DNA from: Candidatus Pacearchaeota archaeon
GTDB taxonomy: Archaea; Nanobdellota; Nanobdellia; Pacearchaeales; GW2011-AR1
Length of the DNA: 64,000 bases
Reading direction: 5' to 3'
Assembly (NCBI GenBank): GCA_041649295.1
Contig: JBAZNI010000002.1
Location: 141,356-205,355 of the forward strand
In this document: positions 1 through 64,000 of the stretch, piece after piece
Layout of the letters: each line of letters opens with the position of its first letter
Position numbering within the stretch: position 1 is the first letter of the stretch
Position numbers and translations under genes: made by a program
The notes under the pieces: generated by a model
What the model saw: the letters and a program-made list of their open reading frames with translations, nothing else
Database searches by the model: none
What the model was told of the DNA's origin: nothing

Positions 1-354
1 CTGCTCGTTAAATAAATGGGGGTTGATAATTTTTATATTCTCAGGTATTTCTGAAATTATTTCATGATGGTCAAGAATGAAAACGTCTGTTTTAAGCAAT
101 TTAATTCTGTCGAGGCTGTTTGAGGCTAAATCTAAAAATAGGATTATTTTATTTTCGTCTAATTTCGACATTACTTGTTCTTCCAGTTGCTTGACAATTC
201 TTAATGAAAATTTTATGTTCAGCCTTTGCAAAGCCATTGTTATTATCGCTGCAGATGTTATTCCATCTGTGTCGTGATGGCTTATTATTTGCACTTCTTT
301 TTTTCCTGCTGCTTTATAGAATTGTTCAGCAATCTGTTTGATTGCATTTAACAT
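1..354 (-). CDS. DHH-family phosphoesterase (RecJ/GAN-like), N-terminal part; gene runs off the left edge
   Basis: Hand translation from ATG at 354: MLNAIKQIAEQFYKAAGKKEVQIISHHDTDGITSAAI...LFLDLASN...VFILDHHEI. This shows DHH motifs I-III. Open to position 1; starts 3 nt after the rps15 stop. Confidence 0.6.
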   Translation of the reverse strand, partial: MLNAIKQIAEQFYKAAGKKEVQIISHHDTDGITSAAIITMALQRLNIKFSLRIVKQLEEQVMSKLDENKIILFLDLASNSLDRIKLLKTDVFILDHHEIISEIPENIKIINPHLFNEQ

Positions 355-356
355 TT

Positions 357-737
357 TTACCTCTTTTTCTTTTTCTGATATTTTTCCATTTTTTTCTTTA
401 AACCAATGAATCTTACAATTTCTCTGTTTGCTCTTTTGTCCTGCTTGTTTTTTTCATAATGTTTTTCTATCTTTGACAGTTTTTTATTAACTAAGTCTAA
501 ATCTGTTTCATAAACGACTTTATGTTCTTTAAGTATTTTGGTTATTTTCTTGCCAAGCAACTTTGCTTTTTGGATTCCATATTTTTCTTTTAGAATAATC
601 CCGATTTTTGAAGGGGTATTTCCTTTTTTTCCAAGTTCAACTATTGTCTCTTCTATATTTTCTATACTTGTTCTTTCTGGTGTTTTCTTATTTACTTTTT
701 TCAATGGTTTTTTAGATTTTGTTTGCTTATATTCCAT
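357..737 (-). CDS. rps15: 30S ribosomal protein uS15 (S15P/S13e)
   Basis: 126 aa, basic. Segment GNTPSKIGIILKEKYGI and C-terminal helical part are typical of archaeal S15/S13e. Confidence 0.85.
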   Translation of the reverse strand: MEYKQTKSKKPLKKVNKKTPERTSIENIEETIVELGKKGNTPSKIGIILKEKYGIQKAKLLGKKITKILKEHKVVYETDLDLVNKKLSKIEKHYEKNKQDKRANREIVRFIGLKKKMEKYQKKKKR

Positions 738-756
738 AAATACTGTTCTTAACAGA

Positions 757-773
757 GGTTTAAAAAGGTTTGT
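757..773 (-). promoter_or_regulatory. BRE/TATA-like promoter box upstream of rps15 (minus-sense CAAACCTTTTTAAACCT)
   Basis: AT-rich TATA-like element about 25-35 nt upstream of the rps15 ATG. The identical 17-mer recurs upstream of tfb at 25622..25638. Confidence 0.45.
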
Positions 774-838
774 AATTCTTTTTTAATGGCTAACTAACAG
801 CAAAGTTTTTTAAAGCATTTGACTTTTGATTTTAGAAT

Positions 839-911
839 AGCCCTGTAGGATAGTGGTCAAGTCTACGAGCCTTTGGAGCTTGTGACCCAGGTTCGAATCC
901 TGGCGGGGCTA
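839..911 (+). tRNA. tRNA-Gln (anticodon TTG)
   Basis: Hand-folded cloverleaf: acceptor AGCCCTG/CGGGGCT (A1-U72 as in archaeal tRNA-Gln), anticodon stem CGAGC/GCTTG, loop CTTTGGA, T-arm CCAGG-TTCGAAT-CCTGG. Confidence 0.85.
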
Positions 912-995
912 TTGCCAGTATTCGAAGTGCTCATGAAGCAGAACTTCCTGGCAAATTATATTCTTGCGAATCTAATTAATCCTGGCGGGGCTATT
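896..995 (+). repeat. tRNA-3'-end duplication bracketing a conserved ~64-nt module (tRNA-Gln copy)
   Basis: AATCCTGGCGGGGCTATT occurs at 896..913 (end of tRNA-Gln) and again at 978..995. The 64 nt between them are about 85% identical to the module 3' of tRNA-Arg (28635..28698). Confidence 0.75.
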
Positions 996-1162
996 TTATT
1001 ATTAAACAAAGGGGATAAGCGGAGATTTATGATTTAAACATATAAACAGATTTTTAACTCTTAAAATTTACGAGTTTTTACCAAAAGGTATATATATAAT
1101 TTCTTTAAAATAATAGACTCTGATTTAGAGTTATATTGAATGAAAGGAGGTTAAAAAAAGAG

Positions 1163-2254
1163 ATGAAAAAAAATTTAGCAATTACTTTTCTTGTTTTATT
1201 CCTTATTTTATCACTGGCAACTTTTGTTTCAGCAGGTTGGTTTGGGATTACTGGAAAAGCAATAAGTGTAGACAAATATGTAAAAGGGCTTAAAGAACTT
1301 GATAATGGATTAGATTATGGTGTTGCTGGAGCAATAAGGACCACCAATGGACAGGTAGGTTTGTATGATTATTGTGAAGGCAATACTTTGCATGAGTCAT
1401 ATATAGCTAGGACTTATTTAGGATATGGATTAGCTAAATATCAAGAGCATGATTGTGCTTTAGATGAAGAATGTGTTAGCGAAGAGATTACTAATTCCCA
1501 ATATGCAGGAACCTCTGCAAAATGTCGAAAGAAAACAAACCCCCGATGCGAGGATTCAGATGATGAATCTGGAACTGCAAATACTGCAGGATATGTAATT
1601 GTAGTAAATTCTGCAGGCAGAGAAATATTATATGATGGGTATAATCGTGAGGGGAATATTGGCCCTGCTGGAAAAGTTATTGAATGGACTTGCAATCCCC
1701 AAACAAATGCAGCTGAAAGAAGGGATATTTCATGTGGGGAAAATTCAAGAGTGGCTCGTGGTTCTGTTACACCCGATTATAGCATTGTTGGACAGTCAGG
1801 AAATGGAAATTCACATAATGCATATTATTGTCATGATTTTGAGCCATCATGCGATTTATCTGCAGATAAAAAAACAGTAACTGGAATTGATTCTCTTGGA
1901 AATGAGTATAGTTATTCAGATAAGTGTGTTGGGGCAACTAGCTGGGATTATTCGTGCAATGGAGACAGCACAGGATATCAATTAGCGAGGGTTCCTTGTG
2001 GAGAAGTAGGATGTGATTCTAACACGGGGTTATGTAGATCAGATTATTGCACAGATTCAGATGGTTCTGATACTGAAAGAGCAGGAATTGTTAGAATAAA
2101 AAATTCTGCACATCTTGCAACAGATATTTGCGCAGGAAGAGATAGTGTTATTGAATTTTCTTGCAGCAGCCCAGAAAACGAATACTTTGAAGCAAGAAGA
2201 ATTGCATGTGCTAATGGGAAAGTTTGCAGAGCAGGAGCTTGCAGAACAGCTTAA
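1163..2254 (+). CDS. secreted cysteine-rich protein (Sec signal peptide)
   Basis: GGAGG at 1146..1150 then ATG at 1163. N-terminus MKKNLAITFLVLFLILSLATFVSA; many Cys and repeated C.DSD(G/D) motifs. No family recognised. Confidence 0.6.
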   Translation: MKKNLAITFLVLFLILSLATFVSAGWFGITGKAISVDKYVKGLKELDNGLDYGVAGAIRTTNGQVGLYDYCEGNTLHESYIARTYLGYGLAKYQEHDCALDEECVSEEITNSQYAGTSAKCRKKTNPRCEDSDDESGTANTAGYVIVVNSAGREILYDGYNREGNIGPAGKVIEWTCNPQTNAAERRDISCGENSRVARGSVTPDYSIVGQSGNGNSHNAYYCHDFEPSCDLSADKKTVTGIDSLGNEYSYSDKCVGATSWDYSCNGDSTGYQLARVPCGEVGCDSNTGLCRSDYCTDSDGSDTERAGIVRIKNSAHLATDICAGRDSVIEFSCSSPENEYFEARRIACANGKVCRAGACRTA

Positions 2255-2302
2255 TTAATTATTTTATTTCTACTTTTTCTTATTTTTTATTTTTGTATAG
2301 GG

Positions 2303-3067
2303 TTAGTGCCCTTTATATCTTCCCCGTAATTCTACTTTTGTAAGTTGTTCTAAGACTGGCTTGTAATTTTTAGAAATTTTGTAACCTTTTAAAATAGACT
2401 GATAGTATTTTTTCCAGTTCTGAAAATGTTTTGCTTCTAGTGCTTGTTTAATTAAATGCAAATCTACTGCTTTGTCTTCTAACCTGCTGCTGTGAAAACC
2501 TAATCCAAAATCAATAAACCATACCTGCTCGCTATCGCTCGCATTTTGCTGCTTCGAATTCGGCTCTGCCAGAATTCTCTTATTAGATTTCTTTAATAAA
2601 ATATTTTTTTTAAGTTTATATTCTGTGTTTGAGTTGTTATTTGTGTTATTTGAATTTTCTTTTTTTAGTTTTTCACCTTCTGATTTTTTTACAAGTATTA
2701 TATTTGAGGTTGTTAAATCTCCGTGAATTATTCCATTGTCGTGCAGTTTTGCAATTGACTCTCCTATTTGCTCGCATATTTTTTCTGCTTTTTTTATTTC
2801 TAAATTGTCTAAATGCTCTGATAATTTCTTGCCTTCAACATAAGGCATTTTTATTGTGTAAAAATCAGGAATAAAAAAGGGTTTTGGAGAGTTAATTATT
2901 TCAGAAGCGTTTATTAATAATTTTGCTTCTTTTTTTGTTCTTTGTTTTCTAATGCTGTCGTCGAGCTGTTTTAATCTATAACCTTTAGAAATCCTGTCTT
3001 TTATTATAAAATTATTTTCTTTTATTATTTTTGCTTCTGCACCCTGGGCAATTAATTTTTGTTTCAT
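2303..3067 (-). CDS. bud32: Bud32/PRPK-type atypical protein kinase (KEOPS subunit) with an Asn/Lys-rich insertion
   Basis: N-terminal LIAQGAEAKI, catalytic HGDLTTSNII, then FIDFGLG. About 55 low-complexity residues lie between the catalytic loop and DFG. Confidence 0.75.
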   Translation of the reverse strand: MKQKLIAQGAEAKIIKENNFIIKDRISKGYRLKQLDDSIRKQRTKKEAKLLINASEIINSPKPFFIPDFYTIKMPYVEGKKLSEHLDNLEIKKAEKICEQIGESIAKLHDNGIIHGDLTTSNIILVKKSEGEKLKKENSNNTNNNSNTEYKLKKNILLKKSNKRILAEPNSKQQNASDSEQVWFIDFGLGFHSSRLEDKAVDLHLIKQALEAKHFQNWKKYYQSILKGYKISKNYKPVLEQLTKVELRGRYKGH

Positions 3068-3120
3068 TGTATATGTTTAATAATAATAATCTTTAAATAT
3101 CTTTTTTATATTAATTTTAT

Positions 3121-4881
3121 ATGGGGTGTTTGAAGGAGAGGGGGTTAAGATATTTATTGTCTGGATTATTTTTATTAACACTTGTTTTCCTTAGTTTTAA
3201 TCTTGTTAGTGGATTAAACTGCACTACTGGATTATATTCGACAGATGATTTTTATTTTTGGAATCCAAATAATTCTATTTTATGGGCAGATAGAACTACA
3301 GAGGTTTGTTGCCCAGATAATGCCTGTGTTTCTGATGATGGGACATGTTATTTAAGCACGAAAGATACCTTAAACTTTGCTAATCTTCTTTATTTGAAAG
3401 GAGGGCTTAGCCCAAGGAGCAGTGATAACTGGGCTTATTGTTATTCTCGTGGAGGAAGAGATGGAGGAGAAGCAGATGATGCAAGCTGGATGGATTGTGA
3501 TATCTGGTATTCTGGCTGGTGTAAACATCCTCTTGTTTGCGGTTCAAATTCAGGGGTTAAGTCAGGTGAAACTGCAATTCATGGGGAATATTCTTTAACA
3601 GATATTAATCAAAGTAAATTTGAATGTTGCGGAGATGATGCAAATGAGTATCCATTAAACTATAGTGCAGGAGTTGTTTGTTGTGATAGTGATTCTGATT
3701 TAGTTGATTTAAATGGCAAGTGCCATTCTGCTTCTGGGGAGTTGACCAATTCAAAAGTTGATACAGAGATTAATGCTTTGACTTTTATTAATCTGCGTGA
3801 AGAGGAAAATTTAACTATTATTAACTATCATTTATCGCAGATATTTGGAAACTCTACAGGTTATGCAGGCCTAAATGGGGAAGAGATTACATTAAATATT
3901 TTATCTTATGTAACTCAAATACTCCCATTGGGAAGCACTTTATGCCATACAGGAAGCCAGTCTTTAGAAAGTGAAAGTGCAGACTGCTATGGCTACTCTC
4001 AGGCATTTGAGGTTTTAATTAAAAAAACAGGAATTCCTATAAGGATTGTTAATGTAAAAAACATTGGCTACATGCAAGGGCATACATTGACTGAAGTATA
4101 TTATAATAATTCATGGCATTTATTTGACCCAACATTTGCAACTTTCTTTTATACTAAAGAAAATTTCGATAGTACAGGAAATGTACTTTCATTTAAAGAA
4201 GTACTTACTAATGAAAATTTAATTGAAAACTGCTTCCAAATAAATACTACTATTTACAGCGGGAATTTTACAAGTACAATTGAGATAAGGAAAGTTCCTG
4301 AAGAGTATAAACATAAGCCAAATGTTTCTTTTACTTTAATGCAGTTTTACAGAGAAGCATTATCAACTTCTTTTCCAAATTCATACTTATTTGAAGGTAA
4401 AACAGTTTCATTTCCTTTAGAATTAAATTTAAGCTCTGGAAACTTATGGCTTGGAAGTGTTGACAGCTCTTTTTCAGATTTATCTAATTTAAAAACAGGA
4501 GACAAGTATACGCGTTATGCAGGAAATTGGCTCCTTGGAAAATTAATTCATTCAACCTATGTACATACTGCAATCTTGAATACGCCTGATAAAGGCAAGT
4601 TTAAATTAACTTATTATTTTGTGAGTGGCTCTTTTGAAAACCTGGAAATAACTGAACTTAAGGGAGCTATTGTTACAGGCATTTCTAAGGGGCCAGATTA
4701 TTATGAAATTGAAGGATATGTAAGGGAATCAGGAGCTATTCTGCTTGTTACTAATAAACAACCAGCAGATAATTCCTACAGCAATATTGCGGTTGTTGAT
4801 GCAATTCATGCTGAGTTTTTTGAGAGTAAAGAAATGTTAGCAGAAGGAGATTATAATTATCTATTAACTGCTCATTATTAA
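3121..4881 (+). CDS. secreted protein with transglutaminase-like cysteine-protease core
   Basis: N-terminal hydrophobic signal and Cys-rich N-terminal half. The core DCYGYSQAFEVLIKKTGIPIRIV...GHTLTEVYYNNSWHLFDPT fits the Cys-His-Asp transglutaminase-like pattern. Confidence 0.6.
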   Translation: MGCLKERGLRYLLSGLFLLTLVFLSFNLVSGLNCTTGLYSTDDFYFWNPNNSILWADRTTEVCCPDNACVSDDGTCYLSTKDTLNFANLLYLKGGLSPRSSDNWAYCYSRGGRDGGEADDASWMDCDIWYSGWCKHPLVCGSNSGVKSGETAIHGEYSLTDINQSKFECCGDDANEYPLNYSAGVVCCDSDSDLVDLNGKCHSASGELTNSKVDTEINALTFINLREEENLTIINYHLSQIFGNSTGYAGLNGEEITLNILSYVTQILPLGSTLCHTGSQSLESESADCYGYSQAFEVLIKKTGIPIRIVNVKNIGYMQGHTLTEVYYNNSWHLFDPTFATFFYTKENFDSTGNVLSFKEVLTNENLIENCFQINTTIYSGNFTSTIEIRKVPEEYKHKPNVSFTLMQFYREALSTSFPNSYLFEGKTVSFPLELNLSSGNLWLGSVDSSFSDLSNLKTGDKYTRYAGNWLLGKLIHSTYVHTAILNTPDKGKFKLTYYFVSGSFENLEITELKGAIVTGISKGPDYYEIEGYVRESGAILLVTNKQPADNSYSNIAVVDAIHAEFFESKEMLAEGDYNYLLTAHY

Positions 4882-4985
4882 AATATAATATCTTGCTAAT
4901 TTTTGTTTTTTTATATTGTTTAGATTCATTCTGAGATAGACTATCTGGCATACATATACCCTTTGCGAAGCAATGTATAATTTTT

Positions 4986-6353
4986 TTAAAACTTCATCAT
5001 TTTTCTTTTTCCGAACTTCTTTGCTAATTTCATCATTTGCTTTTGAGATAACTGGCTTGGGTCTGAAATGTCGCCTAAACTTCCTGTTGCAAATTCTTTT
5101 ATCATCTTGTATTGTTTTATTAGCTGCCTTATATCTGATGTAGATACTCCCGAACCCCTTGAAATTCTGCTTATTCTTGAAGTTTGTTTTTCTAATAATT
5201 CTGGATTTTCCTTTTCTTTGATTGTCATGCTTTTAATTGCATGTTTCCAATGCTTCATTTTTTCCTCTTGCCCACCAAGCAATTCTTCTGGAATTTTTGC
5301 TTTTCCAAATCCAGGTATAAGCTCAGTTATTTTGCTTAATGAACCCATACTACTCATAGAATCTAGTTGCTGATAAAAATCGTCCATTGTGAATTTTCCC
5401 TCTTCTAATCTTTTTTGCATTTTTTCCTGCTGTTTTTCATCTGTTACAGAACGAACCCTTTCTATTAGGGATTCCAAGTCCCCCATCCCCAACAGCCTTG
5501 ATACAAATGTTTTTGGGTTAAACTGCTCAATATCGTTTATGTGTTCTCCTGTTCCTATAAAATAAACAGGGGCATCTACTTCCTTGCATGCTGTTAAAGC
5601 TCCTCCTGCTTTTGCTGAAGAATCCATTCTTGTAATTATCACTCCGTTTATTCCTGCTGCTTCTTTAAATGCTTGAGCTTGTGTTTTAGCTGCTTGTCCT
5701 ATATCTGCAGCTATGATAAGAAGAACATTTGAAGGGTTGATCTCTTTTGATAATTTTTTAATTTCATCTGTTAAACTTTTTTCCAAAGCATCTCTTCCAG
5801 CAGAGTCAATTAAAACTAAGTCATATTTTTCAATTTCTTTTTCATATTTTTTATAAATTGTTACAGGATTTTTTTGCTCTTTTTCTGTAAATACCGGCAC
5901 TTCTACTTTTTTACCTAATTGTTCTAACTGTTCTGATGCTGCTGGACGATGAACATCTAATCCAAGAAGAGCAACTTTCTTGCCCCTTTTTTTGTAATAT
6001 GCTGCAAGTTTTGCAATTGTTGTTGTTTTCCCTGTTCCATACAATCCAACAAATAGTATCTTATCTTTTTTGCCAAGTTTTAATTCTTTTTTATCCCCCC
6101 CAATTATGTTCTGAATTTCATCATTCAGAAGTTTAATAAGATGCTCTTTTTTATCAATATTTTTAACATATTTCTCCCCTTCTTTTTTAATTTTGTCACT
6201 TAGTTCTTTTACTAACTGAACATTAACATCTGCCATAATTAGCGCCCTTTGCAAGTCCTTAACAACAGAATCAACTAAAGTCTTATCTACAAAAATTGCG
6301 CTTGTTATTTTATCCACGCTTTTCTTAAAAGCATTTCCGATAGCTTCTAACAT
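4986..6353 (-). CDS. srp54: signal recognition particle protein SRP54
   Basis: GLYGTGKTTT P-loop, DSAGR, a Met-rich M-domain and a basic C-terminus. Confidence 0.95.
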   Translation of the reverse strand: MLEAIGNAFKKSVDKITSAIFVDKTLVDSVVKDLQRALIMADVNVQLVKELSDKIKKEGEKYVKNIDKKEHLIKLLNDEIQNIIGGDKKELKLGKKDKILFVGLYGTGKTTTIAKLAAYYKKRGKKVALLGLDVHRPAASEQLEQLGKKVEVPVFTEKEQKNPVTIYKKYEKEIEKYDLVLIDSAGRDALEKSLTDEIKKLSKEINPSNVLLIIAADIGQAAKTQAQAFKEAAGINGVIITRMDSSAKAGGALTACKEVDAPVYFIGTGEHINDIEQFNPKTFVSRLLGMGDLESLIERVRSVTDEKQQEKMQKRLEEGKFTMDDFYQQLDSMSSMGSLSKITELIPGFGKAKIPEELLGGQEEKMKHWKHAIKSMTIKEKENPELLEKQTSRISRISRGSGVSTSDIRQLIKQYKMIKEFATGSLGDISDPSQLSQKQMMKLAKKFGKRKMMKF

Positions 6354-6498
6354 TGTATAATTATCAGTAAATTAGGGATTAATAAAGTTGCGGTTTTGCC
6401 CAATTTTGCCTTACTTAATCCTAAATATTCTTTCTGTGCCCAACGTTTTCCTCTATGAGTTAAGATAAATTTAAAAATGATCTAAAAATTAATTACCC

Positions 6499-7236
6499 AT
6501 GGTAAAAATAGATCCTAAAAAAATAGAATTAATAGATTATTTTCATAACCCGATGAAAAATCCAACCCTTTGTAATCCAGATTATAGAGAAATTTCAGAT
6601 TATGATTGTCTATTAGATACTTGCGCACACATAAAAGATATTGATAAATTATTATCAGGAATTCAATCGCCTGAAATAAAATGGATAGATTATTGTTGTG
6701 GAAGAGGAACAGCTTTGACACAGGGTACTTATAGATTTAATAGAAGAAATGGTGGACTTGTTTCATCTCTTGGGGCGGATATAAGAAGATTTGATGGTAA
6801 AAAATATGTAGATACTCCTCAATTTATTCAAGGTCAAACAGTATTTTATCAACATGATTTGGATGAGGGGGTTCTTGAAACTTTAAAGCCTGATCTTATC
6901 ACATGTATAAAAGGATTACTTTATACAAATGATCCATTAAAAGGGTTTGAACGTATGTATCATCAGTTAAATGAAGGAGGTTGTATGTTAGTGACTATTA
7001 ATACGGGTAATGAAGTGGATTATTTCAGAGATTTAACTACTGAAATGATGGGAATGTTGTTTGATAGAGCAGATATTGTTTCAAGAGCTGTCATGTTCCA
7101 AAAAGAAGTTGTGGTTTTCTTAAATAAACTAAGAGGTTGTAAAAAAGGATTAGACTTTGGTTTAGAATTAGAACAATCCTCAAGAGACCCATATCGCGGT
7201 TGGACTAGATGCAATTATACTTGGAGAGAAGAATAA
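6499..7236 (+). CDS. putative class I SAM-dependent methyltransferase
   Basis: Motif I-like WIDYCCGRGTALTQ and later LNEGGCMLV. Otherwise unrecognised. Confidence 0.45.
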   Translation: MVKIDPKKIELIDYFHNPMKNPTLCNPDYREISDYDCLLDTCAHIKDIDKLLSGIQSPEIKWIDYCCGRGTALTQGTYRFNRRNGGLVSSLGADIRRFDGKKYVDTPQFIQGQTVFYQHDLDEGVLETLKPDLITCIKGLLYTNDPLKGFERMYHQLNEGGCMLVTINTGNEVDYFRDLTTEMMGMLFDRADIVSRAVMFQKEVVVFLNKLRGCKKGLDFGLELEQSSRDPYRGWTRCNYTWREE

Positions 7237-7435
7237 AATAATTTCAAGTTTAACTCCTCCCAACAGAACCTAACTATTTAGTCATACGCCCTGTCGGAGC
7301 ATTGAACTAAAATAGCTCATAGTTATTCGGTTTATGTAAAAGATTTAACTTCAAGAATCTTGAAGTTTTTATTCTTGATAGTGCTCAAGATTTAAAAAAT
7401 CTTGACCTCCTAGGGTTAGATTACCCCACGAAATG

Positions 7436-8017
7436 TTAAACCAATCTTTTTACCCTATTTCTAATTTTTTCAGGGTATCTCTTTAAATAATTATTTAATT
7501 TTGACTTATCAATTTCCTTTTGAATATTCTTTAAGGCATCATCATCGATTTTTTGATTAAAAACGACCATATCAATAAAAGTTTTTTCTAAATCTGAGTA
7601 AGGCAGATAGAAATCGCCTTCCATAACGTGTTCAAAACCAAAGAAATATTTTTTATCTATGTTTCTTATCATAACATTTCTGCCCATTAAGCTTCTCACA
7701 CCCCTTCGAACTTTTTTTGTAGTTATAACGACTGGAATTGTTTCCTGCCCCCAAATTTTATGGTAACTTAAAGCACTTTGTAGTCCAAGATAAGCTGGTT
7801 TGAAAGAAAAAACCACTAAGGATATTTCATTATGTACACTATAAAATCCTTTTCCTATTTTTTTTATTTTTCCTTTCTTTAGCAGATTATAAACTAAGAG
7901 TTTAGCATAATTGCTGTTTTTTGTTTTCCCAACTATCCTTTCTATTGACTTAAAATCTACAACAGGGCTCTTTTCAAATAAACTTTCTATTTTTTCTAAA
8001 TGTATTTGTTTTCCCAT
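7436..8017 (-). CDS. AbiEi-like transcriptional regulator / type IV antitoxin candidate
   Basis: N-terminal winged-helix segment (LLVYNLLKKGKIKKIGKGFYSV). Overlaps the upstream AbiEii-like gene by 22 nt. Confidence 0.55.
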   Translation of the reverse strand: MGKQIHLEKIESLFEKSPVVDFKSIERIVGKTKNSNYAKLLVYNLLKKGKIKKIGKGFYSVHNEISLVVFSFKPAYLGLQSALSYHKIWGQETIPVVITTKKVRRGVRSLMGRNVMIRNIDKKYFFGFEHVMEGDFYLPYSDLEKTFIDMVVFNQKIDDDALKNIQKEIDKSKLNNYLKRYPEKIRNRVKRLV

Positions 8018-8649
8018 TTTCTTTTTATATAACTAATCATTTCGTCTGCAGAAGGAACCATGCCTTCAAGTAAGATAACCTTCAAGTTTTCCTCATCAAG
8101 CGGTTTTTTATAATTTTTAATTAAACCTCCAATTTCCTTTATTTTTTTGGGATTATCAACAATCCTTAGCAAAAAGAAAATATCCCATAAATCTCTAATT
8201 TTAAATCTTTTCAAATAAGTATTTGACTTTTCAATTAAAAAAGATTCTGGGGTTAAGCTGTATATTAAAAAAACATTGCCATCAGACATTTCATAATCGC
8301 AAATTATGCCTGAAATTTTCTGAAAAGTTGCTTCTAATCTAACCGAAACTCTTTCAAGTTCTAATTCAGCATAAACACTATTTTCTGAAATCTTCTCTTT
8401 TTTTATATCAAATCCCGCCTTGTTTAAATTTTCAAATAAACTTCCAAGCTTTTTCTTATCATTAGGAAGATAAAAATCTAAATCTTCAGAGAATCTATTT
8501 CCATTATAACATCTCCAAATGGCTGTTCCGCCATGCAAAACTGCTTTATCAAAAACAGAATAAACTTCCTTTATAATTAAATCCTGAGCATAAGCTATCT
8601 TTCTATGAATTTCTCGTTTCAGTTTCGTTTGCAAAGGTATTTTTACCAT
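7996..8649 (-). CDS. AbiEii/AbiGii-family nucleotidyltransferase toxin (DUF1814-like)
   Basis: LHGGTAIWRCYNGNRFSEDLDFYL matches the conserved GGTA...R.S.DLDF core of the family. A TATA-like ATATATAAATA lies about 25 nt upstream of the ATG. Confidence 0.7.
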   Translation of the reverse strand: MVKIPLQTKLKREIHRKIAYAQDLIIKEVYSVFDKAVLHGGTAIWRCYNGNRFSEDLDFYLPNDKKKLGSLFENLNKAGFDIKKEKISENSVYAELELERVSVRLEATFQKISGIICDYEMSDGNVFLIYSLTPESFLIEKSNTYLKRFKIRDLWDIFFLLRIVDNPKKIKEIGGLIKNYKKPLDEENLKVILLEGMVPSADEMISYIKRKWENKYI

Positions 8650-8716
8650 GATATCTACAAAAGTTATGTATTTATATATCTTTCGTTTATATAATAAATA
8701 CCCCCCCGCGAATCTT

Positions 8717-9979
8717 TTAATCCAGCCCTAAATTAGCAATAACTTCTTTTGGAGAGAAAACTTCTAGATTGTCGTATGTTTGACCTGTTCCTAAAAATAG
8801 AACTGGCTTTTTTGTTACATATCCAATTGACACAGCTGTTCCGCCTTTTTCATCTACATCGGCTTTTGTTAGAATAGTTCCGTCAATTTTAAATGCTTCA
8901 TCAAATGATTTAGCCTGTTCTGTTGCATCGTTTCCAGTAATTGATTCTGCTACAAATATCTTTAAGTCAGGAGAAGTAACGCGAACTATTTTTTCCATTT
9001 CTTTTAGCAAATTGCTTTGTGTATGCATTCTTCCTGCAGTATCAATTAAAACTGCTTTTATTCCATGTGATTTTGCATATTGTATTGCATCAAAGCCAAC
9101 TGCTGCAGGATCTGCCCCATATGACTGGCGGATTACCTTTAATCCTAGTTTTTCTCCGTGATTTTCAAGCTGTTCTATTGAGGCTGCTCTGAATGTATCC
9201 CCTGCTGCTAAAACAGATATAATCCCTTCACTTTTTAACATGTTTGCCACTTTTGCAATTGAAGTTGTTTTGCCACTTCCATTAATTCCGAAGAAAAGAA
9301 TTATAAACGGGCCTTTTTCAGCAGGTTTTTCTTTTATTCTTTTAACTATATCAAAAGGAGGCATGAGTATTTCTGAAAGAGATTCTTTTAAAGCTGTTTT
9401 TATTTCATTTTCAAGTTCTGATTTTTTAAGCTCTATATTTATTAGCTTTTTTTCCATATCTTCTTTTATTTTATCAACAACCTGCAAAGAAACATTATTT
9501 TCAAGCATTACTAATTCTAGTTTTTCAAAGAATTCATTAAATATGTCTTGAGATAGTCTTATTGTGCTAAATCCCCGGCTAAATTTTGAGAAAAACCGGA
9601 TATTTTCAGCAGGTTTCCCTTCTTCAATCTTTTTCTCAATTTTAACCTCGGGTTTCGCCTCTTTTGTTATGCTTAAAGGGGTGTTTGGCTTAATTTCAGG
9701 CGCCCTTAATTTAATTTTTTCTTCTTCTAATTCCTTTATTTCCCCTTCCAGTTCTTCAATCGCATGTTTTATCTCTTCTTTATTTTCTTCTTTATTTTCT
9801 TGTTTTTCTTCTTTAAATTCTTCCTGTTTTTTCCTTTCTTTTCTTTCAGAAGTCGTTTCTTTAGCTTTTTCACTTATTTTTTCTTCTTTACTTTCAACTA
9901 TATCTATCTCATCTACTTTTTCTTCTTTATCTCCTGCTCCAAGGAGTTTTCCTAATTTTTCCTTAAGAAATTTAAACAT
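8717..9979 (-). CDS. ftsY: signal recognition particle receptor FtsY
   Basis: Glu/Lys-rich acidic N-terminal domain, then an NG domain with GINGSGKTTS, DTAGR and TKADVD. Confidence 0.95.
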   Translation of the reverse strand: MFKFLKEKLGKLLGAGDKEEKVDEIDIVESKEEKISEKAKETTSERKERKKQEEFKEEKQENKEENKEEIKHAIEELEGEIKELEEEKIKLRAPEIKPNTPLSITKEAKPEVKIEKKIEEGKPAENIRFFSKFSRGFSTIRLSQDIFNEFFEKLELVMLENNVSLQVVDKIKEDMEKKLINIELKKSELENEIKTALKESLSEILMPPFDIVKRIKEKPAEKGPFIILFFGINGSGKTTSIAKVANMLKSEGIISVLAAGDTFRAASIEQLENHGEKLGLKVIRQSYGADPAAVGFDAIQYAKSHGIKAVLIDTAGRMHTQSNLLKEMEKIVRVTSPDLKIFVAESITGNDATEQAKSFDEAFKIDGTILTKADVDEKGGTAVSIGYVTKKPVLFLGTGQTYDNLEVFSPKEVIANLGLD

Positions 9980-10073
9980 GCTTTTACCAGTAGTTATTAA
10001 CTTATAAATTTGTCTGTTTGAGTGTATTTCTTACAACCATAATTATTTTAAATGAGCAAGTGTTTTTTGTTTA

Positions 10074-10634
10074 ATGATTACGTATAATGATATCTATGAA
10101 CTGCTTAGGAAAGAAAGGTATTCTGAGCAATTGCAACCAATTGGAAAGAAATTTATCTCTGATGTTTCATCTTATATATCTGAGAAGAAAAAAATAGCAA
10201 ATCAGCAGTCAGAGATGTTTTCTGATGAAATTGTTAAGGTAAAAAAACAGATTGAAAATTCAATGGCTATCTTTAATGAACTTATGCTTCTTCGAAAGAA
10301 AAAACTACTTAATCTTGTGTTTGTTGCTTCTGAAACCGGGATAAGCAAGAGAGATTTTGAAAACATGCTGGATTTTGAAAAAGAAATGTTTGATAAAGTA
10401 ATAGCCTCTGTTAAAGAATCTGAAAAAGCTATTAATTCCCAGTTTAATTATAACGGAGTTTTAGAGTTGTCAAATCTTAAATTAATCCATTTTTTAGAAA
10501 ATGTTGATGAATTTCTTGGATTAAAAGGAGAGTCTCAGGGCCCATTTAATAAAGGGGATATATCTAATGTTGACAGTAAAATTGCAGATATTTTAATTGA
10601 AGACAAGAAAGCAGAAATTGTAGTGGAAGATTAA
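10074..10634 (+). CDS. putative GINS subunit (Gins51/Gins15-like)
   Basis: 186 aa alpha-helical protein whose N-terminal pattern (YELLRKERYSEQLQPIGKKF..., ...LLRKKKLLNLV) resembles archaeal Gins51. Recognition by eye only. Confidence 0.5.
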   Translation: MITYNDIYELLRKERYSEQLQPIGKKFISDVSSYISEKKKIANQQSEMFSDEIVKVKKQIENSMAIFNELMLLRKKKLLNLVFVASETGISKRDFENMLDFEKEMFDKVIASVKESEKAINSQFNYNGVLELSNLKLIHFLENVDEFLGLKGESQGPFNKGDISNVDSKIADILIEDKKAEIVVED

Positions 10635-10716
10635 GTTTATTAATAATCTATGGTTTATAGTGCGGACACATTTTTTATACTTCTTATCACGCAAAAATTT
10701 ATCTAGCTAGCATAAA

Positions 10717-11907
10717 CTAATAGGCAATACCCTTGCATTGACTTAACTTATTTACCAGTTTTCTTTCTACTATCTTCTCTTCTTTCCCTGTTTTCATATC
10801 TCTTAAGGTATATTTTTTGCTTTTAACTTCTTTTTCTCCAATAATTACTGCATATGGAATTTTTTTTGAATTTGCAAATTCCAGTGCTTTGCTGACTTTA
10901 TTATAAAAAATTGTGCAGGGGATATTATCTTTTCTAAGCCAGTTGGACAAACTGATTGCTTTTTCGTCCTGATTGATTGAAACAATCAAGCAAGTTTGTT
11001 TTTTTTGTTTTAAGTTTGCTAGGGGTTCTATCCTGTCTAATCCAAAAGAAATTCCTGTTGATTCAATACCCTCAATTAAATAAGTTCCGCCTCCGCAAAT
11101 TGTTTCTTTGATTTTTTCTGTTTTAACTTCAAAAACAGTTTTAGTATAATATGATAACCCCCTTACTAAACTTGGCTGAAAATTAACTTTGATATTATAG
11201 TACCTGCAGTATTTTTTCAGCTTTTTTATTTCAGAATAACTTTCATACTTTTCAAAAAATGCCTCTTTATTTCTTAATATATCTAAAATTTTTTCTGCTT
11301 TTAATTTTTTCAGGTTGTTTTTAACTTCGTTCTCTGGCAACTTGTCTAATTTATCTATTTCTCTCAATATCTGATTTTTATTTTTTTCAGGCATTTTTTC
11401 TTTTTCTAGTATTTCATTAAGCAATTTCCTGCTGTTAATATTGATTATTGTTTTAATCCCTATTTTTTTAAATATTTCATTTACAACAGCAAGAACTTCT
11501 GCTTCGTCTTTAACAGTGCTGCCGATTGTATCTATATCGCATTGGATAAACTGCCTGAATCTGTTTCCGGTTACAGGTTCATCTCTGAAAACAGGCCCAA
11601 TTTGATACCGTTTATATGGGAGTTTTTTTCCTTTTGCAATTCTTTTAAGCTGAAAAGTAAATTCATATCTTAGTGCTAATTTTCTACTGCCTTTGTCTTC
11701 TAATTTAAAAATATCACTTACAGCTTCATCACTAGAATTTTCACCTTTAACAAATTCTTCATACTCTACAACAGGTGTTTCTGCTGGTTCAAAATTATAC
11801 CTTTCAAAAACATCCATTAGAATTTTCATTATTTCTGCTCTTTTAGTTGCTTCTTCTCCGGTATAATCTTTAAATCCTTTTACTGACTCCATTTTTACAT
11901 TCCTCAT
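10717..11907 (-). CDS. hisS: histidyl-tRNA synthetase
   Basis: GFKDYTGEEA, RYQIGPVFRDEPVTGNRFRQFIQCDID (class II motif 2) and GGGTY. The ORF-track start at 12015 runs through tRNA-His, so the start was moved to ATG 11907 (alternative 11892). Confidence 0.9.
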   Translation of the reverse strand: MRNVKMESVKGFKDYTGEEATKRAEIMKILMDVFERYNFEPAETPVVEYEEFVKGENSSDEAVSDIFKLEDKGSRKLALRYEFTFQLKRIAKGKKLPYKRYQIGPVFRDEPVTGNRFRQFIQCDIDTIGSTVKDEAEVLAVVNEIFKKIGIKTIININSRKLLNEILEKEKMPEKNKNQILREIDKLDKLPENEVKNNLKKLKAEKILDILRNKEAFFEKYESYSEIKKLKKYCRYYNIKVNFQPSLVRGLSYYTKTVFEVKTEKIKETICGGGTYLIEGIESTGISFGLDRIEPLANLKQKKQTCLIVSINQDEKAISLSNWLRKDNIPCTIFYNKVSKALEFANSKKIPYAVIIGEKEVKSKKYTLRDMKTGKEEKIVERKLVNKLSQCKGIAY

Positions 11908-11914
11908 TTTTAAG

Positions 11915-11987
11915 GGCGGAAGGGGAGAGTCGAACTCCCGTTTCTCGGACCACAACCGAACGTCATAGCCGTTAGACCACAACCGCC
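11915..11987 (-). tRNA. tRNA-His (anticodon GTG) with encoded G-1
   Basis: Anticodon stem TTCGG/CCGAG, loop TTGTGGT, T-arm GGGAG-TTCGACT-CTCCC, G-1 opposite C73. The acceptor stem GCGGTTG/CTTCCGC has two U-U mismatches. Confidence 0.75.
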
Positions 11988-12473
11988 ATTGTAAGTTGCT
12001 AATGTTTTTTGGCATTCAATTTCTTGACAGCTAACTTGGCACTTAACCTCTTGAAATATTAACGGGCATACATTTAATTTAGATAAATTAGATATAAAAA
12101 CATTACTTAAAATGTTATTTGAAAAATTGCCAGGATTAAAGTTACAACTAAAAAAAGCCCTACTTTGCACAATGGGCACAACTCCGGATTTTAGTTGAGT
12201 CAAATTTCATAAGAATATTATAAATGAGACATTTATAAGGTTTTTGCTCAGCCCTTATTTGACTATTTCTAATACTTATAGATTAAGAGATGTATAGGCA
12301 GAGCTCTGCCATAATCTAATCACTTTTAATTTAATATGGGTTAAAAACTCATTAGAGGCACTCGGCAAGCCTCCAGAGAGAGCTGAGCCGATTAGTTCAG
12401 TTCTCTTAAGATTTTTCTGTATTTCTTAACATTGATATCTGATTTTAACTTCTTATCTTCTTTATTTACCATT

Positions 12474-12899
12474 TTAAATTTTTATGCTCTTCATATTTAA
12501 CTTTATCATACCATTTAAACCTTGACTTCTTCTTTTTCTTTTCTTCGTTTTATCTTTCAGTTTATTTTCGACTACTCTTCCATGTATTACTCTACCTAAC
12601 ACATCTCGTTTAACCTTTCTTTTAAATTTATCATGAATATCCGCATGATGATTTGGGCATAATATTTTTAGATTAGATATGCGATTATCATCATTTTTCA
12701 TATTTAAATGGTGAACTTGTAAATGCTTATTATGATTGCAACCTTTCCACTCACATTTATTCTTTGCTCTTTCCATAAGTTGACGCCTTTTCTTAGCAGA
12801 AACAGGTTCCCTAACGTGACCCCCAATCATTCTTATTGTATCTCGCTTCCTAGGTATAACCTTTTTTAAATTACCAATTTCAAATAAACTTTTTGGCAT
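12474..12899 (-). CDS. HNH endonuclease
   Basis: CEWKGCNHNKHLQVHHLNMKNDDNRISNLKILCPNHHADIH is a classic HNH motif with flanking Cys/His; basic tails. Confidence 0.8.
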   Translation of the reverse strand: MPKSLFEIGNLKKVIPRKRDTIRMIGGHVREPVSAKKRRQLMERAKNKCEWKGCNHNKHLQVHHLNMKNDDNRISNLKILCPNHHADIHDKFKRKVKRDVLGRVIHGRVVENKLKDKTKKRKRRSQGLNGMIKLNMKSIKI

Positions 12900-12933
12900 A
12901 TAAAATACAAGAATTCAAACGATTTAAAGGTTA

Positions 12934-13545
12934 CTAAATTGGAGTAATTCCTGCATCAATTAACTCTTGTGCTCTATTTTCGCAAGAAGCAGAAACTACT
13001 GAGAAATTTTTATATGTATCTATTAAATACGACCCAGTTTTTGGTTTTTCCCAAGTATCTTCATCTGTTGGAGCTAAAACAAGACTAATATCATATAGTT
13101 TTCCGTTCCAACCGAGAATAACCCCTGCGTCATCTTCAATTTGCTCTTGCCAACTATAAGTTGAAGGGAAGCAATAGTAATAATTAACATTTTGATTTTG
13201 TTGATTTCCTAGAGTACAATCATAGTAAAGTGAAGTCATTTCTATTTTCTGCTCATCTAGCCATGTATCAGCTATTTCAAATGTTTCCCATCCAGAATTC
13301 TCAGGATATGTTGAATAAATACGAACTTTCACTTTATCAGGAATAACTCCACTAGGACACTCATTTGGAAATGTTTTTCCTGAAGGCAACTTATCTATAT
13401 CCTCTTTAATATTGCCTCCAATATTTCCTAAATTATATTTAAATAATTGAAAACTTCCAGGATAGACAAGAAAAGTAACAATTAAACTACCTGCCACAAA
13501 GATAGCTAACCATAATAAAATATCTTTAAAATCATAATGACTCAT
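12934..13545 (-). CDS. membrane-anchored hypothetical protein
   Basis: A single N-terminal TM (ILLWLAIFVAGSLIVTFLVY) followed by an extracytoplasmic domain. No family recognised. Confidence 0.5.
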   Translation of the reverse strand: MSHYDFKDILLWLAIFVAGSLIVTFLVYPGSFQLFKYNLGNIGGNIKEDIDKLPSGKTFPNECPSGVIPDKVKVRIYSTYPENSGWETFEIADTWLDEQKIEMTSLYYDCTLGNQQNQNVNYYYCFPSTYSWQEQIEDDAGVILGWNGKLYDISLVLAPTDEDTWEKPKTGSYLIDTYKNFSVVSASCENRAQELIDAGITPI

Positions 13546-13608
13546 AAAAAGACTAAGAACTCAAAGGTTTTAAGGTTTTCTAAAACTGAGTTTTTGCTAA
13601 AAAGCCCA

Positions 13609-13680
13609 AGCCTCCAGAGGGGATTGAACCCTCAACCTACAGTTTACAAAACTGCCGCTCTACCATTGAGCTATGGAGGC
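13609..13680 (-). tRNA. tRNA-Thr (anticodon TGT)
   Basis: Acceptor GCCTCCA/TGGAGGC, D-arm GCTC-AATGGTA-GAGC, anticodon loop TTTGTAA, T-arm GAGGG-TTCAATC-CCCTC. Confidence 0.9.
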
Positions 13681-13730
13681 TTAAGAAAAGGAAATGTTAA
13701 TAGTTTAAAAACCTTATTAGAATTAATTTT

Positions 13731-14234
13731 TTAGAAAACATGCTCTTCGATACTTAATTTATAATCGTGGATTTCATCTATAGAAAACCACAAGGCTAAT
13801 TCTCTTTTAGCATCTTCTTTGTTTTCAGAAGCATGAATTAGATTTGCAAGTGCTTTTTTAAGGTCTTTTGCATGGAGTTTAGAAGCGTGACAGAAATCTC
13901 CTCTTATTGTCCCTATATCTGCTTCTCCAGGATAGGTATTTCCCACTATTTTTCTTACCATTGCAATTGCATTACTTCCTTGTATAACCATTGCAATTAC
14001 CGGGCCAGAAGTTATATAGTTTAAAAGATATTCTCTGACATGCTTTCCATGCTTTTCTGCAATTGATTCCTGATAATGTTTTTCTGCCTGACTTTTAGTT
14101 GGGTTGGTCATTTTCATGCCAACAATTTTTAGCCCTCTTTGTTCAAATCTTTTAATTATTTCACCAATAAGCCCTCTTTGGACTCCATCAGGTTTTATAA
14201 GAATTAGTGTTTGTTCAATCATTTTATTTTCCAA
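13731..14234 (-). CDS. ndk: nucleoside diphosphate kinase
   Basis: TLILIKPDGVQRGLIGEIIKRFEQRGLKIVGMKM and the active-site region NLIHASE. The start could instead be the Met at residue 5. Confidence 0.9.
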   Translation of the reverse strand: MENKMIEQTLILIKPDGVQRGLIGEIIKRFEQRGLKIVGMKMTNPTKSQAEKHYQESIAEKHGKHVREYLLNYITSGPVIAMVIQGSNAIAMVRKIVGNTYPGEADIGTIRGDFCHASKLHAKDLKKALANLIHASENKEDAKRELALWFSIDEIHDYKLSIEEHVF

Positions 14235-14610
14235 GCATTTTATCTACTTTTCCTTCATCCCAAATATTACCATGGAGCGTTATCTCTCCTTCACTACTTA
14301 TAGAACCATCTGCTCTCACTTGCAACATTCTAGTAGTCCATGGAAATATTTCTGAAGCAGAATAATAATTATCAATACCAACAGGTTTACTAATTGGATG
14401 GTAAGGTGTAGCATAACCGATAATTACCTTTCTAGTAAAATCACATTTTCCAAGATAATTTATTTGAATTTGGCTTACTCCTTCTTCAGTTTCAAGAATA
14501 ATTGGTTTGTCATATCCTAAGCCAGTTAGGTCTTCCCAATTTCTCACTCGTTTAGGTTTTTCTCTAGCTACTAACATTTTCTTTTTCTTTAGATTTAGAT
14601 TCTTCAGCAA
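14224..14610 (-). CDS. hypothetical protein between rps3ae and ndk
   Basis: 128-aa ORF co-oriented with the flanking genes and overlapping both ends (probable start at the internal Met near 14577). No motif recognised. Confidence 0.4.
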   Translation of the reverse strand: MLKNLNLKKKKMLVAREKPKRVRNWEDLTGLGYDKPIILETEEGVSQIQINYLGKCDFTRKVIIGYATPYHPISKPVGIDNYYSASEIFPWTTRMLQVRADGSISSEGEITLHGNIWDEGKVDKMLGK

Positions 14611-15193
14611 CTTCTGTTTTTTTAGCTCTTTCTAATTCATAAAGTTCATGCTCTTTTAAATCTTCAATTCCAAGATGTTTTATTTCACAAATATTCAAAG
14701 GATATAATTTTCTAAGTTTTCCATTTAAATCCTTTTGAATCTGGTTGTTTATAACATCTTTTACAAGGGATTCAAATTCTTTTTCTTTAATGTAATTCCC
14801 TAAAAATTCTTTAGCTGATTTTTTCAAACTGGTTAAAACAGCTCTTGAAACTGGTTTTTTGGTTGTTATAAGGTATTTTATTCTTATCCTATGATCAGAA
14901 CATGGAGCTAAAAATGAATCTTCTGCATAATCAGTCCTTTTTCTCATTAGTCTTCTTATGTAGAATTCCTGCAAGGTTATTTTTTTCGGATTAGCTGAAG
15001 CTGTTTTTTCATCAGCAGTTATTTTTAAACTTAATTCAAGGGCCTTCCCTCTTAATATACTTGATAAATCAAATTTTATATATTTTCCATTTAATTCTTC
15101 AAGAGTTCCACTGTATACTTCCAATTCTTTTTTTATTATAGGTATTTCAACATCAAAAAATTTCTTTTTAATTAATTTTTTTGTTTTTGCCAT
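14564..15193 (-). CDS. rps3ae: 30S ribosomal protein eS1 (S3Ae)
   Basis: N-terminus AKTKKLIKKKFFDVEIPIIKKELEVYSGTLEELNGKYIKFDLS is typical of S3Ae; 209 aa. Confidence 0.9.
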   Translation of the reverse strand: MAKTKKLIKKKFFDVEIPIIKKELEVYSGTLEELNGKYIKFDLSSILRGKALELSLKITADEKTASANPKKITLQEFYIRRLMRKRTDYAEDSFLAPCSDHRIRIKYLITTKKPVSRAVLTSLKKSAKEFLGNYIKEKEFESLVKDVINNQIQKDLNGKLRKLYPLNICEIKHLGIEDLKEHELYELERAKKTEVAEESKSKEKENVSS

Positions 15194-15240
15194 TTGAAGA
15201 CAACCTACGGTTTTCTCTCACACACTTTCCCTTTATTTAG
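15194..15240 (+). repeat. tRNA-intron-like element (third copy, outside any tRNA)
   Basis: Plus strand TTGAAGACAACCTACGGTTTTCTCTCACACACTTTCCCTTTATTTAG. It shares AACCTACGGTTTTC with the tRNA-Arg intron and CTCTCACACAC with the tRNA-Leu intron, and abuts the rps3ae start codon on the opposite strand. Confidence 0.6.
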
Positions 15241-15257
15241 ATTTTTGTTTTCCATTT

Positions 15258-15566
15258 TTATTCCATAATTACTTTGCTTGCTCTTTTTCCTTTTTTAGCC
15301 TGATGTGATTTTTTGCATTCCTGGCAGGTGTAAACAAAAACATGTTTCTTTGTATTTTTTGTTTTTCTTTTCCATTTGTTAATTGCAGGCTTGCTGCCTC
15401 TGCCTTTGTTTCCTAATCCGGGAATTGCCCCTCTTAGTTTCATTCTTGTTAGCGAACCCCTTGTAAGAGTTCCCCTCTTAGTTCCTGTTGAGGTTAATTT
15501 TATCTTATGCTGAGTTTTCTTATTGCAAAAAGGGCAAAACCTGTTTGTTGTCTTTGGCTTTTTCAT
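15258..15566 (-). CDS. rpl44e: 50S ribosomal protein eL42 (L44e)
   Basis: Zinc-ribbon pairs CPFCNKKT ... CQECKK in a very basic 102-aa protein. Confidence 0.85.
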   Translation of the reverse strand: MKKPKTTNRFCPFCNKKTQHKIKLTSTGTKRGTLTRGSLTRMKLRGAIPGLGNKGRGSKPAINKWKRKTKNTKKHVFVYTCQECKKSHQAKKGKRASKVIME

Positions 15567-15654
15567 ATTAAATTTTGATTAGTTATTTATCAATTTGTAT
15601 CTGAAATAAGGTTTTTAAACGTTATTATTCGCTTTATTATTCTTTATAGATAGA

Positions 15655-15726
15655 TGGCCCTGCCCGGACTCGAACCGGGGTTATATCCACGTCAAGGATA
15701 TGTCTTAACCCCTGGACCACAAGGCC
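15655..15726 (-). tRNA. tRNA-Val (anticodon GAC)
   Basis: Acceptor GGCCTTG/CAGGGCC, anticodon stem TATCC/GGATA, loop TTGACGT, T-arm CCCGG-TTCGAGT-CCGGG. Confidence 0.85.
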
Positions 15727-15860
15727 ATTTTATAATTTAAATTTGAAGGTATATAATGCTAACTATTTAAATTTTTAATTTTATTTTACTTAGTAACTTA
15801 GTAATTTATTTAGTTAATAAGAAACATTTAAATATCAGGTTTTTTTATTTTCCTTGAGAG

Positions 15861-16001
15861 ATGATGAAAAAATACTTGCTACTTATTGAAGATGAGAAAC
15901 TTTGGGAGAAATTTAAGCTGACTATACAAAAGGATATTAATAGTGAAATTATGAATTTAATTAAAAGCAGGGTGTTAAAAGAGAGGAAAAATGCTGAATA
16001 A
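15861..16001 (+). CDS. small ribbon-helix-helix-like protein (46 aa)
   Basis: Hand-translated: MMKKYLLLIEDEKLWEKFKLTIQKDINSEIMNLIKSRVLKERKNAE, a beta-strand plus two helices. Overlaps the next gene by 11 nt; below the ORF-track size cutoff. Confidence 0.4.
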   Translation: MMKKYLLLIEDEKLWEKFKLTIQKDINSEIMNLIKSRVLKERKNAE

Positions 16002-17880
16002 AAAGGGAGAGTTTGATAAAAAGGGGCAAGTTACTATATTTATTATTATGGCAGTTGTAGTTGTTGCACTTATAGTTGGTTTTTTTGTTTTTAGAGATAG
16101 TATTTTTCCAGTAGATAATAAATCTGGATTTGCAGAAGTTTATAGCTTTTTTGATTCATGCATAGAGCAAAAAACAAGGCAGGGGTTGTCGATATCAGGT
16201 TATCAGGCAGGATATATAGAACTCCCTGAATTTAAGCCTGGAAGCGAGTATGCACCATTTTCTTCGCAACTAGATTTTGTTGGAAGTGGTGTGCCTTACT
16301 GGTTTTATCTTTCAAGTAACGGGGTTGTAAAAGAACAGGTTCCTTCTATGTCGCAGATTGAATCTCAGTTAGAAAATTATCTTAGTAATAAATTAAAAGA
16401 ATGCGATTTTTCAGATTTTAATAAAAGAGGAATTTTTGTTGAAGTTTCTGAAATGAATCCTAGTGTAAGAGTTAAAGATACAGAAGTTGCTGTTTCCATT
16501 ACTGGGAATTTAGTTGTTTCAGATAATGAGACAAGCTCAGTTAGAAAACACCATAGTGTAAATGTAAAAAGCAAGTTTGGCAAGTTTTATAATTTAGCAA
16601 GAGAAATTTATTCTAAAGAAACAAGCGAGGCGTTTTTAGAAAATTATGCAAGAGATGTTATGTATAATTATGCTCCTGTTACAGGTACAGAGATTTCATG
16701 CTCGCCTTTGATGTGGAATCCGCAAGAGGTTACAGAAGATATAATAAATGGGCTGTCTGCAAATATCGGAGCTTTGAAATTAGATGGAAGTTATTATGAT
16801 TTGAAAAATAAAGAGAATAAATATTTTGTAGTTGATATTAAAACTGATGATAGTGTTTCATTTATGTATAATCCTGACTGGCCAACTAAAATTGAAGTAT
16901 GGCCTGTTGAATCTGGAACAATGATTGCAGAGCCTGTTGGACTAGAACAAGGTATGGGGATACTGGGATTTTGTTATGTGCCTTATCATTTTGTTTATGA
17001 CATTTATTTTCCCACCTTAATTCAGATATACGATGATGATGAAATTTTCCAATTTCCTGTTGCAGTTCTTATTGATAAGAGTAAGCCAAGAAATGAGTTG
17101 TCTTTAGGTGAAATTAGTGAAATAGAAGGAACAATAGATGAAATCTGCAATTATAAGGAAAGTAAAATAGATGTTTATACTTATGACGCAGAAATTAATC
17201 CTGTTGAAGCATCTATTGATTTCCAGTGCCTGAATCAGAAATGTTATATTGGAAAAACACAAGTTGCAAATGGCGGAATTTTATCAACAGACTTCCCGCA
17301 GTGCGTTAATGCAAAAATTATTGCAAGAGCTGATGGGTATTTAACAAGTGAAAGGATATTCTCAACTAATTTGCCCGGACAGGTTGATTTGTTAATGGAC
17401 AAGCTGTATGAATTAACATTAGATGTTGAAATTGGAGGAAGAGAAGCAGGGGATAATTTGGTAGTTGTTAATTTCCAGAGCACTTCAAATACATTTAGTG
17501 TTATTTATCCGGATCAAAATAAGGTTAAATTAGCTGAAGGAGATTATAATATTAGTGTTCAGGTGTTTGGAAAATCTTCGTTATTTATTCCTGAAAGTTC
17601 AACAAGGCAATGTGTAGAAGTTCCTGCTCCAGGTTTGTTGTCTGGAATTTTTGGAAGAACTACAGAAAATTGCTTTGACATTACTCTTCCAAGCCAGAAT
17701 ATTGATAATGCTCTTGTTGCAGGCGGAAGATTAAATGAGTATATACTTGAATCTGAACTAAAAGGAAAAACAAGGGCTGAGATTAATGTGCCTGCACTTC
17801 CAACTCCAAATAGTTTAGAGCAGTTGCAGAAAAATTATGAACTAGTTAATACAAATAGTTTAGGATGGAATATTAAATGA
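15991..17880 (+). CDS. large extracellular protein with class III (prepilin-type) signal peptide
   Basis: N-terminus MLNKKGEFDKKGQ-VTIFIIMAVVVVALIVGFFVF has a KGQ cleavage-type motif followed by a hydrophobic helix. ATGA overlap with the downstream giant gene. Confidence 0.6.
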   Translation: MLNKKGEFDKKGQVTIFIIMAVVVVALIVGFFVFRDSIFPVDNKSGFAEVYSFFDSCIEQKTRQGLSISGYQAGYIELPEFKPGSEYAPFSSQLDFVGSGVPYWFYLSSNGVVKEQVPSMSQIESQLENYLSNKLKECDFSDFNKRGIFVEVSEMNPSVRVKDTEVAVSITGNLVVSDNETSSVRKHHSVNVKSKFGKFYNLAREIYSKETSEAFLENYARDVMYNYAPVTGTEISCSPLMWNPQEVTEDIINGLSANIGALKLDGSYYDLKNKENKYFVVDIKTDDSVSFMYNPDWPTKIEVWPVESGTMIAEPVGLEQGMGILGFCYVPYHFVYDIYFPTLIQIYDDDEIFQFPVAVLIDKSKPRNELSLGEISEIEGTIDEICNYKESKIDVYTYDAEINPVEASIDFQCLNQKCYIGKTQVANGGILSTDFPQCVNAKIIARADGYLTSERIFSTNLPGQVDLLMDKLYELTLDVEIGGREAGDNLVVVNFQSTSNTFSVIYPDQNKVKLAEGDYNISVQVFGKSSLFIPESSTRQCVEVPAPGLLSGIFGRTTENCFDITLPSQNIDNALVAGGRLNEYILESELKGKTRAEINVPALPTPNSLEQLQKNYELVNTNSLGWNIK

Positions 17881-20800
17881 AAATTAAATTATTTTTAGGA
17901 ATTGCATTTTTATTAGTTTTGACTTTAACAATTGTATCTGGAGCATCTACTTTTGAAGGGGATAAATACAATAGTTTTGGAGGAAGCAGTTACACTTATT
18001 CATCTCCACAATATACTCAACCAGGATTTATGGGAAGTGATTCAGGTTATTACGGGCTTTATCCTGGATATGACAGAGAAACATGCCAGGCAAGAATGGA
18101 CTTTTTAATTCAAATTGCTCCTGGAGGCTGCACTCCTGCAGTTGTAAGAAGTGATTTATTAGCTGAGCAAGATGTTGCTGTTTTCTGTAAATTGCAGGCA
18201 TTACAGATAAACCCATTTATTGATACTACTACTATTAGAAATTTAGTTATTACACATAGAGGAAATCTTCCTGAAGGTGTTTCTGGTGTAGGTTATCACC
18301 GCCCTCAAATAGCGCTTACTAATGGATATAATGAACAAGGATTTTTTACTTTGGATAATATTGGGTATGCTGTTATTAAAATAAAACAGCAGCCAGATGA
18401 AAGAAAATTACTTGATTCTGTTTCTGGAAATTTAACTATTAAGGTTCAGTATGATGCGTCTAATACTTTTGGAATGGGAAAGAGCGAGTTAATTTCTCCT
18501 GCACTTTCACTAGAAGAGTGGCAGGCAGATTACCCTAAATATGGAATTATGAACGGGCAGGTTTATTTAAGAGTAGAATCAATAGAAGAAGAAAATGTAA
18601 GAGTTTCTGTTTATAGGGATTTTAATACTAAAATTGATACTATTAATCTTAAAAGAGGAGAAACTTCTGCTGAGAAATATCTTTCAGGATTTAATTGCGC
18701 AGCTGCTTATACAATAAGTGTAGGAGATAGTATTGCTCCAAGACCTAAAGCTAAAATTAATTTTCAAGGAGATGTATATGATGTTTATCAAGGAGAGAAA
18801 TTTGCAGATGGAGTTTGTATCGTTGATAAGATTTCGCCAGGAGTTTTAGGAACAGGAAGTGTTACAGGAAAATGCTATAATAAACAATTTGTACTAAGGT
18901 TAAATCAAAAACCAGTTCAATTAGAAGTTGATGGCACTACAAAAGAAATTGCAGTTGGAAGCAAGATAAAAGAAGGAGTTTATTTAGCAGGTTCTGGCAT
19001 TTATCTTGATACAAAATTTGTTTTATTATTTAAGGGAGCAAGCTATGATTCTGCTTCAAAAATAACTGCTCAGAAAAATGTTGATTTAATAAAAAAACAA
19101 GGAACTAGTGTAGAATTAACTGATAAAGATAAATATGTTGTTCTTGTAATTGATGAATTGGGTATTGGTGGAAGTCAGATTAATAGTGGAATTAAATTTG
19201 TAGAGTTAAAAGTTGCAGATAACTTTGTTTCTGATAATCCTGATTTTGAAAATTCTTTTTCTTCTGCAATAGGTTATTATGAAGAAGTTGAGGATAATTA
19301 TGGAGAATTTGAAACTATGGATAATGAAAATTATGAGATTTATGGGGTTGTTGCTTTAGATGAAGCGAGTTCATTTGCAAGCAACGTGTGGAAAAAAGAA
19401 ACTGCTGTAGAACTTGCGCAAAAATTAAAAGATAAATATAATGTTGTTTCAAGTGTTCTTTTAACAGAAACTAATTTTGATTATTCTGAATCTGCTTCTG
19501 TTATTGATGTAAATGATTTAAGTTATAGTATTTCTTTAGAATCTGTTGATGAACCTGAAGAAAAAGATTACGCTGTTTTAATAGAAATTGATGGAGCTCT
19601 TGCGCCTCCTGTTAAGAGAGAAGGCACTGTATTATTTGATAATATTAAAGTTGATTCTTTTACAAATAAAGAAGTTAAAATAACTGGAAAATGTGCTGAT
19701 AAAGATGTTGGCGAGACATTGAAATTGGCAGAGACAAAAGAAATATGCGGGAAGATAATTTATGTAAAACAAATTAATTATAATTCTTATGCTAAGATTT
19801 CTTTTGAACCAATAACAAGAAGATTAGGAAGTGAAGTTAATATTAGTTATTCAATTGGAATTGAAAAAAGAGCAATAGAGCTTAATCCTGAAAAAGCTGC
19901 AGAGAGAATTAAAAAATTAAATGAGAGCATAGCAAAATGGACAAATATTAACAAGAATTTAGGAGATGTTGTTAAGACAATGAAAACAGCGTGCTTTGCA
20001 ACAACAGCTGCTTTGCAAGTTAAGAATTTGTTTGGAAATTTAGGAGGAAAAGCAATTGCAAGAAATTCTGTAATGACTTCTGATAATGGATGGAACCAGA
20101 AATGCACTGATATAGTTGCTGAAAATCCAAGTATAAGTTTTGATAAATGTATAAAAGATAATGCAGATAAAATTGAAAGTGATGTTGAAGCAAGATACAA
20201 AGCAATACAAGAAGTAAATAATGCAATAAAAGAAATTGAATCTAATTTGCCTGCACAAGACGGAATTCTTAATACAAAAGTAATTGATACAGAAGCTTCT
20301 TTAGATAAAACAATTAAAAATATTCAGTCTGAGTTTGGGAATGATGCTACCTATAAAGATAAAGTTGCAATGCTTAATAAAGAAACATTAAGTTATGATG
20401 AAGCAAGAGAAATCTGGGTTAATTTGAAACTGCAGAGAGAAAGTGCAAGTGAGGTTTTAAAGTTATCTTCTAAAACTTCTTTAGAGAATACATTCAAAAG
20501 CATAGAAGCTATTCAAAAAAGAGAAAGTGTTAAAGATAAATTAGAAGCAGGAAGTGTGACTGATAATTTTGTTTTTGGAACAATAGAAACAGACAAAAGT
20601 GCAAAAGTAATTCCTTATTCTGGTTCTGTTGCTGAAAAAGATTTAGTTAGTGGGGGGGTTATAATATCAAAAGGAAAACCTGTTGGAGGAGTAACTGTTG
20701 GAGCTTCTAACTATATGGTTGAACTAGTTAATACTGGAGAGAATAAATATAAAGTTGCTAAAGGTGATGATAATACTGCTCATATTTATGAAATAGGAGA

Positions 20801-23603
20801 TAGTGGCAATATTATTTCAGCTATTAAAACAGATAACCCTGTTTATGATGAGATTATTGCTTTATCTTTTCAGAAGTTTGATTCTACTTCGTATAATAAC
20901 AAGTGGAGCAGTCCTAAGGTTAGGTATTATGAAACAGGGGTGTATAAGGGAATGCCTGCTGTTGTTCCTGTTGATGCTAGCAAAGGTTGGTATGCTGGGA
21001 CAAAACCTGTTCTTGCTGGTTTTGGAGATTCAACAACATTCCAGGAATCTGGAAGAGTTTCAAGTTTCTGGGTTTGTAATGTTGGTGAAAATGGAAGAGA
21101 GCAGTTTAATTCAGGATTAGGAGATGATGTTTGTGAGCAGTTTAATGTTGGAACAGGACAGTCATTCAGCACTTTCCCTGGACTTTCTGAAGCAGATGCA
21201 AGTTCTATTATTAAACAGGCAATGGCTGCACTAGAAGATGCTGCAAGAAATTATAAATCTGGACTTAAGAAAGTAAGTATAAGGGGTAAAACTTATGATG
21301 TAGATGATCCTGCTGTTGCTATTTCAGGAACAAGGTGTACTGATTTTATGTCTGCTAGAGATTGTCAGATAATGTTTAATGTTTGTGACCCGGTTATATG
21401 TCCAAGTTCAAGATGTAATTTAGGAGGAAGTTATTATGTAGATGATGTTGTTCAGAGTGGAATTGTTGGGAGTATTTTCTTATGCCTTCCAAATTATAAA
21501 GAAGGAATTTTCATACCTGTTTGCCTTACAGGAATTCATGCAGGAATTGAAAACTGGATTTCAATAATGAGTGCGTCGAGAGATTGTTTGCAAGAATCAA
21601 TTGATAGTGGAAGATATGTTGGAATTTGTGATGAGATAACTGCAATTTACAAATGCGAATTTTTCTGGAAGCAGTTTTCTCCTTTAATGAATAATATTAT
21701 TCCTAAGTTATTAGAAAGGTTATCTGGAAATAGTGTTAGAGGAGGAGGAGAATATCTTAGTGTTCAGTCTGCGTGGGATAATATGCAGAGTTCTATTAAT
21801 TATTTCAAGAATGAATATGGAGTTAATGCAATGAAAGCATTTAGAGCTCGTTCAACAGATGAAGTTGGAACAGAAGTTTGCAAGTCATTTATTTCATTTA
21901 AATATGCAAATAAATTTGAGACTTTAATAGAGCCTGACTCGCCTTCACAATATAGTGCTTGGTTTACAGAAATTCAGCAGACAACTGCAACAATACCTGC
22001 AATTTCTCAATATAAAGTTTATTATCATATTTATGCAGGAAATGATGCTGGAATTTACTATTCTGTTTATTTGAAAAACAGAGCTGGAGAGACATTTTAT
22101 GATAATACTGGTTATCTTAATGTTGTTGCTTCGGGATATATAAACAAGGGAGAGTATGTTGATATTGCAAAAGACTTTACAGCACCTTCTGGTTTCAAGG
22201 AATTATGCATTAGAGTTAATGGACAAGATGATTGTGGTTTTAAACAAGTATCTACTTCATTTGCACTTAATTATCTTAGAGATAAATATGTTCAGAGTGA
22301 AGCAACTGAGCAAATTACTAAAGAAGATGACTGCATATCTGGAACGCCGAATGCAGCAGCTGTATTATTAACTCCAAATATTCAGGCAGGTGTTGAAGAA
22401 AGTATTAATACTAATATTTATGAAAGAGGAATTATAAGAGTTTGTTCTACTGAAAATCCTGGTTCAACAACAGAACCTTCACGATGGGAAAAAGTAGGTT
22501 ATTGCACTGATAGTAAAGTTGGATGCTGGTTAGATACAGAATCTATTAGCAATGCAATAACTTCTGGAAATGTAGGTGTTAAAGATGCAACACTTGCAGA
22601 AATTCAGGCACTTGTAGATGAGCAGAAACAAGAGGAAAAAGCTGGAAGAGTCTATACTGATTTAGAAATAGCAAATGCACTAACAGAAGTTAGAAATAAA
22701 ATTCCTAATGTAAAAACAGAAGAAGAAGCTAGTGATTTAATTGTAGAATTAGAAACAATTGAAAATTCTCCAAGTATACTTGTGGAAAAACAAAGAGCTG
22801 AAATAATATTCCTTAAGGCAAAAACTAAAAGAGCACTTAGTGAGCAGCTTTGGAAAGAAGTTCAGGCAGGATTAGCTGTTAAAAGAGTTAATGATTATGC
22901 AGCGACTGGAAAAGAAAATCCAGAGGCTCCTGCGACGCCAGAGACACCCGAGACGCCTGAGACACCTGTTGAAACAGGGCTAAATGACGAAGTTCCAGAA
23001 GTTTTACAACCTTTATTCTTAGAAGTCTCTGAAAAAACAGGAGTTCCAGCAGCATTAATAGCAGCAATTTCAAATCAAGAGTGTAGTGATCTTTGGGGTG
23101 ATGCTCAAACAGATCCAACAAAAATAATTGATTTAATAGATAATGATAAGATTCCTGCAAGCAGAGATATTTGTAATTACAATAATAAATACAATGTATT
23201 TGGCCCGATGCAATTTAGGATTGGTAAAGCGTATTTGAAAGAACATGGTATGGAAATTTATCAAACTACTCCTGATGGAAAACCAAATCCCAATGTTGGA
23301 ACATGGGAAGGTTATGTATCTAACACAGCAGAATTATTAGAAATTGATGAAGAAGCACTCAGCCCATTAATTATTCGACATTCAGTATATGCTGCTGCTA
23401 TAAAATTAAAAAAAGATGCGGGAAGTCCTACTGATTGGACAGAAGCAGAAATTAAAGAAGCTGCGAAAGGATATTTTGGGGCTTGTACAGCAGAACAGAC
23501 TATTGGCGGGAAAAAAGTTACAGTTAATTATTGCGATGATATTATTTCTAAATATAATAAGTATAAGGTATTAAAAGAATCTACTCCTTTTCTTATTGCT
23601 TAA
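17877..23603 (+). CDS. giant secreted protein (1908 aa) with C-terminal lytic-transglycosylase (SLT/GH23)-like domain
   Basis: Sec signal MKIKLFLGIAFLLVLTLTIVSGAS, a Cys-rich central region, a PEAPATPETPETPETP linker, then VPAALIAAISNQECS...GPMQF resembling the SLT E-S...G-L-M-Q core. Confidence 0.7.
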   Translation: MKIKLFLGIAFLLVLTLTIVSGASTFEGDKYNSFGGSSYTYSSPQYTQPGFMGSDSGYYGLYPGYDRETCQARMDFLIQIAPGGCTPAVVRSDLLAEQDVAVFCKLQALQINPFIDTTTIRNLVITHRGNLPEGVSGVGYHRPQIALTNGYNEQGFFTLDNIGYAVIKIKQQPDERKLLDSVSGNLTIKVQYDASNTFGMGKSELISPALSLEEWQADYPKYGIMNGQVYLRVESIEEENVRVSVYRDFNTKIDTINLKRGETSAEKYLSGFNCAAAYTISVGDSIAPRPKAKINFQGDVYDVYQGEKFADGVCIVDKISPGVLGTGSVTGKCYNKQFVLRLNQKPVQLEVDGTTKEIAVGSKIKEGVYLAGSGIYLDTKFVLLFKGASYDSASKITAQKNVDLIKKQGTSVELTDKDKYVVLVIDELGIGGSQINSGIKFVELKVADNFVSDNPDFENSFSSAIGYYEEVEDNYGEFETMDNENYEIYGVVALDEASSFASNVWKKETAVELAQKLKDKYNVVSSVLLTETNFDYSESASVIDVNDLSYSISLESVDEPEEKDYAVLIEIDGALAPPVKREGTVLFDNIKVDSFTNKEVKITGKCADKDVGETLKLAETKEICGKIIYVKQINYNSYAKISFEPITRRLGSEVNISYSIGIEKRAIELNPEKAAERIKKLNESIAKWTNINKNLGDVVKTMKTACFATTAALQVKNLFGNLGGKAIARNSVMTSDNGWNQKCTDIVAENPSISFDKCIKDNADKIESDVEARYKAIQEVNNAIKEIESNLPAQDGILNTKVIDTEASLDKTIKNIQSEFGNDATYKDKVAMLNKETLSYDEAREIWVNLKLQRESASEVLKLSSKTSLENTFKSIEAIQKRESVKDKLEAGSVTDNFVFGTIETDKSAKVIPYSGSVAEKDLVSGGVIISKGKPVGGVTVGASNYMVELVNTGENKYKVAKGDDNTAHIYEIGDSGNIISAIKTDNPVYDEIIALSFQKFDSTSYNNKWSSPKVRYYETGVYKGMPAVVPVDASKGWYAGTKPVLAGFGDSTTFQESGRVSSFWVCNVGENGREQFNSGLGDDVCEQFNVGTGQSFSTFPGLSEADASSIIKQAMAALEDAARNYKSGLKKVSIRGKTYDVDDPAVAISGTRCTDFMSARDCQIMFNVCDPVICPSSRCNLGGSYYVDDVVQSGIVGSIFLCLPNYKEGIFIPVCLTGIHAGIENWISIMSASRDCLQESIDSGRYVGICDEITAIYKCEFFWKQFSPLMNNIIPKLLERLSGNSVRGGGEYLSVQSAWDNMQSSINYFKNEYGVNAMKAFRARSTDEVGTEVCKSFISFKYANKFETLIEPDSPSQYSAWFTEIQQTTATIPAISQYKVYYHIYAGNDAGIYYSVYLKNRAGETFYDNTGYLNVVASGYINKGEYVDIAKDFTAPSGFKELCIRVNGQDDCGFKQVSTSFALNYLRDKYVQSEATEQITKEDDCISGTPNAAAVLLTPNIQAGVEESINTNIYERGIIRVCSTENPGSTTEPSRWEKVGYCTDSKVGCWLDTESISNAITSGNVGVKDATLAEIQALVDEQKQEEKAGRVYTDLEIANALTEVRNKIPNVKTEEEASDLIVELETIENSPSILVEKQRAEIIFLKAKTKRALSEQLWKEVQAGLAVKRVNDYAATGKENPEAPATPETPETPETPVETGLNDEVPEVLQPLFLEVSEKTGVPAALIAAISNQECSDLWGDAQTDPTKIIDLIDNDKIPASRDICNYNNKYNVFGPMQFRIGKAYLKEHGMEIYQTTPDGKPNPNVGTWEGYVSNTAELLEIDEEALSPLIIRHSVYAAAIKLKKDAGSPTDWTEAEIKEAAKGYFGACTAEQTIGGKKVTVNYCDDIISKYNKYKVLKESTPFLIA

Positions 23604-23627
23604 TCAAACCTGTTCGAATCCAAATTA

Positions 23628-23774
23628 TGCGAGGGACAGGATTCGAACCTGCGTAGGCACTAAGCCAGCAGATTTCTCAAGTTTCTCTTACTCCTATAAA
23701 GGAAGGTGTGTGAGAGGAAACCTTGGTTTCCTTCATCTTGAGTCTGCTTCGTTTGACCACTCCGACACCCTCGC
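23628..23774 (-). tRNA. tRNA-Leu (anticodon CAA) with 63-nt intron after position 37
   Basis: Acceptor GCGAGGG/CCCTCGC, anticodon stem GCAGA/TCTGC, loop CTCAAG|intron|A, long variable arm TGGCTTAGTGCCTAC, T-arm GCAGG-TTCGAAT-CCTGT. Intron at 23674..23736. Confidence 0.85.
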
Positions 23775-24077
23775 GCGGGATATTGAAATAAAGTGTATAT
23801 GCTTAAAAAACTATCTCTTGATAAAATAATAAACAGCTCAAAACAGCCTCCGGCAAGTTTTTCGCTTAGAAACAAATAAGTTAATGTGAAGAAGATAATT
23901 CGATTTTCCCACGATATCTTAAGTTTTCAGCGGAGAAATCTGGCGAAGCTGATTTCGGAGCAGATAGTTAAATAGAAGCTAAATTTAATTATTCACATTA
24001 AACTTCAACAAGTTTTTTATAAATTCTAATATTAGTAGTATAAATATCATTTTAATGTCCTGCTTGTAGAAGCGTAT

Positions 24078-24506
24078 TTAGTAAGCTTTTCTGATTACAA
24101 CTAGTGCAATCAAAACCAATATAATCAGAATTAGAATTACTAGAATTATTGGCATTATCCAGATTAAGTTTTTATTTGTTTCAGAAGCAGGTAAATCTAA
24201 ACCACAAGCTTGTCCATATTCATAACTTTTTATTCCGTTCCAAGTTACACTTCTTCTTAGCCTGTTATTTATACATTCCCAGTCACTATATTTATTTCTT
24301 AGGTTTTCTTCATAATCATTTTCATCAGATAATTTATCTTTTATCTGCCTGCATTCATTTTCATTATCTTCAGGACTATCAATAATAAAGTTAGTAGTTA
24401 CAGGGTCACTCCATATAATACTAGCACAACTCAAATTTATAGTTAAAACTAGCAAGAAACCAATGCATGTTAAGAGTAAGCTTGTTTTTAGTGTTTTTTG
24501 TATCAT
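24078..24506 (-). CDS. membrane protein (N-terminal signal/TM and C-terminal TM anchor)
   Basis: 142 aa with hydrophobic N- and C-terminal segments. A TATA-like GGTTTAAATATCC lies about 40 nt upstream. Confidence 0.5.
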   Translation of the reverse strand: MIQKTLKTSLLLTCIGFLLVLTINLSCASIIWSDPVTTNFIIDSPEDNENECRQIKDKLSDENDYEENLRNKYSDWECINNRLRRSVTWNGIKSYEYGQACGLDLPASETNKNLIWIMPIILVILILIILVLIALVVIRKAY

Positions 24507-24647
24507 TTTAGCGCCACTCTACATAAATGCCTCTAAAACAGGATATTTAAACCTTATGTTTGGTGTAATTGGTTAGTGGTTACAATAGAAAGGTTTAAAA
24601 GGGTTTTTATAAAATTAATCTGCTAATTTCATTACCTAAATATAGGT

Positions 24648-25583
24648 TTATTTTTTTACTTTTGAGCCTTTTTTCTCTATTTCAGAAATCTTCATTTTTT
24701 CATCTAAGCCAAGTTTTTCAAACAGCTCTTTGTATCTGTTCCTTATTGTAACCTCTGTAATCCCTGCTACATCTGCAACTTCTCTCTGTGTTTTTTTCTC
24801 GTCGTTAAGGAGAGCTGCTACATATAGTGCTGCAGCTGCAATTCCTGCAGGGCCTCTTCCAGATGTTAATTCTTCTTCATCTGCTTTTTTTAGTATTTTA
24901 AGAGCGTGCTGTTGTGTTTTAGGTGATAAATGGAGTATACTTGAGAATCTTGAAATGTAGTCATTTGGAGCAGAAGCAGCAACTTTAATTGGCATTCTTC
25001 TTATTATGAATCTGTATGTTCTTCCAATTTCTTTTCTTTCTATATCTGAAGCGTGTGCAATTTCATCTAATGTTCTTGGAATGTTGTAAGAACGGCATGC
25101 TGCGTAAATACAAGCAGCTATAACAGATTCCATGCTTCTTCCTCTTACAAATCCTCTTTGCAGAACATAATTGTAAATTCTTGCAGCCTCATCCCCCACG
25201 ACATTTGGAAGATTTAAGAAAGCTGAAACTCTTCTAAGCTCTGCCATTGCTAATCTTAAATTTCTTTCAATACTTGTAGAAACTCTTTCCTGCCATTTTT
25301 TTAATCTTAAGAATTTTCTTGTTTGTTTTGTATCTAGTTTGTAAATATCAGAAATCTCTCCTACATTTGTTGTTAATCCTTTGTCAAATTTCTGCATTGA
25401 CATTGGAGCTCCTCCTCTTCCTTTTTTCTCTGATTTGTCAAATTTTCCAGATAAATCAATTCCAGTATCAACCATTTTTTCTTCAATAAGAAGTCCACAA
25501 TCATTGCAAATCAACTCTCCTTTTTCGTCGTCATAAGTAAGGTTAATGCTGTTACATTCAGGACATCGCTTTATATTTGGCAT
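24648..25583 (-). CDS. tfb: transcription initiation factor B (TFIIB homologue)
   Basis: N-terminal Zn-ribbon CPECNS...CNDCG and two cyclin-like repeats (RGRSMESVIAACIYAACR, GRGPAGIAAAALYVAA). Confidence 0.95.
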   Translation of the reverse strand: MPNIKRCPECNSINLTYDDEKGELICNDCGLLIEEKMVDTGIDLSGKFDKSEKKGRGGAPMSMQKFDKGLTTNVGEISDIYKLDTKQTRKFLRLKKWQERVSTSIERNLRLAMAELRRVSAFLNLPNVVGDEAARIYNYVLQRGFVRGRSMESVIAACIYAACRSYNIPRTLDEIAHASDIERKEIGRTYRFIIRRMPIKVAASAPNDYISRFSSILHLSPKTQQHALKILKKADEEELTSGRGPAGIAAAALYVAALLNDEKKTQREVADVAGITEVTIRNRYKELFEKLGLDEKMKISEIEKKGSKVKK

Positions 25584-25621
25584 TTTAAGTTAAGTAGATA
25601 GTTTTATAAAGGTAATATAGA

Positions 25622-25638
25622 AAGGTTTAAAAAGGTTT
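25622..25638 (-). promoter_or_regulatory. BRE/TATA-like promoter box upstream of tfb
   Basis: AGGTTTAAAAAGGTTTG is identical to the 17-mer upstream of rps15 and lies about 40-55 nt upstream of the tfb ATG at 25583. Confidence 0.45.
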
Positions 25639-25710
25639 GGATTACGATGGATTTGTGTAATGAGTAAATTAGAACAAAAAGAATTTAAATCCTAGAACCA
25701 GTTTAAATAT

Positions 25711-26004
25711 ATGAAAAGAGGATTTGACTTCTGGGATTTTCTTATTTTTATTGGGGTAATTATAATTCTTGGATGGGCTTTATTAAAAACATTAGGAATT
25801 ATTAATTCTCCAATTTGGTTGGAAATGATGCCTTATTATGGGGCAGGATTAGCAGGGCTTGGGGGCGCATATAAGCTTGGGAAAATAATGAATGGTGTTG
25901 AAAGATTACTTAGAATAGAAGAGAGATTTAATAAACTAGAACATACCCATAATATGTGCATAGATGGAAAGTTAAATGGGAGTCCATACAAAGGCAAACA
26001 TTAA
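25711..26004 (+). CDS. small membrane protein
   Basis: 97 aa with two hydrophobic helices (FWDFLIFIGVIIILGWALL; MPYYGAGLAGLGGAY). Confidence 0.45.
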   Translation: MKRGFDFWDFLIFIGVIIILGWALLKTLGIINSPIWLEMMPYYGAGLAGLGGAYKLGKIMNGVERLLRIEERFNKLEHTHNMCIDGKLNGSPYKGKH

Positions 26005-26011
26005 TCTATTT

Positions 26012-26380
26012 TTAATCAATTAGAATACCTTGAACAGAACCTTCTTGACTTGGGCGGTTTGTTATTCTTACTTTTCTATTGTCTTCTGTTTCAATAATTG
26101 CTCCTTTTGTAAGAACATTTTGTCTTGCTAAGAAACGATTTGAAGGTGTTTCAATAACATTTTTTATAGAATATACTTTTGTTTTGTGTGTTTTTGGATC
26201 AGTGACATTTACTTTATTTGCTCCCAGTAAAACTGATTTTTCATTTCCCCCTCTTGTTCTTATTGTTTTTCTTTTAGTTTCTTTTAGTTTCACGATTCTT
26301 GGCTGTCTGACTAATTCATACTTTTTCTTTTTTTTGCTCCTATGATATTTCCCACCGGTTGTTTTTCTTCCATAATCCAT
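26012..26380 (-). CDS. rps8e: 30S ribosomal protein eS8 (S8e)
   Basis: GRKTTGGKYHRSKKKKKYE...TRGGNEK...VIETPSNRFLARQNVLTKGAII is typical of S8e. Confidence 0.9.
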   Translation of the reverse strand: MDYGRKTTGGKYHRSKKKKKYELVRQPRIVKLKETKRKTIRTRGGNEKSVLLGANKVNVTDPKTHKTKVYSIKNVIETPSNRFLARQNVLTKGAIIETEDNRKVRITNRPSQEGSVQGILID

Positions 26381-26514
26381 ATTGATTTATCAAAAAGTTG
26401 ATTTAAATATCTTTCTAGCAAGAAATTTATCAGATAATACGAGATTAATTTGCTGTTTTTATAAAAATTTTTATACATACAAAGATTTAAAAACTTTTGA
26501 ATTTAGATGAGAGT

Positions 26515-26766
26515 ATGGCAAATGGAATTGAAAGACCTCTCGACCTTTTAAACAATTCGAAGGGAAAAGAAATTTTGGTCCAATTGAAAGGAGAAAAGCA
26601 GTTCGTAGGAACTTTGCTTGCATTTGATATCCACATAAATATTGTGCTGGATAATGCAAAAGAAATGCAGGACGGCGAATTAAAAAGAAGTTATGGACTA
26701 ACATTTTTAAGAGGAGATACAATTGTGTTTATATCTCCAGCTTCGCGTGTTGGGAAGTCTGATTAG
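26515..26766 (+). CDS. Sm-like (LSm) RNA-binding protein
   Basis: RPLDLLNNSKGKEILVQLKGEKQFVGTLLAFDIHINIVLDNAKE...FLRGDTIVFIS shows Sm1 and Sm2 motifs. Start moved to ATG 26515; the track start is a TTG. Confidence 0.85.
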   Translation: MANGIERPLDLLNNSKGKEILVQLKGEKQFVGTLLAFDIHINIVLDNAKEMQDGELKRSYGLTFLRGDTIVFISPASRVGKSD

Positions 26767-26866
26767 TTGTCCTTTTTTTTAATTTATGGATGCCTGTTTC
26801 TAGGTGTCTAATAGATAGTGAGAACTTTATTGGAAATGTTTTTAAACAAGCTATTTATTTAATGAA

Positions 26867-27262
26867 ATGAAAAAAAAACAGAGAATATCAGTTTTGTTTG
26901 TGGATGATTCATATATTGCTGTCAATTCATGGAGGGGGGTATTAGAAAGCAGGGGTTATGATGCGATTTCCTATTCTAACTTTGAGGATGCAACAAACGC
27001 TATTGAAGATGGTTTGGAATTTGATATTGCTATTGTTGACAGAGGTGAGGAAAGAGCAGATGGTTCTCTTAGTTGTTCGTCTGGAGATGCTCTGATTCAA
27101 TTAATTGGCAATAAGTTCCCTGGCAAACCAGTTATTCCGATTTCAGGATATGCTACTGATTGTCCTTATACAAACATTCCTGTTCTTGTAAAACCATTTT
27201 TTGTAGATGAGTTTGAAAGAACAATAGCTCAAATTGTTTTAAATACTGGGTTAGGAAGATAA
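26867..27262 (+). CDS. stand-alone response-regulator receiver domain protein
   Basis: A CheY-like pattern: VLFVDDS, IAIVDR and PVIPISGY. No kinase gene is nearby. Confidence 0.6.
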   Translation: MKKKQRISVLFVDDSYIAVNSWRGVLESRGYDAISYSNFEDATNAIEDGLEFDIAIVDRGEERADGSLSCSSGDALIQLIGNKFPGKPVIPISGYATDCPYTNIPVLVKPFFVDEFERTIAQIVLNTGLGR

Positions 27263-27329
27263 GTCTTATATAGAACAAGATTTCTTTTGCTTTCATTAAA
27301 TTTATTAATATTGTTTTCTTGTAAATAAT

Positions 27330-28232
27330 ATGGCAGATAAAATTAAAGTTGTTTTTTTAGGAAGTGGAAGTGCTGTGCCGACAGCTGAAAGAAATCACCC
27401 AGCTGTGCTTTTAAAATACAAAAATGAGAATATTTTATTTGATTGCGGAGAAGGAACTCAAAGGCAGTTTAGGAAAGCAAAAATAAGTATTTGTAAATTA
27501 ACAAAATTATTCATAACACATTGGCATGGAGACCATGTTTTGGGAATACCAGGATTATTGCAAACACTTGCTTTCAATGATTATAACAGGAAACTTCAGA
27601 TTTACGGGCCAAAAGGAACTAAAAAATATCTTGATGAAATATTTAAAATTTTTATGCCTGTGAAAAAGATTTATTTTGAAGTTAGAGAATTGGATGGAGG
27701 AACTGCTTTTGAAACAATTGATTTTAAAATTTTATCTCATACCGTAAGACATAATACTCCTTGTTTAGCTTATAGTTTTATTGAAAAAGGCAATTTAAGA
27801 ATTGACAAGAAGAAATTAGATAAATTGAACATTGGAAATTCTCCGTTAATTAAAAAGTTAAAAGAAGAAAAAGATGTGGTTATTAAGGGCAAGAAATTAA
27901 AATTTAAGGATTTAACTTATCGACAGATGGAGAAAAAAATTGTCATTATGTCAGATACAAAGTATTTTAACGGCATAGAAAAAATTCCTGAAGATGCAGA
28001 TTTGCTTGTTATAGAATCAACTTATTTAGATGAAGAAGAACTTGCAAATGATAATTATCATTTAACTGTTTTACAAAGTGCTAATATTGCAAAAAAAGCA
28101 AAAGTAAAAAAATTGATTTTAACTCATTTAAGCCAGAAGCATCAAAAAAATAAAGATGAATTTATTAAAATAGCTAAGAAGCATTTTAAAAATTCAGATG
28201 TTGCTGAGGATTTAATGAGTGTAGAGGTATAA
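27330..28232 (+). CDS. rnz: ribonuclease Z (tRNA 3' endonuclease)
   Basis: Metallo-beta-lactamase signature ITHWHGDHVLGIPGLL, the N-terminus VVFLGSGSAVPT, and a length of 300 aa. Confidence 0.9.
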   Translation: MADKIKVVFLGSGSAVPTAERNHPAVLLKYKNENILFDCGEGTQRQFRKAKISICKLTKLFITHWHGDHVLGIPGLLQTLAFNDYNRKLQIYGPKGTKKYLDEIFKIFMPVKKIYFEVRELDGGTAFETIDFKILSHTVRHNTPCLAYSFIEKGNLRIDKKKLDKLNIGNSPLIKKLKEEKDVVIKGKKLKFKDLTYRQMEKKIVIMSDTKYFNGIEKIPEDADLLVIESTYLDEEELANDNYHLTVLQSANIAKKAKVKKLILTHLSQKHQKNKDEFIKIAKKHFKNSDVAEDLMSVEV

Positions 28233-28233
28233 A

Positions 28234-28437
28234 ATGGCAGGCAATAATAGTTATGATCCTCTTCGTAGTTTTGTTTTTCAAGTAGTTATTGGCGAAAAGG
28301 AGTATGTTAGAAGGGACAATAATCCGGATGTTGCTGATAGAAATATAGTGGAATTCCACAGTAAAACTGCCCCAATTGTCACTAATACTTCTAGGGGGGA
28401 AAGTTTAACCGGAGCTTATGAGAATTATAGTGTTTAA
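28234..28437 (+). CDS. hypothetical small protein (67 aa)
   Basis: Starts 1 nt after the rnz stop. No motif recognised. Its 3' end participates in a 29-nt tandem duplication. Confidence 0.3.
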   Translation: MAGNNSYDPLRSFVFQVVIGEKEYVRRDNNPDVADRNIVEFHSKTAPIVTNTSRGESLTGAYENYSV

Positions 28438-28500
28438 CCAGAGCTTATGAGGTTTAGCAATTCAAAATGTTTATATATGATTTTTTGGTTGTATTTTTGA

Positions 28501-28634
28501 GCTCCCGTAGCTCAGCCTGGATAGAGCGATAGCCTTCTAGTGATGTGGGAAAACCTACGGTTTTCCTAACACTACCTTTCCCTTAAGGTAGAGAAGAAAG
28601 CTATAGGTCGCAGGTTCGAATCCTGTCGGGAGCA
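28501..28634 (+). tRNA. tRNA-Arg (anticodon TCT) with 59-nt intron after position 37
   Basis: Acceptor GCTCCCG/CGGGAGC, D-arm GCTC-AGCCTGGATA-GAGC, anticodon stem ATAGC/GCTAT, loop CTTCTA|intron 28540..28598|A, T-arm GCAGG-TTCGAAT-CCTGT. Confidence 0.85.
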
Positions 28635-28790
28635 TTAACGGATTCGAAGTGCTCATGAAGCAAAGCTTCCTGGCAACTTATATTCTGTGAATCTAAGTAA
28701 TCCTGTCGGGAGCATTAACGGATTCGAAGTGCTCATGAAGCAAAGCTTCCTGGCAACTTATATTCTGCGAATCTAAGTAATCTTGCAGGA
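28619..28790 (+). repeat. two tandem 80-nt units (tRNA-Arg 3' end plus 64-nt module) and a degenerate third start
   Basis: Units 28619..28698 and 28699..28778 differ at one position (CTGTGAATC versus CTGCGAATC). Each begins with AATCCTGTCGGGAGCA; a third AATCTTGCAGGA start at 28779 is degenerate. Confidence 0.85.
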
Positions 28791-28906
28791 TATCTAGTTT
28801 ATCAATTATAAAAGTAGAAAGAATTAATTACAGAAATTAAACTTCTTTATAGATTATTAAGTAAAGGATAATAGTAATTTAAAAAGGAAGTATTTTTTTA
28901 TTTTTT

Positions 28907-29226
28907 ATGGCAGAAGAAATAATAAAACACCCATGTATATCTGGTTTTCCTTTTATTAAATTATCAGAAATACAAGAAGGTAGAAAAATGAGCTCTGGAT
29001 TACGCGATGAAGTTGAAGTAATTGCTTGTTCCCCAGTTGAAGTTAGAGGGGGTCTTATTTTAATGTTCTTTTTGAAGAAGATGACAGGGTATTTATTCGC
29101 ACTATGATGGGTAGGTCTGATAAGGTAACGGGTGTATGGGTTTATGCTCGGGATGAAATAACAGAGTTAAAAGAAGCAGACCCAAATTATAAAAAAACCC
29201 AGAGTATTCTAAATAGGGTTGCTTGA
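28907..29226 (+). pseudogene. possible frameshifted or split small gene
   Basis: The 66-aa ORF (28907..29107) continues sensibly in another frame through a T-run near 29065 (...FEEDDRVFIRTMMGRSDKVTGVWVYARDEITELKEADPNYKKTQSILNRVA, stop at 29226). Confidence 0.3.
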
Positions 29227-29338
29227 TATTATAAGAAAAGCTATAAGAGGTACTAACCAGATAATAAAATGTTATCATCTTGTTATAATTTATCAGGAAA
29301 TTCAAATATTTTATAAAGCTGATATTCTTAAGTACTTT

Positions 29339-29929
29339 ATGGAACAAAAGGGGGAGGATACTAAAGTATATTCATTAAGCCCTGTTGTTACTCGAATAAG
29401 GCAGTTAAATAATAATTATGTTGCAGTTGCTATTTATTTAGGGATATTATTGATTCTTGTTGAAATTTTTGCCTTATTTCTTTTAGATTTAAGCACTTTA
29501 TTAGCACTTATATTTGGAGTATTTTTAATTATATGTTATGCAGTTGCATTATTCTTTCTTTTAGACCCTGAATTTTTGACTGAAATAAATAAAACAAAAG
29601 TTATTTCTTACCATCCTTCTCAAATTATTGCAGAACGCCAACCAGTGGTTAAAGAGCAACAGGCTCCGATTATCAAAGAGCAGATAAGGTATGTTGAAGT
29701 TCCTCGCGAAAAGATTGTTGAGAAGATTGTAGAAGTACCCAGGAAAAAATTAGTTATTCCTAAGTATGAATTTATCGGAAGTTCTGAAACTAAAGTATAT
29801 CATAAGAGGTCATGCAGATTTAGGAAGTTAATAAAAAGAAAATACCAAGTAAACAGCAATGATATAAAATACTTTACTTCAAAAAAGTATACCCCCTGCA
29901 AGGTTTGCTTGAAAAATAGTAAAAAGTGA
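29339..29929 (+). CDS. membrane protein with C-terminal Ada-like zinc-binding motif
   Basis: Start moved to ATG 29339. Two TM helices; the C-terminus KVYHKRSCRFRKL...KKYTPCKVC resembles the Ada metal-binding module. Confidence 0.5.
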   Translation: MEQKGEDTKVYSLSPVVTRIRQLNNNYVAVAIYLGILLILVEIFALFLLDLSTLLALIFGVFLIICYAVALFFLLDPEFLTEINKTKVISYHPSQIIAERQPVVKEQQAPIIKEQIRYVEVPREKIVEKIVEVPRKKLVIPKYEFIGSSETKVYHKRSCRFRKLIKRKYQVNSNDIKYFTSKKYTPCKVCLKNSKK

Positions 29930-29995
29930 TTTAATAATTTCTGTTAAAATTAAACAACAATATATTTAAATAATTGATAGGCTCTTTGATTTTGT

Positions 29996-30067
29996 GCGCG
30001 GATGGCACAATGGTACTGCGTTCGCCTGCAGAGCGAATTTTCCTGGGTTCGATTCCCAGTCCGCGCT
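29996..30067 (+). tRNA. tRNA-Cys (anticodon GCA)
   Basis: Acceptor GCGCGGA/TCCGCGC, anticodon stem TTCGC/GCGAA, loop CTGCAGA, T-arm CTGGG-TTCGATT-CCCAG. Confidence 0.85.
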
Positions 30068-30075
30068 TTTTTAAA

Positions 30076-30483
30076 ATGAAACAAAAGTCAATCTCACTGG
30101 TTCTCTTTTATGATTGTAAGGGGAATATATTGATTCAGGATAGGAGAGAGAATAGTAAATTCGGAGAAGATTATAATTTATTTGGAGGTAAAATTTTGGA
30201 AGGGGAAACTCCGGATGAAGCAATAATCCGGGAAGTTAAAGAGGAATTGGGGTATAATTTAAAACAATTTAGGTTGTTTAATTATGTCAGCAAATACGTA
30301 GCATGCTTAGACACTCAACTTGAACGGTTTGTTTTTCTTGCTTTGATGCCTTCTTTAGATGAGTTTAAATGTGTTGATGGAAGAGCAGAAATAATTCGAA
30401 TTGAAGATAGTTTTGATTTAAAATTAATCCCCGGAAATGAGGGGTTATTGAGAGAGATTTATGAACATTTTAAAAATGGCTAA
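30076..30483 (+). CDS. NUDIX hydrolase
   Basis: Nudix box GGKILEGETPDEAIIREVKEELG. The track start at 29974 overlaps tRNA-Cys, so the start was moved to ATG 30076. Confidence 0.8.
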   Translation: MKQKSISLVLFYDCKGNILIQDRRENSKFGEDYNLFGGKILEGETPDEAIIREVKEELGYNLKQFRLFNYVSKYVACLDTQLERFVFLALMPSLDEFKCVDGRAEIIRIEDSFDLKLIPGNEGLLREIYEHFKNG

Positions 30484-31250
30484 TTATTTAATTTTTTCCT
30501 ATAATGCCGCTCAATTGCCAAAAGAATTGTGGTTGAAATAACACAAAAAACAAAGATATAGAGAAAACTACTGCTTTTTGTAAAACTATATGCTCCAGCA
30601 TTTACATTTTCAGGGCTAATGCTTGTTATTAAAGAGCCACCATTGGTTTTTTTGTTTAAGATACCAATAGCGCCCCCAGTCAAACTCACTTCTCCCCATG
30701 CTCCGGTTGTTTTGCCATCACTTACTTTAACATTATAAACACCATTGGGAGCAATTAATCTTAATTCTGCTGACTCTCCGATATTTAATTCAATTGTTTT
30801 TTCTCCTATTGTATCTCCAATAGCAACTTGAATTTTTTCATTGTAAAAGGTATTCCCAGTATTTGTTATTTTTAATATATCTTCATTTAATTCAAAATTA
30901 ACCATTTCTTTTTCTTTTATACTAAAGATAGTCGTTGCTTTTTCCCCTTCTTCTTCTTCTGCGATTATTTTCCACATTCCCCCAAGAGTATTTTCACCAA
31001 GAGAAACTTCAACAAACTCATTTGTTTGAATGTCTTTAGTTATTTGGTTTTTTATAGAATCTTCAAAAACAACAAATATCTGTTTATTAATTGGATTGCT
31101 ATTTTCATCAAGAAGAGATACTTTTAATGTTATATTATTTCCTGCTCCAAATTCTTCACCCATTGTAAAAATTTCTATTTTAGATAAATCTGCAAATACT
31201 GCAGGCAATAGAATAATCATAGCAAATATAACTACTGATAATTTTTTATC
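30480..31250 (-). CDS. secreted protein with C-terminal membrane anchor
   Basis: Signal MDKKLSVVIFAMIILLPAVFA, and a C-terminal TM FLYIFVFCVISTTILLAI followed by basic residues. Confidence 0.5.
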   Translation of the reverse strand, partial: DKKLSVVIFAMIILLPAVFADLSKIEIFTMGEEFGAGNNITLKVSLLDENSNPINKQIFVVFEDSIKNQITKDIQTNEFVEVSLGENTLGGMWKIIAEEEEGEKATTIFSIKEKEMVNFELNEDILKITNTGNTFYNEKIQVAIGDTIGEKTIELNIGESAELRLIAPNGVYNVKVSDGKTTGAWGEVSLTGGAIGILNKKTNGGSLITSISPENVNAGAYSFTKSSSFLYIFVFCVISTTILLAIERHYRKKLNN

Positions 31251-31335
31251 CATATTTAAATAAAATGGGAACATTATATAAACATTTCTTAAACTTTTAA
31301 TAAACTATTTAAATCAAACTTTTCTTTATTTAACA

Positions 31336-33348
31336 ATGGGAAAGGAGGGGGCTGCACTTATTATCAGTATTATGTTGCTGGGGGTTGTTTGTGCACTTTC
31401 TTTTACAGATACTGGTCAGGAGAATTTCAGCTTTGGAATTTATAATAATACAGAATATAATGGGAGTGCGATTATTTTATGTCCTGGAAATTTATCCGGA
31501 ACTTATACAAGCAAAATTTTTGATGCAGAAGTTGGGTCTATCTGGAAGGATTTAGCCTGGCAAAAAAAGAGTTACAACCCTTATAATTCTTCATTAACTT
31601 CAGTTTTTCATTCAAGAAGAAATAGATCTGAGGTTTTTAACCTCGATAACATTTATTATTCAGCAGATATGAGGGACTTAAATAAAAATCTTTACCTTAA
31701 TTTTTCAGCCACTTTACTGGATAATTCAGTGATTAAGTTTTATGCTAAGAAAAGCAAGGGATTAACTATTGGGATTTATTCACAGGATGATCCATCTGGA
31801 AGCACCGCTCTTGGGAATCTTTCTATTACTTCTGTGTCTGGCGAGTGGTATAATATAACATTGAATATATCAAGCCCTACAAGTAATATTTGGATTGGAG
31901 AGGGAAGTAAAAGTGAAAAAAATCCAAAAGATGACTTTGATTATATTTTTGCAGAAGTTCCCGGAACAAATATAACACTTTTGGCAAGAAACTGTTCTCA
32001 AGATAATTGCTCTGATAGCATATGGCAAGAGATTAATTTTTCTAATATTCAATTATCCGGCAGATATTTTCAATATATAATATTTTTTGAAAGTCCGGAT
32101 AAAACTATAACTCCTTATTTTCAAGGAATTGAATTTAATTATACAATTATTAATTTTCCGCCAATTATTTATATTTATTCTCCAGAAGAAAGAATTTATG
32201 AGTATAATGAGTCTTTAAGTTTGAATTTTAGCGTTAGTGATGAAGATAACAATCTTGATAGTTGCTGGTATAATCTAGAGGGCGAAGAAAATATTAGTTT
32301 AGTTAACTGCCAAAATATTACATTTAATCTTTCCGAGGGCAATCATGTTCTTTTTTTGTATGCTAATGACAGTTATGGCGAGGAAGCAAATAATTCTGTC
32401 AATTTTTCAGTAAGCATACCTGTTGCAATCCCTATTACTAGAGATTTAAGCGGAGGAGGGGGGGGCAGCGGTGGCGGAAGTAGTGGTGGCGGAAGTAGTG
32501 ACGGAAATTTGGGAAATAACTTTGATGAGAGTGTGATAAACAGCAGTTTGGAGGATTTAATAATTAGTAATTTAAGTTTTGTAAATATTCCCAGTGTGCT
32601 TGTAAATCCTGGAGAATCTAAAGAATTAAGGTTGATTGCTAGAAATACCGGAGAGAACTATCTTAATCTTTGCAAATTAAAAGGGACAGGGGCATATAAT
32701 TCATGGATAACTTCTAATGAATTGGGGAATATAAACAGCGGACAATCTTATGAATTCATATTTAATTTAAATATTCCAGAATCAACTTCTCCTGGAGAAT
32801 ATTATCCAAGAATTGTGGTTGAATGTGAGAAATCATCAGAATCAACAGAATTTGTAATTAATGTTCTTGATAAAAAATTAGAGTTTGATTTAGTTGAAGC
32901 AAGAAGAATTGATAAAGGAAATATTAAAGTTAAGTATATAATGAAAGAATCTTCTGGTATTAATCAGGAGGTTAAAATCCAGTTTTTATTTTATGATTCT
33001 GAAAATCAAAAAATTACAGAGTATTATGATGATAAGTTCATCGCCGCTGGTTCAGAAAATGAGTTTGAATCTTTAATCCCTATAAACAGTGATATTGAGG
33101 GTTCTGTAAGCCTGCTTATTAATTTTAATTCGGAAATTTACTCTAGTTTTGTCCAGGAAAATGTTATGATAGGCTCTCCTATAAGTGGTTTTGCAATTTT
33201 TTCAAGAGCATCTGGAAGAGGTATAACCCTTAGTGTTGTTTTTGCAGTTATCTTCTTAATTTTTGCAACTATCTTAATTATAAGGATTTATAACTTTAGA
33301 AAAAGAGCTGGGCATATAAGGGGCTATAGAAAAAGGAAAAAGCATTAG
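31336..33348 (+). CDS. large surface protein, sequon-rich, Gly/Ser linker, C-terminal TM anchor
   Basis: N-terminal hydrophobic segment, more than 20 N-x-S/T sequons, the linker SGGGGGSGGGSSGGGSS, and a C-terminal TM ITLSVVFAVIFLIFATILII plus a basic tail. Confidence 0.55.
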   Translation: MGKEGAALIISIMLLGVVCALSFTDTGQENFSFGIYNNTEYNGSAIILCPGNLSGTYTSKIFDAEVGSIWKDLAWQKKSYNPYNSSLTSVFHSRRNRSEVFNLDNIYYSADMRDLNKNLYLNFSATLLDNSVIKFYAKKSKGLTIGIYSQDDPSGSTALGNLSITSVSGEWYNITLNISSPTSNIWIGEGSKSEKNPKDDFDYIFAEVPGTNITLLARNCSQDNCSDSIWQEINFSNIQLSGRYFQYIIFFESPDKTITPYFQGIEFNYTIINFPPIIYIYSPEERIYEYNESLSLNFSVSDEDNNLDSCWYNLEGEENISLVNCQNITFNLSEGNHVLFLYANDSYGEEANNSVNFSVSIPVAIPITRDLSGGGGGSGGGSSGGGSSDGNLGNNFDESVINSSLEDLIISNLSFVNIPSVLVNPGESKELRLIARNTGENYLNLCKLKGTGAYNSWITSNELGNINSGQSYEFIFNLNIPESTSPGEYYPRIVVECEKSSESTEFVINVLDKKLEFDLVEARRIDKGNIKVKYIMKESSGINQEVKIQFLFYDSENQKITEYYDDKFIAAGSENEFESLIPINSDIEGSVSLLINFNSEIYSSFVQENVMIGSPISGFAIFSRASGRGITLSVVFAVIFLIFATILIIRIYNFRKRAGHIRGYRKRKKH

Positions 33349-33727
33349 TTTTTTAGTGTGTAGAATGTAATAAATAATTTCGGGGGGAAATGCAAGGCAA
33401 CTATAATTTATTTTTAATTGACTTATTTTTGTAGCATTAACATTCCCATTTATTTTTAGTTTCTGTACAAACTTAATCAATAGTTCTTTCTTGCATTGAT
33501 TTTAAATCAATTTTGTGTTGCTTATGAGATGCGGGTTTTTGGAATGAACTTTGATATGTTTGATACGATTCTACAGGATGCCGGATAACATAGCAAGTAT
33601 CCACAACTGTTTTCATAACTGCTCTAACTATTCTTTTCATTTTATTTTTTATGCTTGTTTATTAATAAACATTTGTGTATTACAAGAACTTGTAAAAATT
33701 TAAAAACTTCTTGTAGTTACTAAGTGC

Positions 33728-35380
33728 ATGTATATTGTTAAGCAGGTTATTAATGGCGGAGAGTATTATTATATTCGGAGGAGTGTTAGGGAGGGGGACA
33801 AAGTTAAATCTAAACTTGTTTGTTATGGTGGCAAAACAAAAGAAGATGCAGAGAAAAAGCTGAAGGAATTGGAAGGAGAAAGGATTAAAAACAAAGAATT
33901 CAATGAACCAACAATGAATGAGAAAAACTTAACAATTGATGAGCTTGCTAATTTTTGCAAAGCTAAGGGGTTTATTTTCAGAAGTTCAGATATTTACGGA
34001 GGTTTGTCTGGATTTTGGGATTTTGGGCCACTTGGTGTAGAATTATTTAATAATATAAAACAAGATTGGTGGAATTTCTTTGTAAGGGAGCGAGAGAATA
34101 TGGTTGGAATGGACGGTTCTATCATTTCTCATCCAAGGACATGGAAAGCTTCTGGACATTTGGCAAGTTTTTCTGATGTTGCAGTTATATGCAAGAAATG
34201 CGGAAAATCAACTAAGTTAGATAAAAGCGAAGTTGGAAAAGCTAGTTGTGATTGTGGGGGAGATTATGATGTTAAAGGAGAGTTTAATTTAATGTTTAAA
34301 ACTTCAATAGGAGCTTTAGAGCCTATGGAAGCGTATCTTCGAGGAGAAACTGCACAAGGGATGTTTTTGGATTTTAAACTTATACAGCAAACCTCAAGAC
34401 AACAGCTACCATTTGGAATTGCGCAAATAGGAAAATGTTTTAGAAATGAAATTGCTCCGCGAGATTTTTTATTTCGTTCACGAGAATTTAATATTGGAGA
34501 ATTTGAATTTTTTATTAATCCAGAAGATAAAAAATGCGATTTATTAACTAAAGAACAATTGAAACTTAAATTTAATTTTTTAGATGATGAAACACAGAAA
34601 TCTGGAAGTGATAAATTGAAACAAGTTGAAATTGGAGATATTTTAAAAAAAGGCAAGTTAGACGAATGGCATGCTTACTGGTTAGCAGAGCAGATTAAAT
34701 GGTTTTATTCTTTAGGGTTATATGAGATAAAAATCAGAGAGCATACAAAAGAAGAGCTTAGCCATTATAGTTCTGCAACTTTTGATGTTGATTATGCATA
34801 TCCTTTTGGCAGCAAAGAACTTGGAGGAATTGCAAACAGAGGGCAGTATGATTTAACACAGCATCAGAAAGAAAGCAAGGAAAGCATGGAAATATTCGAC
34901 GATAAAACTAAAACTAAAGTTATTCCTAAAGTTATTGAACCTACATTTGGAATAGAGAGAGTATTTTTAGCTGTTTTGACAAAAGCATATAATTTTGACA
35001 AAGAAAGAGGAAATGTTGTCCTTAAAATTCCTGCTAAATTATCTCCTGTAAAAGCAGCTGTTTTTCCTATAATTAAAAAACCAGAATATGAGAAAATATG
35101 CGAGGATATTGTCAAAGATTTAAAAGAAGAGTGGAATGTCGCTTATGATAAATCTGGTAGTATTGGGAGAAGATATGCGCGAAATGATGAAATTGGAACT
35201 CCAATGTGCATAACAATTGATGAGCAAAGTTCTGAAGACAAATCTGTCACAGTAAGATGGAGAGATAATGCCGAGCAGATAAGGGTGAAAATAAAAGATT
35301 TAAGAGAGATGATGAGAAGAGTAATTAATGGCGAGGATATCTTTAATTTTGGAAAAAGAGTGGATACTAGAAAGAAATAA
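33728..35380 (+). CDS. glyS: glycyl-tRNA synthetase (archaeal/eukaryal alpha2 type) with ~60-aa N-terminal extension
   Basis: SSDIYGGLSGFWDFGPLGVEL, FRNEIAPRDFLFRSREF and a C-terminal anticodon-binding domain. A TATA-like AAATTTAAAAA about 25 nt upstream of ATG 33728 supports the long form. Confidence 0.9.
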   Translation: MYIVKQVINGGEYYYIRRSVREGDKVKSKLVCYGGKTKEDAEKKLKELEGERIKNKEFNEPTMNEKNLTIDELANFCKAKGFIFRSSDIYGGLSGFWDFGPLGVELFNNIKQDWWNFFVRERENMVGMDGSIISHPRTWKASGHLASFSDVAVICKKCGKSTKLDKSEVGKASCDCGGDYDVKGEFNLMFKTSIGALEPMEAYLRGETAQGMFLDFKLIQQTSRQQLPFGIAQIGKCFRNEIAPRDFLFRSREFNIGEFEFFINPEDKKCDLLTKEQLKLKFNFLDDETQKSGSDKLKQVEIGDILKKGKLDEWHAYWLAEQIKWFYSLGLYEIKIREHTKEELSHYSSATFDVDYAYPFGSKELGGIANRGQYDLTQHQKESKESMEIFDDKTKTKVIPKVIEPTFGIERVFLAVLTKAYNFDKERGNVVLKIPAKLSPVKAAVFPIIKKPEYEKICEDIVKDLKEEWNVAYDKSGSIGRRYARNDEIGTPMCITIDEQSSEDKSVTVRWRDNAEQIRVKIKDLREMMRRVINGEDIFNFGKRVDTRKK

Positions 35381-35781
35381 TTGACTTGAATTTGATAATC
35401 ATAATATTGCTCTTATAGAAATTTGTAATAATAAAATAAAAAAGAAAAAGATAAAAATCAAAAAGAAAAATAAAATTTGATAATATATAAAAATAAATAA
35501 TAAAATATGAAGTAAATTCTTACTTCTTTTTTTTCTTAGCAGCTTTTTTCTTAGCCATTGTTTTACCTCCTTAGATAAATGTTAATATAGAATCAATTAA
35601 ATTGATACTAATAAAACTAATTTTAATTATTTTTTTCCTCCTTTTATTTTATATTTTAAGCACTTCTTCTTTATAAATTTATGCCTTTAACAATTTCTTC
35701 CGTCGCTAAAATTCTAAATTTTTTTTATTTTTTTTATTAAATAACAGAAAAAATTAAAAAGTATAAATCCTAGAAATAATT

Positions 35782-36141
35782 ATGGCAAGTAAAAAATCTG
35801 AATGCATTTTTTGCAAAATAGCCTTAAAAGAGATTCCTGCTGAAATTATTTATGAAAACAACAGCTTTATTTCCTTCCCAGATGTTAATCCCAAGGTAGA
35901 AGGGCATACTTTAATTATACCAAAAAAGCATTTTGAAACCTGTATTGATATTCCGTCGTCATTAGGTGAAGAGCTTCTTGATGCAATTAAGAACACAGCT
36001 GAAATAAGGATTAAGCAGGGGGCTGATGGGTTTAATATTCTCCAAAATAATGGGAAAGCTGCAGGGCAGATTGTAATGCACGCCCATTTTCATCTTCTGC
36101 CGATAAGAAATGGGGGTAGAAAGATTAATTTGCCATTTTAA
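35782..36141 (+). CDS. HIT-family (histidine triad) nucleotide hydrolase
   Basis: CIFCKI near the N-terminus and the histidine triad VMHAHFHLLP. Confidence 0.85.
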   Translation: MASKKSECIFCKIALKEIPAEIIYENNSFISFPDVNPKVEGHTLIIPKKHFETCIDIPSSLGEELLDAIKNTAEIRIKQGADGFNILQNNGKAAGQIVMHAHFHLLPIRNGGRKINLPF

Positions 36142-36211
36142 ACTTATATTTGTGTAAAGTGAACCTTACATATTTGGCAATCTTTAAATATGGATAAAAC
36201 TTATTTTTATA

Positions 36212-37063
36212 ATGAAAAACATTGTCGTGGGATATATAACCTCGATATCGGGAATGGAAAAAGAGGATAAAATTTTCTTTAAACTTGCTAAAGAAAAAGG
36301 AATTGAATTAGTGAGATTTAATATTTATGAAGATTTGGATGAAAAACAGCTTGAGGAGAAGGTTAAGAAATGTGATATATTCTATAGCAGCACTGCAGAA
36401 GATTTTGTTGTTGAGTTTATAAAAACTATAGAGGAAATTGGCAAAAAGGTTATCCCCAGTTCAGAAGCTTATTATTACTGCGAGGATAAATGGATGCTAT
36501 TTCTTAAGTGCAGAGAGCATAAAATTCCTGTTCCCGAGACAATTCTTTTATCAGAGCATATTCCCACTGCCAAAAAAGAATTGAAAAATTTTGGCCAATG
36601 GCCAGTAATATTAAAAAGGGTTTCTGGGACAATGGGGCAGTTTGTTGAAAAAGCAGACAATCTTTCTGAATCTGAAAAAATAATAAAAAAATTTTGGATT
36701 AAGGGAAGCGAAAGACTGCCGATTATTGCCCAAGAGTTTATTAGTTCTCCTTCATATAGAGTCACAACTATTGGGGATAAAATTGTTCAAACAGCTTTAA
36801 AAGAGAATAAAGGATGGAAATCAACAGGAGTTTATGCAAGCAAGTTTAAGCGATTTGAGGTGGATAAAGAACTTAATAGCATTATAAAGAAAACAAAAAA
36901 AATCGTAAAAATAGACATATGTGGAATGGACTTTTTGAAACAAAATGGAAGGTGGATTCTTCTTGAAGTTAATTCAGAGCCGGCATTTGATTTTTTCTTA
37001 AATGACGAAGAAATGCTCGTTAATGAAACAATTAATTTTTTAAAAAAAGAATCTAGGCGTTAA
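36212..37063 (+). CDS. ATP-grasp enzyme (RimK/LysX-like ligase)
   Basis: 283 aa. WPVILKRVSGTMGQFV and the C-terminal LLEVNSEPAF are typical of RimK-type ATP-grasp folds. Confidence 0.7.
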   Translation: MKNIVVGYITSISGMEKEDKIFFKLAKEKGIELVRFNIYEDLDEKQLEEKVKKCDIFYSSTAEDFVVEFIKTIEEIGKKVIPSSEAYYYCEDKWMLFLKCREHKIPVPETILLSEHIPTAKKELKNFGQWPVILKRVSGTMGQFVEKADNLSESEKIIKKFWIKGSERLPIIAQEFISSPSYRVTTIGDKIVQTALKENKGWKSTGVYASKFKRFEVDKELNSIIKKTKKIVKIDICGMDFLKQNGRWILLEVNSEPAFDFFLNDEEMLVNETINFLKKESRR

Positions 37064-37810
37064 TCATCTATAAATTTTATGAAGTTTTTTAAGGGTTTTT
37101 AGATTTATTTCAGCAGTTATTATCCCCTCTTTGTGGACTATTTTGCTTAGTATTCTGTGCGGATCAGCTATTGCAGAATAAGAAACTTGAAATTTCGAAT
37201 CCATAACTGGATTGCAGAGTGCAACATAACAGATATTTTCAAAAGCTCTTGCCATGATTAAAGATTCAAGCAGTTTTATTTCTCTTTCTTTATGCTCCTG
37301 GTCATGCGCTTTTGTTTCATACCACCATTGAGATGGGCAGAAGATTATTTCTGCACCTGCCTGCTTCATTTTTTTAAAAAGTTCTGGAAATGCCAAATCC
37401 CAGCATAATGCCAGCCCTATTTTTGCGAAATCTGTTTTAAAAACTCTAATTCTTTTTCCAGCAGATGTTTTGTCTCCATAGAGGTTTATTTTTTTGTAGA
37501 ACCCCTTTATTTTTCCACACCTATCAATTAATATAGCAAGATTATAAGTTTTATTTTTAATCATAATATCTTCACTGATTACACACCAGATTGAATGTTT
37601 TTTGCATTCTTCTTTTATCGAAACAATGAATGGATGTTTTAAATCAAGCACTTTTGTTTTATGCACGCAAGATTCTGGAAAGCAAACAATATCGGCACCA
37701 GCTTCTTTAGCTAATCTTATGTATTTTTTTATTTTTTCGACGTTATTTTTTTTAGAAAGATCAAAATATTTTATCTGGGCAACAGCAATAATAGGTTTTT
37801 TATCTTTCAT
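37064..37810 (-). CDS. carbon-nitrogen hydrolase (nitrilase superfamily)
   Basis: Glu-Lys-Cys triad context: DIVCFPES, YKKINLY and GLALCWDLAFPE. Confidence 0.8.
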   Translation of the reverse strand: MKDKKPIIAVAQIKYFDLSKKNNVEKIKKYIRLAKEAGADIVCFPESCVHKTKVLDLKHPFIVSIKEECKKHSIWCVISEDIMIKNKTYNLAILIDRCGKIKGFYKKINLYGDKTSAGKRIRVFKTDFAKIGLALCWDLAFPELFKKMKQAGAEIIFCPSQWWYETKAHDQEHKEREIKLLESLIMARAFENICYVALCNPVMDSKFQVSYSAIADPHRILSKIVHKEGIITAEINLKTLKKLHKIYR

Positions 37811-37854
37811 ATTTTAGATAGAAGTTCCGAATTTATAAACTTCTCTACTGGATA

Positions 37855-38133
37855 TTAGTTTAAGAAGAACTCTTCATCATCCTTATTTTTTTTACCTAAT
37901 TTGGTTTCTTTATTACTTGAGCTGTGGAGATTGTTTATATTTTTTCTGTATTTTATTGAATATAACAATATAACTACAATCCAAAAGAAAGAGACTATTC
38001 CAATTGCTATGTTTGTTATTATATTGGTTATATCTTTTGAGACAATAAAGAATATTAGGATTCCTGTTGAAAGAAAGGAAGCAACAGCCATTAAATCAAA
38101 AAATATCGGAGAATTAGCATTTTTTTTCAGCAT
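37855..38133 (-). CDS. small membrane protein
   Basis: 92 aa with two hydrophobic helices. No family recognised. Confidence 0.35.
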   Translation of the reverse strand: MLKKNANSPIFFDLMAVASFLSTGILIFFIVSKDITNIITNIAIGIVSFFWIVVILLYSIKYRKNINNLHSSSNKETKLGKKNKDDEEFFLN

Positions 38134-38242
38134 AGATTTTACAGGATATAGAGGTTTATAAAGATAATGCTACTTTTTTTAAATTTGCCTGATTTTTGTA
38201 AATTAATTAACTTTTTAAATAAACCTTGTTTCAATTTTATAT

Positions 38243-38315
38243 GCCTGCGTAGCTCAGTTGTTAGAGCGCCGCTCTCATGAGGCGGAGGTCGAGGGTTAAA
38301 TTCCCCCCGCAGGCA
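38243..38315 (+). tRNA. tRNA-Met or tRNA-Ile2 (anticodon CAT) with atypical T-arm
   Basis: Acceptor GCCTGCG/CGCAGGC, anticodon stem CCGCT/GGCGG, loop CTCATGA. The T-arm GAGGG-TTAAATT-CCCCC has an A-C mismatch and lacks the usual C56. Confidence 0.7.
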
Positions 38316-38379
38316 TTTTATGGCAAAATTAGATTTGCATAATAAAATAACTTTTAAACTCTGATTTCTTTAATAATAC

Positions 38380-38601
38380 ATGGTTTTTGAAGAAGTAGCA
38401 TCAAGTTTAGGGCCAGATTTTGCTGAAAGTTTTAATTCAATTGCGACAATTTTGCAAATTATTGGCGGTATTTTTGGGATTTATGTTATATTCTGGGCAA
38501 TAAATCTTTTTATTAATTTTAGAAAGAATAAAACCCTGAAGAATATATTAAAGAATACAGAAGAAATAAATGCCAAACTTGGCAAATTACTTAAGAAATA
38601 A
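38380..38601 (+). CDS. small membrane protein
   Basis: 73 aa with one central TM (IIGGIFGIYVIFWAINLFI). Confidence 0.35.
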   Translation: MVFEEVASSLGPDFAESFNSIATILQIIGGIFGIYVIFWAINLFINFRKNKTLKNILKNTEEINAKLGKLLKK

Positions 38602-38606
38602 TATTA

Positions 38607-38933
38607 TTATTTTTTAGTGAGTGTGATATCTATTGTAGAAACATTTATCTTCTTATTTTCTTCATTTTCAAATTTATCAGTTCCGATTTTTATAGAATCC
38701 TCTAACTCTATGTTTTCCTGCTCTTTGAATCTTTTTTTAGTAACCTCGGCAATATCTACCCCTCTTGAAATAAACTTCCCTCTTGCTTTGATTGTAACCT
38801 CTGGATTTTCCTTTAATTGCATAATTGTTGCAATTACATATTTCATAAATGGCTTGTCTCCTATAAAAACCCGGTTTGTTTCAGATGTTTTTGTAACTAT
38901 GCCTGCTTCTTTGTTGTGCTTCTTTTTTTCCAT
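38607..38933 (-). CDS. albA: DNA/RNA-binding protein Alba
   Basis: NRVFIGDKPFMKYVIATIMQLKENPEVTIKARGKFISRGVDIAEV matches the Alba core. Confidence 0.85.
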   Translation of the reverse strand: MEKKKHNKEAGIVTKTSETNRVFIGDKPFMKYVIATIMQLKENPEVTIKARGKFISRGVDIAEVTKKRFKEQENIELEDSIKIGTDKFENEENKKINVSTIDITLTKK

Positions 38934-38935
38934 TT

Positions 38936-39124
38936 TTATCCTGCTTTTTTATTTCTTTTAATCCTCGATATATAGCCTGCTATTTTATTTCTTGTACCTA
39001 TATCTGGCAGGTTATATATTTTTAGCAGTTCTTTGTTTTTTTCAAAATTCACACTAAATTCAGGAGTTCTTGCAACCAATGTTTTTGCAGTCTTCTTTAT
39101 TGCTTTTGATTTTATCCGGCCCAT
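38936..39124 (-). CDS. rps17e: 30S ribosomal protein eS17 (S17e)
   Basis: MGRIKSKAIKKTAKTLV...NKIAGYISRIKR is typical of S17e; 62 aa. Confidence 0.9.
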   Translation of the reverse strand: MGRIKSKAIKKTAKTLVARTPEFSVNFEKNKELLKIYNLPDIGTRNKIAGYISRIKRNKKAG

Positions 39125-39222
39125 TATGTTTTAATCTCTTGTTCAGCATATTTAAATTTTTCCATATTCTTAAATTTTTAAATTTTGCGAAGTTTTATAT
39201 ATACTGGCTTATTCTCCTAATT

Positions 39223-39801
39223 ATGGCTAAAAAAACTGGAAAATTAAAAGATAAATCCTGCAAAAGTTCGAAAAATCATACAAAGGAAAAGATAATTGCA
39301 AGGTTTTCTGGAGACTCAGTTATAAGTTCTTCTAAGGGTGCAAGGGATTTATACAGCAGAAGTTTTTTTGGAGAGTATATTGATGGCAAAATTCATTATT
39401 CTTTTGTAGAAGCGTTATACCTTATTGGCAAAAATAAAATTGAAGTTTATGATAATACTAAAAAGATTAGTTTTAACCTCTTACTGGATAAGTGCAAGAA
39501 AGTTGATAAAAAAATTCAGATTAAGTATATTGTTTATAAAGATTTGAGAGATAGAGGATATCTTTTGAAAACTGCGCTTAAGTTCGGGGCGGACTTTAGG
39601 GTTTATGATAAGGGGGCTTATCCTGGCAAGGAGCATGCTAAATGGATACTTTACCCTGTTAATGAGAATTCTGAATTAACCTGGCACGAGTTTTCTGCTA
39701 AAAATCGTGTGGCTCATAGCACAAAAAAGAACCTTTTAATAGCAATTGTTGATAGTGAAGGAAGCATTATTTATTATGAAATTGCTTGGATTAGGCCTTA
39801 A
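39223..39801 (+). CDS. endA: tRNA-splicing endonuclease
   Basis: SFVEALYL, VYKDLRDRGYLLKTALKFGADFRVYDKG and HAKWIL match the EndA catalytic domain. Start moved from 39070 to ATG 39223. Confidence 0.85.
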   Translation: MAKKTGKLKDKSCKSSKNHTKEKIIARFSGDSVISSSKGARDLYSRSFFGEYIDGKIHYSFVEALYLIGKNKIEVYDNTKKISFNLLLDKCKKVDKKIQIKYIVYKDLRDRGYLLKTALKFGADFRVYDKGAYPGKEHAKWILYPVNENSELTWHEFSAKNRVAHSTKKNLLIAIVDSEGSIIYYEIAWIRP

Positions 39802-39857
39802 TTTTACCTATTCGCTCTTATAATAAACTTTATAATGTATATCCTATAAATATAATT

Positions 39858-40856
39858 ATGGAATTTTCCAATGCAGGGAATGTTGTAGACCAAAAAGAGA
39901 AGATGATGCAGTTTATTGAAACGTGCGGGCCTACAATTCCAGTTAGGATGGCAAATTATCTTCGGGTGGATTCTATAATTGTTTCTGCAATGCTTTCAGA
40001 ATTATTATCTGAGAAAAGACTGGTATTAAGCCATATGAGAGTTGGAAATTCTCCTATTTATTTCATGAAAGGGCAGGAATTTAAACTGGAAAATTTCTCC
40101 CAGTATCTTTCAAGCAAGGAAAGAGAGGCATTTGAAATGCTTAAAGATAATTCAGTGCTGGATGATGAAAAAATGCTTCCAGCTATCAGAGTTGCCTTAA
40201 GAGCTATTAAAGATTTTGCATTTTCTTTTAATTGCAATGGAAAGACATATTGGAGATACCTTAAGGTTAATGAAGATAAAGCAGTTGAATTAATTAATTC
40301 TGGATTAACAGTTCTAAAACAGATATCAGAACAAATATCAGTGCAGAAACCGGCCTTTTTAATTCAAAGGGGCATTGAAACTAATTATCAGGGAGAAGTT
40401 GCAGTGAAACATGAGGGAATTGAAGTTGAAAAAAAACAGGCAGAGTTTGTCAGCCCTTTTGATGCAGGGGCAAAAGATAAAGAGAAGTCAGAGTTTATTC
40501 AAGAATTGGAAATTAAACCTATTATTAAAGTAATAAGAAAGGCAAGGGCAAAACCAAAATCTAATTTTGAAATTAAGATTAACAAGTTTATTGAAGAGAG
40601 TAAATTGGAAATTTCTGAAAACCTTAAAAATAAGAAAAAAGAGATTATTGGGGTTATTAGATTTAATGGCAGGGAGCACCTTTTTATTGCAAAAGATAAA
40701 AAAATAATAAATGAATCTGATATTAACTCTTTACTAAAATCTGGAAAGAAAATGAAACTGCCTATACTTCTTGTTTCAGAAGGAGAGCCAAATAAAAAAG
40801 CAATAGAAGGGATAGATTATTTTAAAAGCCTTATTAGTTACAGGAAGCTGGCATAG
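39858..40856 (+). CDS. hypothetical protein with N-terminal winged-helix-like domain
   Basis: 332 aa. The N-terminus (IPVRMANYLRVDSIIVSAMLSELLSEKRLVLSHMRVGNSPIYF) looks like a wHTH. No family assignment. Confidence 0.4.
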   Translation: MEFSNAGNVVDQKEKMMQFIETCGPTIPVRMANYLRVDSIIVSAMLSELLSEKRLVLSHMRVGNSPIYFMKGQEFKLENFSQYLSSKEREAFEMLKDNSVLDDEKMLPAIRVALRAIKDFAFSFNCNGKTYWRYLKVNEDKAVELINSGLTVLKQISEQISVQKPAFLIQRGIETNYQGEVAVKHEGIEVEKKQAEFVSPFDAGAKDKEKSEFIQELEIKPIIKVIRKARAKPKSNFEIKINKFIEESKLEISENLKNKKKEIIGVIRFNGREHLFIAKDKKIINESDINSLLKSGKKMKLPILLVSEGEPNKKAIEGIDYFKSLISYRKLA

Positions 40857-40920
40857 GCAATCACTATTTTAGAGTTAATTTAACATAAGGGTTTATAAAT
40901 ACGAATTTTTATGAAAAGAT

Positions 40921-41676
40921 ATGGAAGTAATAGAAATACAAGACATAAAAACGCGGGTAGGAGTTGCATCTACTGTTAGGGCTAATGATTTAATTCCAGT
41001 TTATGTTGAGGGTGTTAAAAGATTTTTAAGAGATAATCTATCTATGGGAGAGGAATGGGTTAAAACTGCTAGAGGCAGATTATATAACTTTTCTGGAAAA
41101 AGTGGAGAGGGGGATATTCTTGGTTCAAGTGCAGATATGGGTGTTGCTATTGCAACATTTTTCCCAGAATTTCCTTTAATTACTGGACAACAGCTTTTAA
41201 GACTATATTTAAAAATAGGGAATAAAAATCCTTCTGGACATGTTTATATTGATTTTGGTGTTCAAATTAATGGCAAACCAAGATTTAACCAAATTCAAGC
41301 AGAAATACTTTTAAAAGATTTTAAATCAAGAGGGATAGATGTTGGAGAGGGGAGAGTTCCAGATTTTAATCAGCTAAGGTTAGTAGCAGATGAAAATTGT
41401 GGATTAGCTTATAGATTAGCAGAAGATGTCATAGCAGAGAATATTGTTGCTGTTTCAGCGTATCCATTTGGAACTAGAGTTGGTAAAGATGGATTGTTCG
41501 GGGCTTATCTTGACGGGGATGGTAGCTGGTACGCTATTGTTGGGGGCTTGCCTAGCTCTGGCTCCGTTGGTCAGATGGTTCGTTATGACACCAAAGGCGT
41601 CGTGCCAAAAAAATTAGACACCTCTAGCGATAATTTGGTGGATAAACTAACACGAGATTTCATTAAAAGATTTTAG
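40921..41676 (+). CDS. hypothetical protein, paralogue of 55809..56612, with A-depleted hypervariable-looking C-terminal patch
   Basis: 251 aa, no signal peptide. Collinear similarity to the 267-aa protein (ILGSS/ITGSS, LRLVADENCGLAYRL/HRLDGNFPYGVAISL, G.dG..W patch, TSSDNL/TSADLL tail). Confidence 0.5.
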   Translation: MEVIEIQDIKTRVGVASTVRANDLIPVYVEGVKRFLRDNLSMGEEWVKTARGRLYNFSGKSGEGDILGSSADMGVAIATFFPEFPLITGQQLLRLYLKIGNKNPSGHVYIDFGVQINGKPRFNQIQAEILLKDFKSRGIDVGEGRVPDFNQLRLVADENCGLAYRLAEDVIAENIVAVSAYPFGTRVGKDGLFGAYLDGDGSWYAIVGGLPSSGSVGQMVRYDTKGVVPKKLDTSSDNLVDKLTRDFIKRF

Positions 41677-41962
41677 AAATATTTTTAAGTTTTCTTTTTT
41701 TATTAATATTCCTAACCATCTGGTTAGGCCACACGTCAGTTTATTAAGACATTATTTGAGTTTATCTTAAATTATTAAGAAAAATAAATGTTAGGAATAT
41801 GGAAAATAAAATTAAACAATTTACAAAAGGACAAATTAGCTTAAAAAGTTATTATATAATTTTTAAGGTGGGCAGGCATATTCAATGTGGGCAGATACAT
41901 ATAATCTAAGGAATATATTCACAAAACAAATGATTTAAATATTTCTGTTTATGATGTTTATT

Positions 41963-44431
41963 ATGGCAGAATATAACTTTAACGCAATTGAGAAAAAGTG
42001 GCAGAAGAAATGGGAATCTGGAAAGGTGTTTGAAGTTAAAGAAGACAGCAAAAAAAAGTATTATGTTCTAGAGATGTTTCCATATCCATCTGGGAGCGGG
42101 TTGCATATGGGACATGCTTTTAATTATACTATTGGAGATATATATGCCAGATTTAAAAGAGCAAATGGGTTTAATGTTCTTTATCCTATGGGATATGATG
42201 CTTTAGGGTTGCCTGCTGAAAATGCGGCGATAAAAGCAGGAGAACATCCTAAGAAATTTACAGATAAAGCAATTGCTAATTTTATTAAACAACAAACAGG
42301 ATTAGGGTTAAGCTATGACTGGAGCAGAATAATAAGGACTTGCGAACCTGAGTATTATAAATGGAATCAATATTTCTTTTTGAAATTTCTTGAAAAAGGA
42401 TTAATATATAGAAAAAAAGCTCCTGTTAATTATTGCAGAAAGTGCGATACTGTTCTTGCAAATGAGCAAGTGCATAATGGAAAATGCTGGAGACATGAAG
42501 ATACTAATGTAGAGATAAAACATCTTGAACAGTGGTTTATTAAGACAACAGATTATGCAGACGAATTATTAGATAAAGTTGATGATTTAAAATGGCCTGA
42601 TAGAATCAAGGCAATGCAGAAAAACTGGATTGGCAGGTCTCATGGAACAGAAATTTTTTTTGAAATAAACGGAGAAAAATGGGCAATATTTACAACACGC
42701 CCAGATACAATTTATGGAGTTACATTTATGGTTATATCTGCACAACACCCGAGATTAATGGAATTAACTACTAAAGAACAAAAATCAAAAGTCGAATTTT
42801 TTCTAAAAAAGATTAAATCAACAAGTGAAAAAGATATGGAAGAACTTGAAAAAGAAGGGGCATTTACAGGCAGTTATGCTATTAATCCTGTTACTGGAGA
42901 TAAGCTCCCAGTTTATACTGGAAATTTTGTTGTTGCTGATTATGGTAGTGGTATGGTTATGGCTGTTCCTGCCCATGACCAAAGAGATTTTGAATTTGCA
43001 AAAAAATATAAACTTCCTATTAAAGTTGTGATTCAGCCAGATGCTTATGAATTAGATGGCAGTAAGATGTCGCGAGCTTATACTTCTGACGGAAGGTTAG
43101 TTAATTCTGGAGAATTTAATGGATGGAGTAACAGAGAGGCAATTGATGAAATTACTAAATATTTTGCTAAGAAAAAATTAGGAAGCAAGTCAATCCAGTT
43201 TAAATTAAGAGATTGGCTGGTTTCAAGACAGAGGTATTGGGGAACACCAATACCAATTATTTACTGTGAAAAGTGCGGGTTAGTTCCTGTTCCTGAAAAA
43301 GAACTTCCGGTTAAACTGCCTGAAGATATAAAATTTGGAAAAGGAAACCCCCTTTTGACAAGTGATAAATTTGTTAATGTTAAATGCCCTAAGTGCGGTG
43401 GAAAAGCAAAAAGAGAAACAGATACTATGGATACATTTTTTGATTCTTCATGGTATTTTTTAAGGTATTGTGATTCTAAAAATGGGAAAGAACCATTTTC
43501 AAAACTAAAAGCAAAATATTGGATGCCTGTGGATCAATATATCGGGGGAGCTGAACATGCGTGCATGCATTTAATATATGCTAGATTTTTCACAAAAGTT
43601 CTTCGCGATTTGGGTTTTTTGGATTTTGATGAGCCATTTATAAAATTATTTAATCAGGGCATGCTGCATGGGGAAGATGGAGCAGTTATGTCAAAATCCC
43701 GTGGCAATGTTGTGCTGCCTGAGGAAATTTCAAAAACATATGGAATTGATACTGCAAGGTTATTTTTAGTTTCTTTAGCTTCTCCAAGTAAAGATATTGA
43801 ATGGAGTGATAAAGGAGTTAAAGGGAGTTTTAAATTTGTTAATAAAGTTTTGGATTATTTTAAAAAACCAAATAAAGGAAAATCTTCTAAAAGGTTAGAG
43901 AGTAAATTAAACAAGACTATTAAAGAGATAAGTCAGGGTATAGAAGAGTTTAATTATAATATTGCAGTTATAAAATTAAGACAGTTGTTTGAGACTATTG
44001 AATTAGAAGAGAGCGTGTCTAAAAAGGATTTAGAGTCTTTTTTAAAATTGCTGTCTGTTTTCTGCCCGCATATAGCAGAAGAAATATGGGAAAAGTTTGG
44101 CAATAAGGGATTTATTTCTTTACAAAAATGGCCTGTTGCAGACGAGAGCAAGATTGATGAAAAATTAGAACTGGCTGAAAAATCTGCTGAAAAAACAATA
44201 CAAGATATTAATAATATTATTAATCTAGTTAAAGATAAAACTGGAAAAGAACCTGATAAAATATACATCTATACTCTTCCAAATGAGACTATTAATTATG
44301 ATTCTGAACTTTTAAATGAGAGGTTTGGCAAAGAAGTTAAGGTTTATGCAGTTAATGATAAGAATAAGTATGACCCAGAAGAAAAAAGCAAAAAGGCAAA
44401 ACCAGGCAAGCCGGGAATTTTTGTGGAATAG
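41963..44431 (+). CDS. leuS: leucyl-tRNA synthetase (bacterial-type architecture)
   Basis: KWQKKWE, MFPYPSGSGLHMGHAFNYTIGD and VMSKSRGN (KMSKS). The N-terminal layout resembles bacterial LeuRS. Start moved to MAEYNF. Confidence 0.95.
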   Translation: MAEYNFNAIEKKWQKKWESGKVFEVKEDSKKKYYVLEMFPYPSGSGLHMGHAFNYTIGDIYARFKRANGFNVLYPMGYDALGLPAENAAIKAGEHPKKFTDKAIANFIKQQTGLGLSYDWSRIIRTCEPEYYKWNQYFFLKFLEKGLIYRKKAPVNYCRKCDTVLANEQVHNGKCWRHEDTNVEIKHLEQWFIKTTDYADELLDKVDDLKWPDRIKAMQKNWIGRSHGTEIFFEINGEKWAIFTTRPDTIYGVTFMVISAQHPRLMELTTKEQKSKVEFFLKKIKSTSEKDMEELEKEGAFTGSYAINPVTGDKLPVYTGNFVVADYGSGMVMAVPAHDQRDFEFAKKYKLPIKVVIQPDAYELDGSKMSRAYTSDGRLVNSGEFNGWSNREAIDEITKYFAKKKLGSKSIQFKLRDWLVSRQRYWGTPIPIIYCEKCGLVPVPEKELPVKLPEDIKFGKGNPLLTSDKFVNVKCPKCGGKAKRETDTMDTFFDSSWYFLRYCDSKNGKEPFSKLKAKYWMPVDQYIGGAEHACMHLIYARFFTKVLRDLGFLDFDEPFIKLFNQGMLHGEDGAVMSKSRGNVVLPEEISKTYGIDTARLFLVSLASPSKDIEWSDKGVKGSFKFVNKVLDYFKKPNKGKSSKRLESKLNKTIKEISQGIEEFNYNIAVIKLRQLFETIELEESVSKKDLESFLKLLSVFCPHIAEEIWEKFGNKGFISLQKWPVADESKIDEKLELAEKSAEKTIQDINNIINLVKDKTGKEPDKIYIYTLPNETINYDSELLNERFGKEVKVYAVNDKNKYDPEEKSKKAKPGKPGIFVE

Positions 44432-44464
44432 AAATGTTTTTAAACTGTTTAAATATAAAAAATT

Positions 44465-45355
44465 ATGAGTTATAAATTGCCAGATGGAATAAGTATAGAA
44501 CAATTAGGAGAGAGTCTTCTTTCATCTTATTTACTGGATTCAATAGTAGAACCCTTTAAAGGAGGGAGACTTGGTACCCATTCTGATTATGAGTATGTTT
44601 ATCCTGACCCAAATGCTTATTATAATAATGGAAGTCCAGAAGATAGGGTTAAATTCCATGATGCTTTAGCGTATTTAATTGACAAAAGTGGAGAATTTCT
44701 TTCTCTTGATGAAAGAAATAGAGAAAGAAAATTAACAGGTGTAACTAAACTTATAAGACACTTTTTAGGTGGAAATCCTTGCTGGGATTATGTTTTAAAA
44801 GATGAAACTCGTTCATTGTTACCAAAAACAGATGAGGATCTTAAGTCTCCAGAACAAATAAAAAATTATAGAGAAGAGCATGAGTCCTTAAAAATGAGGA
44901 TAGCTTCTGGAGTTTCGTTTCTTCTAACTCACGGAGATCAGAGTATCCCCCTTATTTTTAAACTTAGAATTCCTCCAAGTACCCTTGCCTTGGAGGGGTG
45001 GGTTAATTTGGTTGGGCGAGGAGGATGCAATGCTTTTGATCTTTTTGCATATCTTCATACACTAATGCAGGGATATGGTAGTGGTGAAAATTGTTTATGG
45101 GGCGAATCTTATGTTGAAGGGTTGAGATATGGGGATATAACTCCTTTTTTACAAGGTGGAGATGTTAACAATTTTTTTAATGCACGAACACCTGGGCAGA
45201 CAGTATTTAATTTAGGCTCTAATTTATCACATTTACCAACAATTTTGGCAACAGAAACACCCAAATATCTTGACGCAACTCAAAGAGATAGTCTTTGCAG
45301 AAATATTTGTGATGATTTGAGAAAATCAGTTTATGCAGACATATCTGCTGATTAA
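44465..45355 (+). CDS. hypothetical protein
   Basis: 296 aa, no signal peptide, scattered Cys. No family recognised. Confidence 0.45.
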   Translation: MSYKLPDGISIEQLGESLLSSYLLDSIVEPFKGGRLGTHSDYEYVYPDPNAYYNNGSPEDRVKFHDALAYLIDKSGEFLSLDERNRERKLTGVTKLIRHFLGGNPCWDYVLKDETRSLLPKTDEDLKSPEQIKNYREEHESLKMRIASGVSFLLTHGDQSIPLIFKLRIPPSTLALEGWVNLVGRGGCNAFDLFAYLHTLMQGYGSGENCLWGESYVEGLRYGDITPFLQGGDVNNFFNARTPGQTVFNLGSNLSHLPTILATETPKYLDATQRDSLCRNICDDLRKSVYADISAD

Positions 45356-45554
45356 TATTATTCTTTTAAATAATGCCTATTTTGCCATTTTTCAGATATT
45401 TTCAAAAAAATCTTTGTAATAGTTTGTTAATTAAAAAATAAATCTACATATTTCAATTTGTAGTATATAACACTTATTGATATCAAGAATATTAACTGAA
45501 TTATTAATCTAACAAAACAGATAGGTTTAAAACGTTTCTTTAGAATTAAAATTT

Positions 45555-46652
45555 ATGCACTACCATTTAATCTTAACTCCGGACTGCGATTCGCAATGCA
45601 GGTATTGCTATGGAAAATCAATGAAAGAAGAAAATAATCTTTCAAAAACATGGAAGTTTGATTTTAGCTGTCCAAATAAATGGGATGTAGATATTCAAAA
45701 ATTAAAAAAATTTATTGACAATGACAAAGATGCAGTTATTATTTTTTATGGAGGAGAACCATTATTGCAAATTGAAAAAATTAAAGAGATTATCGATAAA
45801 ATTAATGTTCCTTTTAGGATGCAGACAAATGGAAAACTGCTTGATAAGTTACCGATTAAATATCTGAATAAAATTGACAAGATACTTATTTCTCTTGACG
45901 GAAGTAAGGAAAGAACAGATTATAACAGAGGATACGGAACATTTGACAAGGTTATTTTTAATATTAACAAAATAAAATCTGAAGGTTATAAAGGAGAGTT
46001 AATTGCAAGAATGACAATTTCAGAATTTCCTGATGTTTATGAACAGGTTAAAAATTTAGTAGATTTAGGATTTAAATCTATACACTGGCAGTTAGATGCT
46101 GGTTTTTATAAGTGCGATTTTAGCGAAGATAAATTTTCTAGATTTGTTGAAGAATATAATAAATCTGTCAGCAAATTAATTAGTTATTGGATAGATGAAA
46201 TAAGCAAAGGAAATTTTATCAGAATATATCCTTTTGTTGCAATTGTAGATTCTTTGTTAAAAAATGAAAAAACTTTGCTTCGTTGCGGAGCAGGACATTC
46301 TGGTTATGCTATTTGTCCTAATGGAGAAATAGTTGCATGTCCAATTATGAATTGTATTAAGGATTTTGAAGCAGGAGATTTAGATTTTAATTTTAATGAA
46401 TTGAAGAAATTTACAATTAATGAATGTTCTGAATGTGATATCAGAGATATTTGTGGTGGCAGATGTTTGTATTGGAGAAAAGCTAAACTCTGGGATAAAA
46501 AAGGAGATGGACTAATCTGCAATACAATTAAACATTTAGTCAGTGAATTAAAAAATAAAATTCCAGAAATTAATAGATTAATTGATAATAACACGGCAAC
46601 TAAAAATGATTTTGAATATGAAAAGTATTTTGGCCCTGAGATAATTCCTTAG
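45555..46652 (+). CDS. radical SAM enzyme with SPASM-type C-terminal Cys cluster
   Basis: CDSQCRYC (CX3CX2C) at the N-terminus, and C-terminal CGAGHSGYAICPNGEIVACP...CSECDIRDICGGRC. Confidence 0.85.
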   Translation: MHYHLILTPDCDSQCRYCYGKSMKEENNLSKTWKFDFSCPNKWDVDIQKLKKFIDNDKDAVIIFYGGEPLLQIEKIKEIIDKINVPFRMQTNGKLLDKLPIKYLNKIDKILISLDGSKERTDYNRGYGTFDKVIFNINKIKSEGYKGELIARMTISEFPDVYEQVKNLVDLGFKSIHWQLDAGFYKCDFSEDKFSRFVEEYNKSVSKLISYWIDEISKGNFIRIYPFVAIVDSLLKNEKTLLRCGAGHSGYAICPNGEIVACPIMNCIKDFEAGDLDFNFNELKKFTINECSECDIRDICGGRCLYWRKAKLWDKKGDGLICNTIKHLVSELKNKIPEINRLIDNNTATKNDFEYEKYFGPEIIP

Positions 46653-46726
46653 GGAGTAATATCCTTGGAATAATGGTAAAACACGTATAATTTATTGTTT
46701 TGCTATTGACTCTCAACTTATAAAAT

Positions 46727-47566
46727 TCAATAACTAAATTTTATCCCCTTTGCTTTTTTAATAATTCCTACTCTGTTTTCTGGAATCGGTTCTTTGTCTG
46801 TGAGTTTCATATAGTCAAGAACTTTTTTCTTTTTTTGTTTTATAGTTAAATCATTAGACAGACACGGGCCTCCAATACATCCTCCATAACAAAAAGTTAT
46901 ATCGAGAAATCTTATTTTTTTATTTGGATTATCTAAGAATTTTTTAACATTTTTAATTCCGTCGACTATTCCACATTCTTCTTTTTTAATTATCCCCTTA
47001 AGATGAGCTGTTTTTGATAACCCGCCTGATAACGGATAAACTTTTGTGTAATCATTATAAAATCTGTCAAATCTAATTTCATTATTTTTATTTTCTTTTA
47101 TTTTATATTTTTTAAACAATCCTTTTAGTTGCTGGTAATCAATAATATAATCAACAAATTTTGAATTTTCTGCTTCTAACTTTTTATAATTGCACGGAGA
47201 AATAAAAATTGTTTTGTGGCCAGGATAAATTTTTTTACATATTTTTGCAGTTGCTATCATAGGGCTGTCAACTTTTATTAGATTGCTTTTATACTGGGGA
47301 TATTCTTTTTTTATATACTCACTAATTCCCGGGCATGTAGATGAAATAAGAAGTTTTTTTGAATTTTCAATTTGTTTATGATACTCTCTGTTAATCATTT
47401 TTGCACCAAATGTAATTTCTGTTACTTTGTCAAAACCTAACTTTTTTAACTGACTGATGATACTAGGATAATTAAATTCTGAAACAAAACTTGGAGCAAT
47501 CATTGCAACCATCAGTTTATTATTCTTTAATTCTTGTTCTATTTTAGAAATATCATTTTTATTCAT
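46727..47566 (-). CDS. minimal [FeFe]-hydrogenase H-domain-like protein (Fe_hyd_lg_C / Nar1-like)
   Basis: H-cluster-like motifs SSTCPG (L1-like, single Cys), SPCNYKKLE (PCxxKxxE) and FCYGGCIGGP (CxxGCxxGG). No N-terminal ferredoxin domain. Start moved to the internal MNKND. Confidence 0.65.
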   Translation of the reverse strand: MNKNDISKIEQELKNNKLMVAMIAPSFVSEFNYPSIISQLKKLGFDKVTEITFGAKMINREYHKQIENSKKLLISSTCPGISEYIKKEYPQYKSNLIKVDSPMIATAKICKKIYPGHKTIFISPCNYKKLEAENSKFVDYIIDYQQLKGLFKKYKIKENKNNEIRFDRFYNDYTKVYPLSGGLSKTAHLKGIIKKEECGIVDGIKNVKKFLDNPNKKIRFLDITFCYGGCIGGPCLSNDLTIKQKKKKVLDYMKLTDKEPIPENRVGIIKKAKGIKFSY

Positions 47567-47582
47567 TTCTTTAATATTATTT

Positions 47583-47795
47583 TTAACCTCTTTTTCCTTT
47601 TTTCTGCCTTGAAAAAATATCAACAAGGGCATCATCACATTTAGATGTGGCAGTTGAGGGGGAATTAGAAAATGTTATACAGCTTCTTCTTACAATATCC
47701 TCGACTTGTTCTTTCAAGGTTAAAAGATTTTTTTTAGCTCTTTTGTTTAAAATCTTTTCTTCCTGCTCATCAATATTAATTATAATTTTAGTCAT
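47583..47795 (-). CDS. small ribbon-helix-helix-like protein
   Basis: MTKIIINIDEQEEKILNKRAKKNLLTLKEQVEDIVRRS fits an RHH pattern. Lies directly upstream of the hydrogenase-like gene. Confidence 0.4.
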   Translation of the reverse strand: MTKIIINIDEQEEKILNKRAKKNLLTLKEQVEDIVRRSCITFSNSPSTATSKCDDALVDIFSRQKKGKRG

Positions 47796-47796
47796 T

Positions 47797-48258
47797 TTAT
47801 CCAAAAACAATTAGATAATTTAAAAGGGTAGCAAAACTTACCCATAGCAAGTAAGGTATGATAAGATAAAATGAAGTTTTATTTATTTTATAAGTTACTG
47901 CCAGCATTAGAACTATAGAAATCCAGAGAAGCAGTATTTCAATTAAAGAAGCAAAAGGGCTTTTTAGTTTGAAAAATAAAAAGCTCCAGAGAATATTAAG
48001 AACAAGATTTATGCTAAAAATAACAGCAACTACCTTTTTCTGATGCTTTTTTGCTCTTGTTAATGAGATATACATAGAAACTGCTATTAAAACAAATAAA
48101 ATTGTCCATGCAATAGGAAAAACATAACTTGGAGGGGTGATTGAAGGCTTTATAGATTCGTACCATGCCCCGATTTCTGTGAACATACTTCCTATTAGAG
48201 CAGTTAAAAAAACAGCTGTAACTGCTATTAATAAGTATTTTAAGTTAATCTTTCTCAT
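47797..48258 (-). CDS. tspO: TspO/MBR family tryptophan-rich sensory protein
   Basis: Five TM helices. WYESIKPSITPPSYVFPIAWTILF is typical of TspO. Confidence 0.8.
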   Translation of the reverse strand: MRKINLKYLLIAVTAVFLTALIGSMFTEIGAWYESIKPSITPPSYVFPIAWTILFVLIAVSMYISLTRAKKHQKKVVAVIFSINLVLNILWSFLFFKLKSPFASLIEILLLWISIVLMLAVTYKINKTSFYLIIPYLLWVSFATLLNYLIVFG

Positions 48259-48387
48259 TTTCTTCTTTTTACATTTATTATAAATCTGATTACTTTTTTA
48301 AAGGTTTAGATTTACTTGGTATTTTTCAGCAGATATTTTATGGTAGAGTTTGGGATTATTATTTATTTAATATAGAGCAAATTGCTG

Positions 48388-49194
48388 TTAAAAACTAGGA
48401 TATTTTTTTAACTGAGGCCATTTGTCTTCTAAACTTTTAGCTTCTTTTTGAAATATTATTCCAATAGGAATTTTTCCTTTTTTTGAGTTGTAATCAAATT
48501 CATCTGATAACTCATTTGCTTTTTTTATGTCTTTATTATCAGGTATTTTATACATTAACTTGTCTAAATCATTCATTTCTTTGTTGAATATAAGACATCT
48601 TTGCATTATCTCTATGTATGAAAATCCCTTATGGTTCATTGCTTTTTCAATAATTTCTGCTGTCCTGTTTATGTCCATAGCATTTGCTCTTGCTACAAAT
48701 GTTGCTCCTGATGCCAAAGCTAATTTAATTGGATTAATTGGATGGCTGAATTCTCCTAATGGCTCTGACTTTGTTTTATATCCTATTTGAGATGTAGGTG
48801 TTGCCTGCCCTGTTGTCAGTGAAAATGACTGGTTATCATGAACAATAAAAGTCATGTCCTGATTATGCCTGAATGCATGTATAAAATGCTCCATTCCTTC
48901 TGCATAAGTATCTCCATCACCTGCAAATCCAATTACTTTTAATTTTGGATTTCCTAAAGTTATTCCCATTGCTATTGGCAGTACTCTTCCGTGCAATCCG
49001 TAAATTCCGCTTAAATTCAGATAATCAAACATCTTGGCATGGCATCCAATTCCCGTAACAATTGCAAAGTTTTCCTGTTTTTCTCCTTTCTGAATTAAAC
49101 TAGAAATTGCTTTTTTAACAGCTTCTAATATCATATAGTTAGAACATCCTGGGCACCATGTGAATTCGTTGTTTGTTTTTAGATTTGTGGTCAT
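48388..49194 (-). CDS. 2-oxoacid:ferredoxin oxidoreductase beta subunit (TPP-binding)
   Basis: WCPGCSNY, GIGCH and GFAGDGDTYAEG (TPP motif GDG). Confidence 0.9.
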   Translation of the reverse strand: MTTNLKTNNEFTWCPGCSNYMILEAVKKAISSLIQKGEKQENFAIVTGIGCHAKMFDYLNLSGIYGLHGRVLPIAMGITLGNPKLKVIGFAGDGDTYAEGMEHFIHAFRHNQDMTFIVHDNQSFSLTTGQATPTSQIGYKTKSEPLGEFSHPINPIKLALASGATFVARANAMDINRTAEIIEKAMNHKGFSYIEIMQRCLIFNKEMNDLDKLMYKIPDNKDIKKANELSDEFDYNSKKGKIPIGIIFQKEAKSLEDKWPQLKKYPSF

Positions 49195-49445
49195 TTTAAT
49201 TTTACTCCTGAAATTCCGAATAGTAATTTAAATTTATTTTTATCTTTATTAAAAAATTTAATACCTTCATTAGTAGAGATAATTACACCTTTTTTAAAAA
49301 TCCAAATTCTTATATAATATCCATTAATTTGTTTAGGTTTCACAAATTTATTTATCCTATATTCTTTTTTTCCAATTTCAATTTCAGTTGACTTAAAGCT
49401 GTCATTTCCAATTCCAATTTCTGCATATACTTTTTCTTTTTTCAT
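49191..49445 (-). CDS. small Cys-free protein translationally coupled between the OFOR subunit genes
   Basis: 84-aa ORF with ATGA-type overlaps at both ends. Lys-rich and without Cys, so not a ferredoxin-type delta subunit. Confidence 0.4.
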   Translation of the reverse strand: MKKEKVYAEIGIGNDSFKSTEIEIGKKEYRINKFVKPKQINGYYIRIWIFKKGVIISTNEGIKFFNKDKNKFKLLFGISGVKLK

Positions 49446-50968
49446 TTCAGCCTCTTGGCAATTTCAAGATTTAATTCGTCTGAGTAAAAAGGACGGCTGT
49501 CATATTTTAGGATTCTGTTTTTTTCTTCTATTTTAATTCCTGTTTTTTCTCTTATTAATCTGCCTAGCTGTCCTGTTGAATTTTGTTCAACAAGCAGAAC
49601 ATTTTTTGATTTTTCAATTTCTTTTCTTATTTCATCAGATATTGGTTTTAAATATAACACCTGGAGGAATTTGCAGTCTAAGCCTTCAATTGCATCTAGG
49701 ACAACTGTTTTTGTTGAGCCCCAGCCAATTATAAGATTTTTTGAATTTTTATTTCCAAATATTTTAATCATTTCAAAATTTTCAACTTCTTTTTTTATCT
49801 GCCTGTATTTTTTTATTCTGTTATCTGCGCCAATTTTTGCAGTTTCTGCATCTTCTTTTGTATTCCCATATTCATCATGCTCATAACTTGATGCTCTTAC
49901 AATTGTTTTGCCTGGAATAGCTCTATTTATTTTTACATCTAAGATTTTATTAGGTTTGCTGTTTGTTGAAAATTCTCCTTCTGCTAAATGCTTGTCACTT
50001 AGTATTATCGAAAGTGTTTTGAATTTTTCAGCAAGATACAGGGCTTCATTTGTTTTTTCTATACATTCTATAGGGTCTCCAGGAGCTATTACTACTCTTG
50101 GGAATTCTCCATGTCCTGCTCTTAGCGCAACATCTAAATCAGATTGGCAAGTGTAAGTTGGAACTCCTGTTCCTGGACCAGGACGGCTTGCTAAATAGAC
50201 TGTTAAGGGAATTTCAGATATGCCTTGAAAACTTAAAGCTTCTGTCATTAAATCAAAACCTCCTCCACTGGTTCCAACCATTACTCTGCTTCCGGTGAAA
50301 CTTGCACCTAACGCAGCATTTACAGCAGATATTTCACTTTCTGGCTGGAAAACTAGCAAGTTATTTTTTATTTGATTAGAAGCGAGTTCATGCATAACTC
50401 CTGTTGCAGGAGTCATTGGGTATGAAAAATATAAATCTAATTTTGAATTAATTGCTCCTTGTGAAATTCCTTGATTTCCTGTTAGTATCATTAATTTATT
50501 CTGTGATTTCTTCAAGTTAAATTTTTCTTTTTCACTGTCATAGCCTTTTTCAGCTGCTTCAGATGCTTCCAGACTATTAAATTGTTTTTTTACTTCTGCT
50601 ATTAAGAATTTTTTATCTACTCCAAGAATTTTTATTAGTGCTCCTGCGAGAGCAATATTTGCATTTAATCCTAAATCGCAAAATTCTTCACAACTAAGTA
50701 TTATTCCTGATTTTTTTAGCTCTTTTTTATGCATTTCAACAGTTTTTTTATCTAGCGCGACTATTATATCAATTTTTGATTCAATGCTTCCAATTCTCTT
50801 ATCACTTATTGAAAGGACATTGAAGTTATGCCCCCCTCTTATTAAGGACGGATAGTCTCTATAATTAAAGGTAAAATATCCATAATCTGACATTACTTTT
50901 GAAACTATTTCTGACAGCTTGTTTATACCCTGTCCTGCTTTTCCACCTATAAGAATTGTCAGCCTCAT
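49442..50968 (-). CDS. 2-oxoacid:ferredoxin oxidoreductase, fused gamma-alpha subunit
   Basis: The N-terminal gamma-like IGGKAGQGIN...LIRGGHN is followed by the alpha-like GNQGISQGAI...SYPMTPATG. Confidence 0.9.
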   Translation of the reverse strand: MRLTILIGGKAGQGINKLSEIVSKVMSDYGYFTFNYRDYPSLIRGGHNFNVLSISDKRIGSIESKIDIIVALDKKTVEMHKKELKKSGIILSCEEFCDLGLNANIALAGALIKILGVDKKFLIAEVKKQFNSLEASEAAEKGYDSEKEKFNLKKSQNKLMILTGNQGISQGAINSKLDLYFSYPMTPATGVMHELASNQIKNNLLVFQPESEISAVNAALGASFTGSRVMVGTSGGGFDLMTEALSFQGISEIPLTVYLASRPGPGTGVPTYTCQSDLDVALRAGHGEFPRVVIAPGDPIECIEKTNEALYLAEKFKTLSIILSDKHLAEGEFSTNSKPNKILDVKINRAIPGKTIVRASSYEHDEYGNTKEDAETAKIGADNRIKKYRQIKKEVENFEMIKIFGNKNSKNLIIGWGSTKTVVLDAIEGLDCKFLQVLYLKPISDEIRKEIEKSKNVLLVEQNSTGQLGRLIREKTGIKIEEKNRILKYDSRPFYSDELNLEIAKRLK

Positions 50969-51075
50969 TTTAACCTATAAGTATGTTTTTGTTGGTATAT
51001 AAAATTAATTATGTCTGTTTTTAGAAGGTAAGTTATTTAAACGTGTTTTTGTTTTTATGATTGAAAAGAGTGAAA

Positions 51076-52599
51076 ATGGAAAGCAAATTTTGGAAAAAAC
51101 AAGAGAGGAAAATTGTTATGCATGGGAGCGATATGAATATAATTGAAAGTTGTGTTGATAGGCATGCACTTTTTAATCCAAATAAAACTGCTTTTGTATT
51201 TCAGTCATATGGAAAAGTTGTGAAATATTCTTACAAAGAGATTTATGAAAAGGTTAATCAATTTGCGAATTTGCTTGAAAATTCTAAAGTTAAAAAAAAT
51301 TCCCGCGTGTTTGTGTTTTTGCCAAAAGTCCCGGAAATGTATATTTCTATTTTAGCTGTTATAAAACAAGGAAGCATTGCAGCACCTTTATTTGAAGCAT
51401 TTCAGACAGATGGCTTAGAGTTAAGATTAAGAAAAGGAGATGCAGATGTTTTGATAACAAATAAACTATTAGCAAAAAGATTAAAGCATAAAATTAAGGG
51501 AATGAAAGTTTTTGTTGTTGATTCTCAAATATTTAAAAATAAATTGAAAAAACAGAGCAGTTATTTTAATTGTGTTTTAAAAAATAAAAAATCAACTGCT
51601 TTGATGATGTTTACTTCTTCAACTGCAGGAACTCCTGTTGCAGGTGTAGAAATTTCACATTATGGATTAGTTCAACAGCATTATACTGCAGAATTAGTTT
51701 TAAGACTAAACAAGCAAAGCAACTACTGGTGTACTGCCCACCCAGGATGGGTTACAGGAACTATTTACGGATTAATTGCCCCTCTTTCAATAGGATGCAC
51801 AAATTATGTTTTAGAAGAGCATTTTGATGCAAAAATGTGGATTGGTTTTTTAAAGAAAAATAATATAACAACATTATACACTGCTCCTACTGCACTTAGA
51901 CTGCTTAATGGAAATGTGAAAAAATCTGATTTTAAACATCTTAAAGTTTTGGCAAGTGTTGGAGAAGCACTTACAGAATCGACATTTAACTCTTATAAAA
52001 AATTAGGCATTAGAATAACAGATACATACTGGCAAACTGAAACAGGTGCTATGGTAATTGCCAATTATGACTCTTCTAAATTTACAATGGGAAAAGCAAT
52101 TCCAGGATTAAAAGTTTTGATAAATAAGGGGACTATTGCACTAAGACCAAAATGGCCTTCAATGATGACAGGAATTTACAAGCATAAAAAAATGTACAGA
52201 AGTTATTTTAAGAACAAATTATTTATTACCAATGATACTGCAAAAAAGGATAAAAAAGGTTATTTTTATTTTATAGCAAGAAGTGATGATATAATTAAAA
52301 CTTCTGGCGAACGTGTGAGTCCTATAGAAATTGAGTCTGTTTTATTATCTTATAAAAGTATTAAAGAAGCAGCAGTTATTGGTGTTCCAGATGAAATTAA
52401 AGGAAGTATTTTGAAAGCATTTATTGTTTTGAAAGATAAAGTTAAAGAAAGTGATAAATTAAAAATGCAGATAAGCGAGTTTGTAAAAAAATATTATGCA
52501 GGGCATTCTTATCCTAAAATTATTGAGTTTGTTAAATCTCTTCCTAAAACTAATTCTGGTAAAATTATAAGAATGAAGTTGAGAGAGATGGAAAGTTAG
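51076..52599 (+). CDS. AMP-forming acyl/acetyl-CoA synthetase family protein
   Basis: YWQTETG, GYFYFIARSDDIIKTSGERVSPIEIE and SGKIIRMKL. The A3 P-loop (FTSSTAGTPVAG) is degenerate. Confidence 0.8.
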   Translation: MESKFWKKQERKIVMHGSDMNIIESCVDRHALFNPNKTAFVFQSYGKVVKYSYKEIYEKVNQFANLLENSKVKKNSRVFVFLPKVPEMYISILAVIKQGSIAAPLFEAFQTDGLELRLRKGDADVLITNKLLAKRLKHKIKGMKVFVVDSQIFKNKLKKQSSYFNCVLKNKKSTALMMFTSSTAGTPVAGVEISHYGLVQQHYTAELVLRLNKQSNYWCTAHPGWVTGTIYGLIAPLSIGCTNYVLEEHFDAKMWIGFLKKNNITTLYTAPTALRLLNGNVKKSDFKHLKVLASVGEALTESTFNSYKKLGIRITDTYWQTETGAMVIANYDSSKFTMGKAIPGLKVLINKGTIALRPKWPSMMTGIYKHKKMYRSYFKNKLFITNDTAKKDKKGYFYFIARSDDIIKTSGERVSPIEIESVLLSYKSIKEAAVIGVPDEIKGSILKAFIVLKDKVKESDKLKMQISEFVKKYYAGHSYPKIIEFVKSLPKTNSGKIIRMKLREMES

Positions 52600-52656
52600 G
52601 TAAAAAGATTTATTAATGTTATTTTGCTGGTTAAATTATAAAAGGAGGTGATAAAA

Positions 52657-53046
52657 GTGACTTTAGGTGCTGTTGAAATTATGGCTCTGATTGTTGTTAT
52701 TTTAGGAGCTGTAAAAATAATTACTTTTTTAATAAAACCAAGTGCATGGATGCCTGTTGTTGAAAAGGCGTATAGGTGGCCGATATTGACAATGATTGTA
52801 TCCCTTGTTTTAGCTGTAATAGTTCTTAACTACTTAATGGAAGCTGGAATTACAATTGTCCAAATATTTGCAGTTGTCCTTTTTATTGCTCTTTTAGCCT
52901 GGGTAAGTTTAGCATCTTATTCAAAAGATGTGGTTGCTATGGGCAGAAAAGTGCTTAAAGATAGAGCATTTTTAAAAAAGGCATGGGTATCAATTGTTAT
53001 TTGGGTAATACTTGGAGCTTTGGTTGTTAATCAATTGTTTTTTTAG
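52657..53046 (+). CDS. membrane protein
   Basis: Four hydrophobic helices. GGAGG at 52644..52648 favours the GTG at 52657 over the track start at 52648. Confidence 0.45.
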   Translation: MTLGAVEIMALIVVILGAVKIITFLIKPSAWMPVVEKAYRWPILTMIVSLVLAVIVLNYLMEAGITIVQIFAVVLFIALLAWVSLASYSKDVVAMGRKVLKDRAFLKKAWVSIVIWVILGALVVNQLFF

Positions 53047-53135
53047 GTTTGAATATTCTTCTTTTTATTTTTATTTACTTATCTTTATTTTTTGATTATG
53101 AAAAAATTTATATATGTGGATTGTCTAGGTTTATT

Positions 53136-53387
53136 ATGGAAAAAGAAATAGGAAGAATAACTCATTTTTTTGATAAAGTTAGCGTAGCAGTGATTGAGCT
53201 TAGCCATACTGTCAGGGTTGGGGATGTTATTCATGTAAAAGGTTCAACAACCGACTTTATACAAAAGATAGATAGTATGCAAATTGAGCATGAGGAAATT
53301 GAAGAAGCAAATTCTGGAGATGCAATTGGGTTAAAAGTAGATGAGAAAGTGCGCCCCGGGGATAGGGTTTTATTAGTGCAGAAGTAA
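53136..53387 (+). CDS. stand-alone EF-Tu domain-2-like beta-barrel protein
   Basis: MEKEIGRITHFFDKVSVAVIELSHTVRVGDVIHVKG...GDAIGLKVDEKVRPGDRVLLV. The upstream part of the track ORF is hydrophobic and was trimmed. Confidence 0.5.
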   Translation: MEKEIGRITHFFDKVSVAVIELSHTVRVGDVIHVKGSTTDFIQKIDSMQIEHEEIEEANSGDAIGLKVDEKVRPGDRVLLVQK

Positions 53388-53428
53388 GATGATAGATTTA
53401 ATTAGTCTTTTAATTTTAAATAATTATT

Positions 53429-53917
53429 ATGAATAATCCCAATTTAGATAGGATAATGGAACAACAGGAGATAGAGAATCTTATTGCAAATACCCCTATT
53501 GCAGGCAAAGTAGAAGTTGAGAAATATCATGATGAAATTAAAAGAAGATTAGATAGTGGGGTAATTATTCCAGTTATGGGAAATACACATAGAGCTCTTC
53601 ATTTACAGATGTGGATTAAGGCATTTTTTATATATAATTCTTGCGAAAATCATACTATAGGCGGAGAATGTTTTGTTTCTGGACCAAATTGTGATGTAGT
53701 AGCTCGAGGTTGCAATCGAATTCATAATTGCAGAAGCAAAGATTTTCTTGAAGGATTAACATGTGAAAATGAAAGATTTGATATATGGTATGCTAGTGAA
53801 TATGGGACTAAGAACACAGCAGAAGATGCTTATACCAGAAGTATTTTAGCTCGGGCGAGGGAAGAAGCAGAATATTTTTTTGGCAGAGAATTAGAACAAG
53901 TACGTTTGAATATTTAA
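53429..53917 (+). CDS. hypothetical Cys-rich protein
   Basis: 162 aa with several Cys (CENH, GGECFVSGPNCD, RGCNRIHNC). No family recognised. Confidence 0.4.
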   Translation: MNNPNLDRIMEQQEIENLIANTPIAGKVEVEKYHDEIKRRLDSGVIIPVMGNTHRALHLQMWIKAFFIYNSCENHTIGGECFVSGPNCDVVARGCNRIHNCRSKDFLEGLTCENERFDIWYASEYGTKNTAEDAYTRSILARAREEAEYFFGRELEQVRLNI

Positions 53918-55614
53918 CTTATAACTGCTTTTATCCTTCTTATTCCTGCAGCTGCTGATTCTTCTTTGATTATTTTGAACTTTCCTATTTCTCTAGTGTT
54001 TTTTACATGCGGGCCTGTGCAGATTTCTTTGCTGAAATCTCCAATTGTATAAACTGTCACTATTTCTGGATATTTTGCACTAAATACTGCTTGAGCACCA
54101 TGCTCTATTGCTTTTTTCAATGGTAGCTGCTCTACTTTAACATTTATCGCTTTTTTTATTTGTTCATTGACTAATGCTTCTATTTTTGCTATTTCATTTT
54201 CTGTAATAGCTCGCGGGAAATTAAAGTCAAATCTTAATCTTTCTGAAGTTATATTTGAGCCTTTTTGATGTATATTTTTATCTTTTAGAACTATTTTAAG
54301 CGCCCTATTTAATAGGTGGGTTGCTGTATGCAGTTTTGTCGTTGTCTCTGAATTATCCGCCAGTCCTGACTTAAAAGTTCCCTGATTTATTCTGGATAAT
54401 TCTTGGTGTTTTTTAGCTTCATTTTCATATCCGTTTAAATCAACTTTCACTTTTTTTTCTATTGCCAATTCTTTTGTTATTTCAATTGGAAATCCATAAC
54501 TCTGGAAGAGGAGGAAAGCGTCTTTTCCATTAATTATCTTATCTTTTGCTAATTCATTGAATTTTTTCATTCCGGAATTTAATGTCTGATTGAATTTGAC
54601 TTCTTCTTTTTCAAGTTCTTCATAAATTTTTTCTCTATTTTGATTTAATTCAACATAATCCGGGTAAATTTCAAAAACTTTATCAACAATTCTTTTTATC
54701 TGGTTTTTTTCAGAAGCTTCCAGCTTTTTAATATTTACTACTGCTCTTCGTATTAATCTTCTTAATACATATCCCTGCCCGGTATTTGAAGGAGTTATCC
54801 CTTCTCCAATAATAAAAACAGATGCTTTTATATGGTCTGCAATTATTCTCATTTCTTTTTTATTATCTTTATATTCTTTTTTTGAAATATTTTCTATTTC
54901 ACTAATCATCGGTTTGAACAGAGATGTTTCATAGTTGTCCTTTGTGTTGTTTAAAAGTGCAAGTGTCCTTTCAACACCCATGCCGGTGTCAACATTTTTT
55001 TGTTTTAGCTCTTTATATTCCCCTGATTTTTCTTTGTTATACTGCATAAATACATTATTCCAGATTTCTATTTCATTTACGAATATTTCTGTGTCTGGTC
55101 CGCAAGGGCCAGTTTCTCCTGCTGGACCCCACCAATTGTCATTTTTTCCAAGAAATTTTATTTTATTTATTCCCAAAGATTTCCATATTTTTTCACTTTC
55201 AGTATCTTTTTCTGCAGTTTCATCCCCTTTAAAACAACTTACAGAAATTTTTTCTTTTTTAATTTTTAATATTTTTGTTAAAAACTCAAAACTATAACTT
55301 ATTGCTTCTTTTTTCCAGTAATCTCCTAAACTCCAATTACCAAGCATTTCAAAGAAAGTATGGTGGCATTCATCTCCTACTTCATCAATATCTCCTGTTC
55401 TTATGCATTTTTGGATACTGCATAACTTTTTTCCAAGCGGATGTTTTTGCCCCAATAAATAAGGAACTAATGGATGCATGCCTGCTGTTGTAAAAAGCAC
55501 TGTAGGGTCATTTTCAGGTATTAGGGATGCATATGGTATTGTTTTATGCCCTTTAGAATTAAAGAAACTTAGATATGATTTTATTAATTCCTGCCTTGTT
55601 TTAATGTACTTCAT
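53914..55614 (-). CDS. alaS: alanyl-tRNA synthetase, bacterial-type, short form (566 aa, no C-Ala domain)
   Basis: N-terminus SYLSFFNSKGHKTIPYASLIPENDPTVLFTTAGMHP...HHTFFEMLGNWSLGDY parallels bacterial AlaRS. Editing-domain motifs HTATHLL and CTGPHV are present. The protein ends right after the editing domain. Confidence 0.9.
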   Translation of the reverse strand: MKYIKTRQELIKSYLSFFNSKGHKTIPYASLIPENDPTVLFTTAGMHPLVPYLLGQKHPLGKKLCSIQKCIRTGDIDEVGDECHHTFFEMLGNWSLGDYWKKEAISYSFEFLTKILKIKKEKISVSCFKGDETAEKDTESEKIWKSLGINKIKFLGKNDNWWGPAGETGPCGPDTEIFVNEIEIWNNVFMQYNKEKSGEYKELKQKNVDTGMGVERTLALLNNTKDNYETSLFKPMISEIENISKKEYKDNKKEMRIIADHIKASVFIIGEGITPSNTGQGYVLRRLIRRAVVNIKKLEASEKNQIKRIVDKVFEIYPDYVELNQNREKIYEELEKEEVKFNQTLNSGMKKFNELAKDKIINGKDAFLLFQSYGFPIEITKELAIEKKVKVDLNGYENEAKKHQELSRINQGTFKSGLADNSETTTKLHTATHLLNRALKIVLKDKNIHQKGSNITSERLRFDFNFPRAITENEIAKIEALVNEQIKKAINVKVEQLPLKKAIEHGAQAVFSAKYPEIVTVYTIGDFSKEICTGPHVKNTREIGKFKIIKEESAAAGIRRIKAVIS

Positions 55615-55808
55615 AATTCTGATAAGAATAAGATGTTTAAAAATTTATTTAAGCGAACAGGAGAGCAGTTTATTACATATATTTATTTATCAATAAGAAG
55701 ACTAAATATTTGATACGGGTTTTTATTAGAAATATCTTTTTGTTATGTTATTGCCTTAAATTCTCAAGTATATAAATGTTTAAAAAATCTTTTCTTTATT
55801 GAAAATCT

Positions 55809-56612
55809 ATGTTGGATAAAATTTTAAACACAGCAGAGGACTTAGTAATAATCGGCAAGTCAGGAACAAAAGGCAAATATGTTTTTGCTTTTCCACTAGA
55901 AGGAAAAGTTGCAAAACACTATTTTGATAAAACTCTTGCAGATGGAGAAGAAAGAAACGTAGCTGGTTTTAAAGAGTACTGGCAATTTGATGATAAAACA
56001 GGATTAATAACTGGCTCAAGCACTTTTTTAGCTTTAAGACTTGATGAAGCAGTTAGAGCAGATGGTTTTTGGATACCAGATATAGAAGAAGCATTATTTT
56101 TAGATAAAGAAAGAAGATTAACAAATGGAGTTTACAGAGATTATGGATTAGCTGTTTTTAATGATGGGGGACCTAATCAAAAAGTGGCAAATGAAATTAT
56201 TAGTAAATCTGGGAATAGAGACCTGCCATTAATTATCCCTTTTAAAGATATGACCCACAGACTAGATGGAAATTTCCCTTATGGTGTTGCAATTTCTTTA
56301 GTTGATAATCCTTCTGGATTAAAATCAGGAGAACAAGCGCAGAAAATTTTAAGCAGGTCTAATTATGTTGGAGATTCTGGGGCGTGCGGGGTTTGTCGCT
56401 ACAGGGGTGGCGATTGGCTTGCTAGCTTGGACGAGTTAGGCGTCTCTGGCTCCTGTGGTCGGGGGGATTTTTTGTGTGGCGAAGCCACAAGCGCTGATTT
56501 GTTAAGTGCCCATGATGGTTTACTTGAGAGGGAATATAACACTAAATTAATTCAATTGCAAGAAGAAAGAGAGGAAAGAGAAAAAAGTTTTTTAGAATCT
56601 TTTAAAAAATAA
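55809..56612 (+). CDS. hypothetical protein, paralogue of 40921..41676, with A-depleted hypervariable-looking C-terminal patch
   Basis: 267 aa, no signal peptide. The patch encodes GDSGACGVCRYRGGDWLASLDELGVSGSCGRGDFLCGE using codons rare elsewhere in the window. Confidence 0.5.
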   Translation: MLDKILNTAEDLVIIGKSGTKGKYVFAFPLEGKVAKHYFDKTLADGEERNVAGFKEYWQFDDKTGLITGSSTFLALRLDEAVRADGFWIPDIEEALFLDKERRLTNGVYRDYGLAVFNDGGPNQKVANEIISKSGNRDLPLIIPFKDMTHRLDGNFPYGVAISLVDNPSGLKSGEQAQKILSRSNYVGDSGACGVCRYRGGDWLASLDELGVSGSCGRGDFLCGEATSADLLSAHDGLLEREYNTKLIQLQEEREEREKSFLESFKK

Positions 56613-56639
56613 GTATATAAGCAATTTGCAGATTTTATT

Positions 56640-56981
56640 TTAGCCTAATTCGTCAAGTTTTCTCTGTATTTCTCTTAACTGTGATTCAATGTCAGAATCT
56701 TCTTTTAAATCCCTTTTTTGTTTTACCTGTACCTGGATTTTTTTTGCTTCTTCAATTTTATGGGTTGTTGGGACTTCTTTTAGGAGTTCAAAGATTGCTT
56801 CTTTTATTTCTGATATTTCATTTTTTAATTTTATCTTAAGCATAATTTCTTTTTTTCTTAATAATCTGTATTCCTTTAATCTTTTTATTGTTGCAAGTAT
56901 CTCTGCTTCAGTTTTCAATATTTCTTTTCTAATTTGCACTGCTTCAGAATAACCAATTTTTGCATAAACAGGTTCATCCAT
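56640..56981 (-). CDS. coiled-coil protein
   Basis: 113 aa with heptad-like Glu/Lys/Ile-rich sequence. Co-oriented 4 nt after the upstream gene. Confidence 0.45.
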   Translation of the reverse strand: MDEPVYAKIGYSEAVQIRKEILKTEAEILATIKRLKEYRLLRKKEIMLKIKLKNEISEIKEAIFELLKEVPTTHKIEEAKKIQVQVKQKRDLKEDSDIESQLREIQRKLDELG

Positions 56982-56985
56982 TTTC

Positions 56986-57633
56986 TTAAACTTTTGTGAA
57001 TAAATCTTGATCTATTTTTTCAAGATTTGATTTAATAATTTCTAATTCCCCTTCCCATTGACTTAATTCTCTTTCTTCACTTGATTTAAGCTCTTTAATC
57101 CCCTTTAAAGTAAAATCTAGTTCAGAAAGCTTTATTTTTATTTCGTTAAATTTTGAAATTGCTTTTTCAAATTTGTCAAGCTTAACAAACAGCTGTTCTT
57201 GCCCCCTTATTTTTTGGGCAAACTGGAATGTTTCTTTTTGATTCCCATCAGATTCAAAATTACTGATTCTTCTTTCCGGATTTGGGTGAATCATTAAAGA
57301 ACCAACTGTTTTGTGACTTGGCAACTCTTCTATTTCTTTTGTTCTGCTTCCAATTGCAGAATATTTTTTAAACTGCTCCGGGGGTTTTGGAGATTCTATA
57401 AATTCGCTTTCTTCATTTATAGCCTGTTTTATTGTATTTTGGTTAATTTCATCCCCTAAGTTTGATTTTGGGAATTTTGGCAATGCAGGAAGATAATCAG
57501 AGGGTTCCTGATCTTCTTCATATTCTGTCTCATCTTTTGGCAATGCAGGAATTTTAGGATATTCTCTTGAACTTGGCAATGCAGGAAGAGTTTCTATTTC
57601 ATCCCCCCTCTTTTTTTTCCAAAATAAGCCCAT
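56986..57633 (-). CDS. protein with three (L/I)PALP repeats and a C-terminal coiled coil
   Basis: 215 aa. LPALPSS, IPALPKD and LPALPKF are each encoded by the same 14-mer; the C-terminal half is helical. Confidence 0.45.
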   Translation of the reverse strand: MGLFWKKKRGDEIETLPALPSSREYPKIPALPKDETEYEEDQEPSDYLPALPKFPKSNLGDEINQNTIKQAINEESEFIESPKPPEQFKKYSAIGSRTKEIEELPSHKTVGSLMIHPNPERRISNFESDGNQKETFQFAQKIRGQEQLFVKLDKFEKAISKFNEIKIKLSELDFTLKGIKELKSSEERELSQWEGELEIIKSNLEKIDQDLFTKV

Positions 57634-57752
57634 ATTATATTTCTCTTTTATATATTATAATATTGTATAAACTATCGCTATGTTTAAAAATCTATCTATA
57701 TGTTTTTACATGCAATAGATGAATTTTTAAACTTATTTTTTGTTAATAGTTT

Positions 57753-58553
57753 ATGGCTAATGATAAGGCAAATATTTCTGTAAAAGATGTTAAAACAGAA
57801 TTTCTTAGAGAGATTGCTTTATCTATTGCAGGAAAAAATGCAGGGGCAATGGTTGATTTGCTTATCGGAAAGGAAAATGTGAATGAATTTATTATTGCAA
57901 AAAAACTTGGGTTGACAATAAATCAGGTTAGGAATATCCTGTATAAACTATCTGATGAGGGGCTTGTTTCTTTTATAAGAAAAAAGGACAAGAAAAAAGG
58001 GTGGTATACATATTTTTGGACATTTGACGATGATAAATCTCTTTCTTTGCTGAAAAAAAGTTTATTGGATGAAATTTCCCGGCTACAAGGTCAGCTAAAA
58101 AGCAGGGAAATTAAACAGTTTTATATTTGTAAAACCTGCAATGTTGAATTGACAGAAGAGAATGCCATGCTTCATGATTTTACATGCCCTGAATGTGGAG
58201 AGATTTATGGGGCTTCTGACAGCTCTTCAGCAATCAGCGAGATAGAATCAAGCATTAATAAACTTCGAAAAAGACTTGAAAAAATAGATTTTGAGCTTAA
58301 TATTATAAAAATTGAAAAAGAAAAGAAAGCAGTAAAACGTGCAGTAAAAGCAGAAAGAGCAGCTAAAGAACTAAGAAAACAGAAAAGAGATGAAAGAGCT
58401 GCAAAAAAGATAAGGGAAAATGTGCAGATTAAAAAGATTCATAAGGTAAATTTTAGAAAGAAGCAGACAAAATACAAGGTTATTAAAAAGGCAAAAAAAT
58501 CTCCAAAAAAATCTGCCCTTAAAAACCGCAAAAAACAGCAGAGAAAAAAATAA
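57753..58553 (+). CDS. tfe: transcription factor E (TFE-alpha, TFIIE-alpha homologue) with Lys-rich tail
   Basis: A winged helix (EFIIAKKLGLTINQVRNILYKLSDEGLVSF), the Zn-ribbon CKTCN...CPECG, and a long basic C-terminal extension. Confidence 0.8.
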   Translation: MANDKANISVKDVKTEFLREIALSIAGKNAGAMVDLLIGKENVNEFIIAKKLGLTINQVRNILYKLSDEGLVSFIRKKDKKKGWYTYFWTFDDDKSLSLLKKSLLDEISRLQGQLKSREIKQFYICKTCNVELTEENAMLHDFTCPECGEIYGASDSSSAISEIESSINKLRKRLEKIDFELNIIKIEKEKKAVKRAVKAERAAKELRKQKRDERAAKKIRENVQIKKIHKVNFRKKQTKYKVIKKAKKSPKKSALKNRKKQQRKK

Positions 58554-58576
58554 AAAATTAAGATAATAATCAAAAA

Positions 58577-59326
58577 ATGGGCGAAAATCTTAGAATCTAT
58601 ACAAAAAGAAATCTTAAACATGGTTTTTTTGAAAAATTTTTGTATAATTTTTCTGTAACAAAACAGATAATAACCGCAAACATTATTTTATTTATACTTT
58701 TTACTACTTTGCTGACTATTAATTCGGGTTTTATAGATTATATTGCTCTCAAACCAAGCGATGTTGCTGGGGGAAAATATCTTTGGACATTTGCAACAAG
58801 TATGTTTATGCATGCTCCTGCAGCATTAATATTTCCATTCAGTCTGCTTTCGTTCCACCTTTTAATTAATATGTTTGTTCTTATTTCACTTGGAAGTTTT
58901 TGTGAAAAAATAATTGGTAGAAAGAGGTTTTTATGGTTTTATATTATTGCAGGGTTAGTCTCGGGAGCAGTATTTGTTCTACTTTCTGTGTTTTTTGCAA
59001 ATTTTCCTTTTTGGGAAAAAGTTTTTGGAAGTCCTGAAATTGCAGGAGTTGGTGCGAGTGGAGCAATATTTGCTGTTGCTGGACTGCTTATGGTGTTAAT
59101 TCCAAAATTGAAATTTACAGTAATCTTTTTCCCATTTTTTTCACTTCCTGCTTATGTAATGATTCCTTTAGTTTTATTTGCAACTTGGGGGGTTTCAGCA
59201 GCAAGCGGGCTGCCTGTTGGAAATACAGCCCATTTCGGAGGATTTTTAACCGGGGTTATTTACGGAGTTTATCTTAGAAAAAAATATTCAAAAAAAATTA
59301 AAATATTAAACAGGTATATTGGATGA
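58577..59326 (+). CDS. rhomboid-family intramembrane serine protease
   Basis: Multi-TM protein with HLLINM, the catalytic GASGAIFAV, and AHFGGFLTG. Confidence 0.8.
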   Translation: MGENLRIYTKRNLKHGFFEKFLYNFSVTKQIITANIILFILFTTLLTINSGFIDYIALKPSDVAGGKYLWTFATSMFMHAPAALIFPFSLLSFHLLINMFVLISLGSFCEKIIGRKRFLWFYIIAGLVSGAVFVLLSVFFANFPFWEKVFGSPEIAGVGASGAIFAVAGLLMVLIPKLKFTVIFFPFFSLPAYVMIPLVLFATWGVSAASGLPVGNTAHFGGFLTGVIYGVYLRKKYSKKIKILNRYIG

Positions 59327-60090
59327 TAAGAAGAAAGAAGCGCATTGAAAGAGGCAAAGATTTTTTTGGCATCAGAAAAAAGTATTTTGAAAGTTTTAAA
59401 TTTTTAAAATCAATTGATAACTATCTTGCAATGTCTTTTGCGCTGTTTTTATTTTTATTTGCTTTTGGGTTTTTGGCGTTTTTTATACTGCCTGATTCTA
59501 TTTTAAATTATCTTCTTGAGTTTGTTTCGAAATGGATTAAAGAACTGTTAGAACAGACAGAAGGAAAGGGATTTTTTGAAATGTGGTGGTACATATTTGC
59601 GAATAATCTTAGTATAGGTTTTTTTTCAGCGTTTTTAGGAATTTTCTTAGGGATACCTACTTTGTTTTTTCTCTTTTTTAACGGAGCAGGTATTGGGTTT
59701 GTTTCAGGAATTGTTGCTAATGAAGAAAATCTGATAAGCTTATTAACTTTGCTTCCTCACGGGGTATTTGAAATTCCAGCAATACTTATTTCGTTTGCTT
59801 TGGGAATTAAGCTGGGATACTCCCCAATTTTAAGGCTTATTAAGACATATTATAAAAATGCAGATGATTTTTTAATTGCGCTCTTTTTTATTTTGCTGTT
59901 TCCGCTGATTGTTATTTTTAGTCTTCCTTTATTTATTATTGCTGCTGTGTTTACTATGAATAACTTTAGTTTAAGAAAAAAATTTCTTCATGATTTAGCA
60001 AGCTCAATTCAAGTATTTTTTCTTATTGTTGCCCCTTTATTTATAATTGCAGCAATAATTGAAAGCGCCTTGATTGTCTTTTGGAGTTAA
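59323..60090 (+). CDS. SpoIIM-like (DUF95) membrane protein
   Basis: IFANNLSIGFF, FFNGAGIGFV and LLPHGVFEIPAILISFALG are typical of the family. ATGA overlap with the rhomboid gene. Confidence 0.6.
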   Translation: MIRRKKRIERGKDFFGIRKKYFESFKFLKSIDNYLAMSFALFLFLFAFGFLAFFILPDSILNYLLEFVSKWIKELLEQTEGKGFFEMWWYIFANNLSIGFFSAFLGIFLGIPTLFFLFFNGAGIGFVSGIVANEENLISLLTLLPHGVFEIPAILISFALGIKLGYSPILRLIKTYYKNADDFLIALFFILLFPLIVIFSLPLFIIAAVFTMNNFSLRKKFLHDLASSIQVFFLIVAPLFIIAAIIESALIVFWS

Positions 60091-60277
60091 CAAATAATTT
60101 ATGTAATAATCCATAACAACCTTGTTTATGTTTTTTAATACTGATAGGAGAATATTTACTTTTTATTTTAGTTTATTATTTATTCTTAACCCTAAACATT
60201 AATGATAGATTTTCTTCACATTAACCTTTTATTTTTAGTACAATAATATTTATAAATGATTAAATCCAGGAGAAATT

Positions 60278-60622
60278 ATGGAGATTAGAGAATCTGGATT
60301 ATGGTGGATGGTAAAAAATCCTTATCAATTAGACACTAATCATACTATTTTATTAGCACGTGACTTTAAAAATGGTGGTGTGTCTGAGGAGGGATTTACT
60401 AGAGAAGAAGTAAAACAAATTGTGCCTCAAGTAGAGAAAATGTTTAGACGTTGTTTTTATAAAAGATCGTATGGGTATACATTAGTAACTGTTAATGGAG
60501 AACAATTTTATGTTTGTGTAGATGAATCATCGGTTAGAATTCCTCAAGGATCAAATATGAAGGGAATTAGAACTTCAAATGACAATGAAATTCCTACATT
60601 TGAACGTGGACTAAAAGATTAA
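60278..60622 (+). CDS. hypothetical protein
   Basis: 114-aa ORF with a TATA-like element upstream. No motif recognised. Confidence 0.35.
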   Translation: MEIRESGLWWMVKNPYQLDTNHTILLARDFKNGGVSEEGFTREEVKQIVPQVEKMFRRCFYKRSYGYTLVTVNGEQFYVCVDESSVRIPQGSNMKGIRTSNDNEIPTFERGLKD

Positions 60623-61728
60623 AACCACTCTTTTAGTCTTTTTTGCTTTCCAAACTGACTTAATAAAACTGAATTATTTGTGTAATGTTCTATTGGGATA
60701 GTTAATCGTTTTTGGATGTCGTTGAGAGCTTCTTTTAGTGTTTGAAATTTACTAAAGGGCTGTTTAAACGCGCCTCTTGCATTTTCTCTCAAGATTCCTA
60801 CCCCTAACGGAACATCATAAGTTGGAAGAACTTCTCTGAAAAATATACAGGAACACTGGCGATTTATTTTTATTAGATATTCACACAATGCAAGGCGGTT
60901 TGCATAATAAGCTCCTGTAACATTTGCTGCGTAGTTTTTTCTTCTGTAAAAACCTTCATAATCTTTCCATATTCCTAAATCTTTTGTAGAAATTTCTATA
61001 ACTTCAAATGAAAATTTATCAGGTAATAGCAGGATTTCATAATGATTTCCCAAGTATTCTGAATTAAACACCTGAAAATCGTTAATCTCATTAAAAAAGC
61101 GAATTTTTTTAAGCATTTCTTTTGAAAGAGTATCATCAACAGCAGTTATTGCCCATTTTGTTGGAACTAGTTTTCTGTTTTCTTTTAAACCTAAGAGTCC
61201 TGCTGAAAGAATCTTTATGATATTGCTTACCTCTAATTTATAATTATACAATTCTTTTATCCCCTCTGCTGATTTTAGTTTTGTATCTGATGAAATATAG
61301 TCTGCTTTTGGATGTATTTTGGGGTTTTCCTCTAAGTTTATATCTTCTAATGGTGCAGGATTTCCAATAATTGGGACAGAAAACTCTTTTATCTCATAAC
61401 TTGCTGGAGATTTTTGGAGGAAAAATTCTGCAGAAACAGATTTTCTTGCAAGTGCTACTTGGTTTAATGCAGAAGTTAGTTTAGTAATTTTTTTTGGCTT
61501 TATATCTGCTTTAAATCTTGCATAAAGCAGTTGTTTTCTGTAATTAATAATTTCTTTCATAGAAGCATTTTTTTCATACCATTTTTCAGGAGAGGAAAAA
61601 TCTTCTGTATCTCCAGATTTAACAGGGGACAATATTCCTGCATAAACTTTTGGGTACCCTTCTCTCCCTATAAATATCTCTGGAGGAGTGCTTCCTTTAA
61701 ATTGTTTTTTGTTAAGAAATTCTTCCAT
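60619..61728 (-). CDS. Nre-family putative DNA repair protein
   Basis: N-terminal FKGSTPPEIFIGREGYPKVYAGILSP and the overall length fit archaeal Nre (DUF650/651) proteins. Confidence 0.7.
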   Translation of the reverse strand: MEEFLNKKQFKGSTPPEIFIGREGYPKVYAGILSPVKSGDTEDFSSPEKWYEKNASMKEIINYRKQLLYARFKADIKPKKITKLTSALNQVALARKSVSAEFFLQKSPASYEIKEFSVPIIGNPAPLEDINLEENPKIHPKADYISSDTKLKSAEGIKELYNYKLEVSNIIKILSAGLLGLKENRKLVPTKWAITAVDDTLSKEMLKKIRFFNEINDFQVFNSEYLGNHYEILLLPDKFSFEVIEISTKDLGIWKDYEGFYRRKNYAANVTGAYYANRLALCEYLIKINRQCSCIFFREVLPTYDVPLGVGILRENARGAFKQPFSKFQTLKEALNDIQKRLTIPIEHYTNNSVLLSQFGKQKRLKEWF

Positions 61729-61823
61729 AAATATTATTATGATTTTATATCTGTTTTCTTTTATTCAAAAATATCTAAAGCGTTAATACACTTTTTTTCA
61801 TTAGATTTAGGTATTTTATGGAA

Positions 61824-62021
61824 CTAATTCTTTAAATCACTTATTCCAAGCATTAGAAATAAAAGTCCTATCATTATTATGAACCAGACTATTCCCCCTT
61901 TAAGGAATTCCCATGCTGCTGTTCCAAAATTCCAGAATCCCAGATTTTGAGTGTATGCCCATAAAAATATTGCAACTACAATCAAAATCAGTCCTGCCAA
62001 AATTTCAAGCCATTTATTCAT
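61824..62021 (-). CDS. small membrane protein
   Basis: 65 aa with two TM helices. Confidence 0.4.
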   Translation of the reverse strand: MNKWLEILAGLILIVVAIFLWAYTQNLGFWNFGTAAWEFLKGGIVWFIIMIGLLFLMLGISDLKN

Positions 62022-62277
62022 ATAATATTATTATTTTCTGCATTTAAAAAGATATTTATAATAGACAAGATATTTCATTTACTTTTTAATTTATTTAGCA
62101 ACCCTTTTTTTTCTCATTTTTTAGTTTATATAACTGTTATGAAATCTTGTATAAACTGTATGTTGTCTTGGATTGCTTTGGCATTGCAGACCCTTTAATG
62201 TATATAATCTAGCAATTAACTTCAAAGAGTATTGAAGTCTTCAAATTATTTATAAAGGTGGTTTGCTATTGGTTTGT

Positions 62278-64000
62278 ATGAAAAAATTACAATTGCTTAA
62301 TGTATTGCTGATTGTTTGTATAGCAATATTTGCAATTCTTGTATTTAGCATTTTTCAGCAACAACCTGATTCTGGAACTGAGAAAATCAATAAATTTAAT
62401 TCTTATAAAGAGCTGGCTGAATTTGTGAATAAATCGAGTTCTTCTTATTATAGCTATTATGGCAGAGAAGGTATAGGAGGCATGGAAATACCTAATGCAG
62501 TTATGGAGGAGAAAGACAGCAGTTCTGAATCTGGCGGAGCAGGGGATTATTCTGCCACTAATATACAAGTAGAGGGTGTTGATGAGCCAGATATTGTAAA
62601 AAATGACGGAAAATATATTTATGCTGTTTCTGGAAATAAAGTATTCATTATTAATGCTTATCCTGCAGAATCTATGGAAATTATTTCTGAAATAAATTTA
62701 AACAAAAGTGTTAGTAATATATTTATTAATGGAAATAAATTAGTGATTTTTTCAAATGGGCATAATTATATTCCTTATGTTGCAGATTGTGCTGTTGATA
62801 GTGCTGGAATGATGAAGGACTGCGGAGGTTATTCAGAGTCTTCAACTATTGCCTCTGTTTATGATATATCTGACAAAGAAAATCCAGAACTTGAAGATGA
62901 ATTTTCTTCAGATGGTTATTATGTTGATGCAAGAATGATTGATAAATATGTTTACTTAATTTCTTCAAAATACATTTATACAGACAATATTTTTATGCCA
63001 AGTTTTTCAGCTAATGGTATTAAAGAAACTGTTTCTGCAAGTGATGTGTACTATTTTGGATATTCAGATAATAATTATGTATTTAATTCAATTATGGCAA
63101 TAAACTTAGATAATGGAGAGTATGAAAGCAAAGTCTATCTCACAGGGGGTTCAACTTCTTTGTATGTTTCTGAAAATAGTATTTATTTTACTACTATTAA
63201 ATCTATAGGTTATCATGAGATTATAGATAAGAGGATTGAAGAAGTTTATTTTGAAATACTTCCCAACTCTGAAATATCAGAAATAAAAAATATTCTTGAT
63301 TCAGATGAAGAAGATTATAAAAAATACAATAAAATTGAGGAAATTATATATGAATATTCTAATTCATTAACTGGAGAGGAAAAAGATAAATTTGATTCTG
63401 ACTTAAAGGATAAAATAGAAGAATTTCAGATTAAAATTTCTAAAGAATTAGAAAAGACAATTGTGCATAAAGTAAGCATTGATGGAAGTGAGATTAATTA
63501 TAAAGGAAGTGGAGAAGTTCCTGGGCAAGTTTTGAATCAGTTTTCAATGGACGAGTACCGGGGAAATTTTAGAATTGCAACTACTACTGGCAATACTTGG
63601 AGCGAAACAAGCTATAACCACCTCTATGTTTTAGATGAAGATTTAAAGATAATTGGAAAAATTGAAGATTTAGCTAAAGGTGAAAGAATTTATTCTGTTC
63701 GTTTCTTGGGAAGCAAGGCATATATGGTTACATTTAGGCAGGTGGACCCTTTATACGTAATTGATTTATCTGATTCTGAAAACCCTGAAGTTTTGGGTTA
63801 TCTTAAGGTAACAGGATATTCGAGTTATCTTCATCCTTATGACGAAAATCATATAATTGGTGTGGGAATGGAGGCAAATGAACAGGGAAGAACTCAAGGG
63901 ATGAAAATCGCTTTGTTTGATGTTTCTGATTTTGAAAATCCAAAGGAAATGAGCAAATATGAAGTTGAAGGGGTGTGGAGTTATTCGCCTGCGTTATATG
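62278..64000 (+). CDS. secreted beta-propeller domain protein (Beta_propel family), 3'-truncated by the window edge
   Basis: Hand translation from ATG 62278: MKKLQLLNVLLIVCIAIFAILVF...DYSATNIQVEGVDEPDIVKNDGKYIYAVSGNKVFIINAYP...FRQVDPLYVIDLSD. Absent from the ORF track because it has no stop in the window. Confidence 0.75.
   Translation, partial: MKKLQLLNVLLIVCIAIFAILVFSIFQQQPDSGTEKINKFNSYKELAEFVNKSSSSYYSYYGREGIGGMEIPNAVMEEKDSSSESGGAGDYSATNIQVEGVDEPDIVKNDGKYIYAVSGNKVFIINAYPAESMEIISEINLNKSVSNIFINGNKLVIFSNGHNYIPYVADCAVDSAGMMKDCGGYSESSTIASVYDISDKENPELEDEFSSDGYYVDARMIDKYVYLISSKYIYTDNIFMPSFSANGIKETVSASDVYYFGYSDNNYVFNSIMAINLDNGEYESKVYLTGGSTSLYVSENSIYFTTIKSIGYHEIIDKRIEEVYFEILPNSEISEIKNILDSDEEDYKKYNKIEEIIYEYSNSLTGEEKDKFDSDLKDKIEEFQIKISKELEKTIVHKVSIDGSEINYKGSGEVPGQVLNQFSMDEYRGNFRIATTTGNTWSETSYNHLYVLDEDLKIIGKIEDLAKGERIYSVRFLGSKAYMVTFRQVDPLYVIDLSDSENPEVLGYLKVTGYSSYLHPYDENHIIGVGMEANEQGRTQGMKIALFDVSDFENPKEMSKYEVEGVWSYSPALY

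Follow-up and report, generated by a model that had tools for sequence, protein, structure and literature searches.

Within the window, a 64,000-nt stretch of a Candidatus Pacearchaeota genome, the 82 nt that follow the tRNA-Gln gene (positions 914-995) are probably a recent insertion from a family of mobile DNA modules in Pacearchaeota and Woesearchaeota that are small, non-coding and non-autonomous. The heritable part of the module is a 51-nt core of two hairpins, which is conserved as a DNA structure and has its landing sites in tRNA genes, towards their 3' ends. With each insertion come copies of its target, a direct one that runs from the T-loop or T-stem to past the 3' end and an inverted one of the T-arm, and because the tail of the tRNA is copied at insertion the tRNA gene stays intact. 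A literature word search returned no description of such elements, and as far as we could find the module family is undescribed.

The tRNA-Gln gene was placed by both ARAGORN and Rfam, and this placement, with its T-loop at 892-898, identifies the 18-mer AATCCTGGCGGGGCTATT as tRNA positions 58-73 plus two trailing T residues (Table). An earlier note on this DNA had claimed that an 18-nt duplication of the tRNA-Gln 3' end brackets the module, and we found the 18-mer, without mismatch, at exactly two places in the window, 896-913 and 978-995. There is no third copy in the window even when three mismatches are allowed (chance expectation 0.01), and an independent repeat search returned the same direct pair. 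The order at the locus is intact tRNA-Gln, module, spare 3' end.

The 64 nt between the two copies had been treated as a single module, a description that stands for the conserved 51-nt core but not for the first 13 nt, which are an inverted copy of the tRNA's own T-arm. This piece, GCCAGTATTCGAA, is the reverse complement of 892-904 (tRNA-Gln positions 54-66) at 12 of 13 positions; the repeat search reports the pair as 92% complementary with a 9-nt spacer, and 892-926 as DNA is predicted to fold into a hairpin of -9.3 kcal/mol (z = -3.7). At the equivalent place the tRNA-Arg copy of the module carries a different inverted piece, ACGGATTCGAA, which matches tRNA-Arg. As the inverted piece differs between the two loci and matches its own tRNA at each, it is derived from the target, and judged by these matches 914-926 lies outside the conserved core. 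The additional pairing that the note had described between TTGCCAG (912-918) and CTGGCAA (948-954) is real in that the two heptamers are complementary.

An alignment of eight cores (A1) gave 19 base pairs in RNAalifold, nine of them with compensatory changes, and a covariance model, R1, was then built. The DNA fold of 927-977 predicts the same two hairpins on both strands. The 82-nt block contains no ORF, and the next ORF downstream starts at about 1136-1164. Neither ARAGORN nor Rfam (at E up to 1) found a tRNA or any other family in 913-1180, the only Rfam match being the tRNA itself, which indicates that the spare 3' end is not part of another functional gene. The repeat search also suggested a degenerate copy at 1024-1079, colinear with the 5' region of the tRNA, which failed on alignment and was rejected. 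The T-rich stretch past the spare end is probably the original tRNA terminator, shifted by the 82-nt insertion; in the empty site of a related genome, G020, TTTATTC stands directly after tRNA-Gln.

Table. Coordinates of the tRNA-Gln locus, its insert and related features in the window.
Feature	Positions	Strand	Basis or remark
Intact tRNA-Gln(UUG)	838-912	+	ARAGORN
tRNA-Gln	839-911	+	Rfam RF00005, 61.4 bits
T-loop TTCGAAT of tRNA-Gln (positions 54-60)	892-898	+	
T-stem 3' strand of tRNA-Gln	899-903	+	
Acceptor 3' strand of tRNA-Gln	904-910	+	
Discriminator A73 of tRNA-Gln	911	+	
Direct repeat copy 1, within the functional gene	896-913	+	tRNA positions 58-73 plus TT
Inverted copy of own T-loop and T-stem 3' strand	914-926	+	12/13 match
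Conserved 51-nt two-hairpin core, forward (tRNA strand)	927-977	+	Covariance model R1, 73.3 bits, E = 6.5e-14
Hairpin 1 of core	928-953	+	DNA fold
Hairpin 2 of core	954-977	+	DNA fold
Direct repeat copy 2, spare tRNA 3' end	978-995	+	Begins at A58, directly after the core
T-rich stretch TTTTATTATT past the spare 3' end	994-1003	+	
Possible relic: tRNA-Arg-3'-end-like sequence (7289-7306) and core-like hairpin 1 (7382-7405)	7289-7405	+	R1 E = 0.2, weak
tRNA-Arg(UCU), intron-bearing	28501-28634	+	
Sister copies: two tandem 80-nt units behind tRNA-Arg(UCU)	28619-28778	+	Cores 28649-28698 and 28729-28778, forward

That the block looks like an insertion was also part of the earlier note, and comparison of tRNA-Gln loci with and without it bears this out. 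Four genomes of the same genus carry tRNA-Gln genes that are 100% (G020) or 97-99% (G006, G010 and G011) identical to the one studied here, and in each the gene is followed directly by a T-rich spacer with no inverted piece, core or spare end. As the 82 nt are missing behind 97-100% identical tRNA genes, the block is an insertion. In G018, whose tRNA-Gln ortholog is 88% identical, a different core stands 110 nt downstream of the gene and points the other way, an independent event on the same tRNA. At tRNA-Pro, G003 has the same 3' region with no module, a weaker comparison because synteny is lost at that locus.

The 64 nt had been described as a relative of the module behind tRNA-Arg, and this relationship holds under formal statistics: identity to both tRNA-Arg units is 93% over 56 nt, with E of about 1e-14 within the 812-kb genome. 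A possibly degenerate junction copy had been reported at about 7289-7306, near AbiE-like genes. The sequence there, CCTGTCGGAGCATTGAAC, is real, and a core-like first hairpin, GTGCTCAAGATTTAAAAAATCTTGA, lies 75 nt downstream of it, but together they amount to a weak relic only, which adjoins the AbiE-like gene pair away from any tRNA. An intron-like mini-element at 15194-15240 has a different sequence and does not match R1.

The host genome (0.81 Mb, 31% G+C, five contigs, 90% complete) has many intron-bearing tRNA genes and carries short modules of several families behind its tRNAs. The family studied here, family A, is represented by 10 cores behind seven tRNAs, nine of them full-length by R1 and one diverged and found by nhmmer; the hosts are Gln, Arg (two cores), Met (two), Pro, Lys(CUU) (two), Lys(UUU) and a Gln(CUG)-like tRNA, the last of which ARAGORN labelled 'Pyl'. 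An exact copy of the last 12 nt is found 72-108 nt downstream of 10 tRNAs: Ser(UGA), Lys(CUU), Ala(UGC), Met, Gly(GCC), Lys(UUU), Ile(UAU), Gln(CUG)-like, Gln(UUG) and Arg(UCU). With tRNA-Pro, whose spare end has one mismatch, 11 of the 38 tRNAs carry a spare 3' end when all module families are counted. Tandem arrays of 80-115-nt units occur at Arg, Met and Lys in this genome and in G017 and G078 amongst its relatives, and cores inside such arrays are not independent observations.

Amongst relatives, all of which are metagenome bins like the genome studied, full-length cores matching R1 were found in 17 of 151 genomes and 16 of the 150 sampled genera of the taxonomic family. Within the genus, copy numbers per genome were 22, 17, 9, 8, 5, 3 and, in four genomes, 1, with none in another eleven; the richest relatives are G005 (22 cores), G004 (17) and G007 (8). 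Such patchy, burst-like copy numbers are typical of mobile DNA. In a species collection, a degenerate core pattern matched only Candidatus Pacearchaeota and Woesearchaeota MAGs plus one Spirochaetota genome, a match lacking both hairpin 1 and a tRNA that we dismissed as chance, and it had no matches in a collection of viral contigs. In a nearest-neighbour test, cores clustered weakly both by tRNA type and by genome. The membership of the core in a large, lineage-wide family, and the minority orientation of the Gln and Arg copies, had not been part of the earlier description.

In an alignment of 82 cores (A2), 93.3% of cells were in standard pairs, compared with 74% in shuffles and 30-59% when partners were slid, and both sides change in 18 of the 19 stem pairs. 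Compensatory cells numbered 258, against 64 expected from the shuffles, and none of 500 shuffles reached any of the observed pairing measures. G-T or T-G accounted for 11 and A-C or C-A for 25 of the 1411 cells, together 2.5%, so the pairing is almost purely Watson-Crick; this, with the occurrence of the core in both orientations, favours a constraint on DNA hairpins over one on a strand-specific RNA. Such a constraint may bear on single strands once they are folded, or templated correction may keep the palindrome perfect. The slight A-C excess, which corresponds to wobble pairs on the opposite strand, is weak and does not come from independent events. The ends of the core are not inverted repeats of each other. 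By eye, no C/D-box, H/ACA or hammerhead features are present in the core, and it has no Rfam match. A possible archaeal promoter (TTATAT about 26 nt before the spare end) was also rejected, as the core is found either way round and transcription from such a promoter would be predicted to start right at the T-run.

At least 56 of the 77 cores from relatives follow a tRNA on its 3' side at a distance of 15-220 nt (tRNAs as called by ARAGORN, a program that misses some intron-rich tRNA genes), and about 30 different tRNAs are represented. Several of the remaining cores have tRNA-type flanks and lie at contig ends or beside tRNAs missed by detection. We call a core reverse when its defined strand is antisense to the tRNA and forward when it is on the same strand; 50 of the 56 are reverse and six forward, and the Gln and Arg copies of the genome studied have the rarer forward form. 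At 36 of 45 reverse-type loci, 8 nt or more from the 3' end of the neighbouring tRNA are repeated exactly and with zero gap after the core, beginning 11-13 nt before the end of the tRNA, at positions 61-63. At 25 of the 45, the tRNA's own T-stem 5' strand and T-loop stand immediately before the core. Read on the core strand, these flanks join as a continuous antisense of tRNA positions ~50-76, so that the core interrupts a second, partial copy of the tRNA at 60/61 or 61/62; for the reverse orientation as a whole, its place ranges from 60/61 to 62/63. An inverted copy of positions ~53-63 stands between this partial copy and the real tRNA.

Forward-type loci, including Gln and Arg here, have an inverted T-arm piece, the core and then a direct copy that begins at position 58 or 53. 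Most of the units examined, whichever their orientation, thus have an inverted copy of the T-stem region on the side near the tRNA and, farther out, a direct copy that ends just past the 3' end. In one subfamily (L093, L105, L118 and L119), the core is preceded by a module-borne AAGTATTC, and this in turn by the inverted T-stem 3' strand. The duplication is 12-37 nt long, its junction is at 58 or 53 in the forward type versus 61-63 in the reverse type, and the spacer between the inverted arms ranges from 9 to 20 nt or more. Neither the junction variation nor the variation in duplication length fits a simple cut-and-fill scheme. Members of a related subfamily lie in A-rich DNA immediately upstream of start codons with no tRNA nearby, which indicates that the targeting of tRNAs is not absolute.

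Closely related cores show where the flanks come from. In G109, cores that are 92-94% identical stand behind tRNA-Ser(GGA), tRNA-Ser(CGA), tRNA-Glu and tRNA-Tyr, each with the flanks of its own tRNA, and the same is true in the genome studied of the 93% identical Gln and Arg cores and likewise of those at Met and Pro. Since near-identical cores have target-specific direct and inverted flanks, the flanks were copied from the target at insertion. In older, more diverged copies the spare ends have one or two mismatches or are no longer present, which suggests that the flanks are not homogenised by ongoing conversion afterwards. As read from these alignments, the flank pattern argues against att sites borne by the element and speaks for an insertion process in which the target is copied as a template.

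Some insertions also carry cargo. In relatives, the inverted piece and the core are separated by 75 nt in L055 and by more than 150 nt in L067. The genome studied has integrase-less inserts with cargo at tRNA ends, namely a 1.2-kb islet at tRNA-Thr and an array at tRNA-Ala with a 67-aa ORF and a 45-nt tRNA-Ala 3' half that differs from the resident gene, and its contig C3 is bounded by tRNA-Asp repeats. No family A core was seen beside the distal repeats of gene-bearing inserts in this genome, the Thr islet included.

A survey of enzymes gave no candidate that follows the module. Cas1 (PF01867) had no match in the 90%-complete genome, where Y1 (HUH) transposase is represented by a 66-aa remnant only. 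Amongst relatives, Y1 transposases are absent from G005, G004 and G007 (22, 17 and 8 cores) but occur in most genomes of the genus that have no core, while reverse transcriptases (RVT_1) are absent from the two richest genomes, G005 and G004, and present in many zero-copy genomes; both were rejected. Two XerA-type tyrosine recombinases of the genome studied, each above the NF040815 cut-off, are encoded far from the modules and have no integron-integrase insertion, TIGR02249 having matched in two split stretches below its cut-off. Tyrosine recombinases were likewise set aside, as their counts bear no relation to core copy number at the level of either family or genus; G005, with 22 cores, has just two weak matches. 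No integrase was found in or near the modules. Judged by gene content, none of the enzyme types examined (Cas1, Y1, reverse transcriptase and integrase) appears to account for the module, and the mobilising activity may be a general host function or an agent not binned with the genomes.

Duplication/inverted-triplication products arise from two template switches at an inverted repeat. The arrangement of an intact gene, an inverted piece and a partial copy with the core resembles their layout, which favours fold-back template switching as the route of insertion. We propose, as the anatomy of the insertions suggests, that insertion would begin when the tRNA gene is broken or nicked in its T-loop region, and that DNA synthesis would then complete it by folding back at the T-arm palindrome and switching template there. 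The switch would regenerate the tRNA gene and leave the direct and inverted copies behind; the T-stem arms would supply the inverted repeat for switching, the hairpin core would be either the recognised structure or the carried cargo, and the enzyme responsible would act in trans. This scheme would account for the variable duplication (12-37 nt), the target-specific copies and the kept tRNA, and it leaves the agent that makes the break and the orientation-dependent junction without explanation. The module is probably of no benefit to the cell: it would lengthen the tRNA 3' trailer and could be lost cleanly by recombination between the repeats.

Several other explanations were weighed against insertion of a mobile module by templated copying. 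We think it unlikely that the locus is the scar of site-specific recombination or a CIME-like mini-element mobilised by an integrase, with the 18-mers as attL and attR and the 64 nt as arms left after cargo loss or as a cargo-less hitch-hiker using an integrase in trans. The geometry is classical, with a direct repeat from T-loop to 3' end and an intact tRNA; copy 1 and 914-926 form a lox-like 13-9-13 inverted repeat, XerA-type recombinases exist in the genome, and both its own integrase-less inserts (the Thr islet, the Ala array and the Asp-bounded contig) and the cargo of 75 to more than 150 nt in relatives could be read in this way. However, near-identical cores have tRNA-specific repeats, so that an att site would need to be rewritten at every move, and the spacer between the inverted arms is not constant. 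The lack of an integrase in or near the modules and the recombinase counts, which are uncorrelated with copies (G005 in particular), speak against it too, as do the implausibility of an 82-nt double-stranded circle as a substrate and the missing core pattern in the viral contig collection. It is less probable again that the core is a functional RNA made from the tRNA 3' trailer (a small RNA, an antisense RNA in the reverse type, or a terminator or processing structure) that spread through its usefulness. As no oligo-T run separates the tRNA from the spare end, co-transcription of the module is probable, and its structure is strongly conserved; read on the strand that is co-transcribed at reverse-type loci, there are 25 wobble-type cells versus 11 A-C cells, and the core-forward strand of the reverse type is an interrupted antisense of tRNA positions ~50-76. 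Against this stand the essentially Watson-Crick pairing, with G-T or A-C of any kind in 2.5% of cells, the use of both orientations relative to the tRNA, presence and absence at near-identical tRNA loci, the range from 0 to 22 copies in one genus and the decay of spare ends with age, as well as the lack of an Rfam match and, by eye, of C/D, H/ACA and bulge-helix-bulge features.

Tandem arrays of 80-115-nt units show that local duplication happens, and replication slippage, tandem duplication or an assembly artefact with no mobility could be envisaged on that ground. We nevertheless regard this as very improbable: slippage cannot put a 93% identical 51-nt core behind two tRNAs that are 28 kb apart, and dozens of genomes from independent assemblies carry the same core at about 30 tRNAs, always under one set of junction rules. 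Archaea are known to have non-canonical introns in the T-loop and tRNA introns are abundant in this genome, and in the minimum-energy RNAfold structure of 838-1000 it is the second copy with which the 5' acceptor strand pairs, as it would if the gene were split by an intron, 896-977 being spliced out and the mature tRNA being 838-895 plus 978-994. That the block is such an intron is scarcely credible, given that the upstream copy is already a complete, high-scoring tRNA, that older copies have decayed spare ends and that relatives have the same tRNA with no block; by eye, no bulge-helix-bulge was found at any of the 19 equivalent registers, and the junction is predicted to be four-way.

The mobile module shares features with several known systems. 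Like integrative elements and CIMEs, it has a direct repeat of the tRNA 3' end, an intact tRNA and stacked units with or without cargo. Unlike them, it has no integrase in cis, its unit is 80-115 nt, the conserved part is a two-hairpin structure rather than a sequence-specific att arm, and the repeats, along with the extra inverted copy of the T-arm, are target-specific even for cores that are 93% identical. Casposons, which depend on Cas1, also insert at tRNA 3' ends with a target duplication of more than 10 nt, and the layout here resembles a repeat-spacer-repeat array; in contrast to casposons, the module has no Cas1 and no terminal inverted repeats, its duplication is 12-37 nt rather than ~14-15 nt, and an inverted target copy is added. 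Integron attC sites and cassettes offer a further parallel in that a folded single-strand structure is conserved and units with and without ORFs stack, mostly in one orientation. The module differs from them in having no IntI, no consistent R'/R'' core sites (by eye), a tRNA as its landing site and 12-37 nt duplicated.

Short elements with hairpins offer other comparisons. REP/REPIN sequences with RAYT and palindromes derived from IS200/IS605 are, like the module, short, non-coding, hairpin-forming, non-autonomous, presumed to be moved in trans and patchy in copy number, but they have no target duplication and do not target tRNAs. The module does not qualify as a MITE, as it lacks terminal inverted repeats, no parent element was found and its duplication is variable and long. 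Very small, mobile, non-coding double-hairpin elements have been described from fungal mitochondrial DNA (Paquin et al. 2000, as cited in PMC5910586); as presented in that citing article, they share with the module the two hairpins, the lack of a transposase of their own and a mechanism that has not been established. Their hosts belong to another domain of life, and mitochondrial DNA is another type of genome. We know of no tie between these fungal elements and tRNA 3' ends, nor of direct or inverted copies derived from their targets. Transposed tRNA introns of the Thermoproteales (Fujishima et al. 2010) are likewise short related sequences in many tRNAs of one archaeal lineage, whereas the mature tRNA does not include the module, which has duplicated exon flanks and, by eye, no bulge-helix-bulge.

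A more far-reaching reading, which we put forward tentatively as possible though doubtful, is that these loci reflect an unrecognised route of insertion. In it, an activity in trans, distinct from Cas1, Y1 (HUH) and a resident reverse transcriptase, would open tRNA genes at the junction of T-loop and T-stem, and fold-back, template-switching synthesis on the T-arm palindrome would rebuild the tRNA, with one direct and one inverted target copy left on the two sides of the two-hairpin cargo. The same entry would load integrase-less cassettes at tRNA ends, and tRNA genes would then be integron-like platforms for gene capture in DPANN archaea.

Genes for tRNAs are classic landing sites of mobile DNA, so far explained by integrases or casposases. 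Here, a 51-nt module defined by its structure targets many tRNAs and keeps an essential single-copy tRNA, and no enzyme from the classes known so far can be recognised behind it. Annotators should mask both the modules and the spare 3' ends rather than call them as tRNA fragments or small genes. Working out the mechanism could explain the frequent partial tRNA fragments in bins, a practical problem of annotation, and could tell whether a new hairpin-recognising recombination or a repair-coupled insertion route exists. It could also explain how integrase-less gene cassettes come to be stacked at tRNA ends in the tiny genomes of DPANN archaea.

Behind tRNA-Thr, 13 nt from the 3′ end of the tRNA are repeated and set the limits of a 1.24-kb insert; a short hairpin (TCGGC...GCCGA) carries the distal copy in its loop. 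The insert holds ORFs for a 203-aa membrane-type protein and a 141-aa protein with an HNH motif, and no integrase was found within it. Another arrangement lies behind tRNA-Ala(UGC), where four spare 3′ ends, direct copies of the 3′ part of the tRNA gene, are stacked. This array comprises two distinct short modules, a 361-nt cassette, and a repeated module of family B, found at tRNA ends and separate from the family of the 51-nt two-hairpin core. The cassette encodes a 67-aa ORF and terminates in a 45-nt tRNA-Ala 3′ half whose sequence is not that of the resident tRNA-Ala. As a whole, the array has the appearance of units stacked as in an integron, here at the end of a tRNA.

Feature coordinates (C1 to C3, contigs of the host genome)
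Feature	Location	Remarks
tRNA-Asp(GUC) and 12-nt copy of its 3′ end	C3 (21,715 nt), 116 and 21589-21662	
tRNA-Ala(UGC) array	C1, 111650-112361	minus strand
tRNA-Thr insert, 1.24 kb	window 12366-13621	tRNA-Thr at 13608-13681, minus strand
tRNA-Arg 3′-end-like sequence with core-like first hairpin	window 7289-7405	
tRNA-Arg(UCU), intron-bearing	window 28501-28634	ARAGORN with intron option: 'SeC'
tRNA with 3′ region almost identical to tRNA-Gln	C1:524805-524894	ARAGORN with intron option: 'Pyl(cta)'
XerA-type tyrosine recombinase paralogues (two)	C2:73523-74008; C1:213218-213691	XerA model match
IS200-type Y1 transposase remnant, 66 aa	C1:448559-448675	
Core subfamily (ACGCTCA...GGCGCCTCAAGTTCTTACGAACTTAAGG)	loci L096, L110-L114, L120	same-genus genomes G004, G005, G007

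Contig C3 as a whole is flanked by tRNA-Asp(GUC) and the 3′-end copy, and the sequences trailing the two are alike; the contig probably represents either an integrated element of 21 kb or a replicon of its own. Close to the end of contig C1 there is another tRNA-Asp. Within the window, the tRNA-Arg 3′-end-like sequence and the core-like first hairpin adjoin the AbiE-like gene pair, distant from any tRNA, and may be what is left of a cassette formerly at tRNA-Arg.

Both XerA-type paralogues of this 0.8-Mb archaeal genome exceed the model cut-off, and counts of one to five are common across the taxonomic family. A decayed insertion sequence is represented by the Y1 transposase remnant, which lies some 1.2 kb downstream from tRNA-Asn(GUU). 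The two anomalous ARAGORN labels are probably mislabels caused by introns.

Among the same-genus relatives, one subfamily of the two-hairpin core is set in A-rich intergenic DNA without a nearby tRNA. These cores often end a few bases upstream of a start codon, so that a role in ribosome binding is possible for their AAGG(A) end.

What the first reader, a model, noticed from the sequence alone, without database searches (positions are those of the whole stretch)
15194..15240. tRNA-intron-like sequence outside any tRNA, antisense to the rps3ae leader and abutting its AUG
The plus strand at 15194..15240 reads TTGAAGACAACCTACGGTTTTCTCTCACACACTTTCCCTTTATTTAG. It shares a 14-nt exact run (AACCTACGGTTTTC) and TTTCCCTT with the tRNA-Arg intron. 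It shares an 11-nt exact run (CTCTCACACAC) and collinear flanks with the sense tRNA-Leu intron (ATGAAGGAAACCAAGGTTTCCTCTCACACACCTTCCTTTATAGG).

rps3ae is on the minus strand and its start codon is at 15191..15193. Its 5' leader is therefore the reverse complement of this element, and the excised intron RNAs would be complementary to the leader right up to the AUG.

Two readings are possible:
- the introns derive from a mobile element that also landed here;
- released tRNA introns act as antisense regulators of a ribosomal-protein mRNA.
Basis: partly seen in the sequence, partly recalled or inferred. Interest (0 to 1): 0.6.

Follow-up and report, generated by a model that had tools for sequence, protein, structure and literature searches.

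The report
Dispersed mini-element inserted at rps3ae start
The intron-like sequence in front of the ribosomal-protein gene rps3ae is one copy of a small, apparently undescribed repeat that is scattered through many tiny (DPANN) archaea, sitting in tRNA introns, beside tRNA genes and exactly at the start codons of housekeeping genes, so it bears on how archaeal tRNA introns arise rather than showing a regulatory RNA.

Summary
The strand, the coordinates, the 14-nt match to the tRNA-Arg intron, the 11-nt match to the tRNA-Leu intron and the abutting rps3ae start codon were all confirmed, and the match is far beyond chance.

The sequence is a copy of a ~38-nt module (TGAAG, a 7-bp hairpin, CTCTCACACAC, CYTTCC). 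I found this module in 74 unique copies from about 90 loci, all from DPANN archaea.

- **V1/V3 subfamilies:** these lie in the sense orientation, at the 5' end of tRNA introns or directly after tRNAs.
- **V2 subfamily (the window's spacer copy):** this is always antisense to its neighbour. In 21 of 55 unique copies it abuts a start codon (S3Ae, S10, S27a, L24e, L11, SRP54, aRF1 and others).

Many copies carry perfect flanking direct repeats. Relatives have empty sites: rpl44e stop, 1 nt, then the rps3ae ATG. These copies are therefore insertions.

In the window, an upstream ATG sits where the rps3ae start used to be. It opens a 16-codon ORF that ends in the hairpin loop, 11 nt before the real ATG. 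This ORF probably keeps translation coupled across the insert.

The antisense-regulator reading is physically possible (predicted duplex about -47 kcal/mol) but is not needed, and it could not be tested because no RNA data exist. The insertion mechanism, and the reason the module is nearly invariant across DPANN, remain unexplained.

The parts
15194..15233 (+). Module A, subfamily V2 (W-TGAAGAC AACC-TAC-GGTTTTC TCTCACACAC TTTCCC). The hairpin is 15199-15205 / 15209-15215 with a conserved C.U mismatch. On the mRNA strand it reads GGGAAAGTGTGTGAGAGAAAACCGTAGGTTGTCTTCAA, followed directly by the rps3ae ATG.
   Evidence: Sequence. Covariance model R1 scores it 67.2 bits, E 1e-15. It is identical or nearly identical to V2 copies from other genomes.
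15232..15240 (+). Short distal box TTTATTTAG (mRNA sense CTAAATAAA). It is shared with the short-form copy L034/L076 and is related to the AAATTAAATAA box of long-form copies.
   Evidence: This is a by-eye comparison of copies.
15241..15257 (-). Probable decayed duplicate of the rps3ae start region (AAATGGAAAACAAAAAT versus AAATGGCAAAAACAAAAA). It lies 2 nt after the rpl44e stop codon, which is where rps3ae starts at empty sites.
   Evidence: empty sites: TAA, 1 nt, ATG; the similarity alone is only marginal, since 2 of 59 other gene starts score as high.
15205..15255 (-). Bridging upstream ORF MENKNLNKGKVCERKP*. Its ATG is at 15255-15253 and its TAG stop at 15207-15205, in the loop of the module A hairpin, 11 nt before the rps3ae ATG.
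   Evidence: Translation of this ORF is inferred, not shown.
14564..15193 (-). rps3ae (ribosomal protein S3Ae/eS1). Its start codon at 15191-15193 abuts the element.
15258..15566 (-). rpl44e, the upstream gene of the operon. It has a TATA-like box about 30 nt before its ATG, as expected for a leaderless gene.
23698..23736 (-). Module A, subfamily V1 (perfect hairpin GGAAACC/GGTTTCC). It starts 1 nt after the 5' splice site of the 63-nt intron of tRNA-Leu(CAA), 23628-23774.
   Evidence: Model R1 scores it 56.7 bits.
28545..28584 (+). Module A, subfamily V3 (TGTGGGAAAACC-TAC-GGTTTTCC TAACACTACCTTTCC) in the 59-nt intron of tRNA-Arg(TCT), 28501-28634.
   Evidence: Model R1 matches only the hairpin, 18.6 bits.

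Best explanation
The 64-nt spacer between rpl44e and rps3ae is an insertion of a short-form copy of a dispersed miniature element family found across DPANN archaea.

**The family.** Its conserved core is module A (~38 nt): a sharp TGAAG end, a 7-bp hairpin, a CA-rich single strand, then CYTTCC. The same module forms the 5' part of the tRNA-Leu(CAA) and tRNA-Arg(TCT) introns in this window, so the three sequences resemble each other by common descent.

**The insertion (shown by comparison).** The ancestral arrangement was rpl44e stop, 1-2 nt, then the rps3ae ATG. The element went in exactly at the start codon, in the orientation that all start-codon copies share.

**How the insert is tolerated (inferred).** This organism's genes are leaderless or translationally coupled. 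The displaced original ATG now opens a short ORF that runs through the element and stops in the hairpin loop 11 nt before the restored rps3ae ATG. Ribosomes arriving from rpl44e can then re-initiate on rps3ae.

**What remains unknown.** How the element moves is not known. No transposase was identified. The flanking duplications vary in length, which is unlike a classical transposase.
For: **Family and distribution**
- 37 loci from reference genomes, all DPANN, and 53 metagenome loci hold the module. After removing duplicates there are 74 unique copies.
- The two hits in viral contigs lack the TGAAG end and look like chance matches.

**Context by subfamily**
- V1/V3 lie in the sense orientation in tRNA introns, 0-4 nt after the 5' splice site, or directly after tRNA 3' ends.
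- V2 is antisense to its neighbour. In 21 of 55 unique V2 copies it abuts the start codon of an ORF of 40 aa or more, against 0 of 15 V1 copies.
- The genes concerned are S3Ae, S10, S27a, L24e, L11, SRP54, aRF1, Sec61beta, a KH protein, and SMC- and RFC-like proteins read from their N-termini.

**Insertion signatures**
- Direct repeats abut the TGAAG end: 23/23 (L047, module A alone inserted), 23/23, 22/22, 21/21, 18/18 and 33/35.

**Empty sites**
- In L097, L098 and L100, rpl44e stop and rps3ae ATG are 1 nt apart.
- L097 is empty where L013 and L006, which have the same S3Ae N-terminus, carry the long-form element.

**Lineage-specific introns**
- Leu(CAA), Cys(GCA), Asn(GTT), Lys(TTT) and Tyr(GTA) have element-bearing introns of 63-124 nt in some genomes and no intron in others.

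**Leaderless or coupled translation and the bridging ORF**
- TATA-like boxes peak 30-24 nt before ATGs (19 of 49 genes), and Shine-Dalgarno-like motifs are rare (8 of 49).
- 18 of 24 unique start-codon copies have a bridging upstream ORF, against 7.9 expected from shuffles.
- That ORF's ATG lies 1-2 nt after an upstream stop codon, or 26-34 nt after a TATA-like box, in at least 10 of 18 cases.
- In L095 and L096 the upstream ORF ends in a TGATG overlap or in TAA directly followed by ATG.
Against: - **Conservation.** Module A is almost invariant in more than 50 unique copies from genomes whose S3Ae proteins are only about 50% identical. The S10 leaders L029 and L049 share 50 identical nt while the adjoining coding sequence has many synonymous changes. 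This looks like purifying selection on a function, not only selfish spread, unless the same site was hit independently.
- **No mechanism.** No transposase, integrase or reverse transcriptase was linked to the element.
- **Unusual duplications.** They range from 3-4 nt (ATG) to more than 30 nt.
- **Unexplained junction rule.** The TGAAG end is joined exactly at start codons, at tRNA positions 14, 37/38 and 54, and at tRNA ends.
- **Weak duplication in the window.** Its similarity is only marginally better than chance.
- **Non-independent copies.** The copies are homologous, so the upstream-ORF statistic overstates independence.
- **Missing data.** There are no RNA data.
Confidence: 0.7

Rival explanations
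1. Sense/antisense regulatory pair. RNAs carrying module A (V1/V3), released from tRNA introns and tRNA 3' trailers and possibly stable circles, base-pair with leaders that carry the complementary V2 copy. The pairing reaches up to the AUG of rps3ae and other translation genes. This would couple tRNA transcription to ribosomal-protein synthesis.
For: - Both partners exist in this window.
- Predicted duplexes are -47.1 (Arg) and -46.7 (Leu) kcal/mol, against -17 +/- 3 for shuffled introns. The net gain after unfolding both partners is about -20 to -25 kcal/mol.
- Both classes are strongly conserved across DPANN.
- Leader copies end exactly at start codons of ribosomal-protein and other housekeeping genes.
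- Copies within one genome share genome-specific second modules, as expected if they co-evolve with a common partner.
- From general knowledge, excised archaeal introns are circularised and can be stable.
Against: - The complementarity is fully explained by shared descent of inserted copies.
- V1 and V2 differ at fixed positions, which gives three mismatches and two wobble pairs. That is not expected if pairing were selected.
- V2 also sits beside tRNA T-loop duplications and inside a ~330-nt repeat, where there is no leader to regulate.
- The older leaders L095 and L096 have lost the GUGUGUGAGAG half.
- No expression data exist.
Confidence: 0.1
2. The mRNA-sense copy is a selected cis-acting leader: a protein- or ribosome-binding hairpin next to the AUG that controls or enables translation of rps3ae and other core genes. 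It would have been recruited from, or have given rise to, the dispersed family. On this view the start-codon copies are kept for function rather than merely tolerated.
For: - The junction with the ATG is exact in 21 or more unique copies.
- The hairpin-proximal 22 nt (AAGAAACCGTAGGTGTCTTTT) is kept between L095 and L096 while the rest of the spacer is rearranged. The core AAACCGTAGGT is also kept in the window.
- The A.G mismatch in the hairpin is conserved in all V2 copies.
- In the second hairpin, wobble pairs fall on the mRNA strand in start-codon copies (4 versus 1) and on the tRNA strand in intron copies (2 versus 0).
- Ribosomal-protein genes appear over-represented among the start-codon targets.
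Against: - Close relatives do without it, as the empty sites L097, L098 and L100 show.
- The same rpl44e|rps3ae junction holds an unrelated palindromic insert in L094.
- The wobble-pair counts are too small to be significant.
- No binding partner is known, and no Rfam family matches.
Confidence: 0.15
3. Chance similarity of low-complexity, AT-rich sequence.
For: The genome is 31% G+C, and short matches are common.
Against: - Two independent introns both hit the same spot, collinearly.
- The 30-nt pattern has 0 matches in 100 shuffles.
- The covariance model scores 67 and 57 bits.
- About 90 further loci hold the same module.
Confidence: 0.01

Closest known systems
Transposed tRNA-intron families of Thermoproteales (Fujishima et al. 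2010, Mol Biol Evol 27:2233, as summarised in PMC4033280)
   Same: Similar intron sequences occur in tRNA genes of different isoacceptors, which implies that intron sequence is copied between genes and that introns are gained lineage by lineage.
   Different: - The clade here is DPANN.
- The shared module also lies outside tRNA genes: at start codons, after tRNA 3' ends and beside duplicated tRNA T-loop-to-3'-end segments.
- Flanking direct repeats and empty sites are visible.
- The module is nearly invariant across class-level distances.
Bacterial miniature insertion elements that affect neighbouring genes (MITEs such as Correia/NEMIS, RUP, REP/REPIN). This comparison rests on general knowledge.
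   Same: They are small, non-coding, hairpin-forming, multi-copy and dispersed. They are often found just upstream of genes and co-transcribed with them.
   Different: - There are no terminal inverted repeats.
- The flanking duplications vary from 3-4 to more than 30 nt instead of having a fixed length.
- One end is sharp and the other is variable.
- The joining positions are strict (start codon, tRNA loops).
- No partner transposase is known.
- The host is archaeal.
Integrative elements that target tRNA genes and duplicate the tRNA 3' part from the T-loop or anticodon loop (tyrosine-integrase att sites). Related evidence: Sugahara et al. 2012, PMC3293823, on tRNA disruption by a mobile element in Caldiarchaeum.
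   Same: One class of copies (L002, L014, L016, L017, L030, L036 and others) has an intact tRNA followed by the insert and a second copy of the tRNA from the T-loop to the 3' end, like attL/attR.
   Different: - The inserts are only about 85-110 bp and encode no integrase.
- Different tRNAs (Ser, Phe, Arg, Leu) are each duplicated next to the same module.
- The window's copy is at a protein-gene start, not at a tRNA.
Trans-acting antisense RNA control (for example CopA/CopT-type hairpin-hairpin pairs). This comparison rests on general knowledge.
   Same: Two transcripts would carry complementary stem-loops, and one covers the translation start of the other.
   Different: No evidence shows that either RNA accumulates or that the two interact. 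The complementarity is a by-product of insertion in opposite orientations.

Membership tests
Archaeal BHB tRNA intron | Lies inside a tRNA gene, canonically between positions 37 and 38, and is flanked by exon halves that restore a cloverleaf | tested here: not met
   No tRNA overlaps 15194-15257 by ARAGORN (with or without introns) or by the Rfam tRNA model. The nearest tRNA is tRNA-Val, 421 nt away. The Leu and Arg copies do meet this feature.
Archaeal BHB tRNA intron | A bulge-helix-bulge motif at both borders that the splicing endonuclease can cut | not tested
   No BHB search was made around the spacer copy on either strand. For the two introns, only the exon-intron helices were checked by eye (CTCAAG/CTTGAG for Leu; CTTCT/AGAAG for Arg).
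MITE (miniature inverted-repeat transposable element) | Terminal inverted repeats at both ends | tested here: not met
   The ends are W-TGAAG... and ...(T)TTCATT or variable. The only inverted repeats are the internal hairpins.
MITE (miniature inverted-repeat transposable element) | Target-site duplication of fixed length | tested here: not met
   Flanking repeats range from 3-4 nt (ATG/AATG at start codons) to 11, 15, 18, 21-25, 30 and 33 or more nt.
MITE (miniature inverted-repeat transposable element) | Small, non-coding, multi-copy and dispersed | tested here: met
   74 unique copies of 38-140 nt in about 90 loci, with up to 10 hits in one assembly (CAYXNP).
IS200/IS605-derived PATE / REPIN | Insertion 3' of one fixed tetra- or pentanucleotide, subterminal hairpins, and a cognate Y1 transposase (TnpA/RAYT) | tested here: inconclusive
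   Subterminal hairpins are present. The left flank is CATT only in start-codon copies; elsewhere it is YGAA, AAAA, CTCA, CCAA and others. No transposase was searched for.
tRNA-targeting integrative element (att duplication) | An intact tRNA plus a direct repeat of its 3' part, starting in the T-loop or anticodon loop and flanking the insert | tested here: met
   Met for the T-loop copies in other genomes. It does not apply to the window's copy, which flanks a protein-gene start.
tRNA-targeting integrative element (att duplication) | Element-encoded integrase | tested here: not met
   The inserts are 85-110 bp and have no room for a gene. An integrase acting in trans was not tested.
Trans antisense sRNA-mRNA pair | Extended complementarity that covers the translation start | tested here: met
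   Predicted duplex of -47 kcal/mol against -17 +/- 3 for shuffles. Pairing reaches 2-3 nt before the AUG.
Trans antisense sRNA-mRNA pair | Both RNAs accumulate and expression responds to the pairing | not testable with these tools
   Only one public run holds the sequence, and it is DNA. Mapping it gave one contig and no further information.
Any Rfam family | A match at or near the family's gathering score | tested here: not met
   Only tRNA hits reached the gathering score in the window. Permissive scans of two long-form copies and of the CAYXNP repeat gave nothing below E 0.2 apart from the tRNA that hosts one of the copies.

The most novel reading that the evidence does not exclude
The family is an archaeal 'introner': a tiny mobile element that creates tRNA introns in DPANN archaea. 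On this reading it is joined to its targets at landmarks that only make sense at the RNA level. These are tRNA loop positions 14, 37/38 and 54, tRNA 5' and 3' ends, and the first base of leaderless or coupled start codons. That would imply an RNA-end-directed mechanism (ligase, template switching, or integrase acting on stem-loops). In addition, its opposite-orientation copies in tRNA introns and in mRNA leaders would form a genome-wide sense/antisense network linking tRNA transcription to translation of ribosomal-protein genes.
Probability: 0.12. Interest if true: 0.9.

Novelty: new variant of a known kind. Interest (0 to 1): 0.7.

Why it matters
How archaeal tRNA introns arrive is still open. 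A 2026 census of Asgard tRNA introns found no general route (bioRxiv 10.64898/2026.10.13.758758). Here one sequence module is seen in all of these states:
- inside tRNA introns of many isoacceptors that are intronless elsewhere;
- freshly inserted, with perfect flanking repeats;
- at filled sites that have matching empty sites in relatives.

This gives a concrete candidate vehicle for intron gain, and a data set in which the mechanism can be worked out.

The start-codon copies also show how a genome with leaderless, tightly coupled genes can tolerate an insert in front of essential genes, namely through a bridging short ORF. The near-invariance of 38 nt across very divergent DPANN lineages asks for a conserved partner (enzyme, RNA or protein) that is not yet known.

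Tried and rejected
- **Own-genome census.** I substituted scans of genome, metagenome and viral collections with DNA patterns.
- **Close relatives.** There are none. The best foreign S3Ae is 53-55% identical, and the only identical contig comes from the same sample.
- **RNA evidence.** No RNA run holds the sequence. Mapping the single DNA run showed one contig and no empty allele.
- **Known RNA families.** No Rfam match. A C/D-box or K-turn reading (UGAAGA as a C box, CUGA/CCGA as a D box) was considered and dropped, because the partner box lies in a hairpin loop and there is no terminal stem.
- **Resemblance to 16S rRNA helix 45 (AACCUGCGG).** This was judged to be a chance 9-mer, from memory of the rRNA sequence and not tested.
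- **Module as the core promoter of a leaderless rps3ae.** Rejected, because there is no AT-rich box 30-24 nt before the ATG.
- **Junction as a transcription start site.** This fits the tRNA-His case (L089) and several genes, but not the operon-internal rps3ae.
- **Upstream ORF as a conserved micro-protein.** Rejected, because the copies use different reading frames and the conservation is at the nucleotide level.
- **Viral origin.** Only two chance-like hits in viral contigs.
- **Strand of selection from wobble pairs.** The direction is suggestive but the counts are too small.
- **16-nt duplication in the window.** Only marginal support.

Full report
**1. Observation**

The quoted sequence is at 15194-15240 on the plus strand. 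rps3ae (14564-15193, minus strand, Pfam Ribosomal_S3Ae) starts at 15191-15193. rpl44e (15258-15566, minus strand) ends 64 nt upstream of that start.

ARAGORN with introns allowed, and the Rfam tRNA model, find two intron-containing tRNAs:
- tRNA-Leu(CAA) at 23628-23774 (minus strand), with a 63-nt intron.
- tRNA-Arg(TCT) at 28501-28634 (plus strand), with a 59-nt intron. ARAGORN mislabels this one SeC.

Several tests show the match is not chance:
- With blastn-short, the best non-self hit of each intron anywhere in the 64-kb window is this spacer, on the same strand and collinear.
- A 30-nt degenerate pattern written to fit all three copies never occurs in 100 shuffles of the window.
- A covariance model finds exactly these three places in the window: 67 bits, 57 bits, and a hairpin-only 18.6 bits.

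The introns fold into two hairpins. The spacer copy keeps only the first hairpin, with one mismatch.

**2. The family**

No close relative of this organism is in the databases. The best foreign S3Ae is 53-55% identical. I therefore scanned public collections with DNA patterns.

- The reference-genome collection gave 37 loci, all from DPANN archaea labelled Pacearchaeota, Woesearchaeota, Nanoarchaeota or Iainarchaeum.
- A metagenome scan for the spacer-type variant gave 53 more loci.
- The two viral-contig hits look like chance.
- After removing duplicates there are 74 unique copies.

All copies share module A: a sharp border W-TGAAG, a 7-bp hairpin (AACC, 2-3 nt, GGTT core), CTCTCACACAC, and CYTTCC. 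Many copies carry a second hairpin (GCGATTTC / GAAATCGC) in which all eight pairs show compensatory changes. No Rfam family matches. I found no paper that describes the element.

**3. Two subfamilies with different contexts**

*V1 (perfect hairpin GGAAACC/GGTTTCC) and V3 (the Arg-intron type).* These lie in the sense orientation:
- inside tRNA introns, starting 0-4 nt after the 5' splice site (Tyr, Gly, Cys, Lys, Asn, Leu, Arg and others);
- directly after a tRNA 3' end;
- once after position 14 of a tRNA, with an 18-nt duplication.

*V2 (GACAACC/GGTTTTC with a fixed mismatch; the window's spacer copy).* This is always antisense to its neighbour:
- In 21 of 55 unique copies the complement reads ...GGTTGTCTTCAA followed by the ATG of a real ORF. 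None of the 15 V1 copies does this.
- The genes are S3Ae (four lineages), S10, S27a, L24e, L11, SRP54, aRF1, Sec61beta, a KH protein, and SMC- and RFC-like proteins identified by their N-termini.
- About a dozen other V2 copies are followed by a second copy of a tRNA's T-loop-to-3'-end segment. The intact tRNA lies 35-70 nt upstream.
- One V2 copy abuts G-1 of a tRNA-His gene.
- About a dozen V2 copies sit in the middle of a ~330-nt repeat of one Woesearchaeote.

**4. The copies are insertions**

- Direct repeats that start exactly at the TGAAG border are perfect or nearly perfect in many copies: 23/23 around module A alone in L047, then 23/23, 22/22, 21/21, 18/18, 24/25 and 33/35.
- For rps3ae itself, three relatives (L097, L098, L100) have rpl44e stop, one nucleotide, then ATG.
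- L097 is empty where L013 and L006, which have the same S3Ae N-terminus, hold the long-form element.
- Two other relatives (L095, L096) hold an older, diverged copy that keeps only the hairpin-proximal half.
- L094 holds an unrelated palindromic insert at the same junction.
- Among the tRNAs in the fetched loci, Leu(CAA), Cys(GCA), Asn(GTT), Lys(TTT) and Tyr(GTA) have element-bearing introns (63-124 nt) in some genomes and no intron in others.

**5. How the rps3ae copy is probably tolerated**

Genes in this window have a TATA-like box 30-24 nt before the ATG (19 of 49) and rarely have a Shine-Dalgarno-like motif (8 of 49). Translation therefore starts on leaderless mRNAs or by coupling within operons.

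In the window, an ATG lies 2 nt after the rpl44e stop, which is where rps3ae begins at empty sites. It opens MENKNLNKGKVCERKP*, whose TAG lies in the loop of the module A hairpin, 11 nt before the rps3ae ATG.

Such bridging ORFs are frequent across the family:
- They occur in 18 of 24 unique start-codon copies, against 7.9 expected from shuffles. The copies are related, so this is not a clean probability.
- They occur in different reading frames.
- Their ATG lies either 1-2 nt after an upstream stop or 26-34 nt after a TATA-like box in at least 10 of 18 cases.
- In L095 the bridging ORF ends in TGATG. In L096 it starts in ATGA and ends TAA directly followed by ATG.

I infer that the displaced original start codon now drives a short ORF through the insert, and that ribosomes re-initiate at the restored start. 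None of this is shown experimentally. The 16-nt duplication I see in the window is only marginally better than chance.

**6. The antisense idea**

The predicted intron-leader duplexes are strong: -47 kcal/mol against -17 +/- 3 for shuffled introns. Both classes are conserved. Copies within one genome tend to share the same second module, which could reflect co-evolution with a common partner.

Against this:
- The complementarity follows from insertion in opposite orientations.
- V1 and V2 differ at fixed positions.
- V2 occurs where there is no leader.
- Old leader copies have lost half of the pairing region.

With no RNA data I give this reading about 10%.

A related rival holds that the mRNA-sense hairpin next to the AUG is a selected cis element. 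It draws some support from in-situ conservation and from a weak strand bias of wobble pairs. I give it about 15%.

**7. What is unexplained**

- Why module A is nearly invariant across lineages whose proteins are about 50% identical.
- What enzyme moves it.
- Why the TGAAG end is always joined at a start codon, at tRNA positions 14, 37/38 or 54, or at a tRNA end, while the other end and the length of the duplication vary.

The T-loop and anticodon-loop junctions recall the att sites of tyrosine integrases. The RNA-like landmarks suggest a step directed by RNA ends. The data do not decide between these.

**8. Comparison and verdict**

The closest described phenomena are:
- the transposed tRNA-intron families of Thermoproteales (Fujishima 2010, via PMC4033280);
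- mobile-element-driven tRNA disruption (PMC3293823);
- bacterial miniature elements.

The element fails the MITE definition, since it has no terminal inverted repeats and no fixed-length duplication, and no partner enzyme is known. Earlier notes of this scan describe other hairpin families shared by tRNA introns and leaders in DPANN genomes. They are unchecked leads that point the same way.

I rate this a new variant of a known kind. Interest is 0.7, because it offers a concrete, testable vehicle for archaeal intron gain and an unusual way of tolerating inserts at start codons.

Noticed in passing
window 28635-28698 and 913-976; L096 1420-1450: The 64-nt module repeated after tRNA-Arg and tRNA-Gln in this window contains the hairpin GAAGC-AAA-GCTTC. 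The same 13-mer, GAAGCAAAGCTTC, lies in the rps3ae leader of relative L096. Different hairpin modules therefore seem to be exchanged between tRNA flanks and leaders.
   Followed up: no
L094 1428-1500: A Pacearchaeote relative has a different, 73-nt palindromic insert (ACCTTTAAA...AAAACCTTAAGGTTTT...TTTAAAGGT) at the same rpl44e|rps3ae junction. That junction looks like a permissive or hot site.
   Followed up: no
L028 1400-1760 (also L003, L007, L022, L027, L041, L043, L052, L062, L065, L074, L079, L085, L087): A ~330-nt repeat unit of a Woesearchaeote (assembly CAYXNP; 10 pattern hits, five or more of them in this unit) has the complement of module A in its middle. It also has a G+C-rich, probably structured arm and imperfect inverted ends (GACATATGT...). 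Three V1-like copies (L024, L026, L038) share a flank that is the reverse complement of the flank of one unit (L003). No Rfam match.
   Followed up: partly
L089 6934-6973: The complement of module A ends one base before G-1 of a tRNA-His gene (..GTCTTCAT|GGCGGTTGTAGTTTAACGG). This is the same exact abutment seen at start codons. It would fit leaderless tRNA transcription as known from Nanoarchaeum.
   Followed up: no
L047 1695-1734: Module A alone (38 nt) is flanked by a perfect 23-nt direct repeat (tttaattttgtgctgatggctca). This is the smallest and apparently freshest insertion seen.
   Followed up: partly
window, all ORFs of 120 aa or more: Promoter architecture: a TATA-like box sits 30-24 nt before the ATG in 19 of 49 genes, and Shine-Dalgarno-like motifs occur in only 8 of 49. 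The organism is essentially leaderless.
   Followed up: yes
window 28501-28634: ARAGORN labels this intron-containing tRNA SeC(TCA). The anticodon loop read with a 37/38 intron gives Arg(TCT).
   Followed up: partly
all V2 copies: The hairpin loop TAC or TAT, which gives an in-frame TAG on the mRNA strand, is commoner in start-codon copies (about 17 of 24) than in other V2 copies (about 11 of 30). This is a by-eye count and may be a lineage effect.
   Followed up: no

Follow-up and report, generated by a model that had tools for sequence, protein, structure and literature searches.

The locus described here is a vertically inherited, lineage-wide core operon of Pacearchaeota-type DPANN archaea and not an island. 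Its three overlapping genes, which lie in a 64,000-nucleotide stretch of a contig from a tiny, uncultivated Candidatus Pacearchaeota archaeon (the window; Table 1), encode a 46-aa protein, a 629-aa protein with a type IV pilin-like signal and a Sec-secreted giant of 1,908 aa. According to the reading that we favour, and that we hold with about as much confidence as doubt, the operon most likely builds a cell-surface complex in the four steps set out below. It is our leading candidate for the way in which Pacearchaeota engage bacteria, and the large pair may plausibly serve in host attachment or wall breaching, as suggested in the first-pass annotation.

The coordinates and translations of the three ORFs agree exactly with those given in that annotation, including the overlaps of 11 nt between the small ORF and the 629-aa gene and of 4 nt (ATGA) between the 629-aa gene and the giant gene. 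The operon had also been said to follow a tRNA; a tRNA-Val(GAC) gene is indeed present upstream, but on the opposite strand and divergent. The intron-bearing tRNA on the downstream side starts 25 nt past the giant stop codon, and is found by Rfam and missed by ARAGORN. Elsewhere, the window encodes a 670-aa envelope-type candidate with a signal peptide and a C-terminal TM segment. Among public sequencing runs, the locus sequence was present in the source DNA metagenome only.

Table 1. Features of the operon and its flanks (positions are those of the window)
Feature	Position	Strand	Remarks
tRNA-Val(GAC)	15653-15727	-	Divergent upstream operon boundary; ARAGORN; Rfam RF00005, 56.6 bits
Array of nine in-phase 4-nt T-W-A-N units	15786-15821	none	May serve the small protein as operator or upstream activating site
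BRE/TATA-like promoter (taagaaac atttaaata)	15818-15834	+	About 27-34 nt upstream of the first ATG
Small ORF, 46 aa	15861-16001	+	ORF call
Class III signal (type IV pilin-like) protein gene, 629 aa	15991-17880	+	ORF call
Leader of the 629-aa protein, residues 1-12	15991-16026	+	
Further parts of the 629-aa protein			Hydrophobic helix 13-~38; alpha/beta domain ~48-365; beta-strand-rich C-terminal region ~389-629
Giant gene, 1908 aa, Sec-secreted	17877-23603	+	ORF call
Giant signal peptide, residues 1-23	17877-17945	+	Sec-type, SGA/S
Giant conserved block, residues ~60-340	18054-18896	+	
Giant conserved block, residues ~640-780	19794-20216	+	
Giant conserved block, residues ~1000-1560	20874-22556	+	
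Giant best-conserved segment, residues ~1150-1300	21324-21776	+	Cys-rich, predicted helical
Divergent SLT-like (lysozyme-superfamily) domain, residues 1699-1908	22971-23600	+	
Candidate catalytic Glu E1735, in ISNQEC of the SLT-like domain	23079-23081	+	
Intron-bearing tRNA	23628-23774	-	Convergent downstream operon boundary; Rfam RF00005, 42.1 bits

Both large proteins have numerous homologues (~1,962, all unnamed, for the 629-aa protein, and more than 120 for the giant), and those with a named source come from Pacearchaeota/Nanoarchaeota-type MAGs. The 629-aa protein is encoded in at least 557 species-representative genomes. In all 85 loci examined, the 629-aa gene is immediately followed by the N-domain of the giant; where the contig extends far enough, the mid and C-terminal core blocks come next, in that order. 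The co-occurrence check proposed for the large pair thus yielded no exception, and the earlier view of the three genes as one unit holds. The gene junctions are tight or overlapping both in this locus and in distant relatives; the latter share the neighbourhood as well, with rpS3Ae-rpL44e upstream in 3/3 and TFB-rpS8e downstream in 2/3.

The N-terminal prepilin (class III) signal claimed for the 629-aa protein (KKGQ) is present. It forms an EppA/PibD-type site, KKG/QVTIFIIMAVVVVALIVGFFVF (KKG/QVTIF), with a predicted cut between G12 and Q13; in the family, K/R at -2 and G/A/S at -1 precede a Q at +1 that never varies, and the site stands ahead of a hydrophobic domain. The motif [KRDE][GAS]Q[ILVMT][TAS][ILVM][FYW] is matched by 106 of 120 homologues, after a leader of 4-57 residues, and the 14 that lack it are mostly N-terminally truncated or near-variants. 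Q13 and 10 Cys are kept without exception across homologues, and no Pfam or NCBIfam pilin model matches the protein. The AlphaFold2 model (pLDDT 90.3) consists of an N-terminal helix, an alpha/beta domain without a match and a beta-sandwich region. Since the helix is followed by a lower-confidence linker, and not arranged as a classic pilin 'lollipop', the protein may be only a membrane anchor. Foldseek returned generic tandem beta-sandwich matches only (Gram-positive pilins and adhesins, SlaB and phage tail proteins; TM-scores 0.11-0.18), and because of these fold matches the C-terminal region is read as stalk-type beta-sandwich domains.

An alternative reading starts from the EppA-type site with Q at +1 and from the best Foldseek matches, which are tip adhesins and shaft pilins of pili (PitA, SpaC and SpaA). 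On this reading, a type IV pilus fibre would contain the 629-aa protein as a genuine minor or tip pilin and carry the giant at its tip as an adhesin, so that the complex would be a long appendage and not lie close to the cell. We regard this as quite improbable and as the least favoured of the alternatives considered here. No pilus ATPase, platform or major-pilin gene occurs in the locus gene tables or the window ORFs checked, and a scan of window ORFs yielded neither a prepilin peptidase nor a pilus ATPase. Moreover, the helix-linker-domain geometry of the model is unlike a pilin head, and the matched Gram-positive pilins are sortase-built, the likeness being limited to beta-sandwich folds.

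The giant was correctly described as a Sec-secreted protein: its signal is kept in homologues, and a hydrophobicity scan detected no other hydrophobic segment of TM length. Its conserved core of ~1,560 residues contains 28 invariant or near-invariant Cys. The Cys-dense region noted previously is confirmed, and no other part of the protein is as well conserved; among 70 homologues, residues ~1150-1300 have a mean identity to the query of 0.57-0.73. This segment includes two short Gly-rich hydrophobic stretches (residues 1190-1206 and 1209-1225), and its AlphaFold2 helices are of low confidence (pLDDT below 50). The core matched no Pfam, NCBIfam, PDB or PHROG family, and the giant model had no Foldseek match with E below 0.01. 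It remains correct that neither the 629-aa protein nor the first ~1,650 residues of the giant are covered by any curated family.

A further explanation is that the pair is the main S-layer-type envelope of Pacearchaeota, with the 629-aa protein as a membrane-held stalk, the giant as a lattice or canopy, and the enzyme tails described below as optional decorations. S-layer proteins usually diverge fast, and SlaB of Sulfolobus is anchored by a C-terminal TM helix. The logic of an anchor with a large unanchored partner is common to both systems, since in the Sulfolobales (SlaA/SlaB; PDB 8qox) a gene for a membrane-held beta-sandwich stalk also lies beside that of a large unanchored partner. The pair is, in addition, lineage-wide and resides in a housekeeping neighbourhood beside ribosomal-protein genes, and the Foldseek matches to the 629-aa protein include SlaB (8qox_B) with a probability of 1.0 over 298 columns. 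This explanation nevertheless seems unlikely to us. The SlaB match is that of a generic beta-sandwich with a low TM-score (0.13-0.18), ranked under the Gram-positive pilins, and the anchor of the 629-aa protein is at the opposite, N-terminal end. In contrast to the usual fast divergence of S-layers, conservation here is far higher, the Cys-rich core of the giant keeping 28 invariant or near-invariant Cys and an identity of 43-64% in its C-terminal block. The window also offers another envelope-type candidate, the 670-aa protein with a signal peptide and C-terminal TM segment.

The variable part of the giant starts at residue ~1560, and in the 7 relatives scanned all Pfam-recognised domains that were located sit past a conserved CW[LI]D motif. 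In the query, a PETPETPETP linker leads to the SLT-like domain. The C-terminus had been called muramidase-like, and this holds at the profile level: hhalign of the tail family against the SLT profile gave 92% probability (E = 6.4e-7), with the catalytic Glu and G-x-M-Q in register, compared with at most 0.2% for reversed, shuffled and unrelated controls. It does not hold for sequence searches of Pfam, NCBIfam or PDB, none of which recognises the domain. Like SLT/GH23 domains (PF01464), the tail has an invariant Glu and a later Y-x-G motif; it differs from them in that E-C replaces E-S and GPMQ(F) replaces GLMQ, in an insert of about 25 residues between Glu and GPMQ, in four conserved Cys, and in falling below every Pfam/PDB sequence threshold. 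E37, G78 and Q81 are invariant in the tail family, and the AlphaFold2 model of the domain is of low confidence. P0123 is the only giant homologue that shares this tail. In a library of 1.84 billion representatives it has 60 relatives, mostly stand-alone proteins of 230-450 aa, and none of the 10 scanned had a Pfam match.

Close relatives of the giant carry SLT, amidase, glucosaminidase, YkuD, SleB-type, GH3 or DUF2272 tails instead, and the recognised domains across relatives are mostly peptidoglycan-active. Tail type changed at least 24 times on a 118-tip tree, and the 9-member clade that includes the query giant shows five different types. A recognised hydrolase domain is absent in 66 of 118 relatives; the conserved pair must therefore be able to do without murein cutting. 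Carried on the variable tail, the hydrolase is an accessory that can be exchanged and does not belong to the core; the absence of a recognised one from half of the relatives would also suit an envelope.

The same absence speaks against the idea that the complex is a feeding enzyme, i.e. that the giant is a surface-held or released murein depolymerase that supplies a free-living or loosely associated cell with amino sugars and amino acids scavenged from the walls of dead bacteria. This idea agrees with the presence of exo-acting or turnover-type domains among the tails (GH3/NagZ-like, YkuD and amidase) and with a published proposal that Pacearchaeota use peptidoglycan of dead cells (PMC11537232). 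We consider it doubtful, rather more so than an S-layer and rather less so than a pilus fibre: a disulfide-locked, invariant scaffold of ~1,560 residues with an obligate partner far exceeds the needs of a secreted hydrolase, and the chimney Pacearchaeota of that same study lack a GH23 enzyme.

The first gene of the operon points to its regulation. In 52 of 85 loci, the 46-aa ORF immediately precedes the pilin-like gene (one copy per locus, 60-85% identity); most of its homologues begin at the second Met (15864). Twelve alignment columns are invariant, and codon-position entropies of 0.58, 0.36 and 1.19 indicate purifying selection on the protein. The first-pass annotation described it as ribbon-helix-helix (RHH)-like, which agrees with its beta-alpha-alpha pattern and is supported by no HMM. 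Its length of ~45 aa, its strand-helix-turn-helix pattern (KKYLLLIEDEKLWEKFK...DINSEI..LIK) and a dedicated short-repeat array at its own promoter are reminiscent of CopG, Arc and omega, RHH regulators whose binding sites are arrays of short repeats. No Pfam, PDB or PHROG family was matched, nor any RHH HMM or PDB profile (Arc matches 1/30 members, E = 0.05), with Sda as the top-ranking PDB match (E = 0.25). RHH membership, which the pattern alone suggests, fails every HMM test. The 4-nt period of the array is, to our knowledge, unlike that of known RHH operators, and the small ORF was not found in the literature searched.

The array (ttac ttag taac ttag taat ttat ttag ttaa taag) comprises ~40 bp of 4-nt-periodic T-W-A-S units abutting the BRE/TATA, and is the sole (TWAS)x4 site in the 64-kb window. 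Anchored on the TATA, 48 loci give the consensus ttacTTA.TaAcTaAcTtA.TaA.TaA.TTA.TAAGAAA.aTTTATATA, in which the conserved AAGAAA.ATTTATATA block is a candidate promoter. Because the BRE/TATA-like element is so close to the first ATG, the mRNA would be leaderless or have a very short leader. Every one of the 84 high-scoring array clusters in 1.39 Mb (loci and window) is located upstream of the small ORF, at a distance of no more than 320 nt. ORF and array occur together in 48 loci and are both missing from 30; the ORF stands alone in one and the array in none. The array tracks the ORF in 12/12 phylogenetically independent contrasts (sign test p about 0.0005). Taking into account their physical closeness, co-loss could in part result from single deletions and not from functional coupling. 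The co-occurrence points to the 46-aa protein as a candidate DNA-binding autoregulator with its own operator; for a constitutive envelope gene, having a regulator and operator of its own in about 60% of genomes would be unusual.

The surface complex that we favour would be formed as follows. The 46-aa regulator would bind the array at the BRE/TATA and set transcription of the whole operon. The 629-aa protein, exported via Sec, would be cut by a prepilin peptidase at the predicted site. The N-terminal hydrophobic helix would then retain it, whether in the membrane or as part of a short pilus-like stalk, with its alpha/beta domain and beta-sandwich-type region pointing outward. Gene adjacency suggests that the disulfide-rich, anchorless giant docks on this protein, which would explain why the two large genes are never apart. 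Past a helical and Pro/Thr-rich linker, the tail of the giant would present an exchangeable enzyme to bacterial murein, in the query genome probably a divergent SLT-type cutter of glycan strands with its catalytic Glu intact. With such a murein-directed enzyme, the complex could grip a bacterial cell wall and open it locally.

CdiA/Rhs polymorphic toxins and contact-dependent effectors combine a large conserved scaffold with exchangeable C-terminal domains, and the giant resembles them in function only. Its conserved N-terminal scaffold ends at CW[LI]D and is followed by tails that vary among close relatives; unlike those of the toxins, these tails are mostly murein hydrolases and not nucleases or pore-formers, a tRNA and no immunity gene follows, and profile searches revealed no sequence similarity. 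The 629-aa protein shares with the Epd pilins of Methanococcus maripaludis a charged -2 residue, G/A/S at -1, Q at +1 and a cut before the hydrophobic domain; KGQV is the FlaFind-predicted processing site listed for the EppA substrates EpdB and EpdC (PMC4371748). It differs from class III pilins in its far larger size, in lacking the QxSxExxxL/DUF361 motif and nearby pilus assembly genes, and in a predicted geometry of helix, linker, and then globular and beta-sandwich domains.

The giant family itself had already been reported: Castelle et al. 2021 (PMC8204110) described fam00969, murein-like lytic-transglycosylase proteins of up to 3,000 aa specific to Pace-/Woesearchaeota, and large transglycosylases of these lineages are also mentioned in PMC9723730 and PMC11537232. 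The giant is from the same lineage and size class (up to ~3,000 aa), is likewise extracellular and shares the proposed role of binding or cutting bacterial walls; many of its homologues carry Pfam SLT and are named 'transglycosylase SLT domain-containing protein' at source. No description of the partner gene, Cys-rich core, tail exchange or regulator/operator was found in the literature searched. The published accounts characterise the family by its SLT domain only, whereas the SLT-type domain of the query is divergent, Pfam-negative and located on an exchangeable tail. The defining part of the query family is instead the ~1,560-residue Cys-rich core, always beside a pilin-signal partner gene and, in about 60% of loci, adjoined by the mini-regulator and its operator array.

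The three genes annotated at first pass as an operon were found where they had been placed, all on the plus strand, with an 11-nt overlap between the small ORF and the gene of the 629-aa protein, and an ATGA overlap between the latter and the gene of the 1908-aa giant. The tRNA gene reported ahead of them is also present, although it is a tRNA-Val encoded on the opposite (minus) strand.

Coordinates of the operon, its promoter elements and other features of the window
Feature	Position	Strand	Basis or remark
586-aa protein gene	3121-4881	+	PF01841, E = 4e-6
tRNA-Val	15653-15727	-	operon's upstream boundary
T-W-A-S array	15786-15821		sequence and 48-locus alignment
TATA box	15827-15834		sequence and 48-locus alignment
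Small ORF, 46 aa	15861-16001	+	ORF call and translation
629-aa protein gene	15991-17880	+	ORF call and translation
1908-aa giant gene	17877-23603	+	ORF call and translation
Giant residues ~24-68	17946-18080		mature N-terminus
Intron-bearing tRNA	23628-23774	-	Rfam 42.1 bits, missed by ARAGORN; starts 25 nt past the giant's stop
670-aa protein gene	31336-33348	+	no Pfam family
Large Beta_propel protein gene	62263-63999	+	PF09826, E = 2.4e-139; runs off the window

The G+C content is ~31% throughout. The operon block lies between the two minus-strand tRNA genes, and its wider surroundings are housekeeping: NDK, rpS3Ae and rpL44e on the upstream side, TFB and rpS8e on the downstream side. The upstream rpS3Ae and rpL44e accompany the pair of large genes in all three distant relatives compared, and the downstream TFB and rpS8e in two of the three. 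Co-occurrence of the pair across related genomes, expected from the first-pass annotation, is borne out: at 85/85 fetched loci the 629-aa gene is followed immediately by the N-terminal block of the giant, and then in order by its middle and C-terminal blocks at each locus whose contig is long enough. With one genome scanned per species, at least 557 genomes encode the 629-aa protein. Because homologues occur throughout the lineage, the pair order is invariable and the neighbours are kept in distant relatives, the locus is a vertically inherited core operon and not an island. An origin as a mobile island or prophage is ruled out by the conserved housekeeping neighbourhood and the absence of phage-family matches (a PHROGs search with all three operon proteins gave nothing significant). 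None of the RNA runs contained a match to the locus sequence.

Several other genes for large or surface-type proteins were observed in the window and in a related locus. The 670-aa protein, whose N-terminus resembles a signal segment and whose C-terminus carries a TM segment, is another candidate for this genome's envelope or S-layer-type protein. The 586-aa protein combines a transglutaminase-like core with a hydrophobic segment at its N-terminus and could be a further surface enzyme. In one relative (locus L002/L003, 18625-21917) a 274-aa ORF comes next after the operon, together with a further large protein (>972 aa), whose PG_binding_1, Phage_lysozyme2 and Amidase_3 domains represent extra murein enzymes beside the giant.

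The 629-aa protein has ~1,962 significant homologues of equal length (44-60% identity), nearly all the named ones originating from Pacearchaeota/Nanoarchaeota-type MAGs; all are described as hypothetical and lack Pfam domains. The N-terminus of the 629-aa protein, MLNKKGEFDKKG followed beyond the processing site by QVTIFIIMAVVVVALIVGFFVF, follows the class III plan of archaea, in which processing occurs ahead of the hydrophobic domain: the predicted cut falls between G and Q of KKG-QVTIF, and a hydrophobic stretch of ~22 residues follows. The criteria for such signals are G, A or S at -1 and, in archaea, a critical charged residue at -2; KGQV is the listed processing site of EpdB and EpdC, and a Q at +1 is conserved in EppA substrates (PMC4371748). 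The prepilin-type signal suggested earlier for this protein is therefore upheld by the charged -2 residue, the small residue at -1, the position of the site before the hydrophobic domain, and the presence of the motif [KRDE][GAS]Q[ILVMT][TAS][ILVM][FYW] in 106 of 120 homologues, with leaders of 4-57 residues. Q13 and 10 Cys are invariant across the homologues.

In the AlphaFold2 model of the 629-aa protein (pLDDT 90.3, 107 sequences), residues 10-38 form a long helix that leads, through a linker of lower confidence, into an alpha/beta domain (~48-365), and the C-terminal region (~389-629) is rich in beta-strands. Foldseek searches of PDB and viral structures matched only surface proteins built of tandem beta-sandwiches, namely pilins and tip adhesins of Gram-positive bacteria, SlaB, and tail and baseplate proteins of phages (TM-scores 0.11-0.18); all of these matches are generic, so no specific relative was identified. 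Searches of Pfam and NCBIfam with the protein, and of PDB with its family (sequence and profile), gave no significant match. These data also bear on the idea of a true pilus with a tip adhesin, with which the prepilin-type signal would agree. The model shows a helix, a linker and then separate domains instead of the helix packed on a beta-sheet head that is typical of the pilin fold; the scan of window ORFs revealed no prepilin peptidase (PibD/FlaK/EppA, Peptidase_A24), and neither the gene tables of the loci nor the window ORFs examined showed a PilB/PilC-type ATPase or platform gene. We consider a true pilus highly improbable, and favour a role of the 629-aa protein as a stalk or anchor, its N-terminus being presumably processed.

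Over 120 homologues of the giant (31-55% identity) come from Pacearchaeota/Nanoarchaeota MAGs, and PF01464 is often present in them. The Sec signal proposed for the giant occupies residues 1-23 and is kept in the homologues; a hydrophobicity analysis revealed no further TM-length segment. The Gly/Ser/Tyr-rich, low-complexity start of the mature protein carries a [ST]N[PA]QY.QPGF-like motif common to many homologues. Three conserved blocks (~60-340, ~640-780 and ~1000-1560) contain 28 invariant or near-invariant Cys. The Cys-dense region pointed out at first pass is genuine and, at residues ~1150-1300, forms the best-conserved part of the protein. In AlphaFold2 modelling of residues 990-1908, which was only partly confident (mean pLDDT 63.8), two beta-rich regions (999-1149 and 1359-1489) and a beta-plus-helix region (1519-1669) were reasonably modelled, and the Cys-rich segment and the tail poorly; this model had no Foldseek match below E = 0.01. 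The core could not be assigned to any family in Pfam, NCBIfam, PDB or PHROG. The earlier statement that the core and the 629-aa protein belong to no described family thus holds for the databases, but large lytic proteins of this kind have been described in the literature (PMC8204110). We propose that the giant, which lacks an anchor of its own, would dock on the 629-aa protein.

Conservation of the giant collapses past a CW[LI]D motif near residue 1550, and the tail that follows ranges from 105 to 1,374 residues among homologues. All Pfam domains located in seven relatives lie in this tail and are murein-acting: SLT, Glucosaminidase, Phage_lysozyme2 with Amidase_3, Hydrolase_2 (SleB type), YkuD, GH3 and DUF2272. 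For other relatives, precomputed Pfam assignments at the level of the whole protein add PG_binding_1, Peptidase_M10, Hint, DUF1615 and ankyrin repeats. In a 118-tip tree of the core C-block the tail switches type 24 times or more, five types occurring within the well-supported nine-member clade that holds this giant; 66 tails of the 118-tip set have no recognised domain. In our reading, the tail would present an exchangeable, putatively murein-cutting enzyme to bacterial walls. A complex scavenging dead cell walls could be equipped with the same murein-acting domains, a reading that we regard as quite unlikely.

The tail of this giant (residues 1699-1908) is shared with only one other giant, its closest relative. 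Pfam was negative for both the whole protein and the isolated 207-aa tail, and for all 10 tail relatives scanned (from the set P0242-P0300). A full search of 1.84 billion representatives yielded 60 relatives of the domain, most of them free-standing proteins 230-450 aa long; those short ones that were aligned have a hydrophobic segment at the N-terminus. The family invariably has a Glu at the position of E1735 (within ISNQEC), G and Q in the GPMQ motif, one Trp and two Tyr (18 aligned members for the Glu, Gly and Gln). When compared by hhalign with an SLT profile from 41 giant tails, the family profile matched at 92% (E = 6.4e-7), with the catalytic Glu and G-x-M-Q in register (ISNQEC on imiQES, with Ser replaced by Cys, and GPMQF on GLMQI), while reversed, shuffled and unrelated control profiles reached at most 0.2%. 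An SLT HMM built from paralogous tails scored this tail at 1.7 bits, and the gathering score of PF01464 was not reached. The AlphaFold2 model of the tail part is of low confidence (pLDDT ~30-78) and gave no lysozyme match by Foldseek. The tail family had no match in PDB (sequence and profile), nor the domain in phage genomes (tblastn) or a word-indexed protein collection. From the profile match, the motif register, the family invariance and the controls, we conclude that the tail is a divergent SLT-like domain, probably an active one; the muramidase-like C-terminus proposed at first pass thus gains profile support, although not a Pfam match.

The small ORF is present in single copy immediately ahead of the 629-aa gene at 52 of the 85 loci, and its identity among loci (60-85%) exceeds that of both large proteins. 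Its consensus, MKKYLLLIEDEKLWEKFKxxIxKDINSEIIELIK, includes 12 invariant columns, and the entropies at the three codon positions (0.58, 0.36 and 1.19) indicate purifying selection on the small protein; a chance ORF is ruled out by this selection together with the invariant residues. One relative (locus L056) carries a partial tandem duplicate at 9793-9998, just upstream of the full copy (HMM E-values 9e-6 and 1e-22, respectively). Membership in the RHH superfamily, suggested earlier, did not survive the searches: the pattern is RHH-like, but no HMM agrees with it. Among 30 members scanned against Pfam, Arc appeared once (E = 0.05), and the best PDB match in a profile search was Sda (E = 0.25). 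The reading of the small protein as a confirmed RHH regulator (CopG/Arc/MetJ) was rejected, no RHH profile or structure giving a significant match, and searches of Pfam and NCBIfam gave nothing significant.

In 48 loci whose upstream DNA was aligned on the TATA box, a ~40-bp array of 4-nt-periodic T-W-A-S units abuts the BRE/TATA (consensus ttacTTA.TaAcTaAcTtA.TaA.TaA.TTA.TAAGAAA.aTTTATATA). The array score, i.e. the number of in-phase units within the best 40-nt window, has a median of 8 in loci with the small ORF (at least 6 in 46 of 50); in 31 loci without it the score is 5 or less, the level of the background tiles of the window, among which only the tile with this promoter reaches 8. All 84 clusters scoring 7 or more in the 1.39 Mb of loci plus the window sit within 320 nt upstream of a small ORF, and none was found elsewhere. 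ORF and array occur together in 48 loci and are both absent from 30; the ORF alone was found once and the array alone never. A similar BRE/TATA precedes the 629-aa gene in loci devoid of the small ORF, but the array is missing there. The tree of the 629-aa protein implies at least 12-17 gains or losses of the small ORF, and the array follows it in 12/12 independent contrasts (sign test, p ~0.0005). Because the two lie close together, part of their co-loss may reflect single deletions. We read the small protein as a dedicated regulator with a candidate operator array, and its putative binding to DNA would control the operon.

Taken together, our model is a surface complex of stalk or anchor, docked giant, exchangeable murein-cutting tail and small-protein control through the array, to which we give about an even chance. 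That the pair instead forms an S-layer-type envelope structure, as its ubiquity and an anchor-plus-canopy logic might suggest, is rather unlikely in view of its high conservation, Cys content, N-terminal anchor and dedicated regulator. The most conserved segment of the giant (~1150-1330) is predicted to be helical and is Cys-rich, with two Gly-rich hydrophobic stretches. In the most far-reaching version of the surface-complex model, which we judge very unlikely, the trio would be a host-breaching organelle conserved across the Pacearchaeota radiation, in which a pilin-type stalk bears a disulfide-locked spike whose exchangeable tail cuts the bacterial sacculus, this segment opens a channel or fusion site in the host membrane, and a mini-regulator not described before switches the device by reading the 4-nt-periodic operator.

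Pacearchaeota and Woesearchaeota are abundant, uncultivated archaea. In the literature, their contact with bacteria is inferred simply because "large lytic transglycosylases" are present; this locus places such enzymes as tips on one conserved, partner-dependent scaffold throughout the lineage, with murein enzymes swapped at the tail position between close relatives. It also supplies parts that can be cloned (the stalk protein with its prepilin-type signal, the Cys-rich core, the position of tail swaps, and a mini-protein with its candidate operator), and makes testable the ligand of the complex, a possible relation of tail type to the wall chemistry of co-occurring bacteria, and a possible induction of the operon at host contact. 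Two families without a Pfam match are added: that of the divergent SLT-like domain with its E-C motif, and that of the small 46-aa protein.

Comparison with known systems reveals partial similarities. The SlaA/SlaB S-layer is approached solely through a generic beta-sandwich match of the 629-aa protein to 8qox_B (TM-score 0.13-0.18); SlaB has beta-sandwich domains, a coiled coil and a C-terminal TM anchor, whereas the anchor of the 629-aa protein is N-terminal, and Foldseek recognised no SlaA fold in the model of giant residues 990-1908 at E below 0.01. Polymorphic toxins share the variable C-terminal part, but a cognate immunity gene is expected there, while here the next feature after the giant is a tRNA gene, and no operon protein matched a toxin or immunity family in Pfam or NCBIfam. 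RHH regulators bind repeated sites at their own promoter; here a repeat array is strictly associated with the small ORF, and its binding by the small protein is putative. Castelle et al. 2021 (PMC8204110) described murein-like lytic-transglycosylase proteins of large size (up to 3,000 aa) that are specific to Pace- and Woesearchaeota, and proposed that these attach to the walls of bacteria, an idea repeated in two other papers. In these three papers we found no description of the pilin-signal protein as an obligate partner, of a conserved core that defines the giant, of tail exchange between close relatives, or of the mini-protein with its array. The giant shares its size (1908 aa), Sec signal, lineage and the frequent PF01464 of its homologues with proteins of the fam00969 type, and is equated with that family from its published description.
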